Assembly (NCBI RefSeq): GCF_000315625.1
Contig: NW_005434644.1
Location: 440,973 to 504,972 of the forward strand
Length of the DNA: 64,000 nt
From: Guillardia theta CCMP2712
Lineage: Eukaryota > Protista > Cryptophyta
Direction of reading: 5' to 3'
Position numbers and translations under genes: made by a program. This document shows, one piece after another, positions 1 to 64,000 of this stretch. Positions within the stretch are counted from its first letter, which is position 1; each line of letters starts with the position of its first letter. Under the pieces are notes generated by a model that was not told the DNA's origin, made no database searches, and saw nothing but the letters and a program-made list of their open reading frames with translations.

Positions 1-483
1 GGGAGGGGAGGGGAGGGGAGAAGAATGGCTGACATCCTTCACCTTATCATCTCCTCCAGCCATGACTTGAAAATCCTTTTCTTCACGCCCTCCCGCCCGG
101 AGCTTTTGAACCAGTCAAAGTCAATCATCGAAATATTCCCCTCCACCCGCTCCACCTCCTCCTCCACCACCTCCTCCTCTTCTCTCCATGCCCTCTCCAT
201 ATTCCAGCACTGCAACTTCTTTGACGACACTGCTCCAGTCCTTTCTCATCTCTTCTCCTTTCGTTTCTGCTCCTCTCCCCCACCTCGAGTCGACGACGTC
301 CATGAGCAGAGTGAACAGCTCAGTCGACCAGCTCACTCCGTCTCTCAGCATCCACAAAAACGCCTGATGAGCCTCCTTCTGCCCAGCCCCCTTGTGCCTC
401 GAGAGAACCTGACAGGCATCGTCATCCTCTTCTCCTTCCTCCTCCTGCTCCTCCACACCAGTATCACCACCGCTCGCTATCTA

Positions 484-533
<50 letters not shown>

Positions 534-2793
534 GTTCCTCCCTCGTCCTCGTCCTCGTCCTTGTCCTCGTCCTCTCATATCAGTCTCTTCAACTATTCTC
601 TACATGCAAAACTGCTCTTCCTCGCCATTTTCGCTGTGTGGCAAATTGAGTTGCTGCTCACCTTGATCAGGTTGAGGTATAACATGTAGATGTGAGCATC
701 TGGCTCCACTCCCTGTAAAGAACGCTGAGTCAAGGAGGAGGAGGAGGAGGAGGAGGAGGAGGAGGAGGAGGAGGAGGAGGAGGAGGAGGAGGTGGTGGTG
801 GTGGTGGTGGTGGTGGTGGAGGAGGAGGAGGAGAAAAGGAGGAGGGTTTCACCTTCTTCTTCATGTCCTTGAGCAGCATGACTCCGTTCTCCATCCTCCC
901 GTGGCGCCTGCTTGCCAGCCCGATCGCCACCTCGAAGCAGAGGAGGTAAACGGCTCTCGTCGCCCCCACCTCCTCCGCGCCCATCTCGGCCAGCGTCTCC
1001 TCAACGTCCTCAAACTTCACCCTCCCCTCCCACGAGGCCTTGGCAAGGAGAGAGAAGATGGAGCCGAAGTTGAAAATAGCCTTCCTCTCCCTCTCCACCC
1101 TCGCCTCCTCCTCCTCCTCGCCCTCCCCCTTCCTTGCCGTTCGGTTGCCGTGCTGCCACCAGCTCATCTGCCGAGCTCGCTGCAGTCGGCTCCAGATCCT
1201 GCGCAGGATGACGAAGGAGGACATATCGGGCGCGCAGCCGTCCTCCGCCATCAGCTCGATGACCTCCTGCACGTCCCTCTCCGTCGCCTCCCTCCTATCA
1301 GCCGCTGATGCCACCAGCTCCAGCAGCGAGTTCAGCGTCACCTGGTCCCCCTTGATCCCCCTCCTCCTCATCATCCTCACCACCCGCACTCCGTCCTCCA
1401 TCCTCGTCCTCCCAAAGTTGCTCATCCCCACCACACCAGCGAGAAGAGCGTTGAAAGTTATCGCATCGCCCTCCACCCCATCCTCCTGCATGCTCAGTAG
1501 AATTGCTTCTCCATCCTGCATGCTCGCCTTGTTGTGCTTCGCTGCTCCTGCCAGCGCCGCCATCATGGCCGAGTATGTCACAACACTCGGCTGCATCCCC
1601 TGCTGCCTCATCCTCTCCAGCACAGCCCGCGCGTCCTCCACCGTCGCCGCATTCTGCGACGCCATGCCGGCAACGATCGCCATCATACCGTTGAAGAAGC
1701 TGGGGGAAGGCTCCTGCATGCTGCCCTCCATCTCCTTCAGCACCCTCTCAGCGTCCTGCAGCGTTGCCTTGCCATGCCTCGAGCTCCATGCCAGGATGTC
1801 CATCAGGAACCGGAAGGTGCTCGCGTCTGCTCGCACGTCCTCCTCCTTCATCTTTGCCAGCAGCTCAAATGCTTCTTCCTTGCACGACCTCCCGCTCCTC
1901 GCGCTCTTTGACACGATGTCGAGCTGGCAGTCGTAAATTTCCTTGTCAGGGCGGAGGCCCGTGCTAGTGAACGCCTCCAGCACCCGCTTCCCCTGTCGCA
2001 TGCTCCCCCTCCCCTCCCCTGCCGCTGCCGCCACCACCCTGAGCATCGCCTTGCAGATCTCGGAGGAGAACTCCAGCTGCATGGCCCGCATCTGCTTCAT
2101 CAGCTCGAACACCTCCTCCATCTCCGCTCTTCCCCTCCCCACGTCCAGCTGAAGAACCTCCAGGCACCGCAGCACGGACGTCTCGTCCATCTTGACCCCG
2201 AGCGATCGCGTCCTGTCTAGCATGATTTTCACTTCCTGCATGTTCGACTTGTCGCACAGCGCTGCCCGCGCTGCTGCCTTCAGCCACGAGTTGAGGTGCG
2301 AGGTTTGCGGGGGAGAGCCGCTGGCGATCACAGCATCGATCTCTCCCTCGGCTGCTTCCACAGCCAGCCGGATCTCCTCTCCTTCCTTCTCCATCATGGT
2401 GATGGATGGAAACCTCATCGTCCTGTCCAACATTCCCCTCTCCCCTCCCCCGCCTCGTTCCGAGCTCTCTCGCGGATCTGCCTCAGGCTCCTCTGTGGCG
2501 TCGAAACTCCTTACGGACCCTCCTTTGCTTGCAGCCAAGCTCTCTCCTGCCTCCTCCTCCCCTCCTCCTCTGAGCCCCCGATGGAAGGACAGCTGTCTCT
2601 CCAGATCCCTTTGGGCCATGCAAAACATCCCAATACCACCACCCCAGGCACGCCGACGTGGGTAGCGACCGCGTTGAGAAAGCTCGTTCATGGGGGATGG
2701 AGCCAGCCGGCAGCTTTGAGGTGAGCACGCCAGGCCCTTCATGACTGGCAGAGTTGTAAGGATCACAACGACGAGGAGGCACCCGGTCGACAT
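1..2793 (-). CDS. PPR-like helical-repeat protein with N-terminal signal peptide; multi-exon, 3' end runs off the window
   Basis: ORF 730..2793 has ~40-aa repeats with PPR signatures (GMQPSVVTYSAMM, GVEGDAITFNALL, GIKGDQVTLNSLL). The poly-Pro tail of the ORF is an intron (GT near 852). Further PPR-like exons lie at ~662-713 (GVEPDAHIYMLYLNLIK) and ~286-414 (AFLWMLRDGVSWSTELFTLLMDVV). N-terminus is hydrophobic. Confidence 0.75.
733..832. repeat. (GGA)n/(GGT)n intronic microsatellite
   Basis: Directly visible trinucleotide run. Confidence 0.95.
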
Positions 2794-3059
2794 GGCCTGT
2801 TAGCCCCTGCTGCAGGATCCCACGTTGAGCAGTGGGTCACGGTTCACAGAAGCCTTGATAGTCTTGACTTCAGCAGGAGGCAGGATCGATACTCAGACGT
2901 CTTGCCTACTCCCTCTGAACCTCCTCTCCCTCTATGCCTCTCTTCCTCTGCCGCTCTCCCTCTGTCTCGCTCCCTCCCTCCTCTCCTCTACCGCGGCTGC
3001 ACCATATAAAGAGAAACGGTCATTTTCCTGCCGAACGTGCGGCAGGGCAACTCATCAAC

Positions 3060-3195
3060 TACCAGCTAGACTCCGAGAGCTCGCCGCCGGGCCGGGCCGC
3101 CGGCCGGGTCTCCGAGGAGTCGAACTGACTGAACTATTTTATACACTTTAGAATCTTTTACTCAAAGTTAAGTTAAAGATCAGTACGGTAGGACT
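3060..3195 (-). repeat. Short copy of a dispersed GC-rich repeat with an AT-rich end motif
   Basis: 3148-3187 is the reverse complement of the motif at 13041-13080 (TACTGAT..TTTAACTTAACTTTGAGTAAA.GATT.TAA). Both copies adjoin a GC-rich core. Confidence 0.6.
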
Positions 3196-3199
3196 GAGC

Positions 3200-3925
3200 T
3201 CTGATGGCAAGAGGCTGGAGCTTGTCTCCTCCAAAGATTTCAAGGACGTCTGGCATGAGATGATCCTGGTACCCCTCCTCTTCCCCTTCACCTCCTCATT
3301 CTCCTTCCCCCTCCCCTCCTCCCTCCCCTCCCCTCCCCTCCCCTCCCCCCTATTCATTTCCCTCCCCATTCTCCTTTCCTCCACCCTTGCCATCCTTTCC
3401 TTCGAGGAGTTCCCAGCTGGGATTTTGCCAGCCATGTTCTGACAAGTTCATTGCTCGTACCAGTCGATCCCCAAGGACAACTCGTCAGAAAAGATGTCTC
3501 TCCTGCTGAACAACATTCACTCCACCCTTGCCATGGCAACGTGAGAGTGAAACCTTACCTCCTCACTCCCCTCATACCTCCTCTGCCTTGCTCCTGCCTC
3601 CCTCGCTCTCTCCTCGTTCTCTACATCACCTGCTACCCTGTGTAGATGTTTCCTTGCGCTTTTCTCCTCTACATCTGCTCTGCTCTGCTCCTCCTCTCTC
3701 CTCTTCATCCTCTGACTGCTCTCCTTCAGCTGGGTGCAACACGTCGGCAAGAGCTCTTGGGGCCACATCCTGCTCAAGTACCGCGAGTCCTTCCGAGCCG
3801 CCTGCCTTCGTCTCTCCGTCCTCATCACCGCGCTGCTCATTTTCTTCTACGGCGTTCCGATGGACCCAAACTCGTCAGTCCTTGCACTGCTTTCCCCCTC
3901 CTCCTGTGCAAGACTAGTCGCTCTC
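3200..3925 (+). CDS. Probable exons of an unidentified gene, truncated by the gap
   Basis: Coding-like blocks (e.g. WVQHVGKSSWGHILLKYRESFRAACL) alternate with pyrimidine-rich GT..AG introns; no family recognised. Confidence 0.3.
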
Positions 3926-4918
3926 NNNNNNNNNNNNNNNNNNNNNNNNNNNNNNNNNNNNNNNNNNNNNNNNNNNNNNNNNNNNNNNNNNNNNNNNNNN
4001 NNNNNNNNNNNNNNNNNNNNNNNNNNNNNNNNNNNNNNNNNNNNNNNNNNNNNNNNNNNNNNNNNNNNNNNNNNNNNNNNNNNNNNNNNNNNNNNNNNNN
4101 NNNNNNNNNNNNNNNNNNNNNNNNNNNNNNNNNNNNNNNNNNNNNNNNNNNNNNNNNNNNNNNNNNNNNNNNNNNNNNNNNNNNNNNNNNNNNNNNNNNN
4201 NNNNNNNNNNNNNNNNNNNNNNNNNNNNNNNNNNNNNNNNNNNNNNNNNNNNNNNNNNNNNNNNNNNNNNNNNNNNNNNNNNNNNNNNNNNNNNNNNNNN
4301 NNNNNNNNNNNNNNNNNNNNNNNNNNNNNNNNNNNNNNNNNNNNNNNNNNNNNNNNNNNNNNNNNNNNNNNNNNNNNNNNNNNNNNNNNNNNNNNNNNNN
4401 NNNNNNNNNNNNNNNNNNNNNNNNNNNNNNNNNNNNNNNNNNNNNNNNNNNNNNNNNNNNNNNNNNNNNNNNNNNNNNNNNNNNNNNNNNNNNNNNNNNN
4501 NNNNNNNNNNNNNNNNNNNNNNNNNNNNNNNNNNNNNNNNNNNNNNNNNNNNNNNNNNNNNNNNNNNNNNNNNNNNNNNNNNNNNNNNNNNNNNNNNNNN
4601 NNNNNNNNNNNNNNNNNNNNNNNNNNNNNNNNNNNNNNNNNNNNNNNNNNNNNNNNNNNNNNNNNNNNNNNNNNNNNNNNNNNNNNNNNNNNNNNNNNNN
4701 NNNNNNNNNNNNNNNNNNNNNNNNNNNNNNNNNNNNNNNNNNNNNNNNNNNNNNNNNNNNNNNNNNNNNNNNNNNNNNNNNNNNNNNNNNNNNNNNNNNN
4801 NNNNNNNNNNNNNNNNNNNNNNNNNNNNNNNNNNNNNNNNNNNNNNNNNNNNNNNNNNNNNNNNNNNNNNNNNNNNNNNNNNNNNNNNNNNNNNNNNNNN
4901 NNNNNNNNNNNNNNNNNN
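3926..4918. other. Assembly gap (N)
   Basis: N run. Confidence 1.
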
Positions 4919-5022
4919 TATGGATCATTGAAGACCCACACGCCAATATTTCCTTGTGTCTGACTCGTACTTCATCCTTTCTATGAAGAACAGGTTGAAG
5001 TATAACCAGACCCATGTGTGAT
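4919..5022 (-). ncRNA. Candidate Fanzor omegaRNA scaffold
   Basis: Lies immediately 3' of the Fanzor stop. Nested complementary pairs (+ coordinates): 4970-4975/4983-4988, 4958-4962/5007-5011, 4937-4941/5016-5020. Position matches known Fanzor/TnpB omegaRNAs. Confidence 0.6.
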
Positions 5023-6951
5023 TCAAGGCCGTTTCAGAAAATCTGGTCGTGCTGGTAGAGACATGTAGCACAATAGAATATTCATAGCAGCATTGACATC
5101 ACGAGACTTGATACGGTTTTGAACACAATTGGTGGATCTGCACCATTTCAAACCCCGCACCACTGACACTTCGTCAGCAAGTATACCATTCTTGTTGATT
5201 TGTTTGCGTCTCAAATCATACAATTCTTGATGACATTGATTGCAACATTTTGTCGTTCTGTATTCATCAACTGCCGTCACCTCGAAGAAGTTCTGACATC
5301 GCCTTTTGATCCATTTTACAGGCACTGACTTCTCTCCACGCCCAGTACAACCGAATGATGCATCACCGTATGCAATTATTGGATTTTGATCTGTCCCATT
5401 ACCTTTCATCTTCTTGAAGAACGTATCAATCGCCTTGTGTTTGTGGATGTAGTTATCCATCTTCAGGCGTGCGAACTTGTTTTGACAATTGTGTTCGAAC
5501 AGGATCTCGCTTAGTCTCACCACGGTGTCGATGTATCTTTCAAAGTGATCCAACCGAGACGTTTTTGCTGACACTCTTGCAATATCGTTTGATTCCTCTG
5601 TTATGCCTTGTCTCCATTTTTCTAACTTGGCGTTATTCCGAGTAATATGAGACTCATGATAGTACTGCCTTCGAGTATATCGATACTGCTTTGGTTTTTC
5701 TTGACCAGGTATTTGCTCGACACCGCATATCAGTACATTGCGACCAGGATCGATTGCAATAACTCGTCTTGAGGACACATCACAATCTCTTGTTTTGCTT
5801 TTCTTTGTAGTAGTATTGTCTGTCTCATTGTGTATTCTCTTCTTGAACGTCACACAGAGTGCGACTCCGTCAGTCTGTATGCTATCAACTGTCCCTTTCT
5901 TTCTCAAATTTGATTGTAGCTTCAACACCGACAAGAATCGCTTATGTTTTTGTTGTGTGAACTTTTTCATGCATTTGCTTTTCCCACCCTTTGAATATTG
6001 CAACAGACCAGATTGATCCATAATGTAGAATAAACCCCAAATGTCTACGCGAATAAATTGTTTGCGTATCTGAAAAATCGGAGCGATCGTGTATCGATCA
6101 GATATATCATGAATCTCCAAAAACCTCAGAACCGAAAAATGGTACTTGACAAGATTTGGCATGTGTAATTGCATCCATTTTTGCTGTTCAGGGTTTTTCT
6201 TGATTTTGTCACGGGCCCATGACAAGTTATAATGATTGTCCCATCCAATGATCTCTTTTTGTTCCCTTATGAAATCAATGACATCCTGTCTTTCGAGAAC
6301 ACGAGTTTTTGGTGGAAAGCTCCATCCGTTTACTGCATTCCGTATATCCTGTATCTCCTTTTCTGAAGAAATCCCATTGAGCTTTCCCCATTCCTTTATG
6401 TATCTAGTCTGTTTTTGTCCCATCGTATAGAATATGTAATTTTGGAAATTTGTTGCATATTGATCAGCAGAATAGTACAGTACTCGAATATCCCCTTCTT
6501 TCCTGCGTTGTATTGGTAGATACTTGTTCCCTTTTTCTTGCCAAAACTCGTCTAAAATATCAAACTGAATTGCATTACCTCTGCGTTTTTCACCCATCAG
6601 AAAACAGGTCCGAAAGAAAACTTTCTCTCCACCATTGGTCTTGACCGTTTCTTCTTGCATCCCTTCTTCTTTTTCTTTGTCTGTTACTTTTCTAGTACGA
6701 TTGTATATCTGATCAAACAGCCTTGTAATGTACGTATCATCACCTTGCATTGAATCCTTCTCAAAACACCATAACAATAGATGATTGAAGATGATGCTAC
6801 CTCGATGGCTTATTTTGCTTATGTGTTTCACCCAATCATCAATCACACCGATCATTGTGTGTTGTTTGAGATGTTTTTTCAAACACATCTTGACAGTCGT
6901 CTGTGAATCAGAACAAGACTTTCTTTGTTTTCCTCTTTTCCTTTTCCCCAT
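5023..6951 (-). CDS. Fanzor1 (eukaryotic TnpB-family RNA-guided RuvC endonuclease), 642 aa, intronless
   Basis: RuvC-I VIAIDPG; Gly at the canonical RuvC-II position (IIAYGDASF); relocated Glu VDEYRTT followed by Zn-finger CCNQC...WCRSTNC; RuvC-III SRDVNAAMNI. Basic NLS-like N-terminus MGKRKRGK. AT-rich relative to host genes. Confidence 0.92.
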   Translation of the reverse strand: MGKRKRGKQRKSCSDSQTTVKMCLKKHLKQHTMIGVIDDWVKHISKISHRGSIIFNHLLLWCFEKDSMQGDDTYITRLFDQIYNRTRKVTDKEKEEGMQEETVKTNGGEKVFFRTCFLMGEKRRGNAIQFDILDEFWQEKGNKYLPIQRRKEGDIRVLYYSADQYATNFQNYIFYTMGQKQTRYIKEWGKLNGISSEKEIQDIRNAVNGWSFPPKTRVLERQDVIDFIREQKEIIGWDNHYNLSWARDKIKKNPEQQKWMQLHMPNLVKYHFSVLRFLEIHDISDRYTIAPIFQIRKQFIRVDIWGLFYIMDQSGLLQYSKGGKSKCMKKFTQQKHKRFLSVLKLQSNLRKKGTVDSIQTDGVALCVTFKKRIHNETDNTTTKKSKTRDCDVSSRRVIAIDPGRNVLICGVEQIPGQEKPKQYRYTRRQYYHESHITRNNAKLEKWRQGITEESNDIARVSAKTSRLDHFERYIDTVVRLSEILFEHNCQNKFARLKMDNYIHKHKAIDTFFKKMKGNGTDQNPIIAYGDASFGCTGRGEKSVPVKWIKRRCQNFFEVTAVDEYRTTKCCNQCHQELYDLRRKQINKNGILADEVSVVRGLKWCRSTNCVQNRIKSRDVNAAMNILLCYMSLPARPDFLKRP

Positions 6952-6959
6952 ATTTGATC

Positions 6960-7471
6960 AGGGTGAACGCGGGAGCTTCGGAAGGCGGGAATGAGGGAGG
7001 GAGGGAGGAGGGCGGGAAGAAGGGAGTGATGAAGGCGGGAGGGAGGATGGGAGGGAGGGAGAGAAGCGGAGGGCGGGAAATCTTTACAGAGGCCACAAAC
7101 CTGGTACCCACCCCTACTCAAGTTCGACAGATAAACAAACGGGTAGTTAGACTTCGGATGAAGGCGGGAACTTCGGAAGGCGGGAAATATTCGAAGTTTG
7201 TTGAGCCACAAACCTGGTACCCACCCCNNNNNNNNNNNNNNNNNNNNNNNNNNNNNNNNNNNNNNNNNNNNNNNNNNNNNNNNNNNNNNNNNNNNNNNNN
7301 NNNNNNNNNNNNNNNNNNNNNNNNNNNGGTACCCACCCCTACTCAAGTTCGACAGATAACAAACGGGTAGTTAGACTTCGGATGAAGGCGGGAAGGCGGG
7401 AAGGCCACAAACCTGGTACCCACCCCTACTTCTACTTTGATAGATAAACAGACGGGTGTTTAGACTTCGGA
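6960..7471. repeat. Tandem ~90-113 bp repeats upstream of Fanzor
   Basis: GCCACAAACCTGGTACCCACCCC starts at 7092, 7205 and 7404, with a partial copy at 7328. GTTAGACTTCGG / GAAGGCGGGAA also recur. Gap at 7228-7327. Confidence 0.9.
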
Positions 7472-9103
7472 AGAATTGATTTGTACAGGTGGATTTGCAG
7501 GGATGTTCTTTTATTTTTAATCACAACATTCTATATTCTCGTTGCTCCTTTGTTGTTTTACCGTTCGGGGTTTGCACCACACCGCGATTTCGACGTTTTT
7601 TTTGAGATTCTAATTTTTGGGTCACCATTGGTCATAGGTCACCCTCCCGATATAGCAATTTGTTTTAAAAGGACAAGTTTTTAAAATTAGTACACTGTTC
7701 GCATGCGGCACATACACTATATATATATAGCTCCTTTTAATTTTTTTTTGCAATACATTATGTGGATTTATTTTTATAATGTATATAGTTTTGAACCAAA
7801 TATTTCAGTTAATTCAGAAACCCATATCGGTTTACATTATGACTGAGGGCATCATCTCATCACCCTCGTTTCTACTCCATCAAAAAAAACACGCGCATAT
7901 AGGAGGGTAGGGGGTAGGATTGAGGGGTAGGGGTACTTGTACTACCCACCGAGAATTTTGCAATGCGGGGTGGTTGCTTGAACATAGGGGTAGTGTTTTA
8001 CATGGTAGGCTTCGAGGCAGCGGGGTATGACGAGAACCTGGTTCTTGAACGAGAAGCGAAGGGGTAGACAGCGTAAGATTCTAAATGAGAGGGGATTGAA
8101 GTTTTTCTGGCGATTCGGGGTACTTTGGATAGGGTATGCAGTTTTTTATTGTCAGGGGGTAGGGTGGGTTATGGAGCCTGCAGGGGCTGCCGCGTGTGCG
8201 ATGGGAATGGTGACGAGACAGGAGGAGGACCAGAGGCATGGCAGCAAAAACAAGAGAAAGATGCCGAGAGATGTTGTTCTATGCGATGATAGTCTTGTCA
8301 AGAAGGGATGGTGCATGAGACGTGGAAAAGATCCTGACACTGGTTGGGGGTATTGCCTTCTAGGTAGGCGCACGTAATTACGTGAAATGAGTTCCATCAG
8401 GAGTGTATCTCGAGTACGACGCCATTTGACAGGAAAAACATCCCATTGAATCTATGGCGATTAATATCAAGATCCTGTAGAGCTATGTTATTCCGTTTCC
8501 GATCGAAGGTTCTTAGATGGGGCTTGCTTGAATTGCGAACGAAACTGCAGCATTCGAGATCGAGCGCCTGAAGGTTCCGTGAGGCATAGAGACGATGAGG
8601 ATCCTGACAGCATGGATGTCTACGCTGAAGTTACGGCATCGATTCTCAGGGTTGCACTAGGAGCATGCCATCTTGAAACAGTCCAGACTTGATTCTGACT
8701 GGAAAGAGTAGCAAGGTTCTGCAGAAGGGATCTGTGGGTTACAGGAAGAGGGTAGAGAGATCCTTAGTTCTGATGCAGTCCATCCCGATTATCCTGCTCG
8801 TTCGGTTGGTCCATTCGCTCACTGCAATACACGTAGCTTGATGTAATGGTCTAATTTCCAAAAATTCGATGTGTGCCATGCAGAATTTTCGGCAAAGCTT
8901 CGGATTCATGCACGTTGATGCAAACCAGCATGAGTGAAGGCAGAGCTTGGCTGATGTATTTAGCTTGTTTAGTTTCTACGATCAAGGGGTTAGTTCTCAC
9001 GACCAAGGACTAAGTCGATCATTTACGAAGACTAGTAACGCAGAAAGGAACATTGGACTCCTGTTCAATTAATTGAACAATATCTGACATGATGCGCTGC
9101 AGG

Positions 9104-10822
9104 ATGTCTGATGCTGATGATCAAGCTGCGCGCGATGCCGCCATTGAGCAATGTGAAGTGTTAACTTGAGCCTTCTGTTCGGTTCTCATCCTTTGTCACA
9201 GGGAAGATCAAGAAGCTGATTAAGAATCTCGATGCTGCCCGCGGGTATGGAGCTCGCTCCTGATTTGATATCTCTTTGTCGTTCTGCTGTTCTTTGTTGC
9301 AATCGACTGGGAACCTGACAGTCTTCGGGCAGAAACGGAACTTCTATGATCTCCTTGATCGTTCCTCCCAAGGATCAGATTGCTCGTGTCAGCAAAATGC
9401 TTGGCGATGAGTACGGCACAGCATCCAACATCAAGTCCCGAGTCAACAGATTGTCCGTTCTCTCTGCAATCACCTCCACCCAACAGCGCCTGAAATTGTA
9501 CAACCGAGTTCCGAACAACGGGCTCGTGCTGTACTGCGGCACTGTGCTCACGGAGGATGGTAAAGAGAAGCAGGTCACCATCGACTTCGAGCCTTTCAAG
9601 CCGATCAACACTTCTCTTTATCTCTGCGACAACAAGTTCCACGTCGAGGTGAAAGGCTGTTTCGATGATGACACGTGTTGTGATGCCGGCCCAGGCGCTT
9701 CAAGAGCTGCTCGAGTGTGACGACAAGTTCGGCTTCATTGTGATGGATGGTAATGGAACATTGTTCGGCACTCTGAGCGGAAACACGCGCGAAGTTCTGC
9801 ACAAGATGTCCGTTGAGCTTCCCAAGAAGCACGGGCGTGGTGGTCAGTCTGCCCTTCGTTTTGCTCGTCTCCGTCTTGAGAAACGTCACAACTACGTCAC
9901 TAAGGTTGCGGAGATGGCCACTCAGCTTTTCATCACCAACGACAAGTGTAATGTGTCTGGGTTGGTGGTTGCTGGTTCAGCAGAGTTCAAGACTGTGCTT
10001 GTAGAGGCGGAGAGGTTCGATCAACGTCTTGCAGCGAAGGTTTTGATGGTTGTTGACGTCTCGTACGGTGGAGAGAATGGATTCAACCAGGCAATCGAGT
10101 TGTCTGCGGAGGTGTTGTCCAACGTCAAGTTCCTCCAAGAGAAGAAGGTCATCAAGAAGTATTTCGATGAAATCGCTCAGGACACCGGGAAGATTTGCTT
10201 TGGAGTCGACGACACACTGAAGTGTCTCGAGGCCGGCGCGATCGAAACTTTGATTGTTTGGGAATCTTTGGAACACATCCGATTCGTTCTGAGAAGTCCT
10301 GTGAGCGGAGAAGAGGAGACCCTTGTCTTGACTCCGATCAAGGCCAAGGACCACAAGTACTTCAAGGATGAGGCAAATAGTTGCGATAAGGAAATATTGG
10401 ACAAGACAGAGGTGATTTGGAGGAGCATCGAGGGAGGATGGATTAGAGGTAGCCGAGTGATGCGAGAAAAACGCGAAGGAGCAATTGGGGGCTTGCCGGT
10501 TTGATTACTTTCTGATCGTTTTTTTTCGCCAGTTGGTGGAATGGCTGTCTACGAATTATAACAAGTTCGGTTGCAAGCTGGAGATTGTGTCGAACAAGTC
10601 CCAAGAAGGATCTCAGTTCTCCAAGGGGTTTGGAGGTATTGGAGGATTCTTGCGCTATCGCTGTGACTTCTTGGAGCACGACGTATTCGGTGAGTTAGGA
10701 GAGAGATGACTTGGAAGAGAGATTGATGTTGTATTGCAGAGGGCATGGAGGACAAGTCCCCCGTTCCTTCCGACGACGACGACTACGGCGATGACGACAT
10801 TGATATCGATGACTTTATGTAA
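9104..10822 (+). CDS. eRF1: Eukaryotic peptide chain release factor subunit 1 (intron-split)
   Basis: [15 protein letters not shown] and HGRGGQS motifs; [11 protein letters not shown]-terminus; GT-AG introns join MSDADDQ...EQ/WKIKKLIK. Confidence 0.97.
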
Positions 10823-11037
10823 GCTGCAGGAGCCGACTAACTCTCCAGCTCTTCATTGTTAAACGATCAAGTAGTACTCACGGTTGCGATGGTTACTGCA
10901 ACGTGACCAGTGGTATGGTGTATAAATATCCGGCGAAGAAGTTGTATGGGTAAAGAAGTGAAACCTCCTTACGGCTCTGCAGAGATAGCTCTTGTGACCT
11001 GTGTTGCTGTGCCTTTTGTGTATTGGAACCAAACAGA

Positions 11038-12418
11038 TTACTTGAAATTCATGATACGAGCAAACTTCTCGCCCACAAGAGAAGCTCCGCCAACGAGAGC
11101 TCCGTCGATATCTGCACAAAACCGTCAGCCACGTACCCACTCCCTGAACCCTAACTCACCGGGGCATGCCATGAGCTGGTCGACATTGTCGGGGGTCACA
11201 CTTCCACCATAAAGGATACGAACAGATTCAGCGGTCGCCTTGTCATAGTTCTGCTCAAGCCATTGACGGACGTAGTTGTGCACGTCCTGAGCGATCTCAG
11301 GGCTTGCAGTGTAGCCTGTTCCGATGGCCCACACAGGCTCATAGGCCAGCACAACATTGGCAAGCTGCTCCTTGGTAACTCCGGCCAGACCCTCGGCAAG
11401 CTGCTTGGCGCAAACTTCTTTGTTCTTCTTGGCCTCGAACTCTGCCTTGGTCTCTCCGATGCACAGGCAGGCGACGAGACCAGAGTCGATGGTCATCTTC
11501 ACCTTCTTGTTGATCATGGCGTTGGACTCTGAGGCGATGTTGCCGTGTCGCCTCTCGCTGTGTCCGATCAAGACGTACTTGCAACCGATGGACTCAACCT
11601 GCTTGATCGAAACGCCGCCAGTGAAGGCTCCCCTGCCATCGGCTGAGCACACCAGCGACCACGGAAGTGAGATGCCTTACTTCTCCTCGGTGAAGATGTC
11701 CTGGGCGCCGATCTTAACCTCGCTATCCTTGCAGATTTGTGCGCAGGTGGCGAGGAACGGATGGGGGCAGCAGATGCAGATGTCGACGCCCTTCTTCACA
11801 GACTTGGCGCTCTCCACCACCTATCAACTCCATGAGAACCACAGGGATGGGGAGCATCCGTACGCTCTCACAGAGGACGCAAGGGCCTTGGCTTCATCCA
11901 TGGTTTCCGGGTTCATCTTCCAGTTCCCGGCAATCAGGAACCTGCGATCTCCTCCTCCACGGAGCTGCATGACAGGAGAAGAGTAGAACCCTGAGGTTGA
12001 CAACGAAATCACTCCTCAAGGGATATCGCCAAAAACAAACATGGAGCGCAGCAGACTAACGAAAAAATCCTATCCCTGCACCGCTTACACCCATTCCTTC
12101 TTGTACCATATTCGAAAGAAGGCTGGGTTGCAGTAAACTTAATCCAGCTCCTTGCGTGTAGAAGATGTTTCCGTTGATCCTAATGTTGCCCTCCTCACTC
12201 ACTCACTCGCTTCTCCGATACTTCCTTTCCCACCCTTCGCCCGAGGGCTCGATCGATCCCACATGCTCTGTAACTTTCAGTACCTACTCTTCTTCATCTA
12301 GGTCACTCTGAGAGTTCATGATCCTGGTGTACAAAGTTTCTTATCAACATTGACAATCACCTGCTGCTTCAGCACCAGCCGCCGCCATCACCATCGCTAC
12401 CGCCGCCTTCATCGCCAT
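11038..12418 (-). CDS. TPI: Triosephosphate isomerase with bipartite (signal + transit-like) presequence
   Basis: IAGNWKMN, GAFTG, IGHSERR, AYEPVWAIGTG, ILYGGSV and DGALVGGASL motifs; exon 1 MAMKAAVAMVMAAAGAEAA. Confidence 0.95.
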
Positions 12419-13039
12419 GTTGGCAATACACCTCTTACCCTACTACCCCCTTAATTAGAACGCACCCCACCTAGGAACCCAGAGCTACCCACCCAGTTCC
12501 ACATGCCCATTCCCTTTCTTCAGGGGATGTAAGTACCCGTCTAAATTCAACGATGTTGAAGGCAAATGACTGGGTGTATTAGAAAAACGGACCACCCATC
12601 ACTTCGTGGACCCGTGCTTCGGACTGATTGGACCCTACCCCATGTATCATATACCCCTCCATCAGGGCACCCACCCCATCCATGGTGTGAAACCCACTGC
12701 ACCTCTTGGGTCGCTTCAGCGCTTATGACCCCTTTAAAAATATTTCTTTATAAGTGTTCATTTTTATTGTACCAGATTGTTTGTTATAATATAGTTTTGT
12801 ACAGACAATACTATGTACCATGATACAAAAGTTTGTTTCTACCCCTAATCACATCAATACAACAGTGATATAATGTATCGTATTCCAATACTACACGCTA
12901 CAAAACAAATAATTATATATCTTATATTGGTAGTTTTCATACCGAATGTTTTAGATTTGTACAACAATAAGTATGTATCAAGCATATATACATTCCTATT
13001 TTTAATAATCCAGTAGCAGCAGCATCATGGATTATATTA

Positions 13040-13490
13040 TATACTGATTTTTAACTTAACTTTGAGTAAAGAGATTATAACTGAGTTCTCTGCGCGGCCG
13101 ACGGTCGGCTCGGACGGTCGCCGGGGTACCGTGACGGGCCGGGCCGCCGTGCCGCTCAGCCGTCGTCCGACGGCCGCTCACTGAGTCAGCGGCTTGGGCC
13201 GCGGCGGCCTCACTGACCGGCGCGGTGCCGGCCGCAGTCCGGGCCGCCGCACTGCGGCGCTCCGGCGAGACGGTTTGTCAGCCGGCCGCCCGGCCGCAGG
13301 ACGTGGGCCAGGCAGGCCGGCACTGGCCTCCGGGGCCGCTTAGCTTGACTCGTGACTCGTGAGGGGCCGCCGGCGGCCCGGCCCGCGTTGTTGGCACCGT
13401 CAGTCGCCGGCCCGGGCGCCGCTCTCTGCGGCAGTGCCGGGTGAGAGTCCGATCAGCTCCGAACTGAAGGCTCCTCCCGGCGGCTCGCGA
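13040..13490 (+). repeat. Dispersed GC-rich repeat (possible non-autonomous element)
   Basis: Abrupt AT-rich to very GC-rich transition; end motif shared with 3148-3187. Confidence 0.6.
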
Positions 13491-14485
13491 CATAAACCCC
13501 ACCCCACCCCCACTCTATCCACCCCTGTTGCTCATCATACTACCCACCACATGGACTAGAGAAGTACCCCTGGCTGATCAATTGCAGTTTAAAATCCCGG
13601 TGGGGTGTGGGTAGGTTCCGTTGCGAACCCTGCAAACTTAACGATACCACCCCTCAATTCCCAATACACACCCCTTCATGCTAGGGACCCGATCCCATCA
13701 TTCAATCACCCCTACCCACCCCCTCAGACATTTCGGTTTCGCCTCCTCAGCTCGAGGGGTTATCTTGATGACTCCCCAGGCCAAAGAGATTCCTTTTTAA
13801 AACACACCACCCCCCCATCTCCCTCCACCCCACCCTTCTAGGGCAACCCCCCAATTCAACACCATAACCACCCATACATCACCCCTCCAAATCCCATTTA
13901 CTACCCAGTTTTTGGACGTTATCCAACCCCTACCCTGACTGATTGGAGTCTACCCCTACCCTTCCGATGTCTTCTGGTTAACTTTTAAAAATACCCTCAC
14001 CGGTGGAAGTAAACACCACCATAAGGGGTACTTTCAAGTTCCCACCTACCCTTTGACCTAAAAGTACCCCTGTTTCCCCCTCATCAATTACCCCAATTCC
14101 GATCAGGACCCCCCCGTGGAAAGTTACCCTCCTCTTCGACCTCTACCCCACCCCTCCTCGCTCCTCTCGTAGTTGAGAGCGCAATTTGCACCTTCTCATC
14201 TCCTCCTTGCTACTCTCCCCCTTCGCTACCCAGCAAGAAGGACAGCACACACGAGTCTTCCTTCTTCCCTGTTGCTTCTTCTCCTTCCACCTCCACCTTC
14301 CTCCTCCTCGTCTCCCTTGGATATCTAAGTACATTCGTCTTCCTTCTTCCTGCCAACTGTGCAACACCGCCTGCCTACTCTCGTGGGCATCCGTTGCTGT
14401 GCAGCAGCTTCTCTTTAACGTGAACTGGATCCTTCACTGTTCAAGAGGTTCATTTAGTTCTCTGGATCCTTCCCATCCTTCCGCC

Positions 14486-14698
14486 ATGTTCGCTGCCCTT
14501 GCCGACCTCGAGATCTGCACCCGCGTTGCTCCATCAACTATCAAGGCGTCGATGATCGGCCCTCTGTGCTACGATGTCAAGGGATGCTGCGTGGAGGAAG
14601 AGCTGACATCGGCTGCTTCCCAGCTCGAGCCCGTTTCCTCCTCCAACACCATGGATGAGCGGGCGAAGCAAGGAGGGGCTAAGGTCGTTGAGGAGTAA
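14486..14698 (+). CDS. Small hypothetical protein (70 aa, MFAALADLEIC...)
   Basis: ATG in GCC-ATG context, host-like codon usage, downstream of a promoter-like region. Confidence 0.35.
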   Translation: MFAALADLEICTRVAPSTIKASMIGPLCYDVKGCCVEEELTSAASQLEPVSSSNTMDERAKQGGAKVVEE

Positions 14699-14988
14699 CG
14701 GGATTCCAGGATCCCGATGCAAACCATTATGATTGTACGTCTATCGTGTGCCACCTGTACCTCTAGCTCCTTTATTCGATCCAGGACGGAGATGATGAGT
14801 TTCTCGCTGTGACCTTTAACACCTTATATCCTAAATTCTACCCCCTCCCCCTTCCCCCCTCTCTTTTCCCTTCCTCCCTTCTGTCCTTCCTTCCACTACT
14901 GTTTGATGGTTTAATAAGATCAGTGAGAAACTCGAAAAGAATTTGTTCTCCTGTATCAAAGGATGATAATGCGATCTCCCACACTCCT

Positions 14989-17529
14989 TCATGTTCGGCA
15001 TGGGATCCCGCTCGAGGAGACAGCAGCCTTGACCTGTCCTGCTCGTTAGCAGCCGGCATGCTCGGGGAAGAGAGGACCTCGTCGATGCCGACCTCTCTCC
15101 TGTGGAAGATGCCAGCAGCAAGACCGGCATCGGCGTTGGTGGCCTGAAAGACGTCGATGAAGTGCTGCTTGCATGTCAGGATGCTAGAGGGAACGACTAG
15201 TTGCGGATGAGGAGGGGGCGGGTGTATCTTAGAGGCAGGACTGCAGGAGAGAGCGGAAGGGGTGGAGTAGGCACACGGAGGAAGGAGCAGAGAGGAAGGA
15301 AAAGGACAAGAATTGGACGGAAAACAAGGTGGAGAAGAGGAAGGAGGGAGTGGGAGTGGGGAGGATAGAAGAAACCGAGGGAGCGTGAGAGGAGAGTGAA
15401 GGAGAGGACCTGTGGTTTGCCGGCTCCGGAGCTTGCGATGACGGGTATGGACACAGAAGCTTTCATCTGCCTGATAAGCGCGATGTCGAAGCCATTGTTC
15501 TGCAAAATTACGAATGAGGAGGAGGAGGAGGAGGAGGAGGAGGAGGAGGAGGAGGAGGAGGAGGAGGAGGAGGAGGAGGAGGAGAGGGAGGTGGTGTTGG
15601 AGGAGACATATAGAGGTGGAACGAGAGCGAGATGAAGGAGGAAGAAGAGGAGATGAAGGGGAGAGTCCAGAGCAACAGGAGACTTCTCACCTGCCCATCT
15701 TTGTCGATGCAGTTTAACAAGATCTCCCCCGCTCCCAACGCCTCGCACGCCTGACAGAGCAACTGAAGGGAGCAGGGAGACAAGAGGCAGGCGAGGGGGA
15801 TGGTGAAGAAGCTGCTGATGAAGGTGATGATGGCAGGAGTGATCGAGGTAACAAAGAACGAGATCAATATGATGGAGGAGGGGGCGGGGGAGGGCGGGGG
15901 GAGAGAGGGGAGAAGAGGAGGAGGAAGAGTAGTAGTAGCTGTAATAGCAGGAGGAGCAGGAGCAGGAGCAGGAGGAGATGATGATGACGATGGTGGTGGT
16001 AGTGGTGAAGATGAAGACGGCGCAGACAACGACGACGCCTCTGTGGACCAGCGGCTCAACAGATTCACTCGCTACCTGCGCAAGCTCGAAGGCGTCGAGG
16101 TCTCTCACTTCTCTTCCTCCTTTCACTGTGCACTGATCGAGTGTCAGTGACATTTTATCTCTCATCCCCGTCCTCTCCCTCATCCTCCCTGCATCCCTCC
16201 CTCATCCTCCTGCCTCCCTGCCTCCCTGCCTCATCCCAGCTGCCACTCCTCCTTCTCTCCTCTCCTGACCCTGCTTGCTCTTGTCCTCCGTGCACACTCC
16301 CGATCTTTCTCTCTCTCCTACTGCTCGTCGTCTTTCGTACAATTCCCCTCTCTCTCCCGCCCCCTTGCCTTCCTCGTTTTCACTTGCAACCCCCCCTTCT
16401 TGTCCACCTTCCTCTAGCACGCCATCACATGCATCTCTGCGAATTTACTCAGTGCTATGAACTTGAAGCTAAGAGATCGACGCTCTATGTCGGCGCTCTC
16501 CGCCTCCTGCTCAAGCTCAGCAGCTGCCGTTGCCCGTGGCGAGAACGCGCTGCCCCTCCTTGCCTTCTTGCTCTCTCCTTGCACGCGAGTCCAGCACTTG
16601 CTCTGGAGCCACTTCCCCAGCTTCTCCTTGAGAACGATGCGCCCAACTCCCTGCTCGTCTGGCATCTTCACGCAGTCTGCCAGCGACATAAACTCCAAGC
16701 TCTCCGGAGAGTATAACGTGTCGTGGAGGTTGCCAACGGCCTTGTCTAGGATCAGCTTGATCGGCTCGCTCGTCACCGACTCGTTCAGAGAAGCTGCATC
16801 TTCGATGACTGATGACAGCTCGCTGACGAGCGGCATGTCCTCTTGACTTGAGGAGATGCTGGCTCCATNNNNNNNNNNNNNNNNNNNNNNNNNNNNNNNN
16901 NNNNNNNNNNNNNNNNNNNNNNNNNNNNNNNNNNNNNNNNNNNNNNNNNNNNNNNNNNNNNNNNNNNNAACCTGACTCCATACACATTCGATATCTGCTC
17001 GATGCAAGAACTCCCCATCCCTTGACCCCTGCCGCCACTCCCATCATTCTTCTGCATTCTCCCCTCCCTTCCTCCCACTTCCCCCCCGCCCCCCCGCCCC
17101 CCCTCCCCAAACTGAGAAACCAACTTACTGCTTCCCCCCCCCCTCCTCCAACGAGCTCCTCTCCTCTCCCTTCCCCTGCTCACTTGGTTGATCGGTACTT
17201 CTCAGCAGCGTACACAGCATCGGAGCCTATCGAGACTTTGTCGGCCCCCGACCTGCAAGGCAACCCGGTCGATGATGAGGCGACAATGACAGGGAAGACG
17301 GGAAGGGAATACGACAAGAGGAGGAGAGGCAGGAGCGAGAGGTAGGGGGATGGTGAGGAGAGGAGAAGAGGAGGGAGAGGAAGGAGGCGAGGAGGGAGGA
17401 AGAGGGTCATAGATACTGTACCTGAAGTAGGAGGTCGCAACATCCAGCGCTGAGTGAAAGACTCCCTTGCTGAAATGGGCGCAAGTTAATGATTCCTGCT
17501 GCTGCTACCGCTCCTCCTCCTCGTACTAT

Positions 17530-17611
<82 letters not shown>

Positions 17612-17851
17612 CCTCTTCGTCCTCTTGCTTCTGCTACTGCTTCCCATCCCTTCCTCCCTGTCCTGTTGTTCTGTTCTCGTTCTCACTTGCTTCCTCTGCC
17701 ACCCCTGCCCCAGCCCCCTTGTTTCCTATCCCTCAATGTTCCCATTCTCTGATCATTCCTGCATCCTCTACCTGTCTGTGTAGTCTCTGATGCCTCCTCC
17801 TATACAGAGAGGAACGAACACCTGCATCGAAGGTCAAGGGGCGAGAATTAC

Positions 17852-17883
<32 letters not shown>

Positions 17884-20141
17884 CGACGACGACGACGACG
17901 ACGATGATGACGATGATGATGATGATGACGACGACGATGATGATGATGACGATGATGATGATGATGAAGAAGATAATGATGACGATGATGATGACGATGA
18001 CGACGACGATGATGATGAATCTCACATGCTCAGATGTAAGCTCAAGGACGCGAAGCATCGGGGCATCGACGACATCCCCGCGGAAGCTGCAGAGTGGCCA
18101 AGGAAGGAAGTTGAGGAGGTGGACGAAGCGCAGACAGAGAACGACAGAGAGGAGGGAGAGAAGGAGGAGGAAGGGGGGGTGGCGCGAGCGGAGGAGGAGG
18201 AGCATCAGCTTGTCAGCGAGGTAACGTGACTCGAGCTAGTCAACCTTGTGATGTTGAGGAAGGTGACCTCGTCAGCCCCATCGTCGGAATATCTCCTTGC
18301 CAACTGAAATCGTCCTCCCGTTACTCCCTCACCTCCTCCTTTCCCCTCCTCTGCCACGTTCTCCTCCCCACTCCGTTCCCCCCTGCTCCACTTCTCCCCT
18401 TCCTGCTCCTTATCGTCCTTTCTTTTCCCCATTCCTCCCCCCTCTCGATCATCCTCGGCATGCACCTCGACAGGCTTTCCCAAGTTTCGAACTTCACCTC
18501 CCTCCTCCTTTTCCCTCACGTCGTACTGTAGCAAACGTAAGTGCCTTGACCTCCTCCTCCTCCTCCTCCTCCTGCTCCTGCTCCTCTCCCTCCTCTTCTC
18601 TCTCACCTGATCGCCCTTGGTGACGACAAGATCCCCCGAGTCATTCTCACGCACATCCAGACAGGCTGATAGACCAAGTCACTGAGGAGAGACGAAATAT
18701 GTGTTGAGAGGACATGGGGGCAAGGGAGGACAAAAGAGAGGGGAAGAGGAGAGGAGAGGAGAGGAGGAGGAGGAGGAGGAGGAGGAGGAGGAGGAGGAGG
18801 AGGAACAGAAAGTTCAAGAGGGAGTGAAAGAAGAGAAGGGGGGAATCACCAATGATTCGCTTCGCGAGCATCGTTCTTCCTTCGCATGAGATTGGAGGGC
18901 AGGCAGGAACGTCAGCCTGCAGCAGGCAATGATTTGATGGCGAAAGCGAGCAGGACGAGGACGAGGAGCAGCGAGAAGGGAGAAAGACGACGAGGAGAAG
19001 CAGTGAGAAGGGAGAAAGACGAGGAGGAGAAGGTGGAGTGTCAGGTGCTGGTGGTTGAGGAGGTGGAGGGAGGGAGGAGGCAGAAGGTGAAGGCAGGATG
19101 AGAAGAAGGAGAGAAAGTTGAAATTGACGAGAATGATGACAGTGATTCAGGAGAAAACAATCGCTAGAGAGTGGAAGGATGGGAGGAGGGCGAACCAATG
19201 TAGCCTGATCCAGAAATGATTTGATCAACTTCAGCCCGTTGGCTCCACCTGCAAGAAGAATGTCACGGGAATGAAAGAAAAGTTGCCCCCTCCTCCTCCT
19301 CCTCCTCCATCTCCTCCTCCTCCTTCTCCTCCTTCTCCTCCTCCTCCATCTCCTCCTCCTCCTCCTCCTCACTCTTTTCGGGGTGGAACTGAGATGCGGA
19401 CACTCTTCCGTTCTGCAGCGAGGAGATGAAGGTGTTGCTGTCACTGCAGAACAGGAAGGAGGGTGAGATGGAAAGTCTCTCAGCATCGAGCATGTCTCTT
19501 ACTTCCCATAGTCTGTCACGCTCAAGACCCAGTCTGCGTTCTCGGGAGTGCGGATGGCACGAAAGCTGCCAATCGAGATTCAAAGACCTCCCTCCCTCCC
19601 TGCCTCCGCCTCCTCTCTCTTCCTCCTCTCAGCCTCGCTGTTCTTCTCAAATTCTTCTCTCCTTTTTCTCCCATCCTCCATTATTCTTCCTCTCTTCCTC
19701 TTACGAATGAACGAAGTAGAATCTATCTTCCAGCGGCTTGATGTCTTTCATCATCGGAGCATCTTTCAGAATCCTCAGGCTGTTCCACCCCTGCCAAGCC
19801 TCTCCATCAGTGACCTCTTTTCTCTCTCCTCCTCCTCCTCCTCCCCCTTTCTTCTTCCCTTGCCTCGCCTCCTCCCGCTTTGCCTTGCCACCCGCCCCCC
19901 TCCTTCTCTCCCCCCCCGCTTCTCCTCTCTTCCTGTTCTAGCACCATGTGAGGGACGCTGACGGAGGTGTCGCTGAACTTGCCAACGATGCCGGGAACGA
20001 TCCCGAGCCCTGCATGGCGTGACGAGAAGCTCAAGAGGAGCAAGGGGAAGTTCTGACCTGCCAATCCAGGCGTCTCCTCCGATCCTTCAAACAGGGACTG
20101 AAAAGAATGATCCATGAGAAGACAACAGCATCGAGAAACAA

Positions 20142-20183
<42 letters not shown>

Positions 20184-20740
20184 ACGAGGGAACACATCAG
20201 TGGATTGTATTGGTAGGCTGACCTGCATTCCTAGACAAATTCCGTAGAATGCACGGCCGGACTTGAGGTATGCCCTGCAGGGAAAAGAGAGATCACAAGG
20301 CAAACAAGGCTACAGGGAGGAGGAGGAGGAGGAGGAGGAGGAGGAGGAGGAGGGCAGCATCTCACTTGAGAGGTTCGAAGAAGCCCTTCTTATGAAGGTT
20401 GTCGATGCAGACCCCGAAGCTTCCGACGCCTGAGAAAACAGTCAACGGAGGGGTAAAGCACGTTTCGATGAGAGGATGGTTATGAAATGGTTGCCTTAGG
20501 ATCGGCAGCGGATGAAGAGATTTTTTCTTCCTCGTTGTACTCCTCCACCCTTCCCCTTCCTCCTCCACAAAGATTTCGCACAAAGGTTGGCCGGGTCTCA
20601 CCAGGGAAGATGAGGATGTGTGCTTGACTGATGTCGTCTGCTGTCTTCACATCCTCGATATCGCATCCTGCCCTCACCAGCGCATTCCGCAGTGACCGGA
20701 TGTTCCCAGCGCCATAGTCCAGCAGCGATACCCTCACCAT
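14989..20740 (-). CDS. HIS7: Bifunctional imidazole glycerol phosphate synthase HisHF, ~20 small exons, spans a gap
   Basis: Exons read in order: LLDYGAGNIRSL, PGVGSF, GICLGMQ, FYFVHS, QFHPEKSG, IACLDVR, GADEVTFLNIT, VPLCIGGGIRD, GADKVSIGSDAV, CTVKGGRE, GAGEILLNCIDKDG, IPVIASSGAG, LAAGIFHR. Confidence 0.93.
17851..18017. repeat. (GAT/GAC)n intronic microsatellite
   Basis: Directly visible. Confidence 0.95.
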
Positions 20741-20931
20741 TGCCGCACGTTCAGTCTCCTTCAAGGGGACGGTTCCTTAAAGAGGCTTAAGGCGGTTCCT
20801 TGTATTTTGATCTGATCTAATTTCAAATTATTATGGTTTATTTTAGAATCTTGACGATAAAGTTTCAAAAGTGTATGAAACCATGAGCGTTTCCTTGTGA
20901 ACCCCCCCCCCCCCCCCTCTCCACCGTCATC

Positions 20932-21915
20932 ATGTCTCCGAACTTGCGAGCGATGATGGGGAGAGCAGCGAAGAAGGCGAGCATGTTGGGGTCTTCCATG
21001 CTGATCCCTCCCCATGCTCAGCTACGTAACCCGGGATACAGCTTCATGCCCGCAATGGGGATGGCTGGCCATTCAAAGTGGCACAACATCCGGCATAAGA
21101 AGGGGGCGGAGGACGCGAAGAAATCGATCCTTTACACAAGAATCTCGTGAGTTGACGAGTGTTATGGTTGGTTGCCTTTGAGATGTGTTGAACTATCACT
21201 CCCTGGAATTATCCACAAATGCTCGCAACCCCGACATGATCTGAAATGGCCTCTGGAGGCAAGAGCAGACCCCACGACTCTGACGAGCTTGGTTCCCAGG
21301 TCTCAGATTCGCAACGCCCTGGACCATGGAGGGAACGTACCAACGAACCTGCACCTCCAGAACGTCCTGAAGAAAGCGAAAGACCTCAAGGTCCCCAAGG
21401 AGATCATCGAACGATCGATCGAGAAGGCTATGCAGGCTAAGTCAGGTGGTGTGGCCGTGTATGAGGGGGTGGGCCCATCAGGCGTCTCTTTCATGGTCCA
21501 ATGCATCACAGACAACCGCGCAAGGACATTCAGCCACCTCAAACATCTGTTCTCCAAGCACGGGGGGAACTTGGCGGGCTCCGTTGCGTATAAGTTCAAG
21601 AAAGTCGGAGCGATTGAATTCCACAACATCTCCAAGGAGCAGGAAGAGGACTTCATGGACAAGGCGATTTCGCTGGGAGCTGAAGAGATTGAAGGAGAAA
21701 ACGGTGAATTCTCGATTGAATGCGCTCCTGACAGTTTGGGAACCGTTGTGAAGGGTCTGGAGGAATTAGGATACAGCTGTGAATCGTCACAACTTGCTTT
21801 CGTCGCAACAACTCCGATTGAAGTATCCGAAGATGCTAGGGATGCGATAAGCTCTTTCGTCGAGGACCTCGAGGGCGATGGAGATGTAGAGGCGGTATAT
21901 CACGATGCAGTGTAG
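20932..21915 (+). CDS. YebC/PmpR/TACO1 family protein with organellar presequence, one intron
   Basis: MAGHSKWHNIRHKKG, YEGVGPSGV, TDNRART and DVEAVYHD motifs; intron ~21147-21299. Confidence 0.92.
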
Positions 21916-22186
21916 TTACCAGATATACTGCTGAGACACGTACGCTTCCAAATGCGCTCCATTACACTTCAATTGAACAATAAAGAACTCTTTTGACGTT
22001 CCAGTTAGTCTGACGTACGAATTCAGTGTTCTTCTCTTTCAATGGACTTTCGATCTCGATCTCCTTGTCTGTGACGTAGATGATCACAAAATGTCTCTTT
22101 GGCTTTTCTAAACATTGAAGTTTTGATCCATAGGCAAGTTACACAAGTGTTCAAAGAATACTCTTTTATTAATCGCCGTACACAGT

Positions 22187-22357
22187 TTACTCGTAGAGGG
22201 ACTTGGTGTAGGTGGCGGTGGCAGCAACGTAGGCATCACGAGCAGCCTTGTAGGGGCCGGTGGCGAGCTTGAGCTCGTTGGCAGCCTTCAAGTAGGCATC
22301 GCGGGTGGCGCGGTAGGTGGTGGCGTAATCCTCGAGGTCAAAGAGAAGGGCGAACAT
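22187..22357 (-). CDS. 56-aa Ala/Tyr/Thr-rich peptide, copy A
   Basis: MFALLFDLEDYATTYRATRDAYLKAANELKLATGPYKAARDAYVAATATYTKSLYE*; identical protein to copy B with only synonymous changes; strong C-ending codon bias. Confidence 0.85.
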   Translation of the reverse strand: MFALLFDLEDYATTYRATRDAYLKAANELKLATGPYKAARDAYVAATATYTKSLYE

Positions 22358-23163
22358 TGCTGAAGAATTCAGTCAGATTTATACCATGAGTGAACAAGAA
22401 ACTGAGGAGGAAGGGACCAATGCCAAAATCAAGAGAGAACCATCGATCACAAGACATTCCAGAAGGAAGATATAGATGTAGAACACATTTCACAGGGGAA
22501 TCAACGATCTTGCGATCGTAGTTTTGGACATCTGATCACAAAAGAGGAAGAACATGTTTGTTTCATGGTCTACCTGCTTGTGTTGTCTGTTCCCTCTCCT
22601 CTGCCTTTTGAATAGCCAACTCCTACCCTACCCCTTTCAACACTGTACCCTCCCCACCCCCCATTTCACATTTAGCACCCGACGTCAATTCCCAGCCAAT
22701 CTGGTCAAAAAGGGGGTACAAGCATGAATTCTTTAACCGGTACCCCCGCATTCCTGACCCTACCTACAATTCCCAATAAGGTAGCCCACCAGGGAAAAGA
22801 GCTGCATTTGCAGATGCAAGGACGGGTCCAGCACTCCCTGCTATTTCGGGTGAAAAGGGTTGAGTAAATCATTAGTCAACACAGGGCAGCCCCACATAAA
22901 AGCGGCGCTGAGGGCGAGGGTTCGCATAGCCAGCAAGGTAGGCCAACAAATGCTCACCATGCGAGATGTGCAAGGATGTTGCTGTACATGTCGCTTTCGT
23001 TTACGATCCTAGTCCTTTTGTCATCTTCCCTCTGTGTGACAAGTTCATCTCCTCTCAAATTTTCATTGATGTTCCTTCTTCTTGCCTCTTTGTCGTTTCG
23101 CAAGAGTTGCGAGATGTATACATGATAACACATCTGATTAAGACTTGACATTGTTCTTGCAGA

Positions 23164-23334
23164 ATGTTCGCCCTTCTCTTTGACCTCGAGGATTACGCCA
23201 CCACCTACCGCGCCACCCGCGATGCCTACTTGAAGGCTGCCAACGAGCTCAAGCTCGCCACTGGCCCCTACAAGGCTGCTCGTGATGCCTACGTTGCTGC
23301 CACCGCAACTTACACCAAGTCCCTCTACGAGTAA
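23164..23334 (+). CDS. 56-aa Ala/Tyr/Thr-rich peptide, copy B
   Basis: Inverted paralog of 22187..22357; a putative 5'-UTR intron ends (TTGCAG) just before the ATG. Confidence 0.85.
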   Translation: MFALLFDLEDYATTYRATRDAYLKAANELKLATGPYKAARDAYVAATATYTKSLYE

Positions 23335-25894
23335 ACTTGTACATAATAAATTCTCATCAAAGCAATTTTTCTCAATTCTCGCGATTGTCTTCTATTGTGG
23401 AATTTTCGAGCTTTGATTATCAACTATGTAAGCAACTTTGAATCTGGTGGATTGAAAGGGTTGTAGCAATGTGCCTTCGATGTTTGCACTAGGTTGCATT
23501 TTACTCTTTCAATGTCATGCCAAAGTCTATGGTGTCCTGCTCCCATGACCCATTCGGAACACTCGTTTCAAACTGAGATCAACATTCCAGAGGTTCTTGA
23601 ATGTACAAAATGCAAGTACAATTATGCAAATACAACATGAGTGCGTGCGCTGGAGAGTTATGACAGCAACAAGATGTGGAGGCAAATGAATTTTATCAAT
23701 TGATCATAGATTAAGTTGAGCTCTGTAATTTGCTCCACCTGACATGAGTTACAAATTTCATTTTGCAGATTTGATTTGACATCTATCATTTACATCGGGA
23801 AAACATCCTCCCCCTCTTCCTGCTCCTCTTCCCCCGCCTCCTGCTCCTCCTCTGCTCTTCCATCGTTCTCTCATTCTACTTCTCCTCCATACCTCTTTTA
23901 CGGTACATGGAGCCAGAATACATGTCGTCAGAGCGGTAATGCTATACATCGATACAGGTCTCTAATTGAAATACTAAGTGATCTAAAGCAGTATCTGGGA
24001 ACTTTGCCTCGCACCCTAACTGTGTTTTTGCTTGTTCTCTGGAGTATTTGTCCTTCTCATTTTCCATCTGCGATCTGAATGGATGATACACCGATGATAG
24101 TTTGACTGTGTCTGATTTTGTGGAATAAAAGCCACCCATTCGTCTCTGATCTTGTCTGCCCATCACAGCATGACTGTGTTATTGACATAATGCAGTTTGT
24201 GTAGAAAGTGAAAGAAGTCTGTATGCTTCCCCTCCTTTGACATGATCGTTCCTCATCTGATCCTCCCTGCCTCCCTCTCCATGTGATTGTCATTTCCATG
24301 CCATGGCTTCTTCTCTTCTCTCTGCATGCTCATCACTTGATCTCGCTTCCTATTCGCATCCTTGCCAAATCTCAGCAGCTCCTTCCTCTCCTTCCTCTCC
24401 TTCCTCTCCTTCCTCGCATCCCAGCATCGTCAGACTTCTCATCTTCGGCCAGGTTCACCAGCAGGTTCACCCCTTGTTGGAGCGAGCTCTTCCAATTGAA
24501 TTTTCAAACATACAACGATTCAGAAAAATGCGGACTGAATGAGGGCTTGAAGGTGGGGTGGGGTAGGGTCATGGTCGGGATGGTGGATGATCGGAACCCC
24601 GGGGTGGTAGCTACGAGAGCACTCCATGAATGGGTGGGGGTGATATCACTAAAAGGGGTAGGGGCCCTGCAGGCAAATAATATGATAGGGTAGGGTGTCC
24701 AAATACATACGACCGGTGAAGAGGCGAACAGGCATTGTGACCCTGTAGTATTACAGCAATATTGAGTAAATCAGGGGGTGGGGTCTATGATGTAGCGGCA
24801 GCTGTAGAGGGTCTTTCGATCTCGAGAGGGTTTTGGAGGTTGATTGGGGTAGGGGGTTCGTCCCGAAAGTTGAATAGAATCCCACTAGGGGTGGTAGCTT
24901 GGGCAGATAGCGGTGTAGGAAGGTGGGGTGGGTGGGAATGGGTAGACCTCTAGAGGCCGGTGCCATGATAACATTCAACCCCCTGAATCGGGACAAAAGG
25001 GGGGTAGGTGTGATACGTATAGTAGGGTCTAATCTCATAGGGATTTGGGATAATGTGGGGGTAGGGGTGGAATGAGAGGTGGTAGTGGTGGTCTGTTTGG
25101 CCGGAAAGCTGTTTGAGATGGGAGGAAGGAAACGAAGGGAGAAGAGAGGAATGGAAGAAGAATGCAAGCGAGCAGGGAAGAGAGACACAAGGATATGACG
25201 CCCCCTCATGATATTTGAAAAGGAACGTGTCAAAACAGACAAGATAGGGAATCGGCAACATCGTAAGCTGTTCAGAACTTAAGGTGAAAAATGCTTAGAC
25301 GAGGCTGAATGTGAAAGCTAGAAAGAGGAGGCGGAACCCGGGCATTAATGCTCTGTGAGAAAATAGATATAAAACAATGTGTAGAGATAGAGAGGATCAG
25401 TTCCACCATGGCGAATGTTTGGCTAACCGGCTGTTAGGCTGTCAGAGAGTTGTGAAATGCGTGTCAAGGCTATGCTACATAGTGGACGAGATAGGAGCTA
25501 GCAGAGTCGATGTAGTGGAGGTGTCATGAGCCTGAGAGGATGCGATAACTGAGGGTGAGAGTGTGATGGGAAACAAGGGGCTACATCGCGGTGATCATGC
25601 AGGGAGCTTTGCCTCGATGTGGAATGACATGGGTGTCACAGATGAGGTTTCGCAAGCCCTGTCCTTCTCCAGCAATCCGGCGCATGCCGAGACGGCAAGC
25701 TGACTAGGAATTATAGGAAGCGCATGATCTTTGGTTGATGCTCAGCAACAAGCAGCCCACAACACACATCGCGAAGGTTATGCTTACAATCAACACTCAT
25801 GAAAGTTCCATGCCTAACGGCGAGAGGCTGGCCCAAGTTTGAAAACATCGTCGTCCTTGCGTTTGCTTTTGAAGGAACTCACAGCCAGTGAGGC

Positions 25895-28800
25895 ATGGAA
25901 ACCTCTTACTCTGCTGATATCTTCTCTCCGCAACGGATCACCAGATCGTTCGAATCCATCAACCTGGACCATCCCTCGGAGCAGTATGGTGGCTCTTCAT
26001 CCAGCAGGCAGCATGTGACCCCGCACCGATCGTCATTCCGTGGACCGACATGCTTCCAACAATCTTCCAACCATCACGCCAGCCCTCCTCAGAACTCTGA
26101 TGCAGAGGGCCGTGGAGAGAACTACCAACGATTCTCCTACGTCGCCTTCGCATCCCCCTCACACCCCACTGCTCATTCCGAAGGGAGGAGCAGGAGGGAC
26201 CAACCCGGTGACGCGGACATCACTTTGCGTACATCGTCCAGCGTCGCACGACCACAACACGAGAATGATCAGGTAGTTCTGGCGTTGTTATTCAGGGTGT
26301 TGCTGTTCAAAAGCTGATGTCTGTCAAACAGCCAAGTCGACAGCACATAGCGAACCTGCACCAACCGATGCATCAGGTGGGACTCACGTGCTTGGCTCGG
26401 AGAAGTTGCTGACCGGAAGATAAAGCCTCCGAGAGTGCGAACTCGAGACGTGCTAATGCAAAACCTCGACGAGTCTTTCAAGGTGAGATCTCAGTTGGCG
26501 AGCGTTCGAATGTGTCAAGATGGCAGCCAGGGTGCATTGCTGTTAGTCTTGGTCCTTGTCCTTGTCCTTGTCCTTGTCCTTGTCCTTGTCCTTGTCCTTG
26601 TCCTTGTCCTTGTCCTTGTCCTTGTCCTTGTCCTCTCTGTCCATTTGCTGTCCTGCCGTGTCTTCTTTGTTTGTGACAATCAGCCTTCCAGAACGTTGGC
26701 AACATCGCACAAGGGCTGGTCGACTTCTTGTCGGTGGGGTTGCTCTCGCCTCCCGAGAAGATCGAGAGGTGCATTCTTGCCCTCGGCCTTGTGCTCTACG
26801 GGCAGGGTCACCCTGTGCTGCAGGAGACATGCACACGGATCTATCCGGCAGGAGGTCGTTGACTCTCCCTCCTCCCCCTGCGTCGTTCCGAACTTTGACG
26901 AACTGATACAAGAAGACGCCCCTCAAGGTCCTGTCATTCCCTCTCCTGCTGTGCAAGCTGCTCTTACCATGTCTCAGGGTACAACCCACAACGGAACTCA
27001 AATCCAGAGTGATACCCTGCCGTTGTACTTGTCTCTTGCCTAAGTTTCTTCTCTCCAGTCGATCTCCTCAATCTCCGCCCTTGTCCAACTCCCTATGGCT
27101 CACAGCCCCAATCTCGCGCGGAAGGTATCCATGGCGCTTCTTTCCCTCCGCCTGCTGCGCTTGTCCGACCTCTTCATCCTGCCTCTTCCTCCTCACCTCT
27201 CCCAGCCACTCGTGTACGGCTCCTCAAGCATTTTTCAGGATTTTGGAGCCCAAAGTCGATCTCGTGCTGCGAACGAGCCCGACGAATCAGCGCCTGCAGC
27301 ATCAGCACAGCTTCAGGGAGAGGCTGCAAGTCACCTCCACCCTCAAGGACAAGGTCTACCACCTGAGGAAGGTAAGCCGGTTCTCTCCTTTCCTCCTGCA
27401 TGCTCTTGACTGCCCCTCCCGCTCCTCCAGTCCCTTTCGAACAGCGCTCAGTACGCAGTGGATCAGTGCGAGACAGATTTCGAAGACATGGTCGTCAAGG
27501 TAGAGGTGCCGTCAAGCTTCCCTCCTGGGTTCACATCCGCCTTCGCCAGGTCCGGAGAGGAGCTCACATCGTCGACGACACGTTGGAGGCCATGGGCAAC
27601 TGGAATGTTGCTCGCTGGAGACAGGCATGAAGCGTATGCTCGCTCGGCTCTCGTGATGCTTGTGATCAGGGAGTGATTGTTCACTTCGAGGGGGAGGTGG
27701 GGATAGACTGCGGCGCGCTTACAAGGTTTACTACGTGTTGTTCACCTCGTTCTTTGAGATGTGCAATCCCCTTGGAAACTTTTTTGTTGTCTCTCCTCCT
27801 TCCTCCTTTCTCCCGGCTCCTCGCTCCTATCATCTTGTATCTCTTCATTTCCCCATCTCTTTCTTTCCCAATCTGACTTTCCTCATCTCTCGTCCCTCAG
27901 GGAATGGGCGAAGCTTCTCTGCCAACAGCTGCTCCGTCCTGGTCGCGGTCTCTTCCGCAGGACCACCAAGGTCAGACGCGATGCTTCTCGGCCTGCCGCT
28001 CAACTTGCGCAGGGAAACCGCGTGATGCTGCTGGCGGATGAAGAGTCTGAGTTGGCGCATGGAGAGAGGTGAAGGACAGGAAGATCAGGAGGGGGCTGAC
28101 ATAGAGGGCAGCATGGAGGGGATGTACGAGTTTGTCGGAAGGTTCATTGGTAAGCTCCAAGTGTCTCGCAGTGGGTCCAGGTTGACTCCAACTCAGGCTA
28201 CTCGTTGTGGCGGGGCATCCGTATCGACGCTGTCTTTATCCCCCTAATGTTCCGCATGATGAAGGACTCCGAATGTCAGTTGCGAACTGTTTCTTGTGCC
28301 CGCTCCTGCTCCCTCCTCCTCCTCCTCCTCCTCCTCCTCCTCCTCCTCCTCCTCCTCCTCCTCCGTTCTTTCTTGCCCTGGTTCCTCCTTGTTTGCCTTC
28401 ATGCTGTAATGAAGACATGGCAGCTCGAGCAACCTTTGAGGATCTGAAAGATGTCGACTTCAACTTGTATTCCAACCTGCAGGTAAGAGAGGATTTCGTG
28501 CTGTGAGAATGATGCTGATGATGCTGATGCTGATGCTGCTGATGATGATGATGACTGTACTGCTGTGCATGTTATGATCTACGATGAGAGCCTGTGATCG
28601 AGAGGAAAGTGCTGGAAGTGAAAAAAAAATGACCAGACGATGCTGAATTGCGAGCCTTCACTGGTGGAAGAAACCTTCTGTCAGGTACCCCTCTCCTCCC
28701 CCTCTCGCTCTCCCCCACAGTACTCTTGCCCTCCCCATCACCACGTCCCGCTAAGTTTCTACCTCTTCCCTCCCCCCGGTGATCTTGCCTCCCAGTCCTT

Positions 28801-29805
28801 CTGCATCGACACCGAGTTCTTAGGCATGAGGAAGACCTACGATCTCTGCCCAGGTCCTCTGCCACCTCTTGCGAGTCTCTTCTCCCTCACTTGTCCGCAG
28901 ACGGTGCGAGCATCCCCGTGACGGGAGACAACGTCTTGTCCTTCCTCGACCTCTACGTGCAGCACGTGCGGACTGATTCACATTCCTCTTGCCCCTGCTC
29001 CTCCGCCGCGTCCTCTGCCTCCCCACTTTCCCTCTCCTCCTCCCCATCTAACACCCCAGCTGTACTGCAGGTTCTGTACATCTTCTCGCGAAGAGCGATA
29101 GACTCCTTCCTCGTCGGCTTTCACTCGCTCATACCCGAGAAGAAGCTCCAGGACTTCAGCCCGCAGGAGTTGGAGGCCGTCTTGTGCGGACAGCCGACGA
29201 TCAGGTGGGAACGAGGGAGTAGAGGAGGGAGGAGGGAGGATGACGCTCTTGCAAAGCGACGAGGACGTGGAAGAGCTGAGGGTCGCAAGCCACTGCAGCC
29301 TCGACGAGAACGGGGCTCCTCACAAGCAGGTCCTCTGGTTCTGGAGTATCCTCGCTCGCTTCTCCCAGGTTCTTTCCCTCCCTGCTACCTGACCCCACCC
29401 TCTCACTCCCTGCCACCTTATCCCCTCCTCTCCCTCCCTGCTGTGCCCTCCTCGCCCTCATGCTGCTGCAGGAGGAGCGCAGCCTTGTCCTTCAGTTCGT
29501 CACAGGAAACGAGAGGCCTCCCCTCACGGGCTTCCAGGCCCTTGAGCATCCCTTCACCGTCCAGGTTCGCACGTCTCATCAGTCTCCTCCTCTTACCTTC
29601 TTCCCAGCTCGGCAGCCACATGAAGCCAACGGACCTCCCGGAGGCTCATGTCTGCTTCAACCAGCTCGTGCTTCCTCCTGCTGGATCCGAAGAGGTGAGG
29701 ATATCTGAGCGACGCTGCTCCTTCACTCACCTGGTTCTTCAGATTTTGCGAGAGAAGCTAAGAATCGCCGTACGCGAGGGGCGCGAGGGCTTTGAGTTGT
29801 ACTAG
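25895..29805 (+). CDS. HECT-domain E3 ubiquitin ligase, multi-exon
   Basis: VHFEGEVGIDCGALTREW, DLKDVDFNLYSNL, FSPQELEAVLCGQ, VLQFVTG and catalytic LPEAHVCFNQLVLP; 5' exons less certain. Confidence 0.88.
26547..26632. repeat. (GTCCTT)n intronic microsatellite
   Basis: Directly visible. Confidence 0.95.
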
Positions 29806-30308
29806 TACTGAAAGGTTGAGAATGTTTACATGTCACAAGTCGAACAGTCGCTGCTTTCTATCTCAGTCGTACGCCGCGAACCCGTCTATCAAGCCTCAGG
29901 CTGGCACCCCGGTGACCAGGGGGGCTGCCGCCGTGCTGCAAGTTGGAACTCCCAGTGGGGCACTCGGGGCGGCAGCGACCCGTGACCGTTGTATACTTTT
30001 CTGGAGCATATTAGTACTCTGGCATCATGACTCAGCGGCGTAGCGGCATCATCAAGAACGGGAATTTCAACTTTTAGCCTTCAAGAGGGCCGTTTCACGC
30101 GGAGGCTCTAAAGGGCTCAGTTGGTAGACCATTAAGTCCCGGCCACCGTCCTTTCAGCAACTTGCGGCCCCGGCGCCCCCCGGTCGGCGTGGGCCGCGCA
30201 CTGGCCGGCCGCGCGGGGCGGCCTTATTGCCCGGGCCTTAGTGGAGATGAGGGTATCAGGCGCAAACCAAATATAACCGACATGTAACGGAAGACTTATA
30301 AGCAAGGA

Positions 30309-31118
30309 ATGGCGAGAAAGATGCTGGTGGCGACGAGCGCCATGGCGATGGTGACGGGCGTTACCTGCTGGACTCTTCCTCCAGCTGCAACGGGGATGAG
30401 ACTTGCAACTGCCTCTTCTTCTGCTTCTAGATCGTACGCTGCTGCGTCACCCGAGCTGAGGACAGGAGGATTAACGTCGCTCCCTCTCCAGACGAGGAAG
30501 GGAGTCGCTTTGCGGCTGTCCGTTGGTGGGCCGCCCATGGACAAGGAGCCTCTCGACCTGACGGAAGACAACGTGCAGCAGGCGCTGGAAGAATCGAAGG
30601 AGGTGCGTCCTGCCATTCTTAGGGGCGAGGTGGTGGAGAGGGTGTGTGGTTTGTAGTGAAATGACCCTCCCCTCCTGCACGAGGCTCTTGAGGTTGCGGG
30701 GAGGCGGGAGAGAGGAGAGAGGAGAGAGGACGGCGATCCTTTTTGCCTTGTTCTCCTTGACTCGTTCCCGCAGATCCTGGGAACCATGTTTGGCAACTCG
30801 CAGGAGAACAGGGAGATCGGGATCACCGGGGACGTACAGCTAGTCAACCTAGACGGCCCCTTTGCAAGCGTGAGGCTTGTCGGAAGATTCTGGCACAAAC
30901 GATCAGGCAAGCAGGAGACATCAAACGAGGGGGGGGGAGGCAGCTGGGAGGGGAGGACGGGAGAAGGGAGGGAGGTGAGGGAGGGACTTTGCTGAGTAAT
31001 TTGATCTTTGTAGACGTTCTTGCCCGGGTGGAGAACTACGTCAAGACGAGAGTCCCTGAGATCGTTGAGGTCAGCATTGAGGATCCTATGCAACTCGACG
31101 GTAATATCTAGTCCCTCT

Positions 31119-31149
<31 letters not shown>

Positions 31150-31273
31150 CTCCTGCCGCTCCCTCCTGCCGCTCCCTCCTGCTGCTCCTTCTCTCGTCGC
31201 CTCCAAACCTTCTTCGGCTCACCTTGGACTGACTCTCGTGCTAGACAATCTTCCCGAGAACCAGAAGATGTGA
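30309..31273 (+). CDS. Plastid-targeted NifU-C/NFU-like protein lacking CxxC, 4 exons
   Basis: Bipartite presequence. LTEDNVQQALEE / GDVQLVNLDGPFASVRLVGRFWHKRS / DVLARVENYVKTRVPEIVEV follows the NifU C-terminal pattern. Confidence 0.8.
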
Positions 31274-31829
31274 AGCAGCGAGCAGTAGACAGAGATGTTC
31301 AGAGACAAGAAGAGTCATCGGGAGTTGGAAGAGAGTTTGAGAGATCAGTGAGTTTGAAAATAATGAAGTTGAGCAACAACCTGTTCCTCGTCCTCGTCCT
31401 CGTTCTCGTCCTCGTTCTCGTCCTCCTCGTCCTCGTCCTCGTCCTCCTCGTCTTCCTCGTCCTCGTCCTCCTGCCCCTTACATGAAACGAGAGGAGAAAG
31501 TTTGTCTACTATCCCCGTGCTCCTCAAATGCCCTATCGCGAATCATAAATCCGTCCTAATCCGTCCTAATCCGTCCCCTCATCACTCTCCCCCTCCCTCC
31601 GTTACCTTCCACCCCCCCCCCCCTTCCCTCCTCCCGCGCTCCTCCCCCTGCGCTCCTCGCCCCTTTAGCTGCCCTACTGGCTGCCTCCTTTCCCTCCCCA
31701 GCCTCTGCACTCTTGCTCGCTCTCCCTTACCTCACCTTCTTCCTGCCCTGCTCTAAGACTTTTTGCTTCCTCCCATGCCCCTGCCCCTGCCACGATCCTC
31801 TCCGCATCGCGGCATGTTGCGGCGATGAG

Positions 31830-34509
31830 ATGCTGCAGGGAAGGTGGAAGTTTCATGCTCCTCTGCTGTCCTCTTCCTCCTCTCTCCTCCTCTCCCTCCT
31901 CTCCCTCCTCCTCCTCCCCATCGCTCTCCTCTCCGACCCACCTGACCTCGATGCGCTCTCCTTCGACCCTCCAGTGGGGTCCATCATCCGGAGCGAGTCA
32001 GTCGAGGTGCTAGTGAAGGCACAAGAGGTTTACAAGGGGCGCGAGGACGGGCAGGGATGGCGCTGGACGCTGACGATCAACGACATGCACTCCCGCGGGC
32101 TGGGCATGAGCGCGGAGCAGGCGAGCATGTCCCTCAGCCTGCGTCATGTGGGGGAGGGAGAGCTGAAACTCACCTTCACGCTCACAGTGGAGGAGGATGT
32201 TCACGTCTCGAGGTCCGCTTTCTACATCATCAAGAAGAGATCCCAGGAGGAGGAGGAGGAGGGGGAGGGGGAGGCAGAAGGGGAGGAGGGAAGGGACGCG
32301 GACAGCACGTGTGGTCCCAGTAGCGAGCAGGAGAGGCGCGAGAAGCTGCTAGAGTGGGCGCGGGAGCACGGGATCGGGTTCGAGAAGATCTCTCTGCAGG
32401 AGGATGAGTTCGGGGGCACCGCCATGTTCGCGTCGGAGGACCTGGAGGAGGACGAGGTCATTGGTGTCGTGCCCTTCAGCATCAGCATCGGGCGCGAGTC
32501 GCTGTGGAGGAGCCGCCATGGCGAGCTGCTGGGGCAGCTCTACGAGGACGAGCGGACGCCCCCGGATCTCATCAGCTGCATCTTCCTCCTGCTGGAGAGG
32601 AGATCCTCCTCCTCCTTCTTCCGCCCCTACCTCGATATGCTTCCTACCCCCTCCGGCGTCAGCAACGTCTTTCACTGGGATGCGCATGCCCTGTCTGCCT
32701 TCTCCCCCCATGAAGAAGCGAGATCGCTCGCCGCTGCCCACCTCAGCTTGTTCGAGCGGTTGTTCTCAGTTCTCCTCCTCCTCCTCCTCCTCCTCCCAAT
32801 CTTCCTTCCCTCTCCTCCTCCTCCTCCTCCTTCTCACCGTCTTCCTCCTCCCCAACTTCTTTCTCCTCCTTCCTCTCCTCTGACACCTTCTACTGTCAGC
32901 ACGTACCAGCGCTACTTCACTGTAGTGAACAAGAACGAGGAGTTTCAACGTCAGTTCGGCAAGCACCAAGAAATTTTCAGTAGAGATCAGGTAAGCGCAT
33001 TCTCGTCCCCTGCCCTCCCATCCTCGTGGTAGTCTTACTCCTGCTCCATGCTGGTGCTGCTGGTGCTGCTGGTGCTGCTGGTGCTGCTGGTGCTGCTGGT
33101 GCTGCTGGTGCTGCTGGTGCTGCTGGTGCTGCTGGTGCTTCTATCTCCTTCTCAATTCTGAGTGCAGGTTCTCTGGGCTTACAGTCTGCTCATCTCAAGG
33201 GCATGGGAACATCCGGACTACAACTACCGGACCAGCTTCCATCGCATGCTCCCGATCGCAGACATCGCCAACCACAAGTCTCGTTCACCCCTCTGCTCCC
33301 GAGCTCCTCCTCCTCCCTCCTCTCCTCTCCTACATTCCCCCTCCCTCTTCTTCTCTGCCCTCCTCCTCCTCCCTCTTTTGTACCCTACATTCTCCCTCCC
33401 TCCCTCCCTTTCTCCTCCTCTTGCTTCAACCTCCGGTTGATCGCATCTTGCTCGTCCTCACCATCCACACAGAATGTCACCCACGGGGTCGGGCTGGATG
33501 TCTGTTGAGTTCAGGAACCAGCAGGGTGCTGTCTTCCTCGTCACCAGGGGAGGAGCGATCCGCAGAGGGCAGGAGATCGTGACCAGGTCACCGCTGGCTT
33601 CTTCCTCCTGTGTGCTGACATCTTCCAGCTACTCCAACGCAGGCAACGCGCTGCTCCTCGTGCAGTACGGCTTCAGCTTGTGGCCCAACAAGTACCACTG
33701 CCTGCGGCTGCAGGAGGAAGGAGGAGAAGCTGGAGGAGCAGGAGCAGGAGCAGGAGCAGGAGGAGCAGGAGCAGGAGCAGGAGCAGGAAATTTCATAGCC
33801 CTTATGGCTGCAAGCCCACTGGGCCTCTGCTTCGACCCAGAGTAATCGATCTCTTGCTGGAGGAGGGCGAGGGCAAGTCTGTGACGCAGCAGCAGGCAAG
33901 AGCGCATCGTCTTCAGGCGCCTCAACAACAAGGGGCAGCCGCAGGAGGAGGCAGAGCTTGACCTGACTGCCTTCGACTTCGACAGGATGAGCACTATCAA
34001 AACGCTGTATCATCATCTCCGACGGTGACCTGCTGCTACTGATCCTTCTCCCTCTCCCCTGCCTCCTCTTCTTCCCCCTCTTCTCTGCTCTGGCTCCCTG
34101 CTCCCTTCCTGTCCCCTCCCTCCTTCTTACCCTCTTTCTCCTTCTCCAGAGTCTTGGAAAAGCGCTCGAGCGATTTGGAAGCATATGACTGGCAGCCGCA
34201 AGGAGGGGAAAAGGCTGCGAGGTCGGAGAGGTTGGAGGGGAGGTGAGGAGGTGTAGAAAACGGGGGGAGGAGGAAGCAGTAGGATTCAGCAAGGTGGAAC
34301 GAAAGGAGCGAGAGGAAAGGGGGGGGAGTAGGAGGAGGAGCAGGAGGAGGAGGAGGAGCAGGTGGTGGTGGTGGTGAAGATGATGGTTTATAATGACATG
34401 AAGCAGGTTGATAGACGAAGCTCGAGAGCTGATGAGCCAGGAGATTTCAATCCTGGAGGTCGCACTCACTCAGCTGGAGGGCAGCTGGAGGAAGCTTCTC
34501 GTCCACTGA
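31830..34509 (+). CDS. SET-domain methyltransferase (Rubisco LSMT/SETD3-like) with signal peptide
   Basis: LLEWAREHGI, FASEDLEEDEVIGVVP, FFRPYLDMLP, WAYSLLISRA, LPIADIANH, GQEI..SY..NALLLVQYGF. Confidence 0.85.
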
Positions 34510-34540
34510 CGCCCGCGGGCCGGCCAGCTGGCGATGGTTC

Positions 34541-35480
34541 TCAGTAAAGCACTTGACAATCCGGGAAGATCTGCTTGAAGCTGCTCGCCTGAGCCCTCGG
34601 GTCCTGCGGCAGCGTCAGGGAGGGGAGAGGCAAGAGGGCGGAGAGGAGGCGCCTGGAGCTCATTGCCGCGGATGTCCAGGACGGCGAGGTCGAGGAAAGA
34701 GCAGAGGCAGGCAGGCAGCCTCTTGAAGCGGTTGAAACTCAGGTCCAGGATACGCAGCCTGTAGAGGTCGAAGAACTCCTGCGCTGCTCCGTCACCCTCC
34801 CCGTCCCTCGCACGTCACCTCCAGCTCCAGCTGGATCTACCTCAGGCAGCCCGTCATGGTCAAGATCGTTCTGGCTGAGGTCGCAGACTTCAACCTGAGG
34901 GAGAGGTTACGAGGGGCAGGGGCAGGGGCAGGGAGAGGGGCAGGGGCAAGATCAGGGGCAGGAGCAGGTTGAAGCCACGCACCTTATTCAGCCTCCCAAT
35001 CTCCGCCGGGAGCTTCTTCAGCCCCTGTCTACTCAGGTCCAGCTGGTACACGTGGCTCCTTCGACCTGTCACGCCACAGCTTCAGTACTCCTCCTCCTCC
35101 TCCTCCTCCTCCTCCTCCTCCTCCTCCTCCTCCTCCTCCTCCTCCTCCTCCTCCTCCTCCTCCTCCTCCTCCTAGCAGCAGCATGCATCACCTAGTGCCT
35201 CCTTGAGGTCCTTCCACACCACCTCCCTTCGCTCCTTCTCGTCCAACCCCCCGACCCCACACAGCAGGTCTCCTGCTGCTCCTGCCTCCTCCTCGCTCGG
35301 CGCCTCGTGGCAGTGGAGGATTCTTCTCATCTCCTGGATCAACAGACCCTCCCCTGCTGGGTCTGAGCGCTCTCGATCCGAGACATTCGCTGTCGACAAG
35401 ACGCGTTCCTCCTCGTCCTCCTCCCGCTCCTCCTCTCCCGCTGTTTGTATTGCTGACTGCTTCACTTGCACCATTTCCAA
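34541..35480 (-). CDS. Leucine-rich repeat protein, multi-exon, 5' end uncertain
   Basis: QLDLSRQGLKKLPAEIGRL, CDLSQNDL, LRILDLSFNRFKRLPACL, LAVLDIRGNEL. Confidence 0.7.
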
Positions 35481-35807
35481 CCCCCCCTGCTCCCTGCTCC
35501 CTGCTCCCTGCTCCCTGCTCCCTGCTCCCTGCTCCCTGCTCCCTGCTCCCTGCTCCCTGCTCCCTGCCCTTGCCCCTCCTTGCCCCTCCCGCCTTCAAGG
35601 TCGGGTTGAGATGAAAAAGGACGGGGACAACATGGGAATGGGGAGGGGGGAGGAGTGAGGGATGGAGTGCGGGGGGGGCGGGGGGGGCGGGGGAAGGGGA
35701 GCGAGGAGATAGGCGTTTACAATGGTGGAAGGGAAGGAGAGGAGGAGCGGATGAGGAGGATGCGGAGGTTGTGAACACTATGATCGGGGTATTCGAGACG
35801 ATGATAT

Positions 35808-35955
35808 GTATGAGGAGCAGGGAGGAGCAGGGAGGAGCAGGGAGGAGCAGGGAGGAGCAGGCAGGAGCAGGGAGGAGCAGGCAGGAGCAGGCAGGAGCAG
35901 GCAGGAGCAGGGAGGAGCAGGGAGGGGCAGGCAGGAGCAGGGAGGAGCAGGGAGG
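35808..35955. repeat. 10-mer tandem repeat (GGAGCAGGGA/GGAGCAGGCA)n
   Basis: Directly visible. Confidence 0.9.
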
Positions 35956-36377
35956 AGGAAGACTGCAGAGGATTTCTCTATGTCTGTGGTGATGCTGCGG
36001 ATGACATGTTGTCTTCAACATGAGGATGGGGAGGAATTTGCGGGAATATGGGTAGAAGATGCATAGTGAGAATGAATGGCAGTGACGATGCTAGTGCTGA
36101 AAGTTCAGAAGATAGTGAAGAAAAAGCTGCTGCTGATCTGATGATAAAGACGATGGTGACATCACGATGAGGAGGAGGGAGAGGAGAGGAGGAGTATGAG
36201 AGGATTAAGCTTGGAGTTGCTTCAATCAAGGTGCTTCAAGGAGAGGTGATGGAGTTATACACGTACGATCTAGATGTATTTCAGGTTACTTCCCTCACAT
36301 TACCTTCCACAAACCAACAACTACAAATACAAGTACACCCCTCATCCTCCTCCTCCTCCTCTTCCTCCAGCACTTCC

Positions 36378-38500
36378 TCACTCCCCCATGATGTTCCTGA
36401 ACGAGATATACCGCGCGTGCCCTCTCTCGCTCCTCAACAGGTAGAAGCTTCTCAGCACCATCTGCAGCTCGCAGATGTGCCAGTCCGTGTCCTCTCTCCT
36501 GGTCTCCTCCGAGGCTATCCTCAGATTCAGGGCGACATGCCTGTATCCTCCGCTCCTCACCGAGTCTGCCGTGGGGTCCAGGTTGTTCTTGATCCTCTCC
36601 ACCACCACGTCCGGGTCCTGCAGGATCGCCCGCAAACACTTCGTGAGGTCGGAGACCGAGTCGAAGATGATGCACTGCCTGCAGACGTCCAGCAGGCAGG
36701 AAACGTCTCCCCCGTAGCACCTCATCACCTTCTCCACACATCGCTGGATCGACTTCACGTGCGCCCACACGTAGTCGTTCACACCACTCCCTTCCACGTA
36801 CGGGCCGATGTCGTCGTCATCCTCGGGAAACCACGAGCTGGCCGCGGCCTTGTGCCGTAGCAGCCCCTTGCTCGACGACACCCAGCCCAGCGTCTTTCTC
36901 CTCAGATGGGTGTCGAGCTTCATCGCCTGCTCATACAGGTATGTGAGGCTTGTGACAGGCCGTCCTCGCTTGTCCAGTTGCCTCCACTCCGGGCTTCGCG
37001 ATCTCTTCATCAAGAGATTCCCCAGTTGCCAGAACATGGGCAGCTCAGCATCTGCTTCTACCGCCGGAACATGCTTGCTTGCGAAAGGAGCCGCTATTTG
37101 CTTCAGCTCAATGAAGGAGTCCTTCCCTGACTCCTTGATAGTTTTGGACCAGATCAGATCGTACTTGTTCTTGTCGAGCTCGATGACACGGTGAGCCGAC
37201 CTGGTTGTCAGCAGCCGGAACGTTTTCACCACGATAGCGAAGAAGAGCATCGGCAACCCAAGGTAGAAGCAGACGGAGGAGAAGCTATACGGCCCGAAGG
37301 TGACGAACGGGTACATGGCAAGGCCTGTCAGCAGCACATGGATGCCTCCCCATGCAATGCTGTTGCTCAGCTCGTCCGTCCAGATGAAGTAGAAGTGCAC
37401 GACGTCGATGAAGGCCAGCGCAAGAGCCCGGGCACGCGAATAGCTGCCTTCGTGTGAGACGGCCAAGGTTGCCTCCAAGATGTGGATGAGGAAAGAGACC
37501 GGGTGCATGATCCGAATAAGCTTCTGGCCGACAAACTTCTTGTCGATGACACCGCAGAGCCCGGCCCCAAAGAGGATGAACCCGCAGAAGACCTTGGCGA
37601 ACTGGTCGAAGTAGTAGCCGGCGTCCGGCTGGAAGACTTGGAAGACCTCGACCTCCCCTCGTCCTGTTGTGGTCTTGTAGATTCCGTCCAAAAAGATGAC
37701 AAATCCTGCAAGGATGGGTGAGATGACCGACTACAGCGCTCTACAGCGCTCCAGGCTCGTGCTTCACCTGAGCAGCTCAGATAGGAGGACGACCCTGCCT
37801 GGTGCCATTGGCCGTCATGCCAGAACCAGAACTGCCAGCAGAGTCAGTCAGAAGAGACGCAGAAAAGAGTGAAGAAGGGAGGGGGGGACCTGGAATCGGA
37901 CTGGATCGTGATCTGCACTTTCGTTCCATGCAGTGCGGAAAAACCACGCATCCCATCTAACTTCGTGGCTGAGAGAGATTGTGTACTCGCTCCTTTCAAT
38001 CGTTTGGCTCTTCACATCAGCTCCCTGCTGCTCGATGCCTGCCAGACCATGCAAGACGCCCAGTTGCGATATACTGACCGCAGCGGGTCTTGCCAAGGGG
38101 TTGCGCTTGCTGAGTTCGACTAGTTTAAACCTCGCAGACATGGGAGGTTGCCGAGTGGACCAGCAGACGATGAAGTCCTCGAATATGGCATAGAAGCCGA
38201 TCAGCATGAGGAATAGCTGCATGCTCCTCAGCGTAAGGGCAGAGGCGATTGGGTTGGAGCAGCAGAAGACACTCCCGAAGGGGACGTGCCGCATCGCCGT
38301 CTTGAGGTACTCATCTGGCGTGATTGTGTTCCTGCGCCTGCCACGGTCCTTCTCAACGCAATTGTGCATGAATTTGCGCGTGAACGTCAAGTCAGTGATG
38401 AACCTCAAGATACCGACGCAAGAAGTGACAGACTGGATCTGTGCCATTTTCCTGTTCATCTGGAGACCGAGGTACCCTTCGAGAATTCCCAGGAATCTGT
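36378..38500 (-). CDS. Multi-pass membrane protein with one C-terminal RelA/SpoT-like nucleotidyltransferase domain (single-module paralog)
   Basis: ORFs 37848..38459 and 36378..37691 joined through a small exon at ~37770-37833. Several hydrophobic helices. C-terminus VKSIQRCVEK..LLDVCRQCI..RIKNNL..GGYRH..CELQ..GHARY. Start codon uncertain. Confidence 0.8.
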
Positions 38501-39354
38501 TTTGACGTATCCGTTCATGTGCTCAGTAGCTGAAGCATTCTCGGAACATCCTCCTTATCTCCTTCAAGTTTGCATCTCCGAGCGCAAACTTTGTTGAGCA
38601 AACCAGCGAGACAGCCCTGGACGCTCCCTCCCTTCTGTTCTTTGTGCACCTCACAGTCCCTCTTGTTCTCCTCAACGGTCCCTCCTGCCTCCTGCCTGCG
38701 ATATCTCCCTTACTCCCCTCCACTTGCTCCAGTCGCCCCTCCACTACAAGCTTTCGTTGAGCCTGCAAAAAATTCGAGCACCCTCCTCAAGAATACAGGA
38801 GGGGTCCTTTTAAAGGAAATCGAGGGGGTGTGTCTCGGAGATGGGTCTAGGGTCCGTGCAAGGATTTCTTTGAAAAAGTGCACACGGGTGGGTGGGGTGG
38901 TCCCATGGAGTAGAGCAGGTAGGGGTATACGGAACGGTTCTCGACTTGAACCGGTGTAACGTGCACAAGGTGCCTGAGAGAGGGGTGGTACGGAGAGGGT
39001 ACCCACTCATAGAGGACAGTTTTCATTATAAAATGGGGGGTACGAAAGCCGATTGATGTGGTAGGGGTAAATGAGTATTTTCTGAGGGCGGGTTCAGCAG
39101 CTGGTACTGCTGGGGGTGGGGATGGGGGGCGGGGTTGCACAGTATTATTTATTATACGAATTCGGAATCGTGTTCTAATAGTATTTTTAAAGTAAGACAA
39201 GTGACTCGAAAAAATTGATTTTGACTGAAATATCTATTTCTGCCAAAACCTAAAACCTTTTTTGGAGCTGAAACGACGTCTCTCTCTTCGGTCGGATGGG
39301 CAAAATACAAGTTTTCAAGGATCACAGATGCCCCTTCGTTTTGAACAGTCATGA

Positions 39355-40030
39355 TCAATGCGAGGCCCGGGTCCCCACGGCACCGGGCCCGCCGCACTGC
39401 TGACCGGCGGACTCCCGGAGTCCGAGCAAGCCTGGGCCCAGGGCCGGGCCCAGCGGGCCCCCGGCCGCCGCCGGCCCTGGCCGCCCGGGCCGGGCCCGGC
39501 GCACCGTGGCACCGTGCGGCCACGGCGGGCCCGTTCAAGCCGGGGCCCCGCCGGTCGGCTCGGACTCGGAGTCGGCCGGGGCCGGCCGCCCCGTGACGGT
39601 GCCCGGCCGCCACCGTGCCACCCGGTCCGTCATCTGCGCCCGGCCGGGCTCCTGGAATACTGACGGTCATGGCTCGGCCTCCGACCGGAGCGGCTCGGAA
39701 CGTCCGGCCGCCGGGCGGCACGGAGGGGCCCGCCGGTCCGGATCATCCGATGGCCGTCCGGGGGCCGCCGGCCGGCTGCGGCTGCCGGCGGGGGCGGCGG
39801 TGGCCGGGTCATACCGTACTACAGTAGGCTGCCACTGAGTCACGGCCCGGTCGGTCTGAGCCGGGAGTCAGCCTCGGACCGCCGGTACCGCCCGGTGACA
39901 CTGAGTGACTCAGGCTGGCCCGGCGGGCCGCGCCCCCGGCACTGCGTGGCCCCCGCCGGGCGGCCCGGCCCGCCGCGCCGCCGGGCCCCGGCCGTCCGAT
40001 TTCCGAAGCGGCTGAGTTGATCGGCCCGGG
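39355..40030. repeat. GC-rich low-complexity dispersed repeat
   Basis: Dense CCGG/GGCC content with ACTGAGT/TGACTC words, same style as 13.1-13.5 kb and 43.0-43.5 kb. Confidence 0.55.
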
Positions 40031-40135
40031 TGACAGGCTCGAGTGATGTCTCAGAGCCTGTCTGCACTGTCACACTGATGATCATTTTTGCGGCACCACC
40101 GACGGTACCGGCGTCGTTGGCGGCATATCATAACA

Positions 40136-40164
40136 AGATCATCATCATCATCATCATCATCATT

Positions 40165-40240
<76 letters not shown>

Positions 40241-40270
40241 GCTTCGTCGTCGCCGGCTTCGTCGTCGTCT
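40136..40270. repeat. (ATC)n(GTC)n microsatellite
   Basis: Directly visible. Confidence 0.95.
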
Positions 40271-41831
40271 TCACCTTCTGGTTGTTTCTCCGTGGCAGGC
40301 AGTACGAGTTCTGAACCAGCCGAAGTTGTGCGGGAGTCCGTCTGGCATCCGACGAGTGCCAACTTGGCAAGACTGTGAGACTGCTGCAGTGCCAACTTGT
40401 TGGCTGCAGCGTCGCACTGGCCGCCCGAGTACTTCCGTACGGTACGCAGTGAGGACCGTACTTGAATCATCATTGCATTCAGTGGCATTCGGACCGTCAT
40501 CGCTATCGGTCGGACTGCACATCGCCTCCGATAAGCCTGAGAAATGGATTGTTCCTGGTTGCCGAATCCATACAGCGCCAGCGGCATCATCAATGATGAC
40601 AGTGACAGGCTGCCCCGGTGCATAAGTTTGCCTAAAAAGGCGGTCAAAGCATTGCTGCAGGGCAATACTACAAAAAAATCTGTGTTTTTGCATTATTTGT
40701 GATTTACTGATCTGTTGTACATTCCTAGACAAAAGCTCAGGTTTCTACCTCCTCTTGCTCTACACAAAGATGTGCTGCCCCTGCCAAGACTGCATCCTGT
40801 TCTCAGCTTCTTCATATCCCGGCTTGCCCTTGATCGCCACCTTGGAAGACGCACGGCGCTCATTGCACAAGCATCTCTGGCTTTCGAGCGTCCTCCACGG
40901 AGCCTTTTCTCGATGGTGTCGTCCCCTGAATCCCTGCTCGCATAGGACTGATCTCGGTTTGCTCTAGGATTCGTTCCTTCTTCAGCCTGGTGTGGACGGT
41001 TGGCTTCCACTGCTGTGGGCTCTAACGCCTCCGAGGCTTGAAGGGAGGAGAGAATCTGAAGCGAGAAGTCGCACATGAGATTTGCACTGTTGGTGACTGG
41101 GCTTACGCATGCCGAGGTGCCCCATAGCTCGATGAAGGCGCTGATGTCTGTTGGCATTACGAAGGCGCTGATGTCTGTTGGCATTACGATGTCGCTGCTC
41201 GTCACTGGTGGCATGGATTTGTTTGTGGTGCGAAACACAGGTGAAACTCCGTTTGTAAGCGCTGACCCAACATGATTTCGGGGACCGTGGCAATGCCATG
41301 AACATCTCGACTCAAAATCCTCCTACCGGTCAATAATCCTGGGAGTTTGACGCAACCGGTGGGGTACTTATTCCTCTGATCTCGAGATTCTGACGTGTGA
41401 GATCGAAGGGGTGTGGTTTTGAAGGTCAACGAGTAAAAAGCTCTTAGGGGAGGTTCTGTGGCTCCCTTACCTGTGGAGATGCGAGGGGCTAGAGCTGGTC
41501 TCATAGTCTCATTAGCCCGTCAGCAAGGCCACGGCTACAGCAAAGAGAGCTCAACAGAGTTCTCCGCCCCCCTACCGACGTCTTTATAAACCCCATCCTC
41601 TTTCCCTCACCTCCAACTCACTACGTAGCCCAGCTCACTCTTCTACTGTCTTGTGCAACCTACAGAGCTCCTGCAGCTCCTTTTCGTGCCCATCCACTCT
41701 CTTCCCGGCCTTGTGCTTCTTGTTTTTTCCTTTCTCGCCTCCATGACTTCTTCTTGCTACCTTCCATCCGCATGCGACGCCACCAACCTCGAGACATCAA
41801 CACGGAACCCCTCAGGGCCCTCTCGCGCTAA

Positions 41832-42676
41832 GCAGCTCGCCTGCCTGCAGGCTTCCATCCGCCTCATCCAGTCTGGCAAGGAAGTAATGGGCGCGACGGG
41901 AGAAATGATCCAGATGAGATCGGCTGCCGTCAGCAGGAGGATAGAGGACATTGAATCAGAGGAGATGAAGGTGTAGGCTGGGGACACGAGGCAGATGGAG
42001 AAAGCACCATCCTTCTGAATGGGAATGTATGTAGAATTAGACTATACATGTATGTAGATTTTGAATAAACCTCCAGGCTTTCGAAAACGAACAAGCACAA
42101 CATTTGGAGGGAAATGCTGATGAAACAGTCTAAGTGCAGAGGGCTTTGTGGAGTAGAGCAGTGAAAACATGCTTGTGTGTGATCAACGTGTTGTGGTTGT
42201 TCAGGAACTTCTCAGCCTCCAGGTGTAACACTTGGAGGATTGGGCTCACCAGACGTGAGTGTCAAAGACTGCAAACCCGCAGAGAGAGATACATGTTCGG
42301 TGTCAAAGAAAGGTTGTGATACTTTACTATTATCATCGCATGACTCAGTGACACTCGTGGCGTCACTCATCGCGAACTTGGCGCAAGTTGTTCTATGAAG
42401 TATGTAGGATCGCAAAATTGGGCAGCTATCAACATACATTTATGTACATGTTTGACAATACTCTACATACATCATCCCTGGCAACGACGGCAGGCAACCT
42501 CGGAGATCTCCAACTGCCTCGTGTCCCCAGCCTACACCTTCATCTCCTCTGATTCAATGTCCTCTATCCTCCTGCTGACGGCAGCCGATCTCATCTGGAT
42601 CATTTCTCCCGTCGCGCCCATTACTTCCTTGCCAGACTGGATGAGGCGGATGGAAGCCTGCAGGCAGGCGAGCTGC
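41832..42676. repeat. ~170-bp inverted repeat (41832-42001 / 42507-42676) with ~500-bp spacer
   Basis: Both arms encode QLACLQASIRLIQSGKEVMGATGEMIQMRSAAVSRRIEDIESEEMKV* on opposite strands. Confidence 0.9.
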
Positions 42677-42959
42677 AGGAGAATCGAATCAGGGGTAGAA
42701 GATCAGTCAAAAACTCTAGGGAAGAGACCGTGCTATGTCAGGAAGGATCAGGTACCAGTATCGTCCCAGAGGTACGATCCTTGAACCGTTGAACTGAGCG
42801 AAGGGGGCAAGATGGATCCTGATCCGATATCCTGTCAAGCCGTGCTGCTGACTGAAGGTACCGTGATTAGGCTGAAATCCCGGGTCCGGGATCCACCAGA
42901 GTTGACTAGTTTACTCAAGTTGACATGTCTTCACTGATCTAAGTTTACTACATAGCCTT

Positions 42960-43560
42960 TTGCAGTCTCACCGACTGTCACTGACCGGGGCGCCGCCGCC
43001 GCGCCTAACTGTGGCCAGCCGGGCGGCTAAACCAGCGGCGGTCCCGGCCGTGACTCGCCGCTGAGTGCCAGTCCGACTTCTTTGACTTCCGAGTTTACTT
43101 TGACATTACTTTTAGTAACTTATAGTGGCTGTTCCCGGGCCGCGCCGGGACCGGGGCCGGGCTCCCGGCCGCGCCGGGCGGCCCCCGGCCGAGACGGTGA
43201 GTCCGGTCCGGTCCGATCAGTGCCCGGCGGCCACAGGGCCGGGGCGGGACGCCCGCCCCGGCGGACTTCCGAAGCCTTGACGTCCGATCCGCCAGGCTCC
43301 GCCCGCGATCGGACGCGGCTAGATTGAGACTAGCACGACGGACGGTGGGCCGCACTGCCAGATTAGAACAACTGTTTAGTTTGTAAGAAGCCGCAGGGAA
43401 ATTCGGCGGCACTGCCGCAGCTTCGCACCTTCAAGTTAGCGAGGCTCATGAAACTAAGTTAGGCTTAGCCGGGCGGTCGCCGTACCGTCACCGCACCGCC
43501 GTAGCTCAGTACGGATGCCCGCGATCCCACGGCGAGCTCAGTGCGGCAGCAGTCTCACTT
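42960..43560. repeat. GC-rich dispersed repeat
   Basis: Same compositional signature as the other GC-rich islands. Confidence 0.5.
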
Positions 43561-43807
43561 AGTTCATTCCGTGTTAACATTTAGTTCGGCAAGAAGTGCC
43601 GGAACGAGCTGGACAGTAGGATGGACCATGGAACCATCGGAAGGTAATCGGACATGGACGGCGATCATCGGATGATTCGACGACCGTGTGAGCAGCACAG
43701 CAGATGCTGAGGCAGCCTAAGATTGAGCACTGAGACCAGCAGCGGCAGCGCAGAGTCACGGTCAGCAACCGAAGTCTAGCGCGAGCTTCGCCTCTCTCCT
43801 CCCGGCG

Positions 43808-45409
43808 TCAGTTCTGTTTGCTGGCTTGCATGAAGGCATTCATATCTGCACATCCCATCGTATGAGCCACTTGCCGACAAAGTAGACATCGCATCCAACA
43901 AAGTAGACATCGCATCCAACAAAGTAGACATCGCAGCCAACCTGAGCAGATCGTGTCTCGCTTCGAAAGGGCTTCAGGGAGCCACTCTCTCAGTTGCTCC
44001 GCTCGATTCTCGTGGGAGGGGTGGGTGTTCAGGAAAGAGATCTACAGGAAGCAGTCACGGCCTTGCCCAGCTGGCGGACTAGTCACGGCGCCAGCAGCCT
44101 AACCACCTCTGTATCCTCCAGGGCTCCTCACCTCCTTTAGGCCACGGGCGTTCGCCATCCTCCCAAACTGCTCGAAGACTCGAGGAGCAACCGACGGGTC
44201 GTAGAAGCAGGTCTTGGCCAGGATCTGCAGCCCCAGGTAGTCGGCTTCCCGCTCCAACTTCCTGCACCACCAGCTCACGCACACAGCAAGATGCGCTCGG
44301 GAGTCTGCCTGGAGTAGGGCAGCTCAGCTCCGAGGACAAACACCCAGTTTGTGATGAAGCGCGCATTGAACAGCATGCTTGAGAAGAAATCGAGCCACAT
44401 GAGGCTGCGAACACAGCTCACGCGATGAAGCAGAGGGAGAGGGGGGGAGGTAAAGAGAGACCCAGAGTGAGTGAGAGTGAGAGAGGTAGAAAGAGGTAGA
44501 GGTAGAGGGAGAGGGGGGGAGAGAGGGAGGGAGAGATAGGGCAGGGAGTGAGGGGGGGAGGGAGGCAGAGAGGAAATGCTTGCAGGCAAGAAACCCCTGC
44601 ACTACTGACATGTTTGCAAACGCCAGCTTTTCTGCTGCGTGCCTGATCAAGCACAACGTGTGAGTCCTGGAAGTGACAAACCCCAACTGTACCTCGCCAG
44701 GACGTGTCCAGCTTCATGCGCTAAGACAGCAGCAAGCGCGTGCTCATCATAGTTGAAGGTTTGGAGAAGACCTTCGAAGACAACCACCTTCCCTCCTGGA
44801 AGGCAAGCAGCGTTGACCTGAGGGCTTCGGATCACCTTGAACTCCCATGGCAGGTTGGGGTCCGTCGCCTGCGCTACTCTCGTCCCCACTCTTGTCACCA
44901 GCTGCGCGGCAGGGTCATTGGGAGGCAGCACCGATCCGTGCATGAGGAGACGATGAAATTGACTCCTGCCAAAGGCGATCTCTCTGTCTCTGGACATGTC
45001 TATCATCCTCCACCTGCTTTCGTCTCATTGTTCGCTAGATCGGAACAACTTTTGGTCACCTGCCGGTGTAAGGAGCCTGATCAAGGTGCACAACGTAGTA
45101 GACAACGAAGGATGCAGGAACAAGTGCGATCCATGCCGATGCCCGGAAGTTGCTTGTGTTGCTGCTTCCTGCATCCTCGCCCCTCTTGAAGTGCTTGTAA
45201 CCATCGCCTTGCGGTCTCCCTGTGAACATGGAACGTGCACCCTTGTAAACCTGCCTTACTTCGATGATCCGCATGTCTCGGAGACGAGGACCAGCGCGGT
45301 AGAGAGCAGGCATGGCGGCTCCAACCTTCGCTTGCACCAGCCATGACGCCCGTCGCCCCAGGGCGGCAGCGACACCATGTCCCATGGTGAACATTTCGAA
45401 AAAACCCAC
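43808..45409 (-). CDS. OMA1: M48 family zinc metallopeptidase (Oma1-like), multi-exon
   Basis: APYTGR, VNAACLPGGKVVVFEGLL, LAAVLAHEAGHVLARH, LPYSR, EREADYLGL, FLNTHPSHENR. Confidence 0.88.
43877..43941. repeat. 21-bp tandem repeat x3 (AACAAAGTAGACATCGCATCC) in the last Oma1 intron
   Basis: Directly visible. Confidence 0.9.
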
Positions 45410-45645
45410 AAAAACCTTGAGCGTCAGGAGCCCGCCTCAGTGGTATAGGGTTGAAAGGGATGGGCCGCATATTCCCCGCTCCTTCCTCCCCGCGTATCGC
45501 ATGAGGGACCGACCTGGCGGAGACGCTGCTTGAGCGCTTCGACCTCCCTCCTGCCTCGGACTCGAGGTAGGAGTATCCTTGCCTGCCTCCCGAGTCACGC
45601 AGGAGCCTGCCTGTCTTCGGCTGATAGCTCCTGACCCACGGCACT

Positions 45646-46119
45646 ATGCCAGAATCGAGTCCTTCGGAAGTCCTCGTCGCTCAAGAGGAGTTGGCCGTGC
45701 ACATCTGTGAGGCACAGGAAAAGGTGCAGAAAGACATCATCGCAAAGATGATCTTCGATCCCAGCCCTGCACCCAGACTCCGCTTGGCAGCGGGTGGTGA
45801 AGGAGCACCGGCGTCTCCAGCGATCGAAGAGCCATTTGCGCGGGTCTCGGAATCGGCGGAGAAGCGCAATCCTCCAGGTGAAAACCAGGGCGTGCGCAGG
45901 AGAGTTGGTATTGGGTGCAACCAACGGCAGGGGCTGAAGGTTGACTCGGACCCTTTGATCTACAGTCCAGTGTCAGGGTGGGAGCAGAACGGGCGAGAAG
46001 ACGAGGAGACCAACTGCTTCATCCCCTGGATTGATCTATTTCTTCCTGCATCTAGTCCATATGGATTAGACAGAAACCCGCTGGACCAAGTGAAGCCTCT
46101 CCGGGAGTGGAATTTTTGA
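45646..46119 (+). CDS. Hypothetical protein (157 aa)
   Basis: ATG-initiated ORF with host-like codons, divergent from Oma1. Confidence 0.4.
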   Translation: MPESSPSEVLVAQEELAVHICEAQEKVQKDIIAKMIFDPSPAPRLRLAAGGEGAPASPAIEEPFARVSESAEKRNPPGENQGVRRRVGIGCNQRQGLKVDSDPLIYSPVSGWEQNGREDEETNCFIPWIDLFLPASSPYGLDRNPLDQVKPLREWNF

Positions 46120-46659
46120 ATGTGTGTTACAACATGTGATTTGGGCAGAGGTGGTTGACTTGTGAAAATGATACACGATCTTTCGTTGTACATGCGGTTT
46201 CTTGAGATTCGTGATGAATAGAATTCCTTCTTACACTGTGAGATGGTTTTTCTTTCTTCCAAGGCGTCTCTGTTCATCTTTGCACGTTCTGAATCATTGC
46301 ATTGACAAAGCTCGTTCACTCTCAGTGTCTCGTGGTCGAGCTAGGTTGAACCAGCAGGAAATCCAGGTCGGAAGGCTCTACCCGTCCGCATCCACCTTGA
46401 TGCAGCAGGGCGTTCGGAGAAGTTAGAAGTGGATGATCAATCAGGCAGGGGAGGAGAAAAATTGAACTTAACGGCTGGCAAGTGCTGTCCTCACTTTCTG
46501 AGAGCATTCTTCGCGCGATATCTTTGACCCGTGTTCCAGTCTTACAACACTTGAGGGAGGTTGACACCAGGCTCCAAATCAACTCGCGAATAAAATCGAG
46601 TCGAGTCCAAAATTGTTTTGAATAAACCTCTGAAGCAATAAACTCCATCCTCGCAAAAC

Positions 46660-49600
46660 TCACTCACATCTCAGGTTCCTATACGCTACATACCTCTTGT
46701 GCCCCTCCGTCGTCCTTAGATCCATAAACCCCTTCACCAGAAGCTGCAGCTCGCACACATGCCCCGCTACCCCCAGCTCCCTCGTCCTCTCCGTCACCAC
46801 CCGTAGGTTCACCGCCACGTCTCGGTACCCCCCCGTCGTCCGCGCGTCGAAGCTCGGGTCCAGCCTGTTCTTGATCCTCATCACCACGATCTCGGGGTCT
46901 CCCAGGATCCGCTCCAGACACTCGCACAGGTCCTCGAGCTGCTCGAAGACGATGCACTGCCGCACCACGTCCAGCAGCCTCGACACGTCGTTGTTGTAGG
47001 ATCGCACGAGCTTCTCCACCGCCCGGTCCACGCTCTTCATCGGCGCCCATCGGATCCGCTGCTGAAGCTCCTCGTCCTCCTTTGCCTCCCTCCACCCGAT
47101 ACACTCCACCAACCCTTCGCTACCTGAAGGCAGAGCCGGGAACAAGCCCCTCGACTCCTCCGCAAGCTCTTGTACCTTCTTCCGGAAGATCGGGTCGGCA
47201 AACACCGCCTGCGCGTACAGCTGGTCTAGCGACACCACCCGCGGGTCCTTGCTCAGCGGCCACACGCTCTTGCTCGGCACACGCAGGGAGAAGGAGCCGC
47301 CCTGGCTCTTCCTCAGCATCCACTCCAGCGGGCTCGACGACTCCTCTAGCGGGCTGTCGGGGTCATGCACGCGGCTCTGAGCCAGCCTGGTCGGGACTTG
47401 GACCTGCGAGACCAGCTGGCCGATGCGCTCCAGGGTCAGGCGACTGGTTTGAGAGGAAGAGAGAGACTCCCAGAGGTCGTTGTACTTGAGAAGCTCCGAC
47501 TTGACGTTCTTGAAGGCTCTGTGCAGGTGGAGTTTTCTGCCTATAGTGAAGTACAACCACATCGCTATCAGGGGGAAGTTGCTCCATCCAAGATTCGATA
47601 TGTCCGGAACACGCTTGTATCCATGGGTGACGAGGCTTGAAACCCCGACCGAGGTGAAGATGCTGTAGAACGGCAGGACTGTCATCATGTACTGCTCTCG
47701 AAACTCGATGACCATCCCGAAAGAAAGGTCCCCAATGCCCCATATCAAGCCGCTCCCCGTAGTCTCGTTGCCTACCGCGAAGAAGAAGATTTCAAACACT
47801 CCGACCACGTGAAACAAGGACGCGAACATCGTCTTCGGTACCCGTCGATACCCTAGCCTTGCCGTCACTACCGCCAAGATACATACAAGAGGCTGAATTA
47901 TCGAGATCAAAATCGCAAGGATGCGAAACACTAGATATTGTACGTTGAAGTACATCCGTGCCCCCCTGTACGCCTCGCCTTCCTTGCACACTCCCATCCC
48001 CGGCCTCTCTCTGCACGAGAAGCTCGTCCAGTCCTTCCACGCCTTCCCCGACACACTCTCTACTTCCTCCCCGCTCCCCACCGGCCGCTCCAGTATCGAG
48101 AGGTTGAAGGCGATCGGGTCGTAGCCCGCCAGCTGCTTGTCAGGGTTGAGGCTGAAGTGCCAGCCGTTGGCCTCCGCCGGCGGAGCGAAGAAGAAGTAGA
48201 GCGTGTTGTTCACCGTCTTGGTGGACGCCGGGGATCGCTGGTTGCAGCTGTCAAGCATGAGAGAGAAGTTGGAGACGGAGGCGCTGGGAATGGAGGCGCG
48301 AGGAGCTTGATCGCGGTATTCTTGTATGTGCAATCTTGCGACGTAAACTGAAGTAGCTTTGTTCTCGAGGAATCCACTGACATTGAGGGATGCGACGTAC
48401 ATGTAAGTGAGAAAGCCCGCGACGGCAAGAAGAACGACCTGCGTTGTCACCTTTTGTAACGTATTTTTGACAGGGTTGGAGGAGAAGATGACGCTCGAGG
48501 TCATGGTATTCTGTATCCCAGTAACGATGTTTCGTAGCTTCTCGTCCATGATACCCCCCGGGTACTTGCCCTTGTACTTCATGAAAGAGCTCTGTGGACA
48601 ATCATCACACTGCTCAAATGTCTGCATCCTTCCCTGTGCTCGGCTCAACCCTTCTTGGGTCGATTCAATTGACTCCGAAACTTGGCTCATGCTGACTTGG
48701 ATGGAAACGTTTTCAACCTTGGAGCAAACCTTTTCTTTGCTCCACCATGCCCTCTCGTACCTCAGTACCTGCTTCACCCCTCGGTACCGCAGCCGCCGCT
48801 CCCGTGTCGATAGCACATGCATCCCCATCACCCCCAGCCGCAGCTCGCACACATGCCCCGCTACCCCCAGCTCCCTCGTCCTCTCCGTCACCACCCGTAG
48901 GTTCACCGCCACGTCTCGGTACCCCCCCGTCGTCCGCGCGTCGAAGCTCGGGTCCAGCCTGTTCTTGATCCTCATCACCACGATCTCGGGGTCTCCCAGG
49001 ATCCGCTCCAGACACTCGCACAGGTCCTCGAGCCGCTCGAAGACGATGCACTGCCGCACCACGTCCAGCAGCCTCGACGTCTGCCCATCGCACAGGCGGA
49101 GGATCTTGTCGATGGCGCGGTCGACGTTCTTGATTCTAGGCCATTCCACGTGTCTCATCAAGATCACGTCCCCCCGGATGTCCTCCAGCCGCACGTACTC
49201 TCTCTTGTCATCCGCGCTCAGCCGTAGCGGGATCATCCCCTTGGCCTCCGCCGCAAGCCCCAGCGCCTTCTCCCTGAAGATGGGCTCTATCAGCACCGCG
49301 TGCGCGTACAGCTGGTCCAGGCTGTTGACCGGCCCCGCGGCCGATCGCTGCTCTACGACAAACGTCCCCTTTTGTACCGTCTCTGTGAGGCTTCGACCAC
49401 TCCCGTAGAGCGTGTGCAGCTGCCTCAGGCTCGACCTCGCCTCAGCGTCTTCTGCCGTCTCGTCGTCTGCCCTCGCCACGCGCTCGGCCATCGTACTTGT
49501 ATACTCCCTCACTTGCTTCGACAGGTGCTGGATCGCCTCCTTGCTCCTGTCTGCCAGCCCTTCCCACTCCCTACAAAACGCCGCCCGATCCCCCGCGATC

Positions 49601-50563
49601 ATCCGCTCCCCCCGGTACACCAGCGCCCGTCGCAGCATCAAGACCATGCTCAGCACGATGATCACGATGATGCTCTGATACGACACCAACCACGCCCCTG
49701 CTGCACACGCGTACACCACGTTCGAGAGCAGCCCCAGCTCGATCGCCGACGACTCGCTGTACAGGAGCGGCCCGGGGAACAGAAGCACGTCCTGCCCAGC
49801 ACCCCCGTCAGTCCCCCTCAGCCGCCTAGAGCTCGTCGCTCCCCGCCCTCCCGTACCTTGACCGCGACGAGCAGAAACAGAAACGAAGGTGTCCCAAGCA
49901 TCGTCTTGTGGTAATCGCCCCGTACCTCCAGCCGAAGGAATATCAGCATGTTGCAGGCCGCGTCGAGCGCTCCGAAGAAAACAAAGATCTGGAGCCCCCC
50001 CAAGCCTCATGTCAGCTCCATGCTCCACCCCGACCTCCCGCCTGACTCACCTTGTTCACCCACTGCACTCTGTCCAAGGCTGCTCCGATCCCCGCCATCA
50101 GCAGAGCAAGCGGAGGGAAGAACCAGCTCAGCAGCTCCAGACGCGCATCCCAGCCGCACGACACGTTGCTGGGTATCGCGCGCGGCTCTAGGATGACATG
50201 CATCGAGCTGATTGATGGGAAGAAGAAGTCTTGCTGCCGGAGAGCTGCGACCTCGTATATCCTCACCACCAGCCAAGGCACGGCCACGAGCAGAGCGATG
50301 AGCTGACCGGCTCTCGAGGTCATGAAGGAAGTGATGGGCTCCCATGAGAAGACAGACAGGAGGGGATCGTGACGGTAGACGTGCCTGTCCTTCAAGGCAA
50401 GGTCCATGAAGTTACCGGGCTGCTGCGTGTAGTTGCGCACAAAAGCATCCAGAAAAGACGCGTGATTGACCTCGATGATGGTCGAAAGTGCAATTTCAGT
50501 CCTTGCATCCACGGGCGACGCCGTTTCAATATCATCATTCTGACTTGTGTTGCTCATGGTCAT
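46660..50563 (-). CDS. Multi-pass membrane protein with two RelA/SpoT-like domains, copy 1 (exons 50563-50051, 49988-49857, 49791-46660)
   Basis: GT-AG introns give an in-frame join WVNK/IFVFFG..VAVK/DVLLFP. Two K..R...K / LLDVVR / RIKNR / GGYRD / CEL domains, each preceded by TM helices. Confidence 0.85.
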
Positions 50564-50982
50564 TTTGTAAATGATTCCATCCTTGTCATGAAACTGCTCA
50601 AGCAGTTTTGTGGCATGTCAAGGTCGTATCTTCTTCTGAAACCCCATGAAACAACTAGCATTGCTGTCTACCTGTAAAATATGTCAATGATGAAGCTCCG
50701 TTCTCGTCAGATGGTCATGATAATTCAACTTGAAGCAAGCATTCCTGTTTCCTTTCCCAATAGGGTTCTGCGCTCTTCTTGAGAGTAAGAGGCTTGTAGA
50801 TGAGCAGGCAAGACAAGTTTGTCCACAAATAATTCTAACACCCTGATGCGATGAGCTCGTTCCTTTTCGTTCTTTCAATCCCCTCCCCTGTTTCCACCCT
50901 CTGAGTATCTTCTCGCAGTGGTGCCAAACAGCTCCACTTGACCCTTCTCAACGCATCTTCTCGCATCCTCTCTTCACAAGTT

Positions 50983-51135
50983 CCTCGCCTCGCCTCGCCT
51001 CTCCTCTCCTCTCCTCTCCTCGCCTCGCCTCGCCTCGCCTCGCCTCGCCTCGCCTCGCCTCTCCCCTCCCCTCCCCTCCCCTCCCCTCCTCTCCTCTCCT
51101 CTCCTCTCCTCTCCTCTCCTCTCCTCTCCTCTCCT
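50983..51135. repeat. Pentanucleotide (CCTCG/CCTCT/CCTCC)n array
   Basis: Directly visible. Confidence 0.9.
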
Positions 51136-51827
51136 CTTTTCTTCTCTTATCTCATTTCCATCCTAATTCATTCTGCATCAGCGCTGGCTATGGTCGACTC
51201 TCATTGCGATCATCCCGTCAAGCCCCCAACCCCTCATCTTCTGTTCCACACCACTGTGCACTTCGGTATCACCGGTACTTTTCCCCTTCCAGAGATGGGG
51301 TATAGGGTGAAGCTTTACTAGAGGTCAGCAAGGGCCAGACCACGGGTACTTTAGTCTATATTTTGCGGGGGTGGAGGGAAAAATATCAATTTATTGGAAA
51401 CGGCGGTACAAACAAATTAGTTTTAAGGGGTTCCGCCGTACCAGTCAGAGCGGGGGAATATCATTCTAAAACCCCATTTATAAAATGTAAACCAATGGGC
51501 CCCACGTGATCCAGTCACGGCTCCGGTACCAACTTTCCTTTTTACTCAACATCGATCACAGTACAGCTGTTCGAAGTGACTGAAGTTTTTACTCACCGCT
51601 CCCAACCTGGAGGGGGTAGACAAAAAGGCGAACCTTCTACGTTCTGAAAGTGCAAAGTACCCGTCCGGATGTGGGAAAAGGCTCTGTGAGAAACGGGTGG
51701 GGTCATTACACGGTAAATCATCGTAGTGCCGCAAGGGGGGAACAGGGGTAGTCGCCGGAAGAGGGTCGTATCTAACATGGTCAGGTGACAATTGCGGCAA
51801 CATGGCCATGAAGCAACAGCAGCTCTG

Positions 51828-54800
51828 ATGTCAGCAAGTGTCATAGCTGGCGAGAGGGAGCATGGTTGCAGACAACTTGATCCGATCTCACATGAGCATA
51901 ACGACCTTCGTATGACCCAGGATCCAGAAAGGCTCGAGCCCCTGAATGAATCAGGCTGCGACCTTTCAATCGAAATCGCGGACAGGTTTGAAAGCGAAAC
52001 GTCCTCTCACGATGATTTCATCGAGAGATCTGGCACTAGAGACTACAACTTCATATTCTCATTGCTACCAGGCTCGACAGGAGAAGATTCTTTCAGTTGG
52101 AGACGAACCTATGCTTACACATACACGCAGCAGCCCGGTAACTTCATGGACCTTGCTTGGAGGGACAGGCACGTCTACCGACACGATCCCCTCCTGTCTG
52201 TCTTCTCATGGGAGCCTATCACTTCCTTCATGACCTCGAGAGCCGGTCAGCTCATCGCTCTGCTCGTGGCCGTGCCTTGGCTGGTGGTGAGGATATACGA
52301 GGTCGCAGCTCTCCGGCAGCAAGACTTCTTCTTCCCATCAATCAGCTCGATGCATGTCATCCTAGAGCCGCGCGCGATACCCAGCAACGTGTCGTGCGGC
52401 TGGGATGCGCGTCTGGAGCTGCTGAGCTGGTTCTTCCCTCCGCTTGCTCTGCTGATGGCGGGGATCGGAGCAGCCTTGGACAGAGTGCAGTGGGTGAACA
52501 AGGTGAGTCAGGCGGGAGGTCGGGGTGGAGCATGGAGCTGACATGAGGCTTGGGGGGGCTCCAGATCTTTGTCTTCTTCGGAGCGCTCGACGCGGCCTGC
52601 AACATGCTGATATTCCTTCGGCTGGAGGTACGGGGCGATTACCACAAGACGATGCTTGGGACACCTTCGTTTCTGTTTCTGCTCGTCGCGGTCAAGGTAC
52701 GGGAGGGCGGGGAGCGACGAGCTCCAGGCGGCTGAGGGGGACTGACGGGGGTGCTGGGCAGGACGTGCTTCTGTTCCCCGGGCCGCTCCTGTACAGCGAG
52801 TCGTCGGCGATCGAGCTGGGGCTGCTCTCGAACGTGGTGTACGCGTGTGCAGCAGGGGCGTGGTTGGTGTCGTATCAGAGCATCATCGTGATCATCGTGC
52901 TGAGCATGGTCTTGATGCTGCGACGGGCGCTGGTGTACCGGGGGGAGCGGATGATCGCGGGGGATCGGGCGGCGTTTTGTAGGGAGTGGGAAGGGCTGGC
53001 AGACAGGAGCAAGGAGGCGATCCAGCACCTGTCGAAGCAAGTCAGGGAGTATGCAAGTACGATGGCCGAGCGCGTGGCGAGGGCAGACGACGAGACGGCA
53101 GGAGACGCTGAGGCGAGGTCGAGCCTGAGGCAGCTGCACACGCTCTACGGGAGCGGTCGAAGCCTCACAGAGACGGTACAAAAGGGGACGTTTGTTGTAG
53201 AGCAGCGATCGGCCGCGGGGCCGGTCAACAGCCTGGACCAGCTGTACGCTCACGCGGTGCTGATAGAGCCCATCTTCAGGGAGAAGGCGCTGGGGCTTGC
53301 GGCGGAGGCCAAGGGGATGATCCCGCTACGGCTGAGCGCGGATGACAAGAGAGAGTACGTGCGGCTGGAGGACATCCGGGGGGACGTGAGCTTGATGAGG
53401 CACGTGGAATGGCCTAGAATCAAGAACGTCGACCGCGCCATCGACAAGATCCTCCGCCTGTGCGATGGGCAGACGTCGAGGCTGCTGGACGTGGTGCGGC
53501 AGTGCATCGTCTTCGAGCGGCTCGAGGACCTGTGCGAGTGTCTGGAGCGGATCCTGGGAGACCCCGAGATCGTGGTGATGAGGATCAAGAACAGGCTGGA
53601 CCCGAGCTTCGACGCGCGGACGACGGGAGGGTACCGAGACGTGGCGGTGAACCTACGGGTGGTGACGGAGAGGACGAGGGAGCTGGGGGTAGCGGGGCAC
53701 GTTTGCGAGCTGCGGCTGGGGGTGATGGGGATGCATGTGCTATCGACACGGGAGCGGCGGCTGCGGTACCGAGGGGTGAAGCAGGTACTGAGGTACGAGA
53801 GGGCATGGTTGGCAAAGCGTGGTACTTGGTCAATGTCGGAGCTGGTAGAGGAAACGAAACTTTCATCAATCCAAGTCAGCATGAGCCAAGTGTCTGCGTC
53901 GTTTGTTTGGAGTCAAGAGGGAATAACGCAGTCCGAAGCGATAATACAGATGTATGAAGCTTCCACTGAATGCCCACAGAGCTCTTTCATGAAGTACAAG
54001 GGCAAGTACCCGGGGGGTATCATGGACGAGAAGCTACGAAACATCGTCACCGGGATACAGAATACCATGACCTCGAGCGTCATCTTCTCCTCCAACCCTG
54101 TCAAAAATACGTTACAAAAGGTGACAACGCAGGTCGTTCTTCTTGCCGTCGCGGGCTTTCTCACTTACATGTACGTCGCATCCCTCAATGTCAGTGGATT
54201 CCTCGAGAACAAAGCTACTTCAGTTTACGTCGCAAGATTGCACATACAAGAATACCGCGATCAAGCTCCTCGCGCCTCCGTTCCCAGCGCCTCCGTCTCC
54301 AACTTCTCTCTCATGCTTGACAGCTGCAACCAGCGATCTCCGGCGTCCACCAAGACGGTGAACAACACGCTCTACTTCTTCTTCGCTCCGCCGGCGGAGG
54401 CCAACGGCTGGCACTTCAGCCTCAACCCTGACAAGCAGCTGGCGAGCTACGACCCGATCGCCTTCAACCTCTCGATACTGGAGCGGCCGGTGGGGAGCGG
54501 GGAGGAAGTAGAGAGTGTGTCGGGGAAGGCGTGGAAGGACTGGACGAGCTTCTCGTGCAGAGAGAGGCCGGGGATGGGAGTGTGCAAGGAGGGCGAGGCG
54601 TACAGGGGGGCTCGGATGTACTTCAACGTACAATATCTAGTGTTTCGCATCCTTGCGATTTTGATCTCGATAATTCAGCCTCTTGTATGTATCTTGGCGG
54701 TAGTGACGGCAAGGCTAGGGTATCGACGGGTACCGAAGACGATGTTCGCGTCCTTGTTTCACGTGGTCGGAGTGTTTGAAATCTTCTTCTTTGCGGTAGG

Positions 54801-55911
54801 CAACGAGACTACGGGGAGCGGCTTGATATGGGGCATTGGGGACCTTTCTTTCGGGATGGTCATCGAGTTTCGAGAGCAGTACATGATGACAGTCTTGCCG
54901 TTCTACAGCATCTTCACCTCGGTCGGGGTTTCAAGCCTCGTCACCCATGGATACAAGCGTGTTCCGGACATATCCAATCTTGGATGGAGCAACTTCCCCC
55001 TGATAGCGATGTGGTTGTACTTCACTATAGGCAGAAAACTCCACCTGCACAGAGCCTTCAAGAACGTCAAGTCGGAGCTTCTCAAGTACAACGACCTCTG
55101 GGAGTCTCTCTCTTCCTCTCAAAACAGCCGCCTGACCCTGGAGCGCATCGGCCAGCTGGTCTCGCAGGTCCAAGTGCCGACCAGGCTGGCTCAGAGCCGC
55201 GTGCATGACCCCGACAGCCCGCTAGAGGAGTCGTCGAGCCCGCTGGAGTGGATGCTGAGGAGGAGCCAGGGCGGGTCCTCCTCGCTGCGTGTGCCGAGCA
55301 AGAGTGTGTGGCCGCTGAGCAAGGACCCGCGGGTGGTGTCGCTAGACCAGCTGTACGCGCAGGCGGTGTTTGCCGACCCGATCTTCCGGAAGAAGGTACA
55401 GGAGCTGGCGGAGGAGTCGAGGGGCTTGTTCCCGGCTCTGCCTTCAGGTAGCGAAGAGTCGGTGGAGTGTATCGGGTGGAGGGAGGCAAAGGAGGACGAG
55501 GAGCTTCAGCAGCGGATCCGATGGGCGCCGATGAAGAGCGTGGACCGGGCGGTGGAGAAGCTCGTGCGATCCTACAACAACGACGTGTCGAGGCTGCTGG
55601 ACGTGGTGCGGCAGTGCATCGTCTTCGAGCGGCTCGAGGACCTGTGCGAGTGTCTGGAGCGGATCCTGGGAGACCCCGAGATCGTGGTGATGAGGATCAA
55701 GAACAGGCTGGACCCGAGCTTCGACGCGCGGACGACGGGGGGGTACAGGGACGTACTTGTGAATCTACGGGTGGTGACGGAGAGGACGAGGGAGCTGGGG
55801 GTAGCGGGGCACGTGTGCGAGCTGCAGCTTCTGGTGAAGGGGTTTATGGATCTAAGGACGACGGAGGGGCACAAGAGGTATGTAGCGTATAGGAACCTGA
55901 GATGTGAGTAG
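51828..55911 (+). CDS. Multi-pass membrane protein with two RelA/SpoT-like domains, copy 2 (exons ~51828-52502, 52565-52696, 52762-55911)
   Basis: Near-identical inverted paralog of copy 1 with the same two introns. Confidence 0.85.
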
Positions 55912-56663
55912 GCAAGTTTGGGTGAATAGTCCTTCAAGTATGTATGTCAGGTAATGAATCAGTGAGTTAATGTACTTGATCGTCACAGTGAACTTGTGAC
56001 TCGGAACGCCGGCACCGCCGCGCACCAGTCAGTCCCGTGACTCCTTGCCGCCGCGCAGGCCGGGCGGCCCCGCGCTTCAACCCGGCCCGGACTCGGGAAC
56101 CGGGAACCGGGTGCCGGCCCGGTTACCCTCATCCCCATCTCAACCCTTGACTCCTCTTGCCATGCTGTCGGGCACTTTGATTGAGTTTAGGATGCCCGCG
56201 AGCGCGCGGGAGGGAGAGCATGGAAGAAGAAGGACATGGAACGTGAGGAGGAAGAGGAAGGGAAGGAAGCAGGCAGGGGAAGAGAAGGAAGAGAAGTGTG
56301 AGAACAGGGTGGTCAACAATGAAGGAACAGGGCAGTTCGACACGTCAGGGGAGTGAGCGGAGCATGGGAGGTGGGTAGGGTCCTCGTAGCTGAGGAATCA
56401 GCGAAAGAGCCATATGAAGTAGAGGAGAAGGGGACTAGACCTTTACAGGAGCACGAAGGAGCGAGGCAGCTCGATCGTTGGACGAAGCGGGAAGATATAG
56501 TTGCCCAGAGTTCTTGCTGACGGTCAGTTTCAGCCAGGGAGGAAGACGGCTAAAAATGGCGGAAATGAGCTTCGGCAACCGGCGAAGCACTGTACTCGTG
56601 ATCTCTGATTGACCTGACTTATCTGAGCTTGGCGATCAGGCCTACCGACGCAGCGAAGAAGGA

Positions 56664-58575
56664 ATGCCGTCGTTCAACCCTGTAGCTTTCTTTCAGGTCC
56701 GTACGTTGTCAGCCGGGCATGCCGAGCCTGAGTTTGATTCCGCAGGGATGTATAGCGTCAAGGCCCGATACTCTGCATGTAAGACTCGGAGCGGGGCTCA
56801 GTCTCCACATGGTGAAGTTTTTCGTGCTAGGACAAGGCTCCGCTTGTCGTCGACTTCCCCGACAGGCCTTCGAAGATGCTTGCTGCTGTTCTTCCAGTGA
56901 GATCGCGCGAGCAGCCAGCTGAGTGACTTGATCTCCTCACCCCCTGCTTGCAGGACTACGGCTCAGCCAAGAGGTTCAAAGTTCAGGTTTGACCAGCTAC
57001 AAGTCGGTTGGCCACTGACCGTCCGGTAGATGGTCGACCTGCCTCGCCTCCCAATGGGCAAGCTGAAGTCGACTGAGGTCTTGCCATGGCAGCTCGCGTC
57101 CTCTACAGGCGTGACCGCTCCTCAGGTGCTGGTAGAGGTGCATGCGGCTGGTGTGAACCCAACGGACTGGAAGCAACGGAAGGTCAGTGCTATGTACAGT
57201 GATTGGTGGAAGGGAGGGAGCGTACAGGGAGCGGACGATCAAGCTCGGAGGAGACGGAGAGTGAGAGGACGATGATGCTTGTTGGTGGCAGGGAACTCTT
57301 TCGCAGATCTTTCCTCTCACCCTCCCCTGCATCCTGGGCATCGATTTCAGTGGCAGGGTAGTGCGTGCTGGGGAGGATGCTTCTTTCTCCGAGGGAGACG
57401 AGGTGTTTGGGCGGCAGACCCTCCACCGTATGACGGAGCTCAATGGCAGCTATGCTGAGTACTGCATCGTAGATAGTCAGGACATCTTCCACAAGCCAGA
57501 GAACCTGAGCCACAAGGAGGCTGCCGGGGTGCCGCACGCTTGCCTAGCTGCGTACGCGTGTCTAGCACGAATCGGAAAGCTGCTGGAGAAGAGGACAGCG
57601 ATCGACAAGGCTGTCTTCATCCTCGGAGGCAGCGGAGGCGTCGGGACGTTCGCGGTCCAGCTCGCGAAGCATCACTTCGGGTGTTACGTCATCGCAAGCT
57701 CCTCCTCCAAGAATGCCGAGCTGCTGCGATCGCTGGGAGCTGACGAGGTGCTGGACTACGAGGACCCCGCATTCCTCAAGAGTATGGGGTACACCAAGGT
57801 CGATGCGATTGTGGATTGTGTGGGAGGAGACGACTACTGGGTGGCGTTCAAGCCGAGCCTCAAGGCGGATGGAGTCTACGTGACGCTGGTGGGGAGTGAG
57901 AGGCATTTAGCTAACGACAAGAGCATCGACTACACATTAGCCTTGCAGATTCAGGCGGATTATTTCATGCGGCAAATCTCCAACAGGATAGGAGCTGCAC
58001 AGAACTACCACATCCTGACCGGATCGCAGCTGCAGAGCAGCGACCTGAAGATCATCGCGAGCCTGTTGGAGGAGGGGACGCTCAAGGTGGTCCAAGAGAA
58101 AAGCTTCTCCCTCTATGACATCGCGCTTGCGCATGAGCTGTCGGAGACTCGCCATGCAGTCGGGAAGATTGTGATCGAGATCCGAGCAGAGGAGGAGGGG
58201 AGGAAGAAGTCGGAGGAGGCGGAGAAGGGGGCGAGCGTGGGGGCATCCAAGACGAACTCCAAGACATCCAAGGTCAAGTTCAACCCAACGAGCGTCCCTG
58301 AGCATGATTCAGAGGATGAGTTTGAAGAGTTTCGCCCTCCTCCTCTTCCGCAGCAGCAGCAGCAGCAGCAAGAGGAAGAAGAGCAGCAGAACTTTTACGG
58401 AGCCCCCGGGATGATGTGGAGCCAAGGCCGGGAGCTGGAGAGGAAGCAGGCTTCCGCTGCTGCTCCTCCCGAGCTTGCGCCAAGCTCGGCTCATGATCGG
58501 ATGTCAGGAACGAGCTTGCGGCAGCCTGACACAGGATCTGCCTTGAAGATGCGGCTAGAATCACTTCAGCGAGAG
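56664..58575 (+). CDS. MDR-family NADPH quinone-oxidoreductase-like domain (zeta-crystallin/RTN4IP1-like); 5' part of a longer gene
   Basis: VLVEVHAAGVNPTDWK, ILGIDFSGRV, GSYAEY, VFILGGSGGVGTFAVQLAK, LGADEVLDY, GKIVI. Confidence 0.9.
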
Positions 58576-58714
58576 GTAAATGATGGAGGGAGGGGGGAGG
58601 AGGAGGAAGGGAAGGGGAAGGGAGGGAGGGAGGGAGGAGGAGGAGGAGGAGGAGGAGGAGGAGGAGAGGAATGGGGAGTAGGAGGAAGAGATTTGTTGAC
58701 AAAAGGCAAAAGGT

Positions 58715-59260
58715 CTTTGAATCGACGAAGAGGGTTCAAGACCTCAAGAAGCAGACGCTCTTGTCCTCCGCCAAGGCTGATGAGACTCTCGGACACTTTC
58801 CTTCTGCCGCCGCAGAGAGCAACGGGAGCGTCTCGAAGCCCATCCTGAGGCAGAAATTTCGCGCGGAGGAAGAGGACGAGCAGGAGAAAGAGAGCGAGAG
58901 GATGAGGGAAGATGGGGTCTACAGCTCGGACGTGAACAGGAGAGAAAACGGTCATTCCCTGGTGCAGAAAGCTCAAGCGTTGAACCTGAGGGAGGAGCGA
59001 GTAAGTTCGGAGGGAGCAGAGTGGCGGGAAGGGTCTTAAAAAGCAGGAGGAGGAAGGGGGGGAGTGGTGGTGGGAAGGACCAGGAACAGGAGGAAGGGGA
59101 CGAGGAAATTTTCACTAGGTTGCACAGGTATTGGAGCCCAAGGGAAGGGCAAGAGACCTCGAGGTTGGTTGCATGAAATGACAAGCGAAAATGCTGCGAA
59201 TGAGGAGAGGGTGATTGTAGTTCAATGGCGTTATCGGTGCTGCTGGTGCTGCTGTATTCA

Positions 59261-59321
<61 letters not shown>

Positions 59322-61278
59322 GCATTGTCTTGTCCAATTCGACAAATCAAAAGTGCTTGCCATGGACATAATCTTTCTCACCATCCTCGTTGCTTGCTGG
59401 TTCTCCTCCGTCATCCTGTGACCAACTGCTTACCCTACAGAACCCCGTCCACATGCTTGTGAGCCGACAAGGAGCTCCTACTTTACCTCGAGAGGAGGAA
59501 GAGGAGGAGGAGGAGGAGAGGATTGAGAAGCAGGAGGCAGCTCCTGTCCGCAAGAGGAACGGGAAGAGGGTTGAGGTGCAGCCCATCCCGGAAATTTCTA
59601 TCTTGCGCAGCAATCAGCAGCAAGAGGAGGAAGAGGAGGAGGAAGGGAAGGAGGAGGGCGGGGGTCATGAGCACCAGTTCTCATCCTCATTCCTGGATTA
59701 CCATGCTCTTGCTCAGCGGCAAGCGGAGGAAATGCGATTGAGGACGATGCAAATGAACGTCAAGTCTCGTGAAGGGGACGAGGACGAGGACGAGGACGAG
59801 GAGGACGAGAGGAGGAGGATGGAGGACCCCAGGCTGCGAGTGAGCTGGCGAGATGAAGAGCGGACTGCCTCGCAGGCGAAGCGCGAGCAGGCAGTGCAGC
59901 GACTGAGGGAGATGATGGGCGAGGAGGAGCTGCCGGCGGTGAGTGGAAAGCTCGTCGGCTGCTGAGCGCCTGACTTTTCTTGCAGCCACCCGAGTTTGGC
60001 GGGAGAGAGCAGCTGGGAAAACCTCCGTCGATCCTGAGAGACTCGGTCTTGGTGGGGCGAGGAGAGGAGGGGAGAGGAGAAGAGTGGGGAGGGGAGGGGA
60101 GGAAGCCCTTTCCGCAGCCTGAGGTTGAGGAGGAGACGATGGGTCGCTCGAGCTTTGCTGGTTGGCCTCTTCCCTTCCCCTCTCCTCTCCTTAAAAAGGT
60201 ATATATCATGCGTCTCAACCTGCTGATACTGGAGAGCAGGTTGGAGACAGGACTGGGGAAGGGCAGGATGTTCGAGCCTCCTAAGCAGGAGGAGGNNNNN
60301 NNNNNNNNNNNNNNNNNNNNNNNNNNNNNNNNNNNNNNNNNNNNNNNNNNNNNNNNNNNNNNNNNNNNNNNNNNNNNNNNNNNNNNNNNNNNNNNGGTCT
60401 TCTTTCTTGTTCCAGCAGCTCGCTCGCTTCCTCGCTCGCCCCCCCCCCCTCCCCCTCCCTCCTCCTCCTCCTCCTCCTCTTTCTCCTTCTCCTTCTTCTT
60501 CTCCCTCTCGAGCTACTTCGACCGCCATGACTTTATACCCCATCGTTCTTCAACCTCATCCGCGTCTTCTTGGCAGGACCTGAGCGCACAAGGAGGAGAG
60601 CCTGAAGGTTCTTCACTCCTGACGTGCGAGGAAGACACTCACCGCCTTCCCTAGCCCCCACAGGCCCCATCCTCTACGAGGGCATCCTCAGGAAGAAGAA
60701 GGAGTCGCACGGCAGGTCTCCTTCCTACTCTCCCCCTCCTTGTGCTCGCCCTCGTCCTCGCCCTCCTCGTCCTCTTCGTCCTTCTACTCGTCCTCGTCCT
60801 CGTCCTAGTCCACCTCGTCCTTCTTGTCCACTCGTTCATCGTGCACTCTTTTCTCTTGTTCTTCTCCAACGCCCCCGTCAGGTTCGAGGATCCCTACAAG
60901 ATGGTCTGCGTCTGCCGCCTGCAAGGAACATGCTTGCGTGTCCGCTTGACGCACAACGGAGAGGTCAAGGAGAGGAGGAGGGGAGAAGAGGAGACGGCGA
61001 GGAAGCAGAGGGGAAGAAGCAGGCGGGAGGAGCGAATGGTGGCGGGAGGAGCTAGGAGGAGGAGCTGGGAAGGGGAAAGCTGAGGAAGAGGAGCAGGTGG
61101 TAGGGCTGGAGGAGCAGTATCATCTCAACGACTCTCCTCTCGGATGGAAATTAATCCCGAGAAGCGACAAAGCTGACAAGTTCTCCCTCGTTCGAAACCT
61201 CCCGAATCCCAATGAGGTTCTCCTGCTCCTGCTCCTGCTCCTGCTCTCGCTCTCGCTCTCGCTCCCGCTCTCGCTCCC

Positions 61279-61312
<34 letters not shown>

Positions 61313-62615
61313 TCCACCTCCTTTTCACAGTACTCTGGTCCCACTGTCTGGCATTTCCATCTCCTGCTCCTCCTCCTGCAGCTCGAGTCCTCCGCTAACT
61401 TTGTTCGCAGAACAACTCTGTGTCTTTCAAGGTTCTTCCCCTGCCCCCTCGTCCCTCATCCTCACAGTTTTCAGGCCGAGACTAAAGATGAAGGGTTCGA
61501 ATGGATAGAAGCCATCGCTAAAGCACGCAACCCTACAGGTGGCCTCCTCCTCCTCCTCCTCCTCCTGCCTCCTCCCCATCTCCCCTTCGTTCCCCTTCCC
61601 TCCCATCTTCCTCCCTCCTCCCTCCTCCCTCCTCCCTCCTCCCTCCTCCCTTGTTTCTTCATCAACCTTTTGCTCATTTCTGCTTGCTCGTTGCCCTCCT
61701 TTCTCCTCCTCATCTCGCTTGCTCCCCTCCTCGTCTCGACCTTACTTGCACCCTCCAGGACCAGCTCCTTCCTCCTCCAAGGTATCCAGCAGGATTTTCA
61801 TCTCATCGCCACCTCTCACCCTCCTACCCCAGCAGGACACCACCAGCGCGGAGAACAAGCCAGCTGGGGTCGGCATCGTCTTCAAGGAGATCAGGAGGCA
61901 GGGACGCGGTTCCCACCTCCTCGTCAAGTCTCTTGCGCCTGGAGGAGCAGCAATCTCCTCCGGCATGATCGAGGTCCCTGCCGCTGCCGCTACCGCTGTT
62001 GCTGTAGTCCTGCTGCTGCTGTTGCTGAGTCGTGCTCCTGTTTCTCTTCTTCTTGTTGCCCTTCCTTCGTCTCTCCATCCTCCTTCTCCACCTCTTTGTC
62101 TTCCTCCTCGCTCTCGTCATCCTGCTAGTCTTGTCCCTGTCCCAGATGCTAATTCTCCTGCTCCCCCTCCACGCCCTCAGCCGCAGCTGCGTTGATTCCG
62201 ACCGCACAGGAGGGCGACGTCCTCCACACGGTCAACGGGGCTCGAGTGACTACAACCGAGGAAGCAACTCGTCTCATCCTTGGGTGTGTGCAGAATGCGC
62301 CATCCTGTCCTCTCCCTCCTCCACCTCACCACTCTCCTCCTCCTTCCTTTCCCTCCTCCACCACCTCGAGCTTGTCCCCTTCCACTGACTTCTTCACAGC
62401 CCGAAAGGATCGCCCATAGAGATGGTCTTCGAACGAAATGGTAGCTCTTCTCCTCCCTCCCTCCTCCCTCCTACTTCCCTCCCTCCTCGCTCTCGACGCT
62501 TGCCTGGTCGCCATCGCCGGCTCTTGCTCGCCTGTCCTGCCTCCTGACTCGTCCTTGTGCAGGAGAGAGGTACCAAGTGGACATGCGGCGAGGAATCACA
62601 GCTAAGACGCAATAG
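58715..62615 (+). CDS. Charged low-complexity linker, PH domain and C-terminal PDZ domain; probably continuous with the MDR gene
   Basis: PH: ILYEGILRKK...F/AETKDEGFEWIEAIAKA. PDZ: AGVGIVF..LLVKSLAPGGAAISSGMIE/EGDVLHTVNG..ATRLILG/PKGSPIEMVFER. Gap at 60296-60395. Confidence 0.75.
59262..59320. repeat. (GAT)n intronic microsatellite
   Basis: Directly visible. Confidence 0.95.
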
Positions 62616-62784
62616 AGGGAGGAGGAGAGGAGGAGAGTTGATTGTACTATACAAACACCAGAGGACATCAACAAAGGGCTGGTTGCGAGGAGGAGGAGTA
62701 ATGAGAAGCAGAGGAGGGGAGAGGGGGGAGGAAGGAGGCTGTGAAGGGAGATGCCGGAGATCATGAGAGAAGGAAGGACGCAGA

Positions 62785-64000
62785 TCAAGCGAGCAGGAGC
62801 ACGACGAGTGGCAGGAAGGAGAGCGCGAGAACGAGTGGGTCCGCCGCCCTCTCCTTGGCCCAGCACAGAGCGACAGCAGACAGCAACTGGAGGAGGAGGA
62901 GGCCAACCCTGACGCCCGTCATGTCATGCATGACTACAACCAGGACAACTGAGAGGAGTAGGAGGACAACGAGGATCGCATCTGTCCTCTCCCGCCTCCC
63001 CCCCCTCCTGAGCTTCCACATCCATGCCACCAGCCCGAGGGAGAGGAGGAGGAGACAGCGATCTCTTCGTGCAGGATCTCCTGACTGTTCTAGCTGCCTC
63101 CCTTCCCCTCGATGAATCTCCTCCCTCAACAGCCGTCGCTCCCACCACCTGCCCGAGCTGAGGAGCTCTGCAAGGGAGGAAGCTCTGTAGAGGTAGAAAG
63201 AGACCTTAACAGCGGAGGGAACCTGACCGTCCGCCATCCTCGTCCTTACCAGCCCCATCGCATCTCGATCTCCTTGCAGAACTTTGCGGATGAAGCGGCG
63301 GAGGAAGGGAGGAGTGACCGGTCCCGTGTGCTCCCCCATCGCAGTCACAGCGATCCATACCTGTAGGACTCATCGATCAACGTCCTCTCTTGCTCCTCTT
63401 CCTTATCCTCCACCTCCCCCATCCTTCTCCCCCCATCCCCTTTCTCCTCCTCTTCCTCCTCCTTCTCCTCCTCCTCCTCCTCCTCCTCCTCCTCCTCCTC
63501 CTCCTCCTCCTCCTCCTCCTCCTCCTTCCCGGGCTTCATTATCCGTTCCTTTGCTGCCACTGATGGGTTTGTACCGCAATTCAGAAACAAGAGGAGGACG
63601 AGGACGAGGACGAGGAGGGGATCTCGGAGCCGATAGACGTCGTTAANNNNNNNNNNNNNNNNNNNNNNNNNNNNNNNNNNNNNNNNNNNNNNNNNNNNNN
63701 NNNNNNNNNNNNNNNNNNNNNNNNNNNNNNNNNNNNNNNNNNNNNNCCTCCTCCTCCTCACCTCCCAGTCGAAACGGAAATGATAGGGAGTGACGAAGCA
63801 GGGGAGCTTGCGGAGGCCGTCGGGCTTGCACATGAACTCAATCTCCTCCCAACCCGAGCTGCTCCCGTCCTGCCCATCCCGCGCCAAGGATAGCACGACC
63901 TCCGTCCTCCTCTTGGTGATCGACCCGAAGACCCCGTAGGCGTTCACGAGGAAGAGACTATCGAATGTCTGCAGCCAAGGATGCGAGCCGAACAAGTTGC
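62785..64000 (-). CDS. Lipase maturation factor (LMF) family protein, 3' part
   Basis: LVNAYGVFGSITKRRTEVV, WEEIEFMCKP, TPYHFRFDW, FYLYR...WWER. Confidence 0.88.

Follow-up and report, generated by a model that had tools for sequence, protein, structure and literature searches.

Divergent RelA/SpoT-type synthetase domains on a family of polytopic membrane proteins in the cryptophyte Guillardia theta

RelQ and RelP are soluble homotetramers that produce (p)ppGpp. Tas1/Apk1 is a (p)ppApp synthetase toxin of type VI secretion and is neutralised by an immunity protein, and CapRel and FaRel2, effectors of bacterial or phage toxin-antitoxin systems, pyrophosphorylate tRNA at its CCA end. To our knowledge, alarmone synthesis in eukaryotes is known solely from soluble plastid RSH enzymes. 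There is a report of ppGpp in animals (PMC7666150), where Atkinson et al. did not find a synthetase (PMC3153485). The proteins described here form a large, expressed, constrained and membrane-anchored family with catalytic residues, and provide concrete proteins for the question of cytosolic alarmones. We favour, at a probability of about 0.5, the reading that they carry divergent small alarmone synthetase (SAS) domains on the cytosolic side of the membrane, and that the C-terminal domains are active and make (p)ppApp and/or (p)ppGpp. No paper describing this membrane-protein family was found in the literature.

The window is a stretch of 64,000 nucleotides on contig C30 of Guillardia theta CCMP2712. 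It contains three genes, which together have five copies of a domain about 190 residues long (to be referred to as SYNTH), and there are no assembly gaps within positions 36378-55911. The first-pass annotation had placed three paralogs and five domain copies here, and all of them are present, as are the motifs K..R..K, LLDV.RQ, RIKN, GGYRD/H, CELQ and GH.RY. It had also described a domain of about 125 residues that follows a helix bundle. Hydrophobic helices, closing with a Lys/Arg-rich stretch, do directly precede all five copies. However, the conserved unit is longer, about 190 residues, and includes an N-terminal helix (LDQLY..A) that belongs to the small alarmone synthetase fold.

Gene A (36378..38459, minus strand) has a single module. 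Its approximate model of 640 residues, built from open reading frames, has exons 38459-37890 and 37730-36378, with the intron placed by similarity to P0151 rather than by RNA. P0151 (653 residues) is an orthologue of gene A, with 73-75% identity over an alignment that spans the entire gene. The encoded protein has a Lys/Arg-rich N-terminus, a first membrane helix (TM1), an outward loop of about 150 residues, about five further membrane helices and one SYNTH domain (36384..36965, minus strand), located by hmmsearch with the A1 profile of the family and having the RelA/SpoT synthetase fold. Gene B (GUITHDRAFT_107714; 46660..50563, minus strand) is a double module of 1258 residues. Its three exons (approximately 50563-50048, 49991-49857 and 49800-46663, minus strand) were mapped by tblastn of the protein P0152, which is 99.4-99.8% identical to it. 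Gene C (51828..55911, plus strand) is a double module of 1318 residues, also with three exons (51828-52502, 52565-52696 and 52762-55911). These were defined by spliced contigs; they join into an open reading frame, and the introns, of 62 and 65 nt, have GT..AG borders. Genes B and C are arranged head-to-head, and the 1.26-kb spacer between their coordinates (50564..51827) probably serves both as a divergent promoter region.

The SYNTH domain is almost certainly a true, very divergent homologue of the RelA/SpoT-type synthetases. This assignment had been proposed earlier from motif order, and it is now upheld by the agreement of profile, Pfam paralog, AF2 model, Foldseek and VIA-align. A search through 177,635 PDB sequences with the A1 profile (83 family members) finds only Tas1 (6ox6, E 1e-4) and RelP (6fgk, E 0.012). 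In the HMM alignment to RelP, Asp93 is placed on the Asp of DxxGxR, RvKN on KVKD, GYR on GYR, and Glu166 on ExQ. The AF2 model of the gene A domain (pLDDT 90.9) has the nucleotidyltransferase-type α/β fold of the SAS synthetases, and its top 50 Foldseek matches are RSH synthetases in all 50 cases. The VIA-align Z scores of this model are 13.9 with RelQ, 13.6 with RelP, 12.4 with CapRel and 11.3 with Tas1. Overall, 29 RSH entries have Z scores from 13.9 to 7.4, and the first other fold is Pol X, with a Z score of at most 6.8. Weak matches to Pfam RelA_SpoT are found in 28 of the 83 family members, no other Pfam family recurs, and the paralog P0160 passes the gathering score (34.2 vs 27 bits).

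The window copies miss the gathering score of PF04607 (12.6 vs 27 bits for the gene A domain), and the full window proteins have no Pfam domain at E<=1. Moreover, AF2 run from the single sequence alone gives a poor model, with a pLDDT of 36.5. These two observations would fit a chance likeness of motifs or an annotation artefact, an explanation refuted by the profile, structure and paralog evidence, by spliced transcripts and by a dN/dS of 0.14 (see below). Chance is excluded for the domain copies because the genome has 87 domain matches and a search of 1.84 billion library representatives gives 1637 related clusters at E<=1e-3.

The gene A domain has every key residue of the active site: Lys71, Arg75, Lys79, Arg82, Asp93, Arg96, Arg124, Lys126, Tyr141, Arg142, Asn147, Glu166, Gln168 and His183. 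The spacing of the donor site, K71-R75-K79-R82...D93...Y141...E166-x-Q168, parallels K66-S70-K74-R77...D90...Y128...E145-x-Q147 of FaRel2 (residue positions from PMC11782079). Lys71, Lys79 and Arg82 are retained at the canonical RxKxxxSxxxK(xxR) spacing, and Tyr141 is located in the β3-β4 loop of the AF2 model. Across 36 SYNTH2 domains (the C-terminal copies of double modules) and 134 single copies, the active-site residues are about 92-100% conserved. The Mg-binding Asp, the Glu of ExQ, the ATP-phosphate Lys and Arg residues and the G-loop Tyr are each conserved in roughly at least 92% of these copies, with G-loop figures for Gly140 and Tyr141 of 94-100% in SYNTH2 and 91-96% in single copies. 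Conservation is also strong for the acceptor-side basic residues Arg124, Lys126, Arg142 and Arg190. SYNTH2 and the gene A domain are, on balance, more likely to be catalytically active than not.

Three canonical residues are replaced. The family does not conserve the first Arg of RxK, has Arg75 in place of the motif Ser, and has Asn147 in place of the His of GYxSxH in 100% of SYNTH2 and 91% of single copies. With these replacements the chemistry or the substrate could differ. The first-pass annotation had noted the change of the His, which is indeed replaced by a near-invariant Asn, and had argued from it for altered chemistry. That argument is weak, however, because this His is absent from the list of donor-site and catalytic residues of FaRel2 (PMC11782079). 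The variant basic motif, lacking both the first Arg and the Ser, is common to Tas1.

The internal domains (SYNTH1) are clearly relaxed. Conservation among them is only 19-72% at Arg75, Glu78, Arg82, Tyr141, Asn147, Gln168, Gly182, His183 and Arg190, and Tyr141 is kept in just 50% of the copies. In gene B, SYNTH1 (48763..49338, minus strand) is partly degenerate, with ELR for ExQ, RR for GH and the final Arg absent, and SYNTH2 (46666..47247, minus strand) has the complete residue set. The same is true in gene C of the partly degenerate SYNTH1 (53215..53790, plus strand) and the complete SYNTH2 (55324..55905, plus strand). The relaxed SYNTH1 copies, the three family-wide replacements and the Pfam scores below threshold are what would be expected of a pseudoenzyme, a fold that binds a nucleotide (ATP or an alarmone), performs no catalysis and serves a channel, transporter or receptor as its module for regulation or dimerisation. 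We regard this as improbable. The residues needed only for catalysis, Asp93 (for Mg) and Glu166, are invariant in the A1 profile and 92-100% conserved in every domain class, SYNTH1 included. The K-S-x-E-R-A-x-x-K...D-x-x-R variant is shared with Tas1, a very fast enzyme, and the near-invariant Gln168, Tyr141 and Lys126 of SYNTH2 are hard to account for without turnover.

The window proteins are polytopic, with 6-12 membrane helices, and Lys/Arg-rich stretches come after the last helix preceding each SYNTH domain. The topology was derived with hand-made hydropathy and charge rules. In gene C (plus strand throughout), the first membrane bundle (52242..52920) has about six hydrophobic helices, contains both introns and ends with RRALVYRGER; here the hydropathy was read from the near-identical P0152 and the coordinates were transferred. 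TM7 (54121..54177), also assigned by hydropathy, connects SYNTH1 to an outward loop of about 147 residues (54178..54618) with four N-x-S/T sequons and three Cys residues. A second bundle of about five helices (54619..55059, by hydropathy) follows and ends with RKLHLHRAFKNVK. The loop has no Pfam match. A weak lead links it to the discoidin / F5-8 type C fold (Atlas feature score 0.85), and its motif DP(V/I)xF is also found in the A2 consensus and in gene A. By inspection, no signal or plastid presequence is evident, the N-termini being hydrophilic or basic without a hydrophobic signal sequence. The earlier description of these proteins as lacking a plastid presequence holds, as does that of their lacking an HD hydrolase domain, with no HD_4 match in the window proteins by Pfam.

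Hydropathy, charge and glycosylation sequons together suggest that both domains are probably cytosolic and that the 147-residue loop of gene C is probably extracellular or lumenal. The helix count of the second bundle is ambiguous: residues 828-863 of P0152 are a long hydrophobic stretch that may form a single helix or a pair, and a pair would put SYNTH2 on the opposite side of the membrane. Lumenal or extracellular domains making extracellular alarmones would have a counterpart in the bacterial exported synthetases (PMC12691689), one of which (8vx3) is among the fold matches, with a Z score of 11.2. Such an outward-facing enzyme is nonetheless very improbable, as Lys/Arg-rich juxtamembrane segments lie beside both domains, and sequons are nearly absent from the domain regions (one in 394 residues and none in 283 residues) compared to four in the 147-residue loop. 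In addition, ATP is a cytosolic substrate, and the basic N-terminus ahead of TM1 and the six helices of gene A give an in/in topology.

Genes B and C, a tandem pair, are both covered by spliced transcript contigs. Contigs of runs X1 and X2 omit exactly the 62- and 65-nt introns of gene C, a 1160-nt contig matches gene C with no mismatches, and transcription of the two genes is constitutive across several unrelated runs. The dN/dS between genes B and C is 0.14. Because of the spliced transcripts and this ratio, genes B and C are real and under purifying selection. Within SYNTH1 of gene C, a tract of 256 nt (53475..53730, plus strand) is 94.5-97.7% identical to 55587-55842 in SYNTH2, compared to 23-49% in the flanks. 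This identity pattern marks it as an intragenic gene-conversion tract, which takes in the catalytic core, Asp93 through Glu166. In a linker block 3' of SYNTH1 in gene C (53771..53969, plus strand), the identity of genes B and C falls to only about 60%, with a dS of about 1, whereas the surrounding duplication is 97% identical; another paralog probably contributed this block, making the gene a mosaic.

The family of polytopic membrane proteins to which the window genes belong is large and centred on cryptophytes. A genome-wide count, as the annotation had proposed, gives about 55 loci with this domain. Related Atlas clusters are commonest in diatoms, and some relatives have fusions to LRR, TPR or ankyrin repeats. 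Only two canonical long RSH genes are present in the genome (contigs C47 and C24). Both are separate from the window genes, in keeping with the original view that the window proteins are unlike canonical plastid RSH, and they account for the genome's only HD_4 and canonical RelA_SpoT matches. No stand-alone HD_4 hydrolase that could remove a cytosolic product was found in the genome, which counts against the favoured reading.

A family grown to about 55 loci and showing recent duplication, mosaicism and gene conversion is the usual picture for immune-type genes. This expansion, the toxin Tas1 as the top sequence match, the Z score of the tRNA pyrophosphokinase CapRel within about 1.5 of the best, the repeat-bearing relatives and the lack of a dedicated HD_4 hydrolase would suit a defence or cell-death effector, in which toxSAS-like enzymes shut down translation or metabolism and do not make a graded second messenger. 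We consider such a role rather unlikely, though less so than a pseudoenzyme. The acceptor patch is large and positive in alarmone synthetases and smaller in the tRNA-targeting FaRel2 (PMC11782079), and the acceptor-side residues Arg124, Lys126, Arg142 and Arg190 are strongly conserved here. Moreover, there is no sign of an antitoxin or an immunity protein as partner, the ORFs neighbouring the window genes having no relevant Pfam match, and the genes are transcribed constitutively in unrelated runs. The LRR, TPR and ankyrin fusions of the relatives, taken by themselves, point to conflict or defence effectors rather than second messengers, and a tRNA-modifying or cell-death/defence role fits the evidence about equally well as signalling.

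For the favoured reading, a cytosolic alarmone synthetase on a membrane protein, we infer that the active enzymes are the domains at the C-terminus, SYNTH2 in the double modules and the lone domain in gene A. ATP-Mg would be bound via Lys71, Lys79, Arg82, Asp93 and Glu166, and a purine nucleotide, kept in place by the G-loop Tyr141 and the basic residues R124-x-K126 and Arg142, would receive its β,γ-pyrophosphate on the 3'-OH. The cytosolic output would be (p)ppApp, (p)ppGpp or both. That the product is a nucleotide alarmone has slightly less than an even chance. The internal SYNTH1, relaxed at substrate-contact positions, would probably be a partner that regulates or acts as a scaffold. Activity may be controlled by the membrane bundle and the sequon-rich outward loop in the manner of a receptor enzyme, and control by an outside signal is a tentative proposal. 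More doubtful is the broader possibility that cryptophytes have receptor-type alarmone signalling outside the plastid, in which about 55 membrane proteins would each combine a sensor of their own, facing outward or embedded in the membrane, with a cytosolic RelA/SpoT-type pyrophosphokinase and use (p)ppApp or (p)ppGpp as second messenger, the degenerate first tandem domain being regulatory as in C1/C2 of adenylyl cyclases. If active, the proteins would represent a new class of eukaryotic receptor enzyme, or toxSAS chemistry used for eukaryotic defence or cell death. If inactive, they would be a bacterial toxin fold unusually reused as a membrane-protein module.

Among the known systems, Tas1 of Pseudomonas aeruginosa (6ox6) is the closest by sequence profile. 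The HMM alignment of A1 profile positions 59-102 with Tas1 residues 272-315 shows a shared signature, K-S-x-E-R-A-x-x-K...Y-x-G-D...D-x-x-R-x-x-I, replacing RxKxxxSxxxK...DxxGxR. However, Tas1 is a soluble secreted bacterial toxin, whereas the window proteins are eukaryotic, encoded by spliced nuclear genes and polytopic, and many have two domains. RelQ and RelP (SAS1/SAS2 of Firmicutes; 5ded, 6fgk and 6ex0) are the closest by structure, with Z scores of 13.0-13.9, rmsd values of 2.4-2.8 over 145-150 residues and sequence identities of 14-19%. Their catalytic Asp, RxKD-like strand, GYR and ExQ align with those of the family, but the Arg of RxK, the Ser of the motif and the His of GYxSxH, which they retain, are replaced in the family. 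CapRel and FaRel2 share the fold (Z scores of 12.4 and 6.2-6.6, respectively), and the donor-site spacing matches that of FaRel2; the acceptor patch of FaRel2 is smaller (PMC11782079), whereas the Guillardia family keeps several invariant basic residues on this side.

The plastid RSH enzymes (RSH1-4, CRSH) belong to the same superfamily and are also encoded by eukaryotic nuclear genes. In comparison, they are soluble and have an HD hydrolase domain together with TGS/ACT or EF-hand domains, while the window genes lack the HD domain and presequence and encode 6-12 membrane helices. The 'divRel' group, compared here by its description, comprises synthetase-only RSH proteins in fungi, Dictyostelium and the diatoms Thalassiosira and Phaeodactylum, and that paper makes no mention of transmembrane segments, tandem domains or cryptophytes (Atkinson et al. 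2011, PMC3153485). The class III membrane adenylyl cyclases (6TM-C1-6TM-C2) have a catalytic fold unrelated to SYNTH, and no guanylate/adenylate cyclase domain (PF00211) is matched by Pfam in the window proteins. The RSH active site lies inside one domain, unlike the C1-C2 interface of the cyclases. The likeness to these cyclases is one of analogy only: both have the same bundle-domain-bundle-domain layout, with the first domain being the more degenerate one.

In the window, which spans 440973-504972 of contig C30 of Guillardia theta CCMP2712, three paralogous genes encode proteins with a RelA/SpoT-type synthetase domain. Gene A (36378-38459, minus strand) encodes about 640 amino acids and has a single copy of the domain, at 36384-36965. 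Gene B (GUITHDRAFT_107714; 46660-50563, minus strand) and gene C (51828-55911, plus strand) encode membrane proteins of 1258 and 1318 amino acids, each with two copies of the domain, an internal one (SYNTH1) and a C-terminal one (SYNTH2). They are located at 48763-49338 and 46666-47247 in gene B, and at 53215-53790 and 55324-55905 in gene C. All copies were delimited by hmmsearch with the family profile. The motifs quoted in the first-pass annotation are all found in these copies, but the domain length of ~125 amino acids given there is too short. The conserved unit has about 190 residues, because the N-terminal helix belongs to the domain. For eight ORFs between or beside the three genes, Pfam returned nothing usable. 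Assembly gaps (runs of N) are present at 3926-4918, 7228-7327, 16869-16968, 60296-60395 and 63647-63746, none of them within the region of the three genes, and an apparent low-GC bin at 4-6 kb is due to the first of these runs.

The genes are real, expressed and under constraint. In gene C, the intervals 52503-52564 and 52697-52761, both with GT..AG ends, are spliced out precisely in transcript contigs from two public runs, and joining the exons gives an open frame of 1318 amino acids. One transcript contig of 1160 nt matches gene C with zero mismatches, further contigs run on into the distinct 5′ exon of gene B, and the 3′ end is covered by one raw-read RNA-seq run. The annotated product of gene B maps to minus-strand 46663-50563 in three exons, with 99.4-99.8% identity. 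Genes B and C are inverted duplicates arranged head to head, with 97% identity over 3.79 kb between plus-strand 52122-55909 and minus-strand 50431-46662. With one mosaic block excluded, the two genes have 29 synonymous and 13 non-synonymous differences (dN/dS of 0.14). A third near-identical double-module gene is located at 526797-529484 of the same contig (C30), about 20.5 kb past the end of the window, and the locus is therefore a small paralog cluster.

The window proteins have no match in Pfam or NCBIfam. A phmmer search of the PDB with a single domain found Cys-rich copper-storage proteins, with E values of 0.2-0.5 that were read as chance, and the (p)ppApp synthetase toxin Tas1, with an E value of 1; the matter was settled by a profile search. 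The profile, from an alignment of 83 domain sequences, matches only Tas1 (E value 1e-4) and RelP/YwaC (E value 0.012) in the whole PDB. RelA_SpoT is the sole recurrent Pfam family among the members of this alignment (28 of 83), and one paralog, GUITHDRAFT_99165, scores 34.2 bits, above the Pfam gathering score of 27. Some paralogs are named 'RelA/SpoT domain-containing protein' in UniRef.

An AlphaFold2 (AF2) model of the gene A domain from the single sequence was unusable (pLDDT of 36.5) and was superseded by a model based on the alignment, with pLDDT of 90.9 and pTM of 0.86. The best 50 Foldseek matches of this model are all synthetases of the RelA/SpoT homologue (RSH) family, 12 of them with E values of 0.001 or lower. 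The Z scores from VIA-align are 13.9 for RelQ, 13.6 for RelP, 12.4 for CapRel and 11.3 for Tas1, and 29 RSH entries are ranked ahead of the first other fold, Pol X (Z score of 6.8 or less). A Pol-beta/RelA-type fold, which the first-pass annotation had set as its own test, is confirmed by the model and by both structural searches. The domain has the RSH fold and is homologous to RSH synthetases.

The catalytic residue set is conserved in the alignment, where K71, R75, K79, D93, R96, R142, E166, H183 and R190 (domain numbering) are invariant. When the family is aligned to RelP by HMM, the two lysines K71 and K79 fall on those of RxK and SxxxK, respectively, D93 matches the Asp of DxxGxR, and E166 is paired with the Glu in ExQ. 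The R-v-K-N stretch is placed on K-V-K-D, and GYR on GYR. In bifunctional Rel enzymes, K-V-K-D corresponds to the RxKD motif, a contact site for the phosphates of the acceptor. The donor-site and catalytic residues of FaRel2, which pyrophosphorylates tRNA, are K66, S70, K74, R77, D90, Y128, E145 and Q147 (PMC11782079), and the spacing K71/R75/K79/R82 ... D93 ... Y141 ... E166-x-Q168 in this family reproduces that set. In the model, Y141 is part of the loop that joins strands three and four, the position of the G-loop (PMC11782079).

The two domain copies differ in how well these residues are preserved. In 36 two-domain proteins and 134 single hits, with percentages that are counts rather than independent events because the sequences are related, every key residue is kept at 86-100% in SYNTH2 and in single copies, while SYNTH1 keeps K71, K79, D93, R96 and E166 at 92-100% and is lowered at R75 (72%), E78 (42%), R82 (19%), Y141 (50%), N147 (61%), Q168 (42%), G182 (19%), H183 (72%) and R190 (50%). 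In genes B and C, SYNTH1 has ELR for ELQ and RR for GH, and the last Arg is absent. The SYNTH1 and SYNTH2 labels cluster in the domain tree, with 9 changes compared to 24 in shuffles. They do not form two clean clades, and the tree thus does not demonstrate one ancient tandem duplication. A predicted complex of SYNTH1 and SYNTH2 of the gene B product has a score of 0.00, which is evidence in neither direction on whether the two pair within one molecule.

A 256-nt tract of gene C is nearly identical in the two copies (53475-53730 and 55587-55842). Identity is 94.5-97.7% across the catalytic core and 23-49%, the background level, in the flanks. The counterpart in gene B is 48823-49078 and 46729-46984. 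These tracts point to recent intragenic gene conversion, giving SYNTH1 an S2-like core. Moreover, the linker after SYNTH1 in gene C (53771-53969) is only ~60% identical to the matching part of gene B (dS of ~1), within a duplication that is otherwise nearly identical, and this block was probably copied in from another paralog.

Hydropathy of the gene B product gives a layout of about six helices, SYNTH1, one helix, a 147-residue loop, about five helices, and SYNTH2; the helix count at residues 828-863 is uncertain. In gene A the layout is equivalent to the second half of that in gene B. Each domain is preceded by a Lys/Arg-rich juxtamembrane stretch, and the gene A product starts with a basic segment of ~65 residues. 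The 147-residue loop has four N-x-S/T sequons, compared to one in 394 residues of the SYNTH1 region and none in 283 residues of the SYNTH2 region. The juxtamembrane charge, the sequons and the basic start of gene A are consistent with both domains being cytosolic and the loop outside. A motif conserved in the family, DP(V/I)xF, is present in the loop, which also has a sub-threshold Atlas lead (0.85) to F5/8 type C (discoidin-like) domains. The window proteins have no signal peptide and, in agreement with the first reading, no HD domain.

In the favoured model, Mg-ATP binding and the transfer of pyrophosphate onto the 3′-OH of a purine nucleotide would be the work of SYNTH2 and of gene A's only domain. 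The nucleotide may be stacked on Y141, with R124, K126 and R142 holding it. SYNTH1 would have a regulatory role as a partner, and the membrane and ecto part may gate the activity.

The domain has 87 matches in the Guillardia theta genome (87.1 Mb in 669 contigs), corresponding by hand count to about 55 loci, of which about 30 have two domains. A short piece of the domain, interrupted by in-frame TGA and TAG codons and adjacent to an intact member of the family (contig C49, 535995-536226), is likely a pseudogene remnant. Searched exhaustively with HMMER, a library of 1.84 billion cluster representatives contains 1637 clusters with E values of 1e-3 or lower, and 94 with 1e-30 or lower. Relatives with names are mostly from cryptophytes (Hemiselmis, Hanusia, Rhodomonas), and farther ones are found in the green alga Cymbomonas and, as a fusion to leucine-rich repeats, in the diplonemid Namystynia. 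Atlas clusters sharing the predicted shape are commonest in diatoms, some with TPR or ankyrin repeat fusions. A Pfam scan of 41 long relatives found weak RelA_SpoT and no other domain.

By analogy, the repeat fusions in these other eukaryote-like sequences are reminiscent of innate-immune sensors. They favour the main alternative, an effector like the toxic small alarmone synthetases (toxSAS) whose action in defence or cell death would be to block tRNA or to drain ATP, as do the affinity to Tas1 and the family expansion with gene conversion and mosaicism. However, the basic residues on the acceptor side are conserved, which leans, though not decisively, to a nucleotide acceptor (PMC11782079).

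Canonical RelA_SpoT and HD_4 matches in the genome identify only two long RSH genes, each with both domains (contig C47, 129763-133212, and contig C24, 129720-133109), which are taken to be plastid enzymes. No stand-alone HD_4 domain or small alarmone hydrolase was detected in this genome. Compared to canonical RSH enzymes, the family throughout lacks the conserved Arg two residues before K71, has DxxR rather than DxxGxR, and has Arg instead of Ser at position 75 and Asn147 in place of the His of GYxSxH. Tas1 also has Arg at position 75, DxxR, and no Arg two residues before the first Lys, and these changes can thus be reconciled with very high enzyme activity. Reviews of algal RSH cover plastid proteins only, and our literature search found no description of this membrane RSH family. 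Unplaced synthetase-only RSH sequences ('divRel') were reported in fungi, Dictyostelium and two diatoms by Atkinson et al. 2011, with no mention of membrane anchoring (PMC3153485). The new element is the architecture around the RSH synthetase domain: eukaryotic, membrane-bound and often tandem.

Follow-up and report, generated by a model that had tools for sequence, protein, structure and literature searches.

The locus at positions 51828-55911 of the window (the whole 64,000-nucleotide stretch of Guillardia theta DNA that was analyzed) raises the question of why a protein would carry two copies of a membrane module, each followed by its own synthetase-like domain. An initial annotation had proposed that this long gene arose by tandem duplication of a single-module gene, and that its product, whose first synthetase domain (D1, as opposed to D2) is possibly degenerate, is an intramolecular pseudo-dimer with one regulatory and one active domain. 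Known alarmone synthetases act as stress enzymes in bacteria and plastids or serve bacteria as toxins. In the literature that we searched, which included work on Guillardia or cryptophytes together with RSH or ppGpp as well as RSH papers, we found no mention of this family and no description of any large nuclear family of 12-helix proteins with two synthetase domains.

The region comprises one nuclear gene with three exons (Table 1). The first in-frame ATG of exon 1 lies at 51828, and a single unbroken frame of 1128 codons (52525-55911) carries D1, the linker, the second membrane block and D2. Both intron junctions, VNK/IFVFF for exon 1 and VAVK/DVLLF after exon 2, recur unchanged in the public model (GUITHDRAFT_107714, 1258 amino acids) of an inverted paralog, termed paralog A, which matches the studied gene with 96.97% identity over 3793 nucleotides (46662-50431 against 52122-55909). 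The predicted product is approximately 1318 residues long and consists of two homologous modules. In whole-protein analyses, this product was represented by the public protein of paralog A (P0042), and the exons of the studied gene were treated separately. The genome holds at least 94 copies of the synthetase domain of this family, with roughly 30 double-module genes.

Table 1. Features of the double-module gene and of two relatives, in window coordinates.
Feature	Position	Strand	Basis or remark
Whole gene, 6TM-D1-6TM-D2, three exons	51828-55911	+	Guillardia theta
Exon 1: variable N-terminus, pre-TM motif 1, TM1-TM2	51828..52502	+	First in-frame ATG; GTGAGT donor at 52503
Pre-TM motif 1, RHDPLLSVFSWEPI	52179..52220	+	Aligns with pre-TM motif 2 (BLASTP E 0.004; hhalign)
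Membrane module 1, six predicted helices TM1-6 across both introns, short outside loop	52245..52920	+	Hydropathy on paralog A; AF2 for TM5-6; homology to module 2
Intron 1, 62 nt	52503..52564	+	GT..AG
Exon 2, 44 codons, phase 0: TM3-TM4	52565..52696	+
Intron 2, 65 nt	52697..52761	+	GT..AG
Exon 3, 1049 codons plus stop: TM5-6, D1, linker, membrane module 2, D2	52762..55911	+	Single open frame
D1, first domain of predicted RSH-synthetase fold, D1 subtype	53191..53796	+	Identity to D2; same secondary-structure order as D2 (AF2); residue table
D1-type ATP-phosphate helix DKILRLC (D2: EKLVRSY), unconverted in studied gene	53443..53463	+
D1 arm of intragenic conversion tract	53475..53713	+	230/239 nt identical to D2 arm
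D1-type tail (CELR ... RRLRY ...) running into long linker helix	53704..53796	+
Pre-TM motif 2, SSVIFSSNPV	54073..54102	+	hhalign alignment with module 1
TM7, first helix of membrane module 2	54130..54186	+	AF2 helix 454-474; hydropathy
Predicted beta-rich outside domain, exon-3 residues 486-621, N-x-S/T sequons	54217..54624	+	AF2 strands, pLDDT about 80-88
TM8-TM12	54634..55059	+	AF2 helices 625-651, 656-679, 685-703, 705-727, 744 onward
D2, second domain of predicted RSH-synthetase fold, complete motif set, protein end RCE	55300..55908	+
D2 arm of conversion tract	55587..55825	+
Single-module relative: pre-TM motif, TM, outside domain, TMs, D2-type synthetase domain	36378..38459	-	Inside D2 clan
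Inverted paralog A, GUITHDRAFT_107714, same architecture and same D1/D2 mosaic	46660..50563	-

The similarity between the duplicated parts is far above chance, both for the two synthetase domains (64% identity, BLASTP E 2e-79) and for the two membrane modules (hhalign probability 94%, E 1.1e-7, 249 columns). Given that the first membrane module is homologous to the second, the sequence comparisons show duplication of the entire TM-plus-synthetase module as the origin of the 12-helix protein, in agreement with the initial annotation. All the motifs on which that proposal was based were located. A short pre-TM motif, placed in the cytosol, opens each module; the single-module gene also has one, in the form RHVPFGSVFCCSNPI near 38291 (minus strand). 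SLDQLYA precedes each catalytic domain (53230 and 55339). The beta-rich outside domain that follows the first helix of module 2 has no counterpart in module 1, where the hhalign alignment leaves a gap.

Two six-helix blocks alternate with two homologous cytosolic domains, as judged by six helices in the AF2 model of module 2 and six hydrophobic segments in module 1. The AF2 model used (ma89e1a0595d8) represents the 1049 residues of exon 3 with a mean pLDDT of 72.7 and low global confidence (pTM 0.46). Because the number of helices between the two domains is even, D1 and D2 are predicted to reside on the same side of the membrane.

The initial annotation had also labeled both domains as synthetases. 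This label stands by fold, whereas Pfam gives it no support: no Pfam family, RelA_SpoT included, is matched at E<=1 in the long frame or in exon 1. Among paralogs, weak matches to RelA_SpoT (PF04607) are present in 5 of 19 D2 domains (best E 2.4e-4), and a PF04607 scan of the genome misses the members of this family and recovers two canonical RSH genes alone. The structure model of D2 (pLDDT 90.3) was used as a query for Foldseek, and the best 50 matches are all RSH synthetases, led by RelP (6EWZ, E 1e-5). Its alpha/beta nucleotidyltransferase fold fits solved SAS, Rel and toxSAS structures. By sequence, the sole PDB match is Tas1, which is marginal with a single-protein query (E 0.39) and reaches E 0.007 with a family profile, where the alignment covers the phosphate-binding helix and the strand with the Mg-binding Asp. 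When aligned by hhalign with the exons of the canonical RSH genes of this genome, D101, E-x-Q and H-x2-Y fall on the canonical motifs, with non-significant E values of 0.08-0.19. From these models and comparisons, both cytosolic domains are predicted to have the RSH synthetase fold.

The Firmicute enzymes RelQ and RelP (SAS1/SAS2) have the same motif order, namely the basic helix K-x3-[RS]-x3-K-x2-R, the Mg-binding Asp strand, the Gly-Tyr acceptor loop, the E-x-Q strand and the H-x2-Y helix. However, identity is only 15-18%, with the studied protein below Pfam detection, the Asp and Arg are spaced as D-x2-R instead of D-x4-R, and the G. theta family lacks the arginine found two residues ahead of the first lysine in RelQ and RelP. 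Moreover, RelQ and RelP are soluble homotetramers, whereas the G. theta protein holds two copies of the domain in one eukaryotic polypeptide with 12 membrane helices. Tas1 of Pseudomonas aeruginosa (PDB 6OX6) shares A-P-x-K-S-x2-R-A-x2-K-x4-Y and D-x2-R-x2-I with the family, but it is a secreted type VI (p)ppApp synthetase toxin domain with an immunity protein, while the G. theta protein is membrane-anchored and duplicated. The two canonical long RSH genes of the genome (C47 and C24), which are of the type found in eukaryotes with plastids, have the superfamily fold and the motifs EVQIRT, AAHWMYK and DLIAFRI in common with the family; unlike the membrane family, they score above the Pfam cut-offs and contain a hydrolase domain of the HD type.

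Mammalian-type adenylyl cyclases (6TM-C1-6TM-C2) exhibit the same topology, an origin by tandem duplication, and one domain that is degenerate at catalytic positions. The likeness had been described at the outset as analogy and not homology, and this distinction holds, since the fold is that of RSH enzymes and a class III cyclase domain is absent from the studied protein (no Pfam family at E<=1). An RSH active site is contained within one domain, whereas the cyclase site is formed at the C1-C2 interface.

To what extent D1 differs from D2 was evaluated with a residue table for 24 double-module G. theta paralogs, with about 6 double-module and 15 single-module genes left out; equivalences to RelP and FaRel2 were assigned by motif spacing, by a partial Tas1 alignment and by the non-significant hhalign matches. 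In SaRelP, the ATP phosphates are held by K80, S84, K88 and R91, Mg is held by D107 and E174, and H190 touches the ATP ribose (PMC5794853). In FaRel2, adenine is contacted by Q147, a neighbor of E145 (PMC11782079). The D2 domains are invariant (24/24) at K79, R83, K87, R90, Y92, D101, R104, R132, K134, N135, R136, Y149, R150, D151, N155, E174, G190 and H191, and carry Q176 in all cases but one (the D2 domain of L041, which has CELR). D2 therefore retains all of the residues that, in RSH enzymes of solved structure, bind Mg2+, the acceptor and donor ATP. It would be the catalytic unit, taking pyrophosphate from ATP and transferring it to an acceptor of nucleotide type.

The D1 domains depart from this pattern systematically at the donor-ATP sites of the solved enzymes (PMC5794853, PMC11782079), as had been suspected from two motif differences that are both present in the studied gene, CELR (53704) versus CELQ (55816) and RRLRY (53755) versus GHKRY (55867). 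The helix arginine R90 is gone from 18 of the 24 D1 domains and kept in 6, and Y92 is kept in 8. The position of Q176 in the E-x-Q strand is occupied by R in 17, by V in 3 and by Q in 4. In the last helix, G190 is gone from 23 (kept in 1) and H191 from 13 (kept in 11). D1 domains without conversion have also lost R132, K134, N155 and Y149, and one of them (L045) carries E174R at the catalytic Glu. At the other extreme, the D1 domain of L043 has an almost complete D2 motif set. In the studied gene, D1 carries Q176R, G190R, H191R and Y92C, but retains both Mg ligands, the acceptor-site tyrosine and a GGYRD acceptor loop. Because K79, R83, K87, R90, D101, R104, Y149 and E174 are retained, this D1 could still bind ATP-Mg. 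Overall, the residue pattern suggests that D1 is probably non-catalytic.

The catalytic core of D1 in the studied gene is 96% identical to that of D2 at the DNA level, and this identity is attributable to gene conversion. The tract spans 239 nucleotides with a perfect run of 153, while its flanks are 57% identical; a run of 153 was reached in none of 10000 column shuffles, for which the maximum was 46. Codon identity maps reveal the same mosaic in 17 of 24 genes, wherein the D1 and D2 cores of a gene are 0.95-1.00 identical and the domain-specific segments only 0.15-0.48. This core conversion mosaic is new in the present analysis, and it indicates that recurrent conversion, within genes and sometimes between loci, homogenizes a core of about 80 codons, with D2 sequence repeatedly replacing that of the D1 core, so that the two domains cannot diverge freely. 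An assembly artefact as the source of the identical cores was ruled out, as the mosaic is present in 17 genes on many contigs, is in frame and has constant boundaries. In the studied gene, the tract ends at the Q/R codon and skips the D1-type helix.

The split between D1 and D2 is old. Judged by the segments that escape conversion, 46 of 48 domains have a nearest neighbor of their own type, and a tree places all D2 domains in one clan (SH-aLRT 98), with D1 branches that are 2-3 times longer. The D1 signatures K-[IV]-L-L-L-C-x-G, E-L-R-L-A and K-x-V-L-R-F are common to paralogs that are only 30-50% identical and to a second genus, Hanusia. Between paralogs, most dN/dS values for D1-only segments lie in the range 0.06-0.5, one pair reaches 0.74 and none exceeds 1; for the D1-type tail it is 0.16-0.41 in 8 of 9 estimable pairs and 0.74 in the ninth, values that derive from 14-28 codons per comparison with dS often saturated. 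The dN of the D1 tail is 2-6 times that of the D2 tail. These estimates indicate that the D1-only segments are under purifying selection. This selection, together with the clustering of segments by domain type, argues that D1 is an old and conserved subtype that has been maintained as a specialized partner. Since conversion erases neutral divergence, the segments that still differ, namely the ATP-phosphate helix and all of the sequence past the catalytic Glu, should pinpoint the residues on which the two roles depend, and they provide a ready map for mutagenesis. The family also offers a clean example of concerted evolution bounded by selection within one protein.

From this evidence, we favor as a fairly probable explanation that D2 is catalytic and that D1 is a conserved but catalytically impaired partner or regulator, which may touch D2 and whose core is homogenized by conversion. 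D1 would then not be an equal second enzyme: it would be altered at the donor site in the helix arginine (in most paralogs), in the Q-to-R position of the E-x-Q strand and in the G-H pair of the last helix, which in D1 is predicted to continue into the linker, and selection would keep different the two D1-specific segments at which the conversion tracts stop. If both domains were instead active, with D1 exhibiting another donor or acceptor preference, the protein could issue two signals or work at a doubled rate. Such an arrangement is compatible with retention by the studied D1 of both Mg ligands, of the K/R residues that bind phosphate (R90 among them) and of the GGYRD loop, with the purifying selection on D1-only segments, and with the chance that the arginine replacing Q176 still stacks on the base. 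Furthermore, loss of R90 need not abolish activity, because the very active Tas1 has N at the equivalent position in the profile alignment. However, we judge two active domains to be unlikely, given that G190 and H191 (the SaRelP ATP-ribose contact) are so often missing from D1 and never from D2, and that a D1 core not refreshed by conversion loses invariant residues, even the catalytic Glu, and evolves faster. It is very unlikely that D1 is a leftover of the duplication without any function, resembling D2 only by neutral conversion. Conversion requires flanking homology, so segments that are too diverged to convert could act as barriers without selection, and the elevated dN of the D1 tail fits such decay. 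However, the dN/dS values never exceed 1, the D1 signatures recur in distant paralogs and in Hanusia, and the frame through D1 is open in all 24 genes. The locus could also hold two separate genes, or an internal promoter could yield a stand-alone module 2-D2 protein; genes built from a single module with the module-2 layout do exist, among them the relative in the window. This possibility is extremely unlikely, as the frame is unbroken from TM5 to the D2 stop in 24/24 genes, public models of double-module paralogs are single proteins of 1190-1370 amino acids (named "hypothetical"), and in a EukProt sequence of Hanusia phi one frame covers a D1-type tail, module 2 and D2.

What the proposed D2 activity would accomplish is a separate matter. 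CapRel and FaRel2 pyrophosphorylate tRNA, and Tas1 drains ATP. The family might likewise consist of toxin-like effectors that generate no second messenger, forming a receptor-triggered suicide or defense device in which D1 is a built-in brake. The nearest, though marginal, sequence match is the toxin Tas1, and the structural matches of the D2 model include CapRel and FaRel2. The family has many members that evolve fast, convert often and vary in their outside domains, and no stand-alone hydrolase family was found. We nevertheless regard a toxin role as quite doubtful, as the positive patch is large in alarmone synthetases and small in tRNA-modifying enzymes (PMC11782079), and the invariant R132, K134, R136 and R150, which surround the acceptor loop, would fit the large patch better. 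A possible, though tentative, proposal is a receptor-type eukaryotic enzyme that has the layout of a membrane adenylyl cyclase but consists of alarmone-synthetase domains, in which the beta-rich domain senses an outside signal and D2 makes a messenger resembling (p)ppApp or (p)ppGpp in the cytosol, while D1 gates D2 as a nucleotide-binding pseudo-enzyme and selection against ongoing conversion maintains the difference between them. If D2 is indeed active, a eukaryote would possess receptor-coupled pyrophosphokinase signaling or defense at its membranes.

Conservation of ELR in D1 across homologs had been suggested as a check on the division of labor between the domains. It extends to the 17 G. 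theta paralogs noted above, but to only one of five metagenomic D1 domains. The metagenomic D1 domains show decay at other positions instead, and the D1/D2 pattern is similar outside G. theta. As a separate observation, the distinct tail of D1 may in part reflect the need to run on into the linker.

The studied gene of Guillardia theta CCMP2712 occupies three exons on the plus strand, separated by two short GT-AG introns (GTGAGT..CAG and GTACGG..CAG), and a single open frame of 1128 codons holds the first synthetase-fold domain (D1), the linker, the second six-helix membrane module and the second synthetase-fold domain (D2). Both exon junctions are common to this gene and the public model of its inverted copy, paralog A (GUITHDRAFT_107714, 1258 aa, 'hypothetical protein'). 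Whole-protein checks were conducted on the public paralog A protein (P0042), and the exons of the studied gene were used individually. All motifs quoted in the initial annotation were recovered at the positions it gave. The two genes lie in head-to-head inverted arms of 3.8 kb with 97% identity and ~1.7 kb between them. These arms stop within exon 1, and therefore the N-terminal 45-100 residues of the two proteins are unrelated; indels also separate their linkers between D1 and module 2.

Locations of the features discussed (window coordinates, or G. theta contig and positions where a G000 label is given)
Feature	Location	Strand	Remark
Exon 1	51828-52502	+	
Exon 2	52565-52696	+	
Exon 3	52762-55911	+	
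Paralog A (inverted)	46660-50563	-	97% identical to studied gene
Inverted arm, paralog A	46662-50431	-	
Inverted arm, studied gene	52122-55909	+	
Conversion tract in D1	53475-53713	+	
Conversion tract in D2	55587-55825	+	
Outside domain of module 2	54217-54624	+	
L032	G000:C48:3400-9600		paralog
L041	G000:C49:529900-536300		family locus
L043	G000:C5:13300-19600		family locus
L020	G000:C21:37826-38398	-	lone synthetase domain
Canonical long RSH gene	G000:C47:131263-132737		HD_4 + RelA_SpoT
Canonical long RSH gene	G000:C24:131220-132315		HD_4 + RelA_SpoT

A tandem duplication of the whole membrane-plus-synthetase module, as initially proposed, is borne out for both parts of the unit. D1 and D2 of the studied gene are 64% identical (E 2e-79). 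The membrane modules, compared as profiles made from eight public G. theta proteins, are homologous as well: their alignment spans 249 columns (probability 94%, E 1.1e-7) and takes in the pre-TM motif, all helices and the juxtamembrane F/Y-x3-W helix. Module 2 has six helices in an AlphaFold2 model of exon 3 (pTM 0.46 for the long model) and module 1 has six segments by hydropathy. The helices separating D1 from D2 are therefore even in number, which puts the two domains on one side of the membrane. Relative to module 1, module 2 carries an inserted outside domain of ~150 residues, which is beta-rich (pLDDT about 80-88) and contains conserved cysteines along with several N-x-S/T sequons. The corresponding part of module 1 is just a loop of ~40 residues, whose conserved Cys aligns with one module 2 cysteine. 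A Pfam search of the studied protein (E<=1) revealed no class III-type cyclase domain, and thus its likeness to 6TM-C1-6TM-C2 adenylyl cyclases is one of analogy rather than homology, just as had been suggested. RSH active sites are contained in one domain, and therefore a cyclase-like site shared by D1 and D2 is not expected.

The same Pfam search matched the studied protein to no family at E<=1, and among 19 paralog D2 domains only five weakly matched RelA_SpoT (best E 2.4e-4). A sequence search of the PDB yielded only a marginal match, to the (p)ppApp-synthetase toxin Tas1, extending over the helix that binds phosphate and over the Mg-Asp strand (E 0.39 with the single protein, 0.007 with the family profile). 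The predicted structure settles the question in favor of an RSH synthetase fold for D2: an AlphaFold2 model (43 homologues; mean pLDDT 90.3) has RSH synthetase domains as all of its best 50 Foldseek matches, and non-RSH nucleotidyltransferases score about 7. The synthetase label given initially is therefore right as a statement of fold, but not as membership in the curated Pfam family.

The G. theta genome (87 Mb, 669 contigs) carries the domain in at least 94 copies, and D1 and D2 residues were compared for 24 double-module genes. All 24 D2 domains carry K79, R83, K87, R90, Y92, D101, R104, R132, K134, N135, R136, Y149, R150, D151, N155, E174, G190 and H191, and 23 carry Q176. In D1, by comparison, R90 is kept in six of 24 (replaced mostly by L), Y92 in eight (C in 12), Q176 in four (R in 17, V in three), G190 in one and H191 in 11 (various replacements for both), and R198 is K in 19. 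The D1 of the studied gene reads R90, C92, R176, R190, R191 and K198. The spacing K-x3-R-x3-K-x2-R ... D ... E ... H matches SaRelP residues of known role, with K80, S84, K88 and R91 in contact with the phosphates of ATP, D107 and E174 as Mg2+ ligands, and H190 at the ATP ribose (PMC5794853). Likewise, E145 and Q147 of FaRel2, which contact the donor adenine (PMC11782079), correspond to the E-x-Q pair of the G. theta domain, with all such equivalences drawn from motif spacing and partial alignments rather than residue-level superposition. Whether ELR is conserved in D1 across homologues has a graded answer, in that it is typical of G. theta but present in only one of five metagenomic D1 domains. 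The remaining four keep ELQ but have lost R90, R132, N155 and G190, and the D2 domains of these homologues keep the full residue set.

Superimposed on this divergence is a mosaic of gene conversion. Within the studied gene, the D1 and D2 tracts are identical at 230 of 239 nucleotides, with a perfect run of 153 nucleotides, compared with 57% identity in the aligned flanks; in 10,000 column shuffles, no run exceeded 46. Codon-by-codon identity maps reveal the same core mosaic in 17 of the 24 genes. Within a converted gene, the two copies of this core (L-x-D-V-V-R-Q to H-V-C-E-L) are 95-100% identical, yet between paralogs the core is 30-50% different, so the conversions must be recent and independent. 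For the studied gene and L032, a paralog on contig C48, core dS is 0.05-0.11 versus 0.6-2.3 for the flanks, and such near-identical cores on different contigs indicate conversion between loci as well as within the gene. Sixteen of the 17 converted genes have a tract that stops immediately in front of the Q/R codon. The exception is L041, where it runs 2-3 codons further and D2 carries CELR. Many genes have a further tract across the N-terminal half, which, with two exceptions, passes over a segment of ~12 codons that reads E-K-L-V-R-S-Y in D2 and E-K-[IV]-L-L-L-C in D1. In L043 the ATP-phosphate helix is also converted, such that D1 has R90, Y92, Q176 and H191. The lone domain at L020 is an apparent chimera, with a D1-type N-flank and LLLC helix and a D2-type tail (CELQ..GHKRY..RCE, then stop), and looks as though an unequal crossover within the homogenised core had removed module 2.

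We consider D2 as a putative catalytic pyrophosphokinase to be the best-supported assignment. D1, which the initial annotation took to be possibly degenerate on the basis of CELR and RRLRY, is best read as a maintained, specialised partner that is probably catalytically impaired. Unconverted D1 domains lack the otherwise invariant core residues R132, K134, N155 and Y149, and one has E174R, so some members of the family, at least, can do without catalysis by D1. If instead D1 were active, this would be in keeping with the retention, in the studied gene, of both Mg ligands, the basic helix with R90 and the acceptor-loop Tyr, and with the activity of Tas1 despite an N at its R90-equivalent position. 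A strict division of roles is likewise weakened by ELR in the D2 of L041 and by the nearly full D2 set in the D1 of L043. In the best-supported picture, conversion refreshes the scaffold common to both domains, and the two donor-site segments are kept apart by selection, aided by missing homology.

The split between D1 and D2 is old and has been maintained. When only the two unconverted segments are compared, 46 of 48 domains have a nearest neighbour of their own domain type, and a single one of the 48 has it in its own gene. A tree was built from D1 and D2 of unconverted genes and metagenomic homologues, with the addition of D2 domains chosen from converted genes and of the window's single-module domain. 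In it, the 18 D2 domains fall together with the single-module domain in a single clan (SH-aLRT 98), and D1 branches are two to three times longer. A Hanusia phi sequence encodes, in one frame, a D1-type tail, the pre-TM motif, module 2 and D2, and thus the D1-type tail is present in a second genus. The D1-only segments are still under constraint, with dN/dS between paralogs mostly 0.06-0.5 (0.74 for one pair), values that come from short segments in which dS is often saturated.

The genome holds two canonical long RSH genes with a hydrolase domain, and a genome-wide search for HD_4 domains found none beyond these, leaving the large membrane family without an obvious expanded hydrolase partner. 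In public records the membrane-family proteins are called 'hypothetical'; the wording of one UniRef entry is 'RelA/SpoT domain-containing', and a metagenomic homologue bears the label ppGpp synthetase. The literature searched, RSH surveys included, makes no mention of a duplicated membrane RSH family. The novelty lies not in the fold, which is already known, but in its occurrence within a membrane protein of duplicated architecture whose first domain resembles a pseudo-enzyme. The domain may extend among protists beyond the cryptophytes. In the ESM Atlas, the clusters nearest to D2 consist of eukaryotic proteins without names, and the small number that carry a taxon label are from ciliates and diatoms; in one cluster the domain is joined to TPR repeats, and bacterial and phage RelA_SpoT clusters come next.
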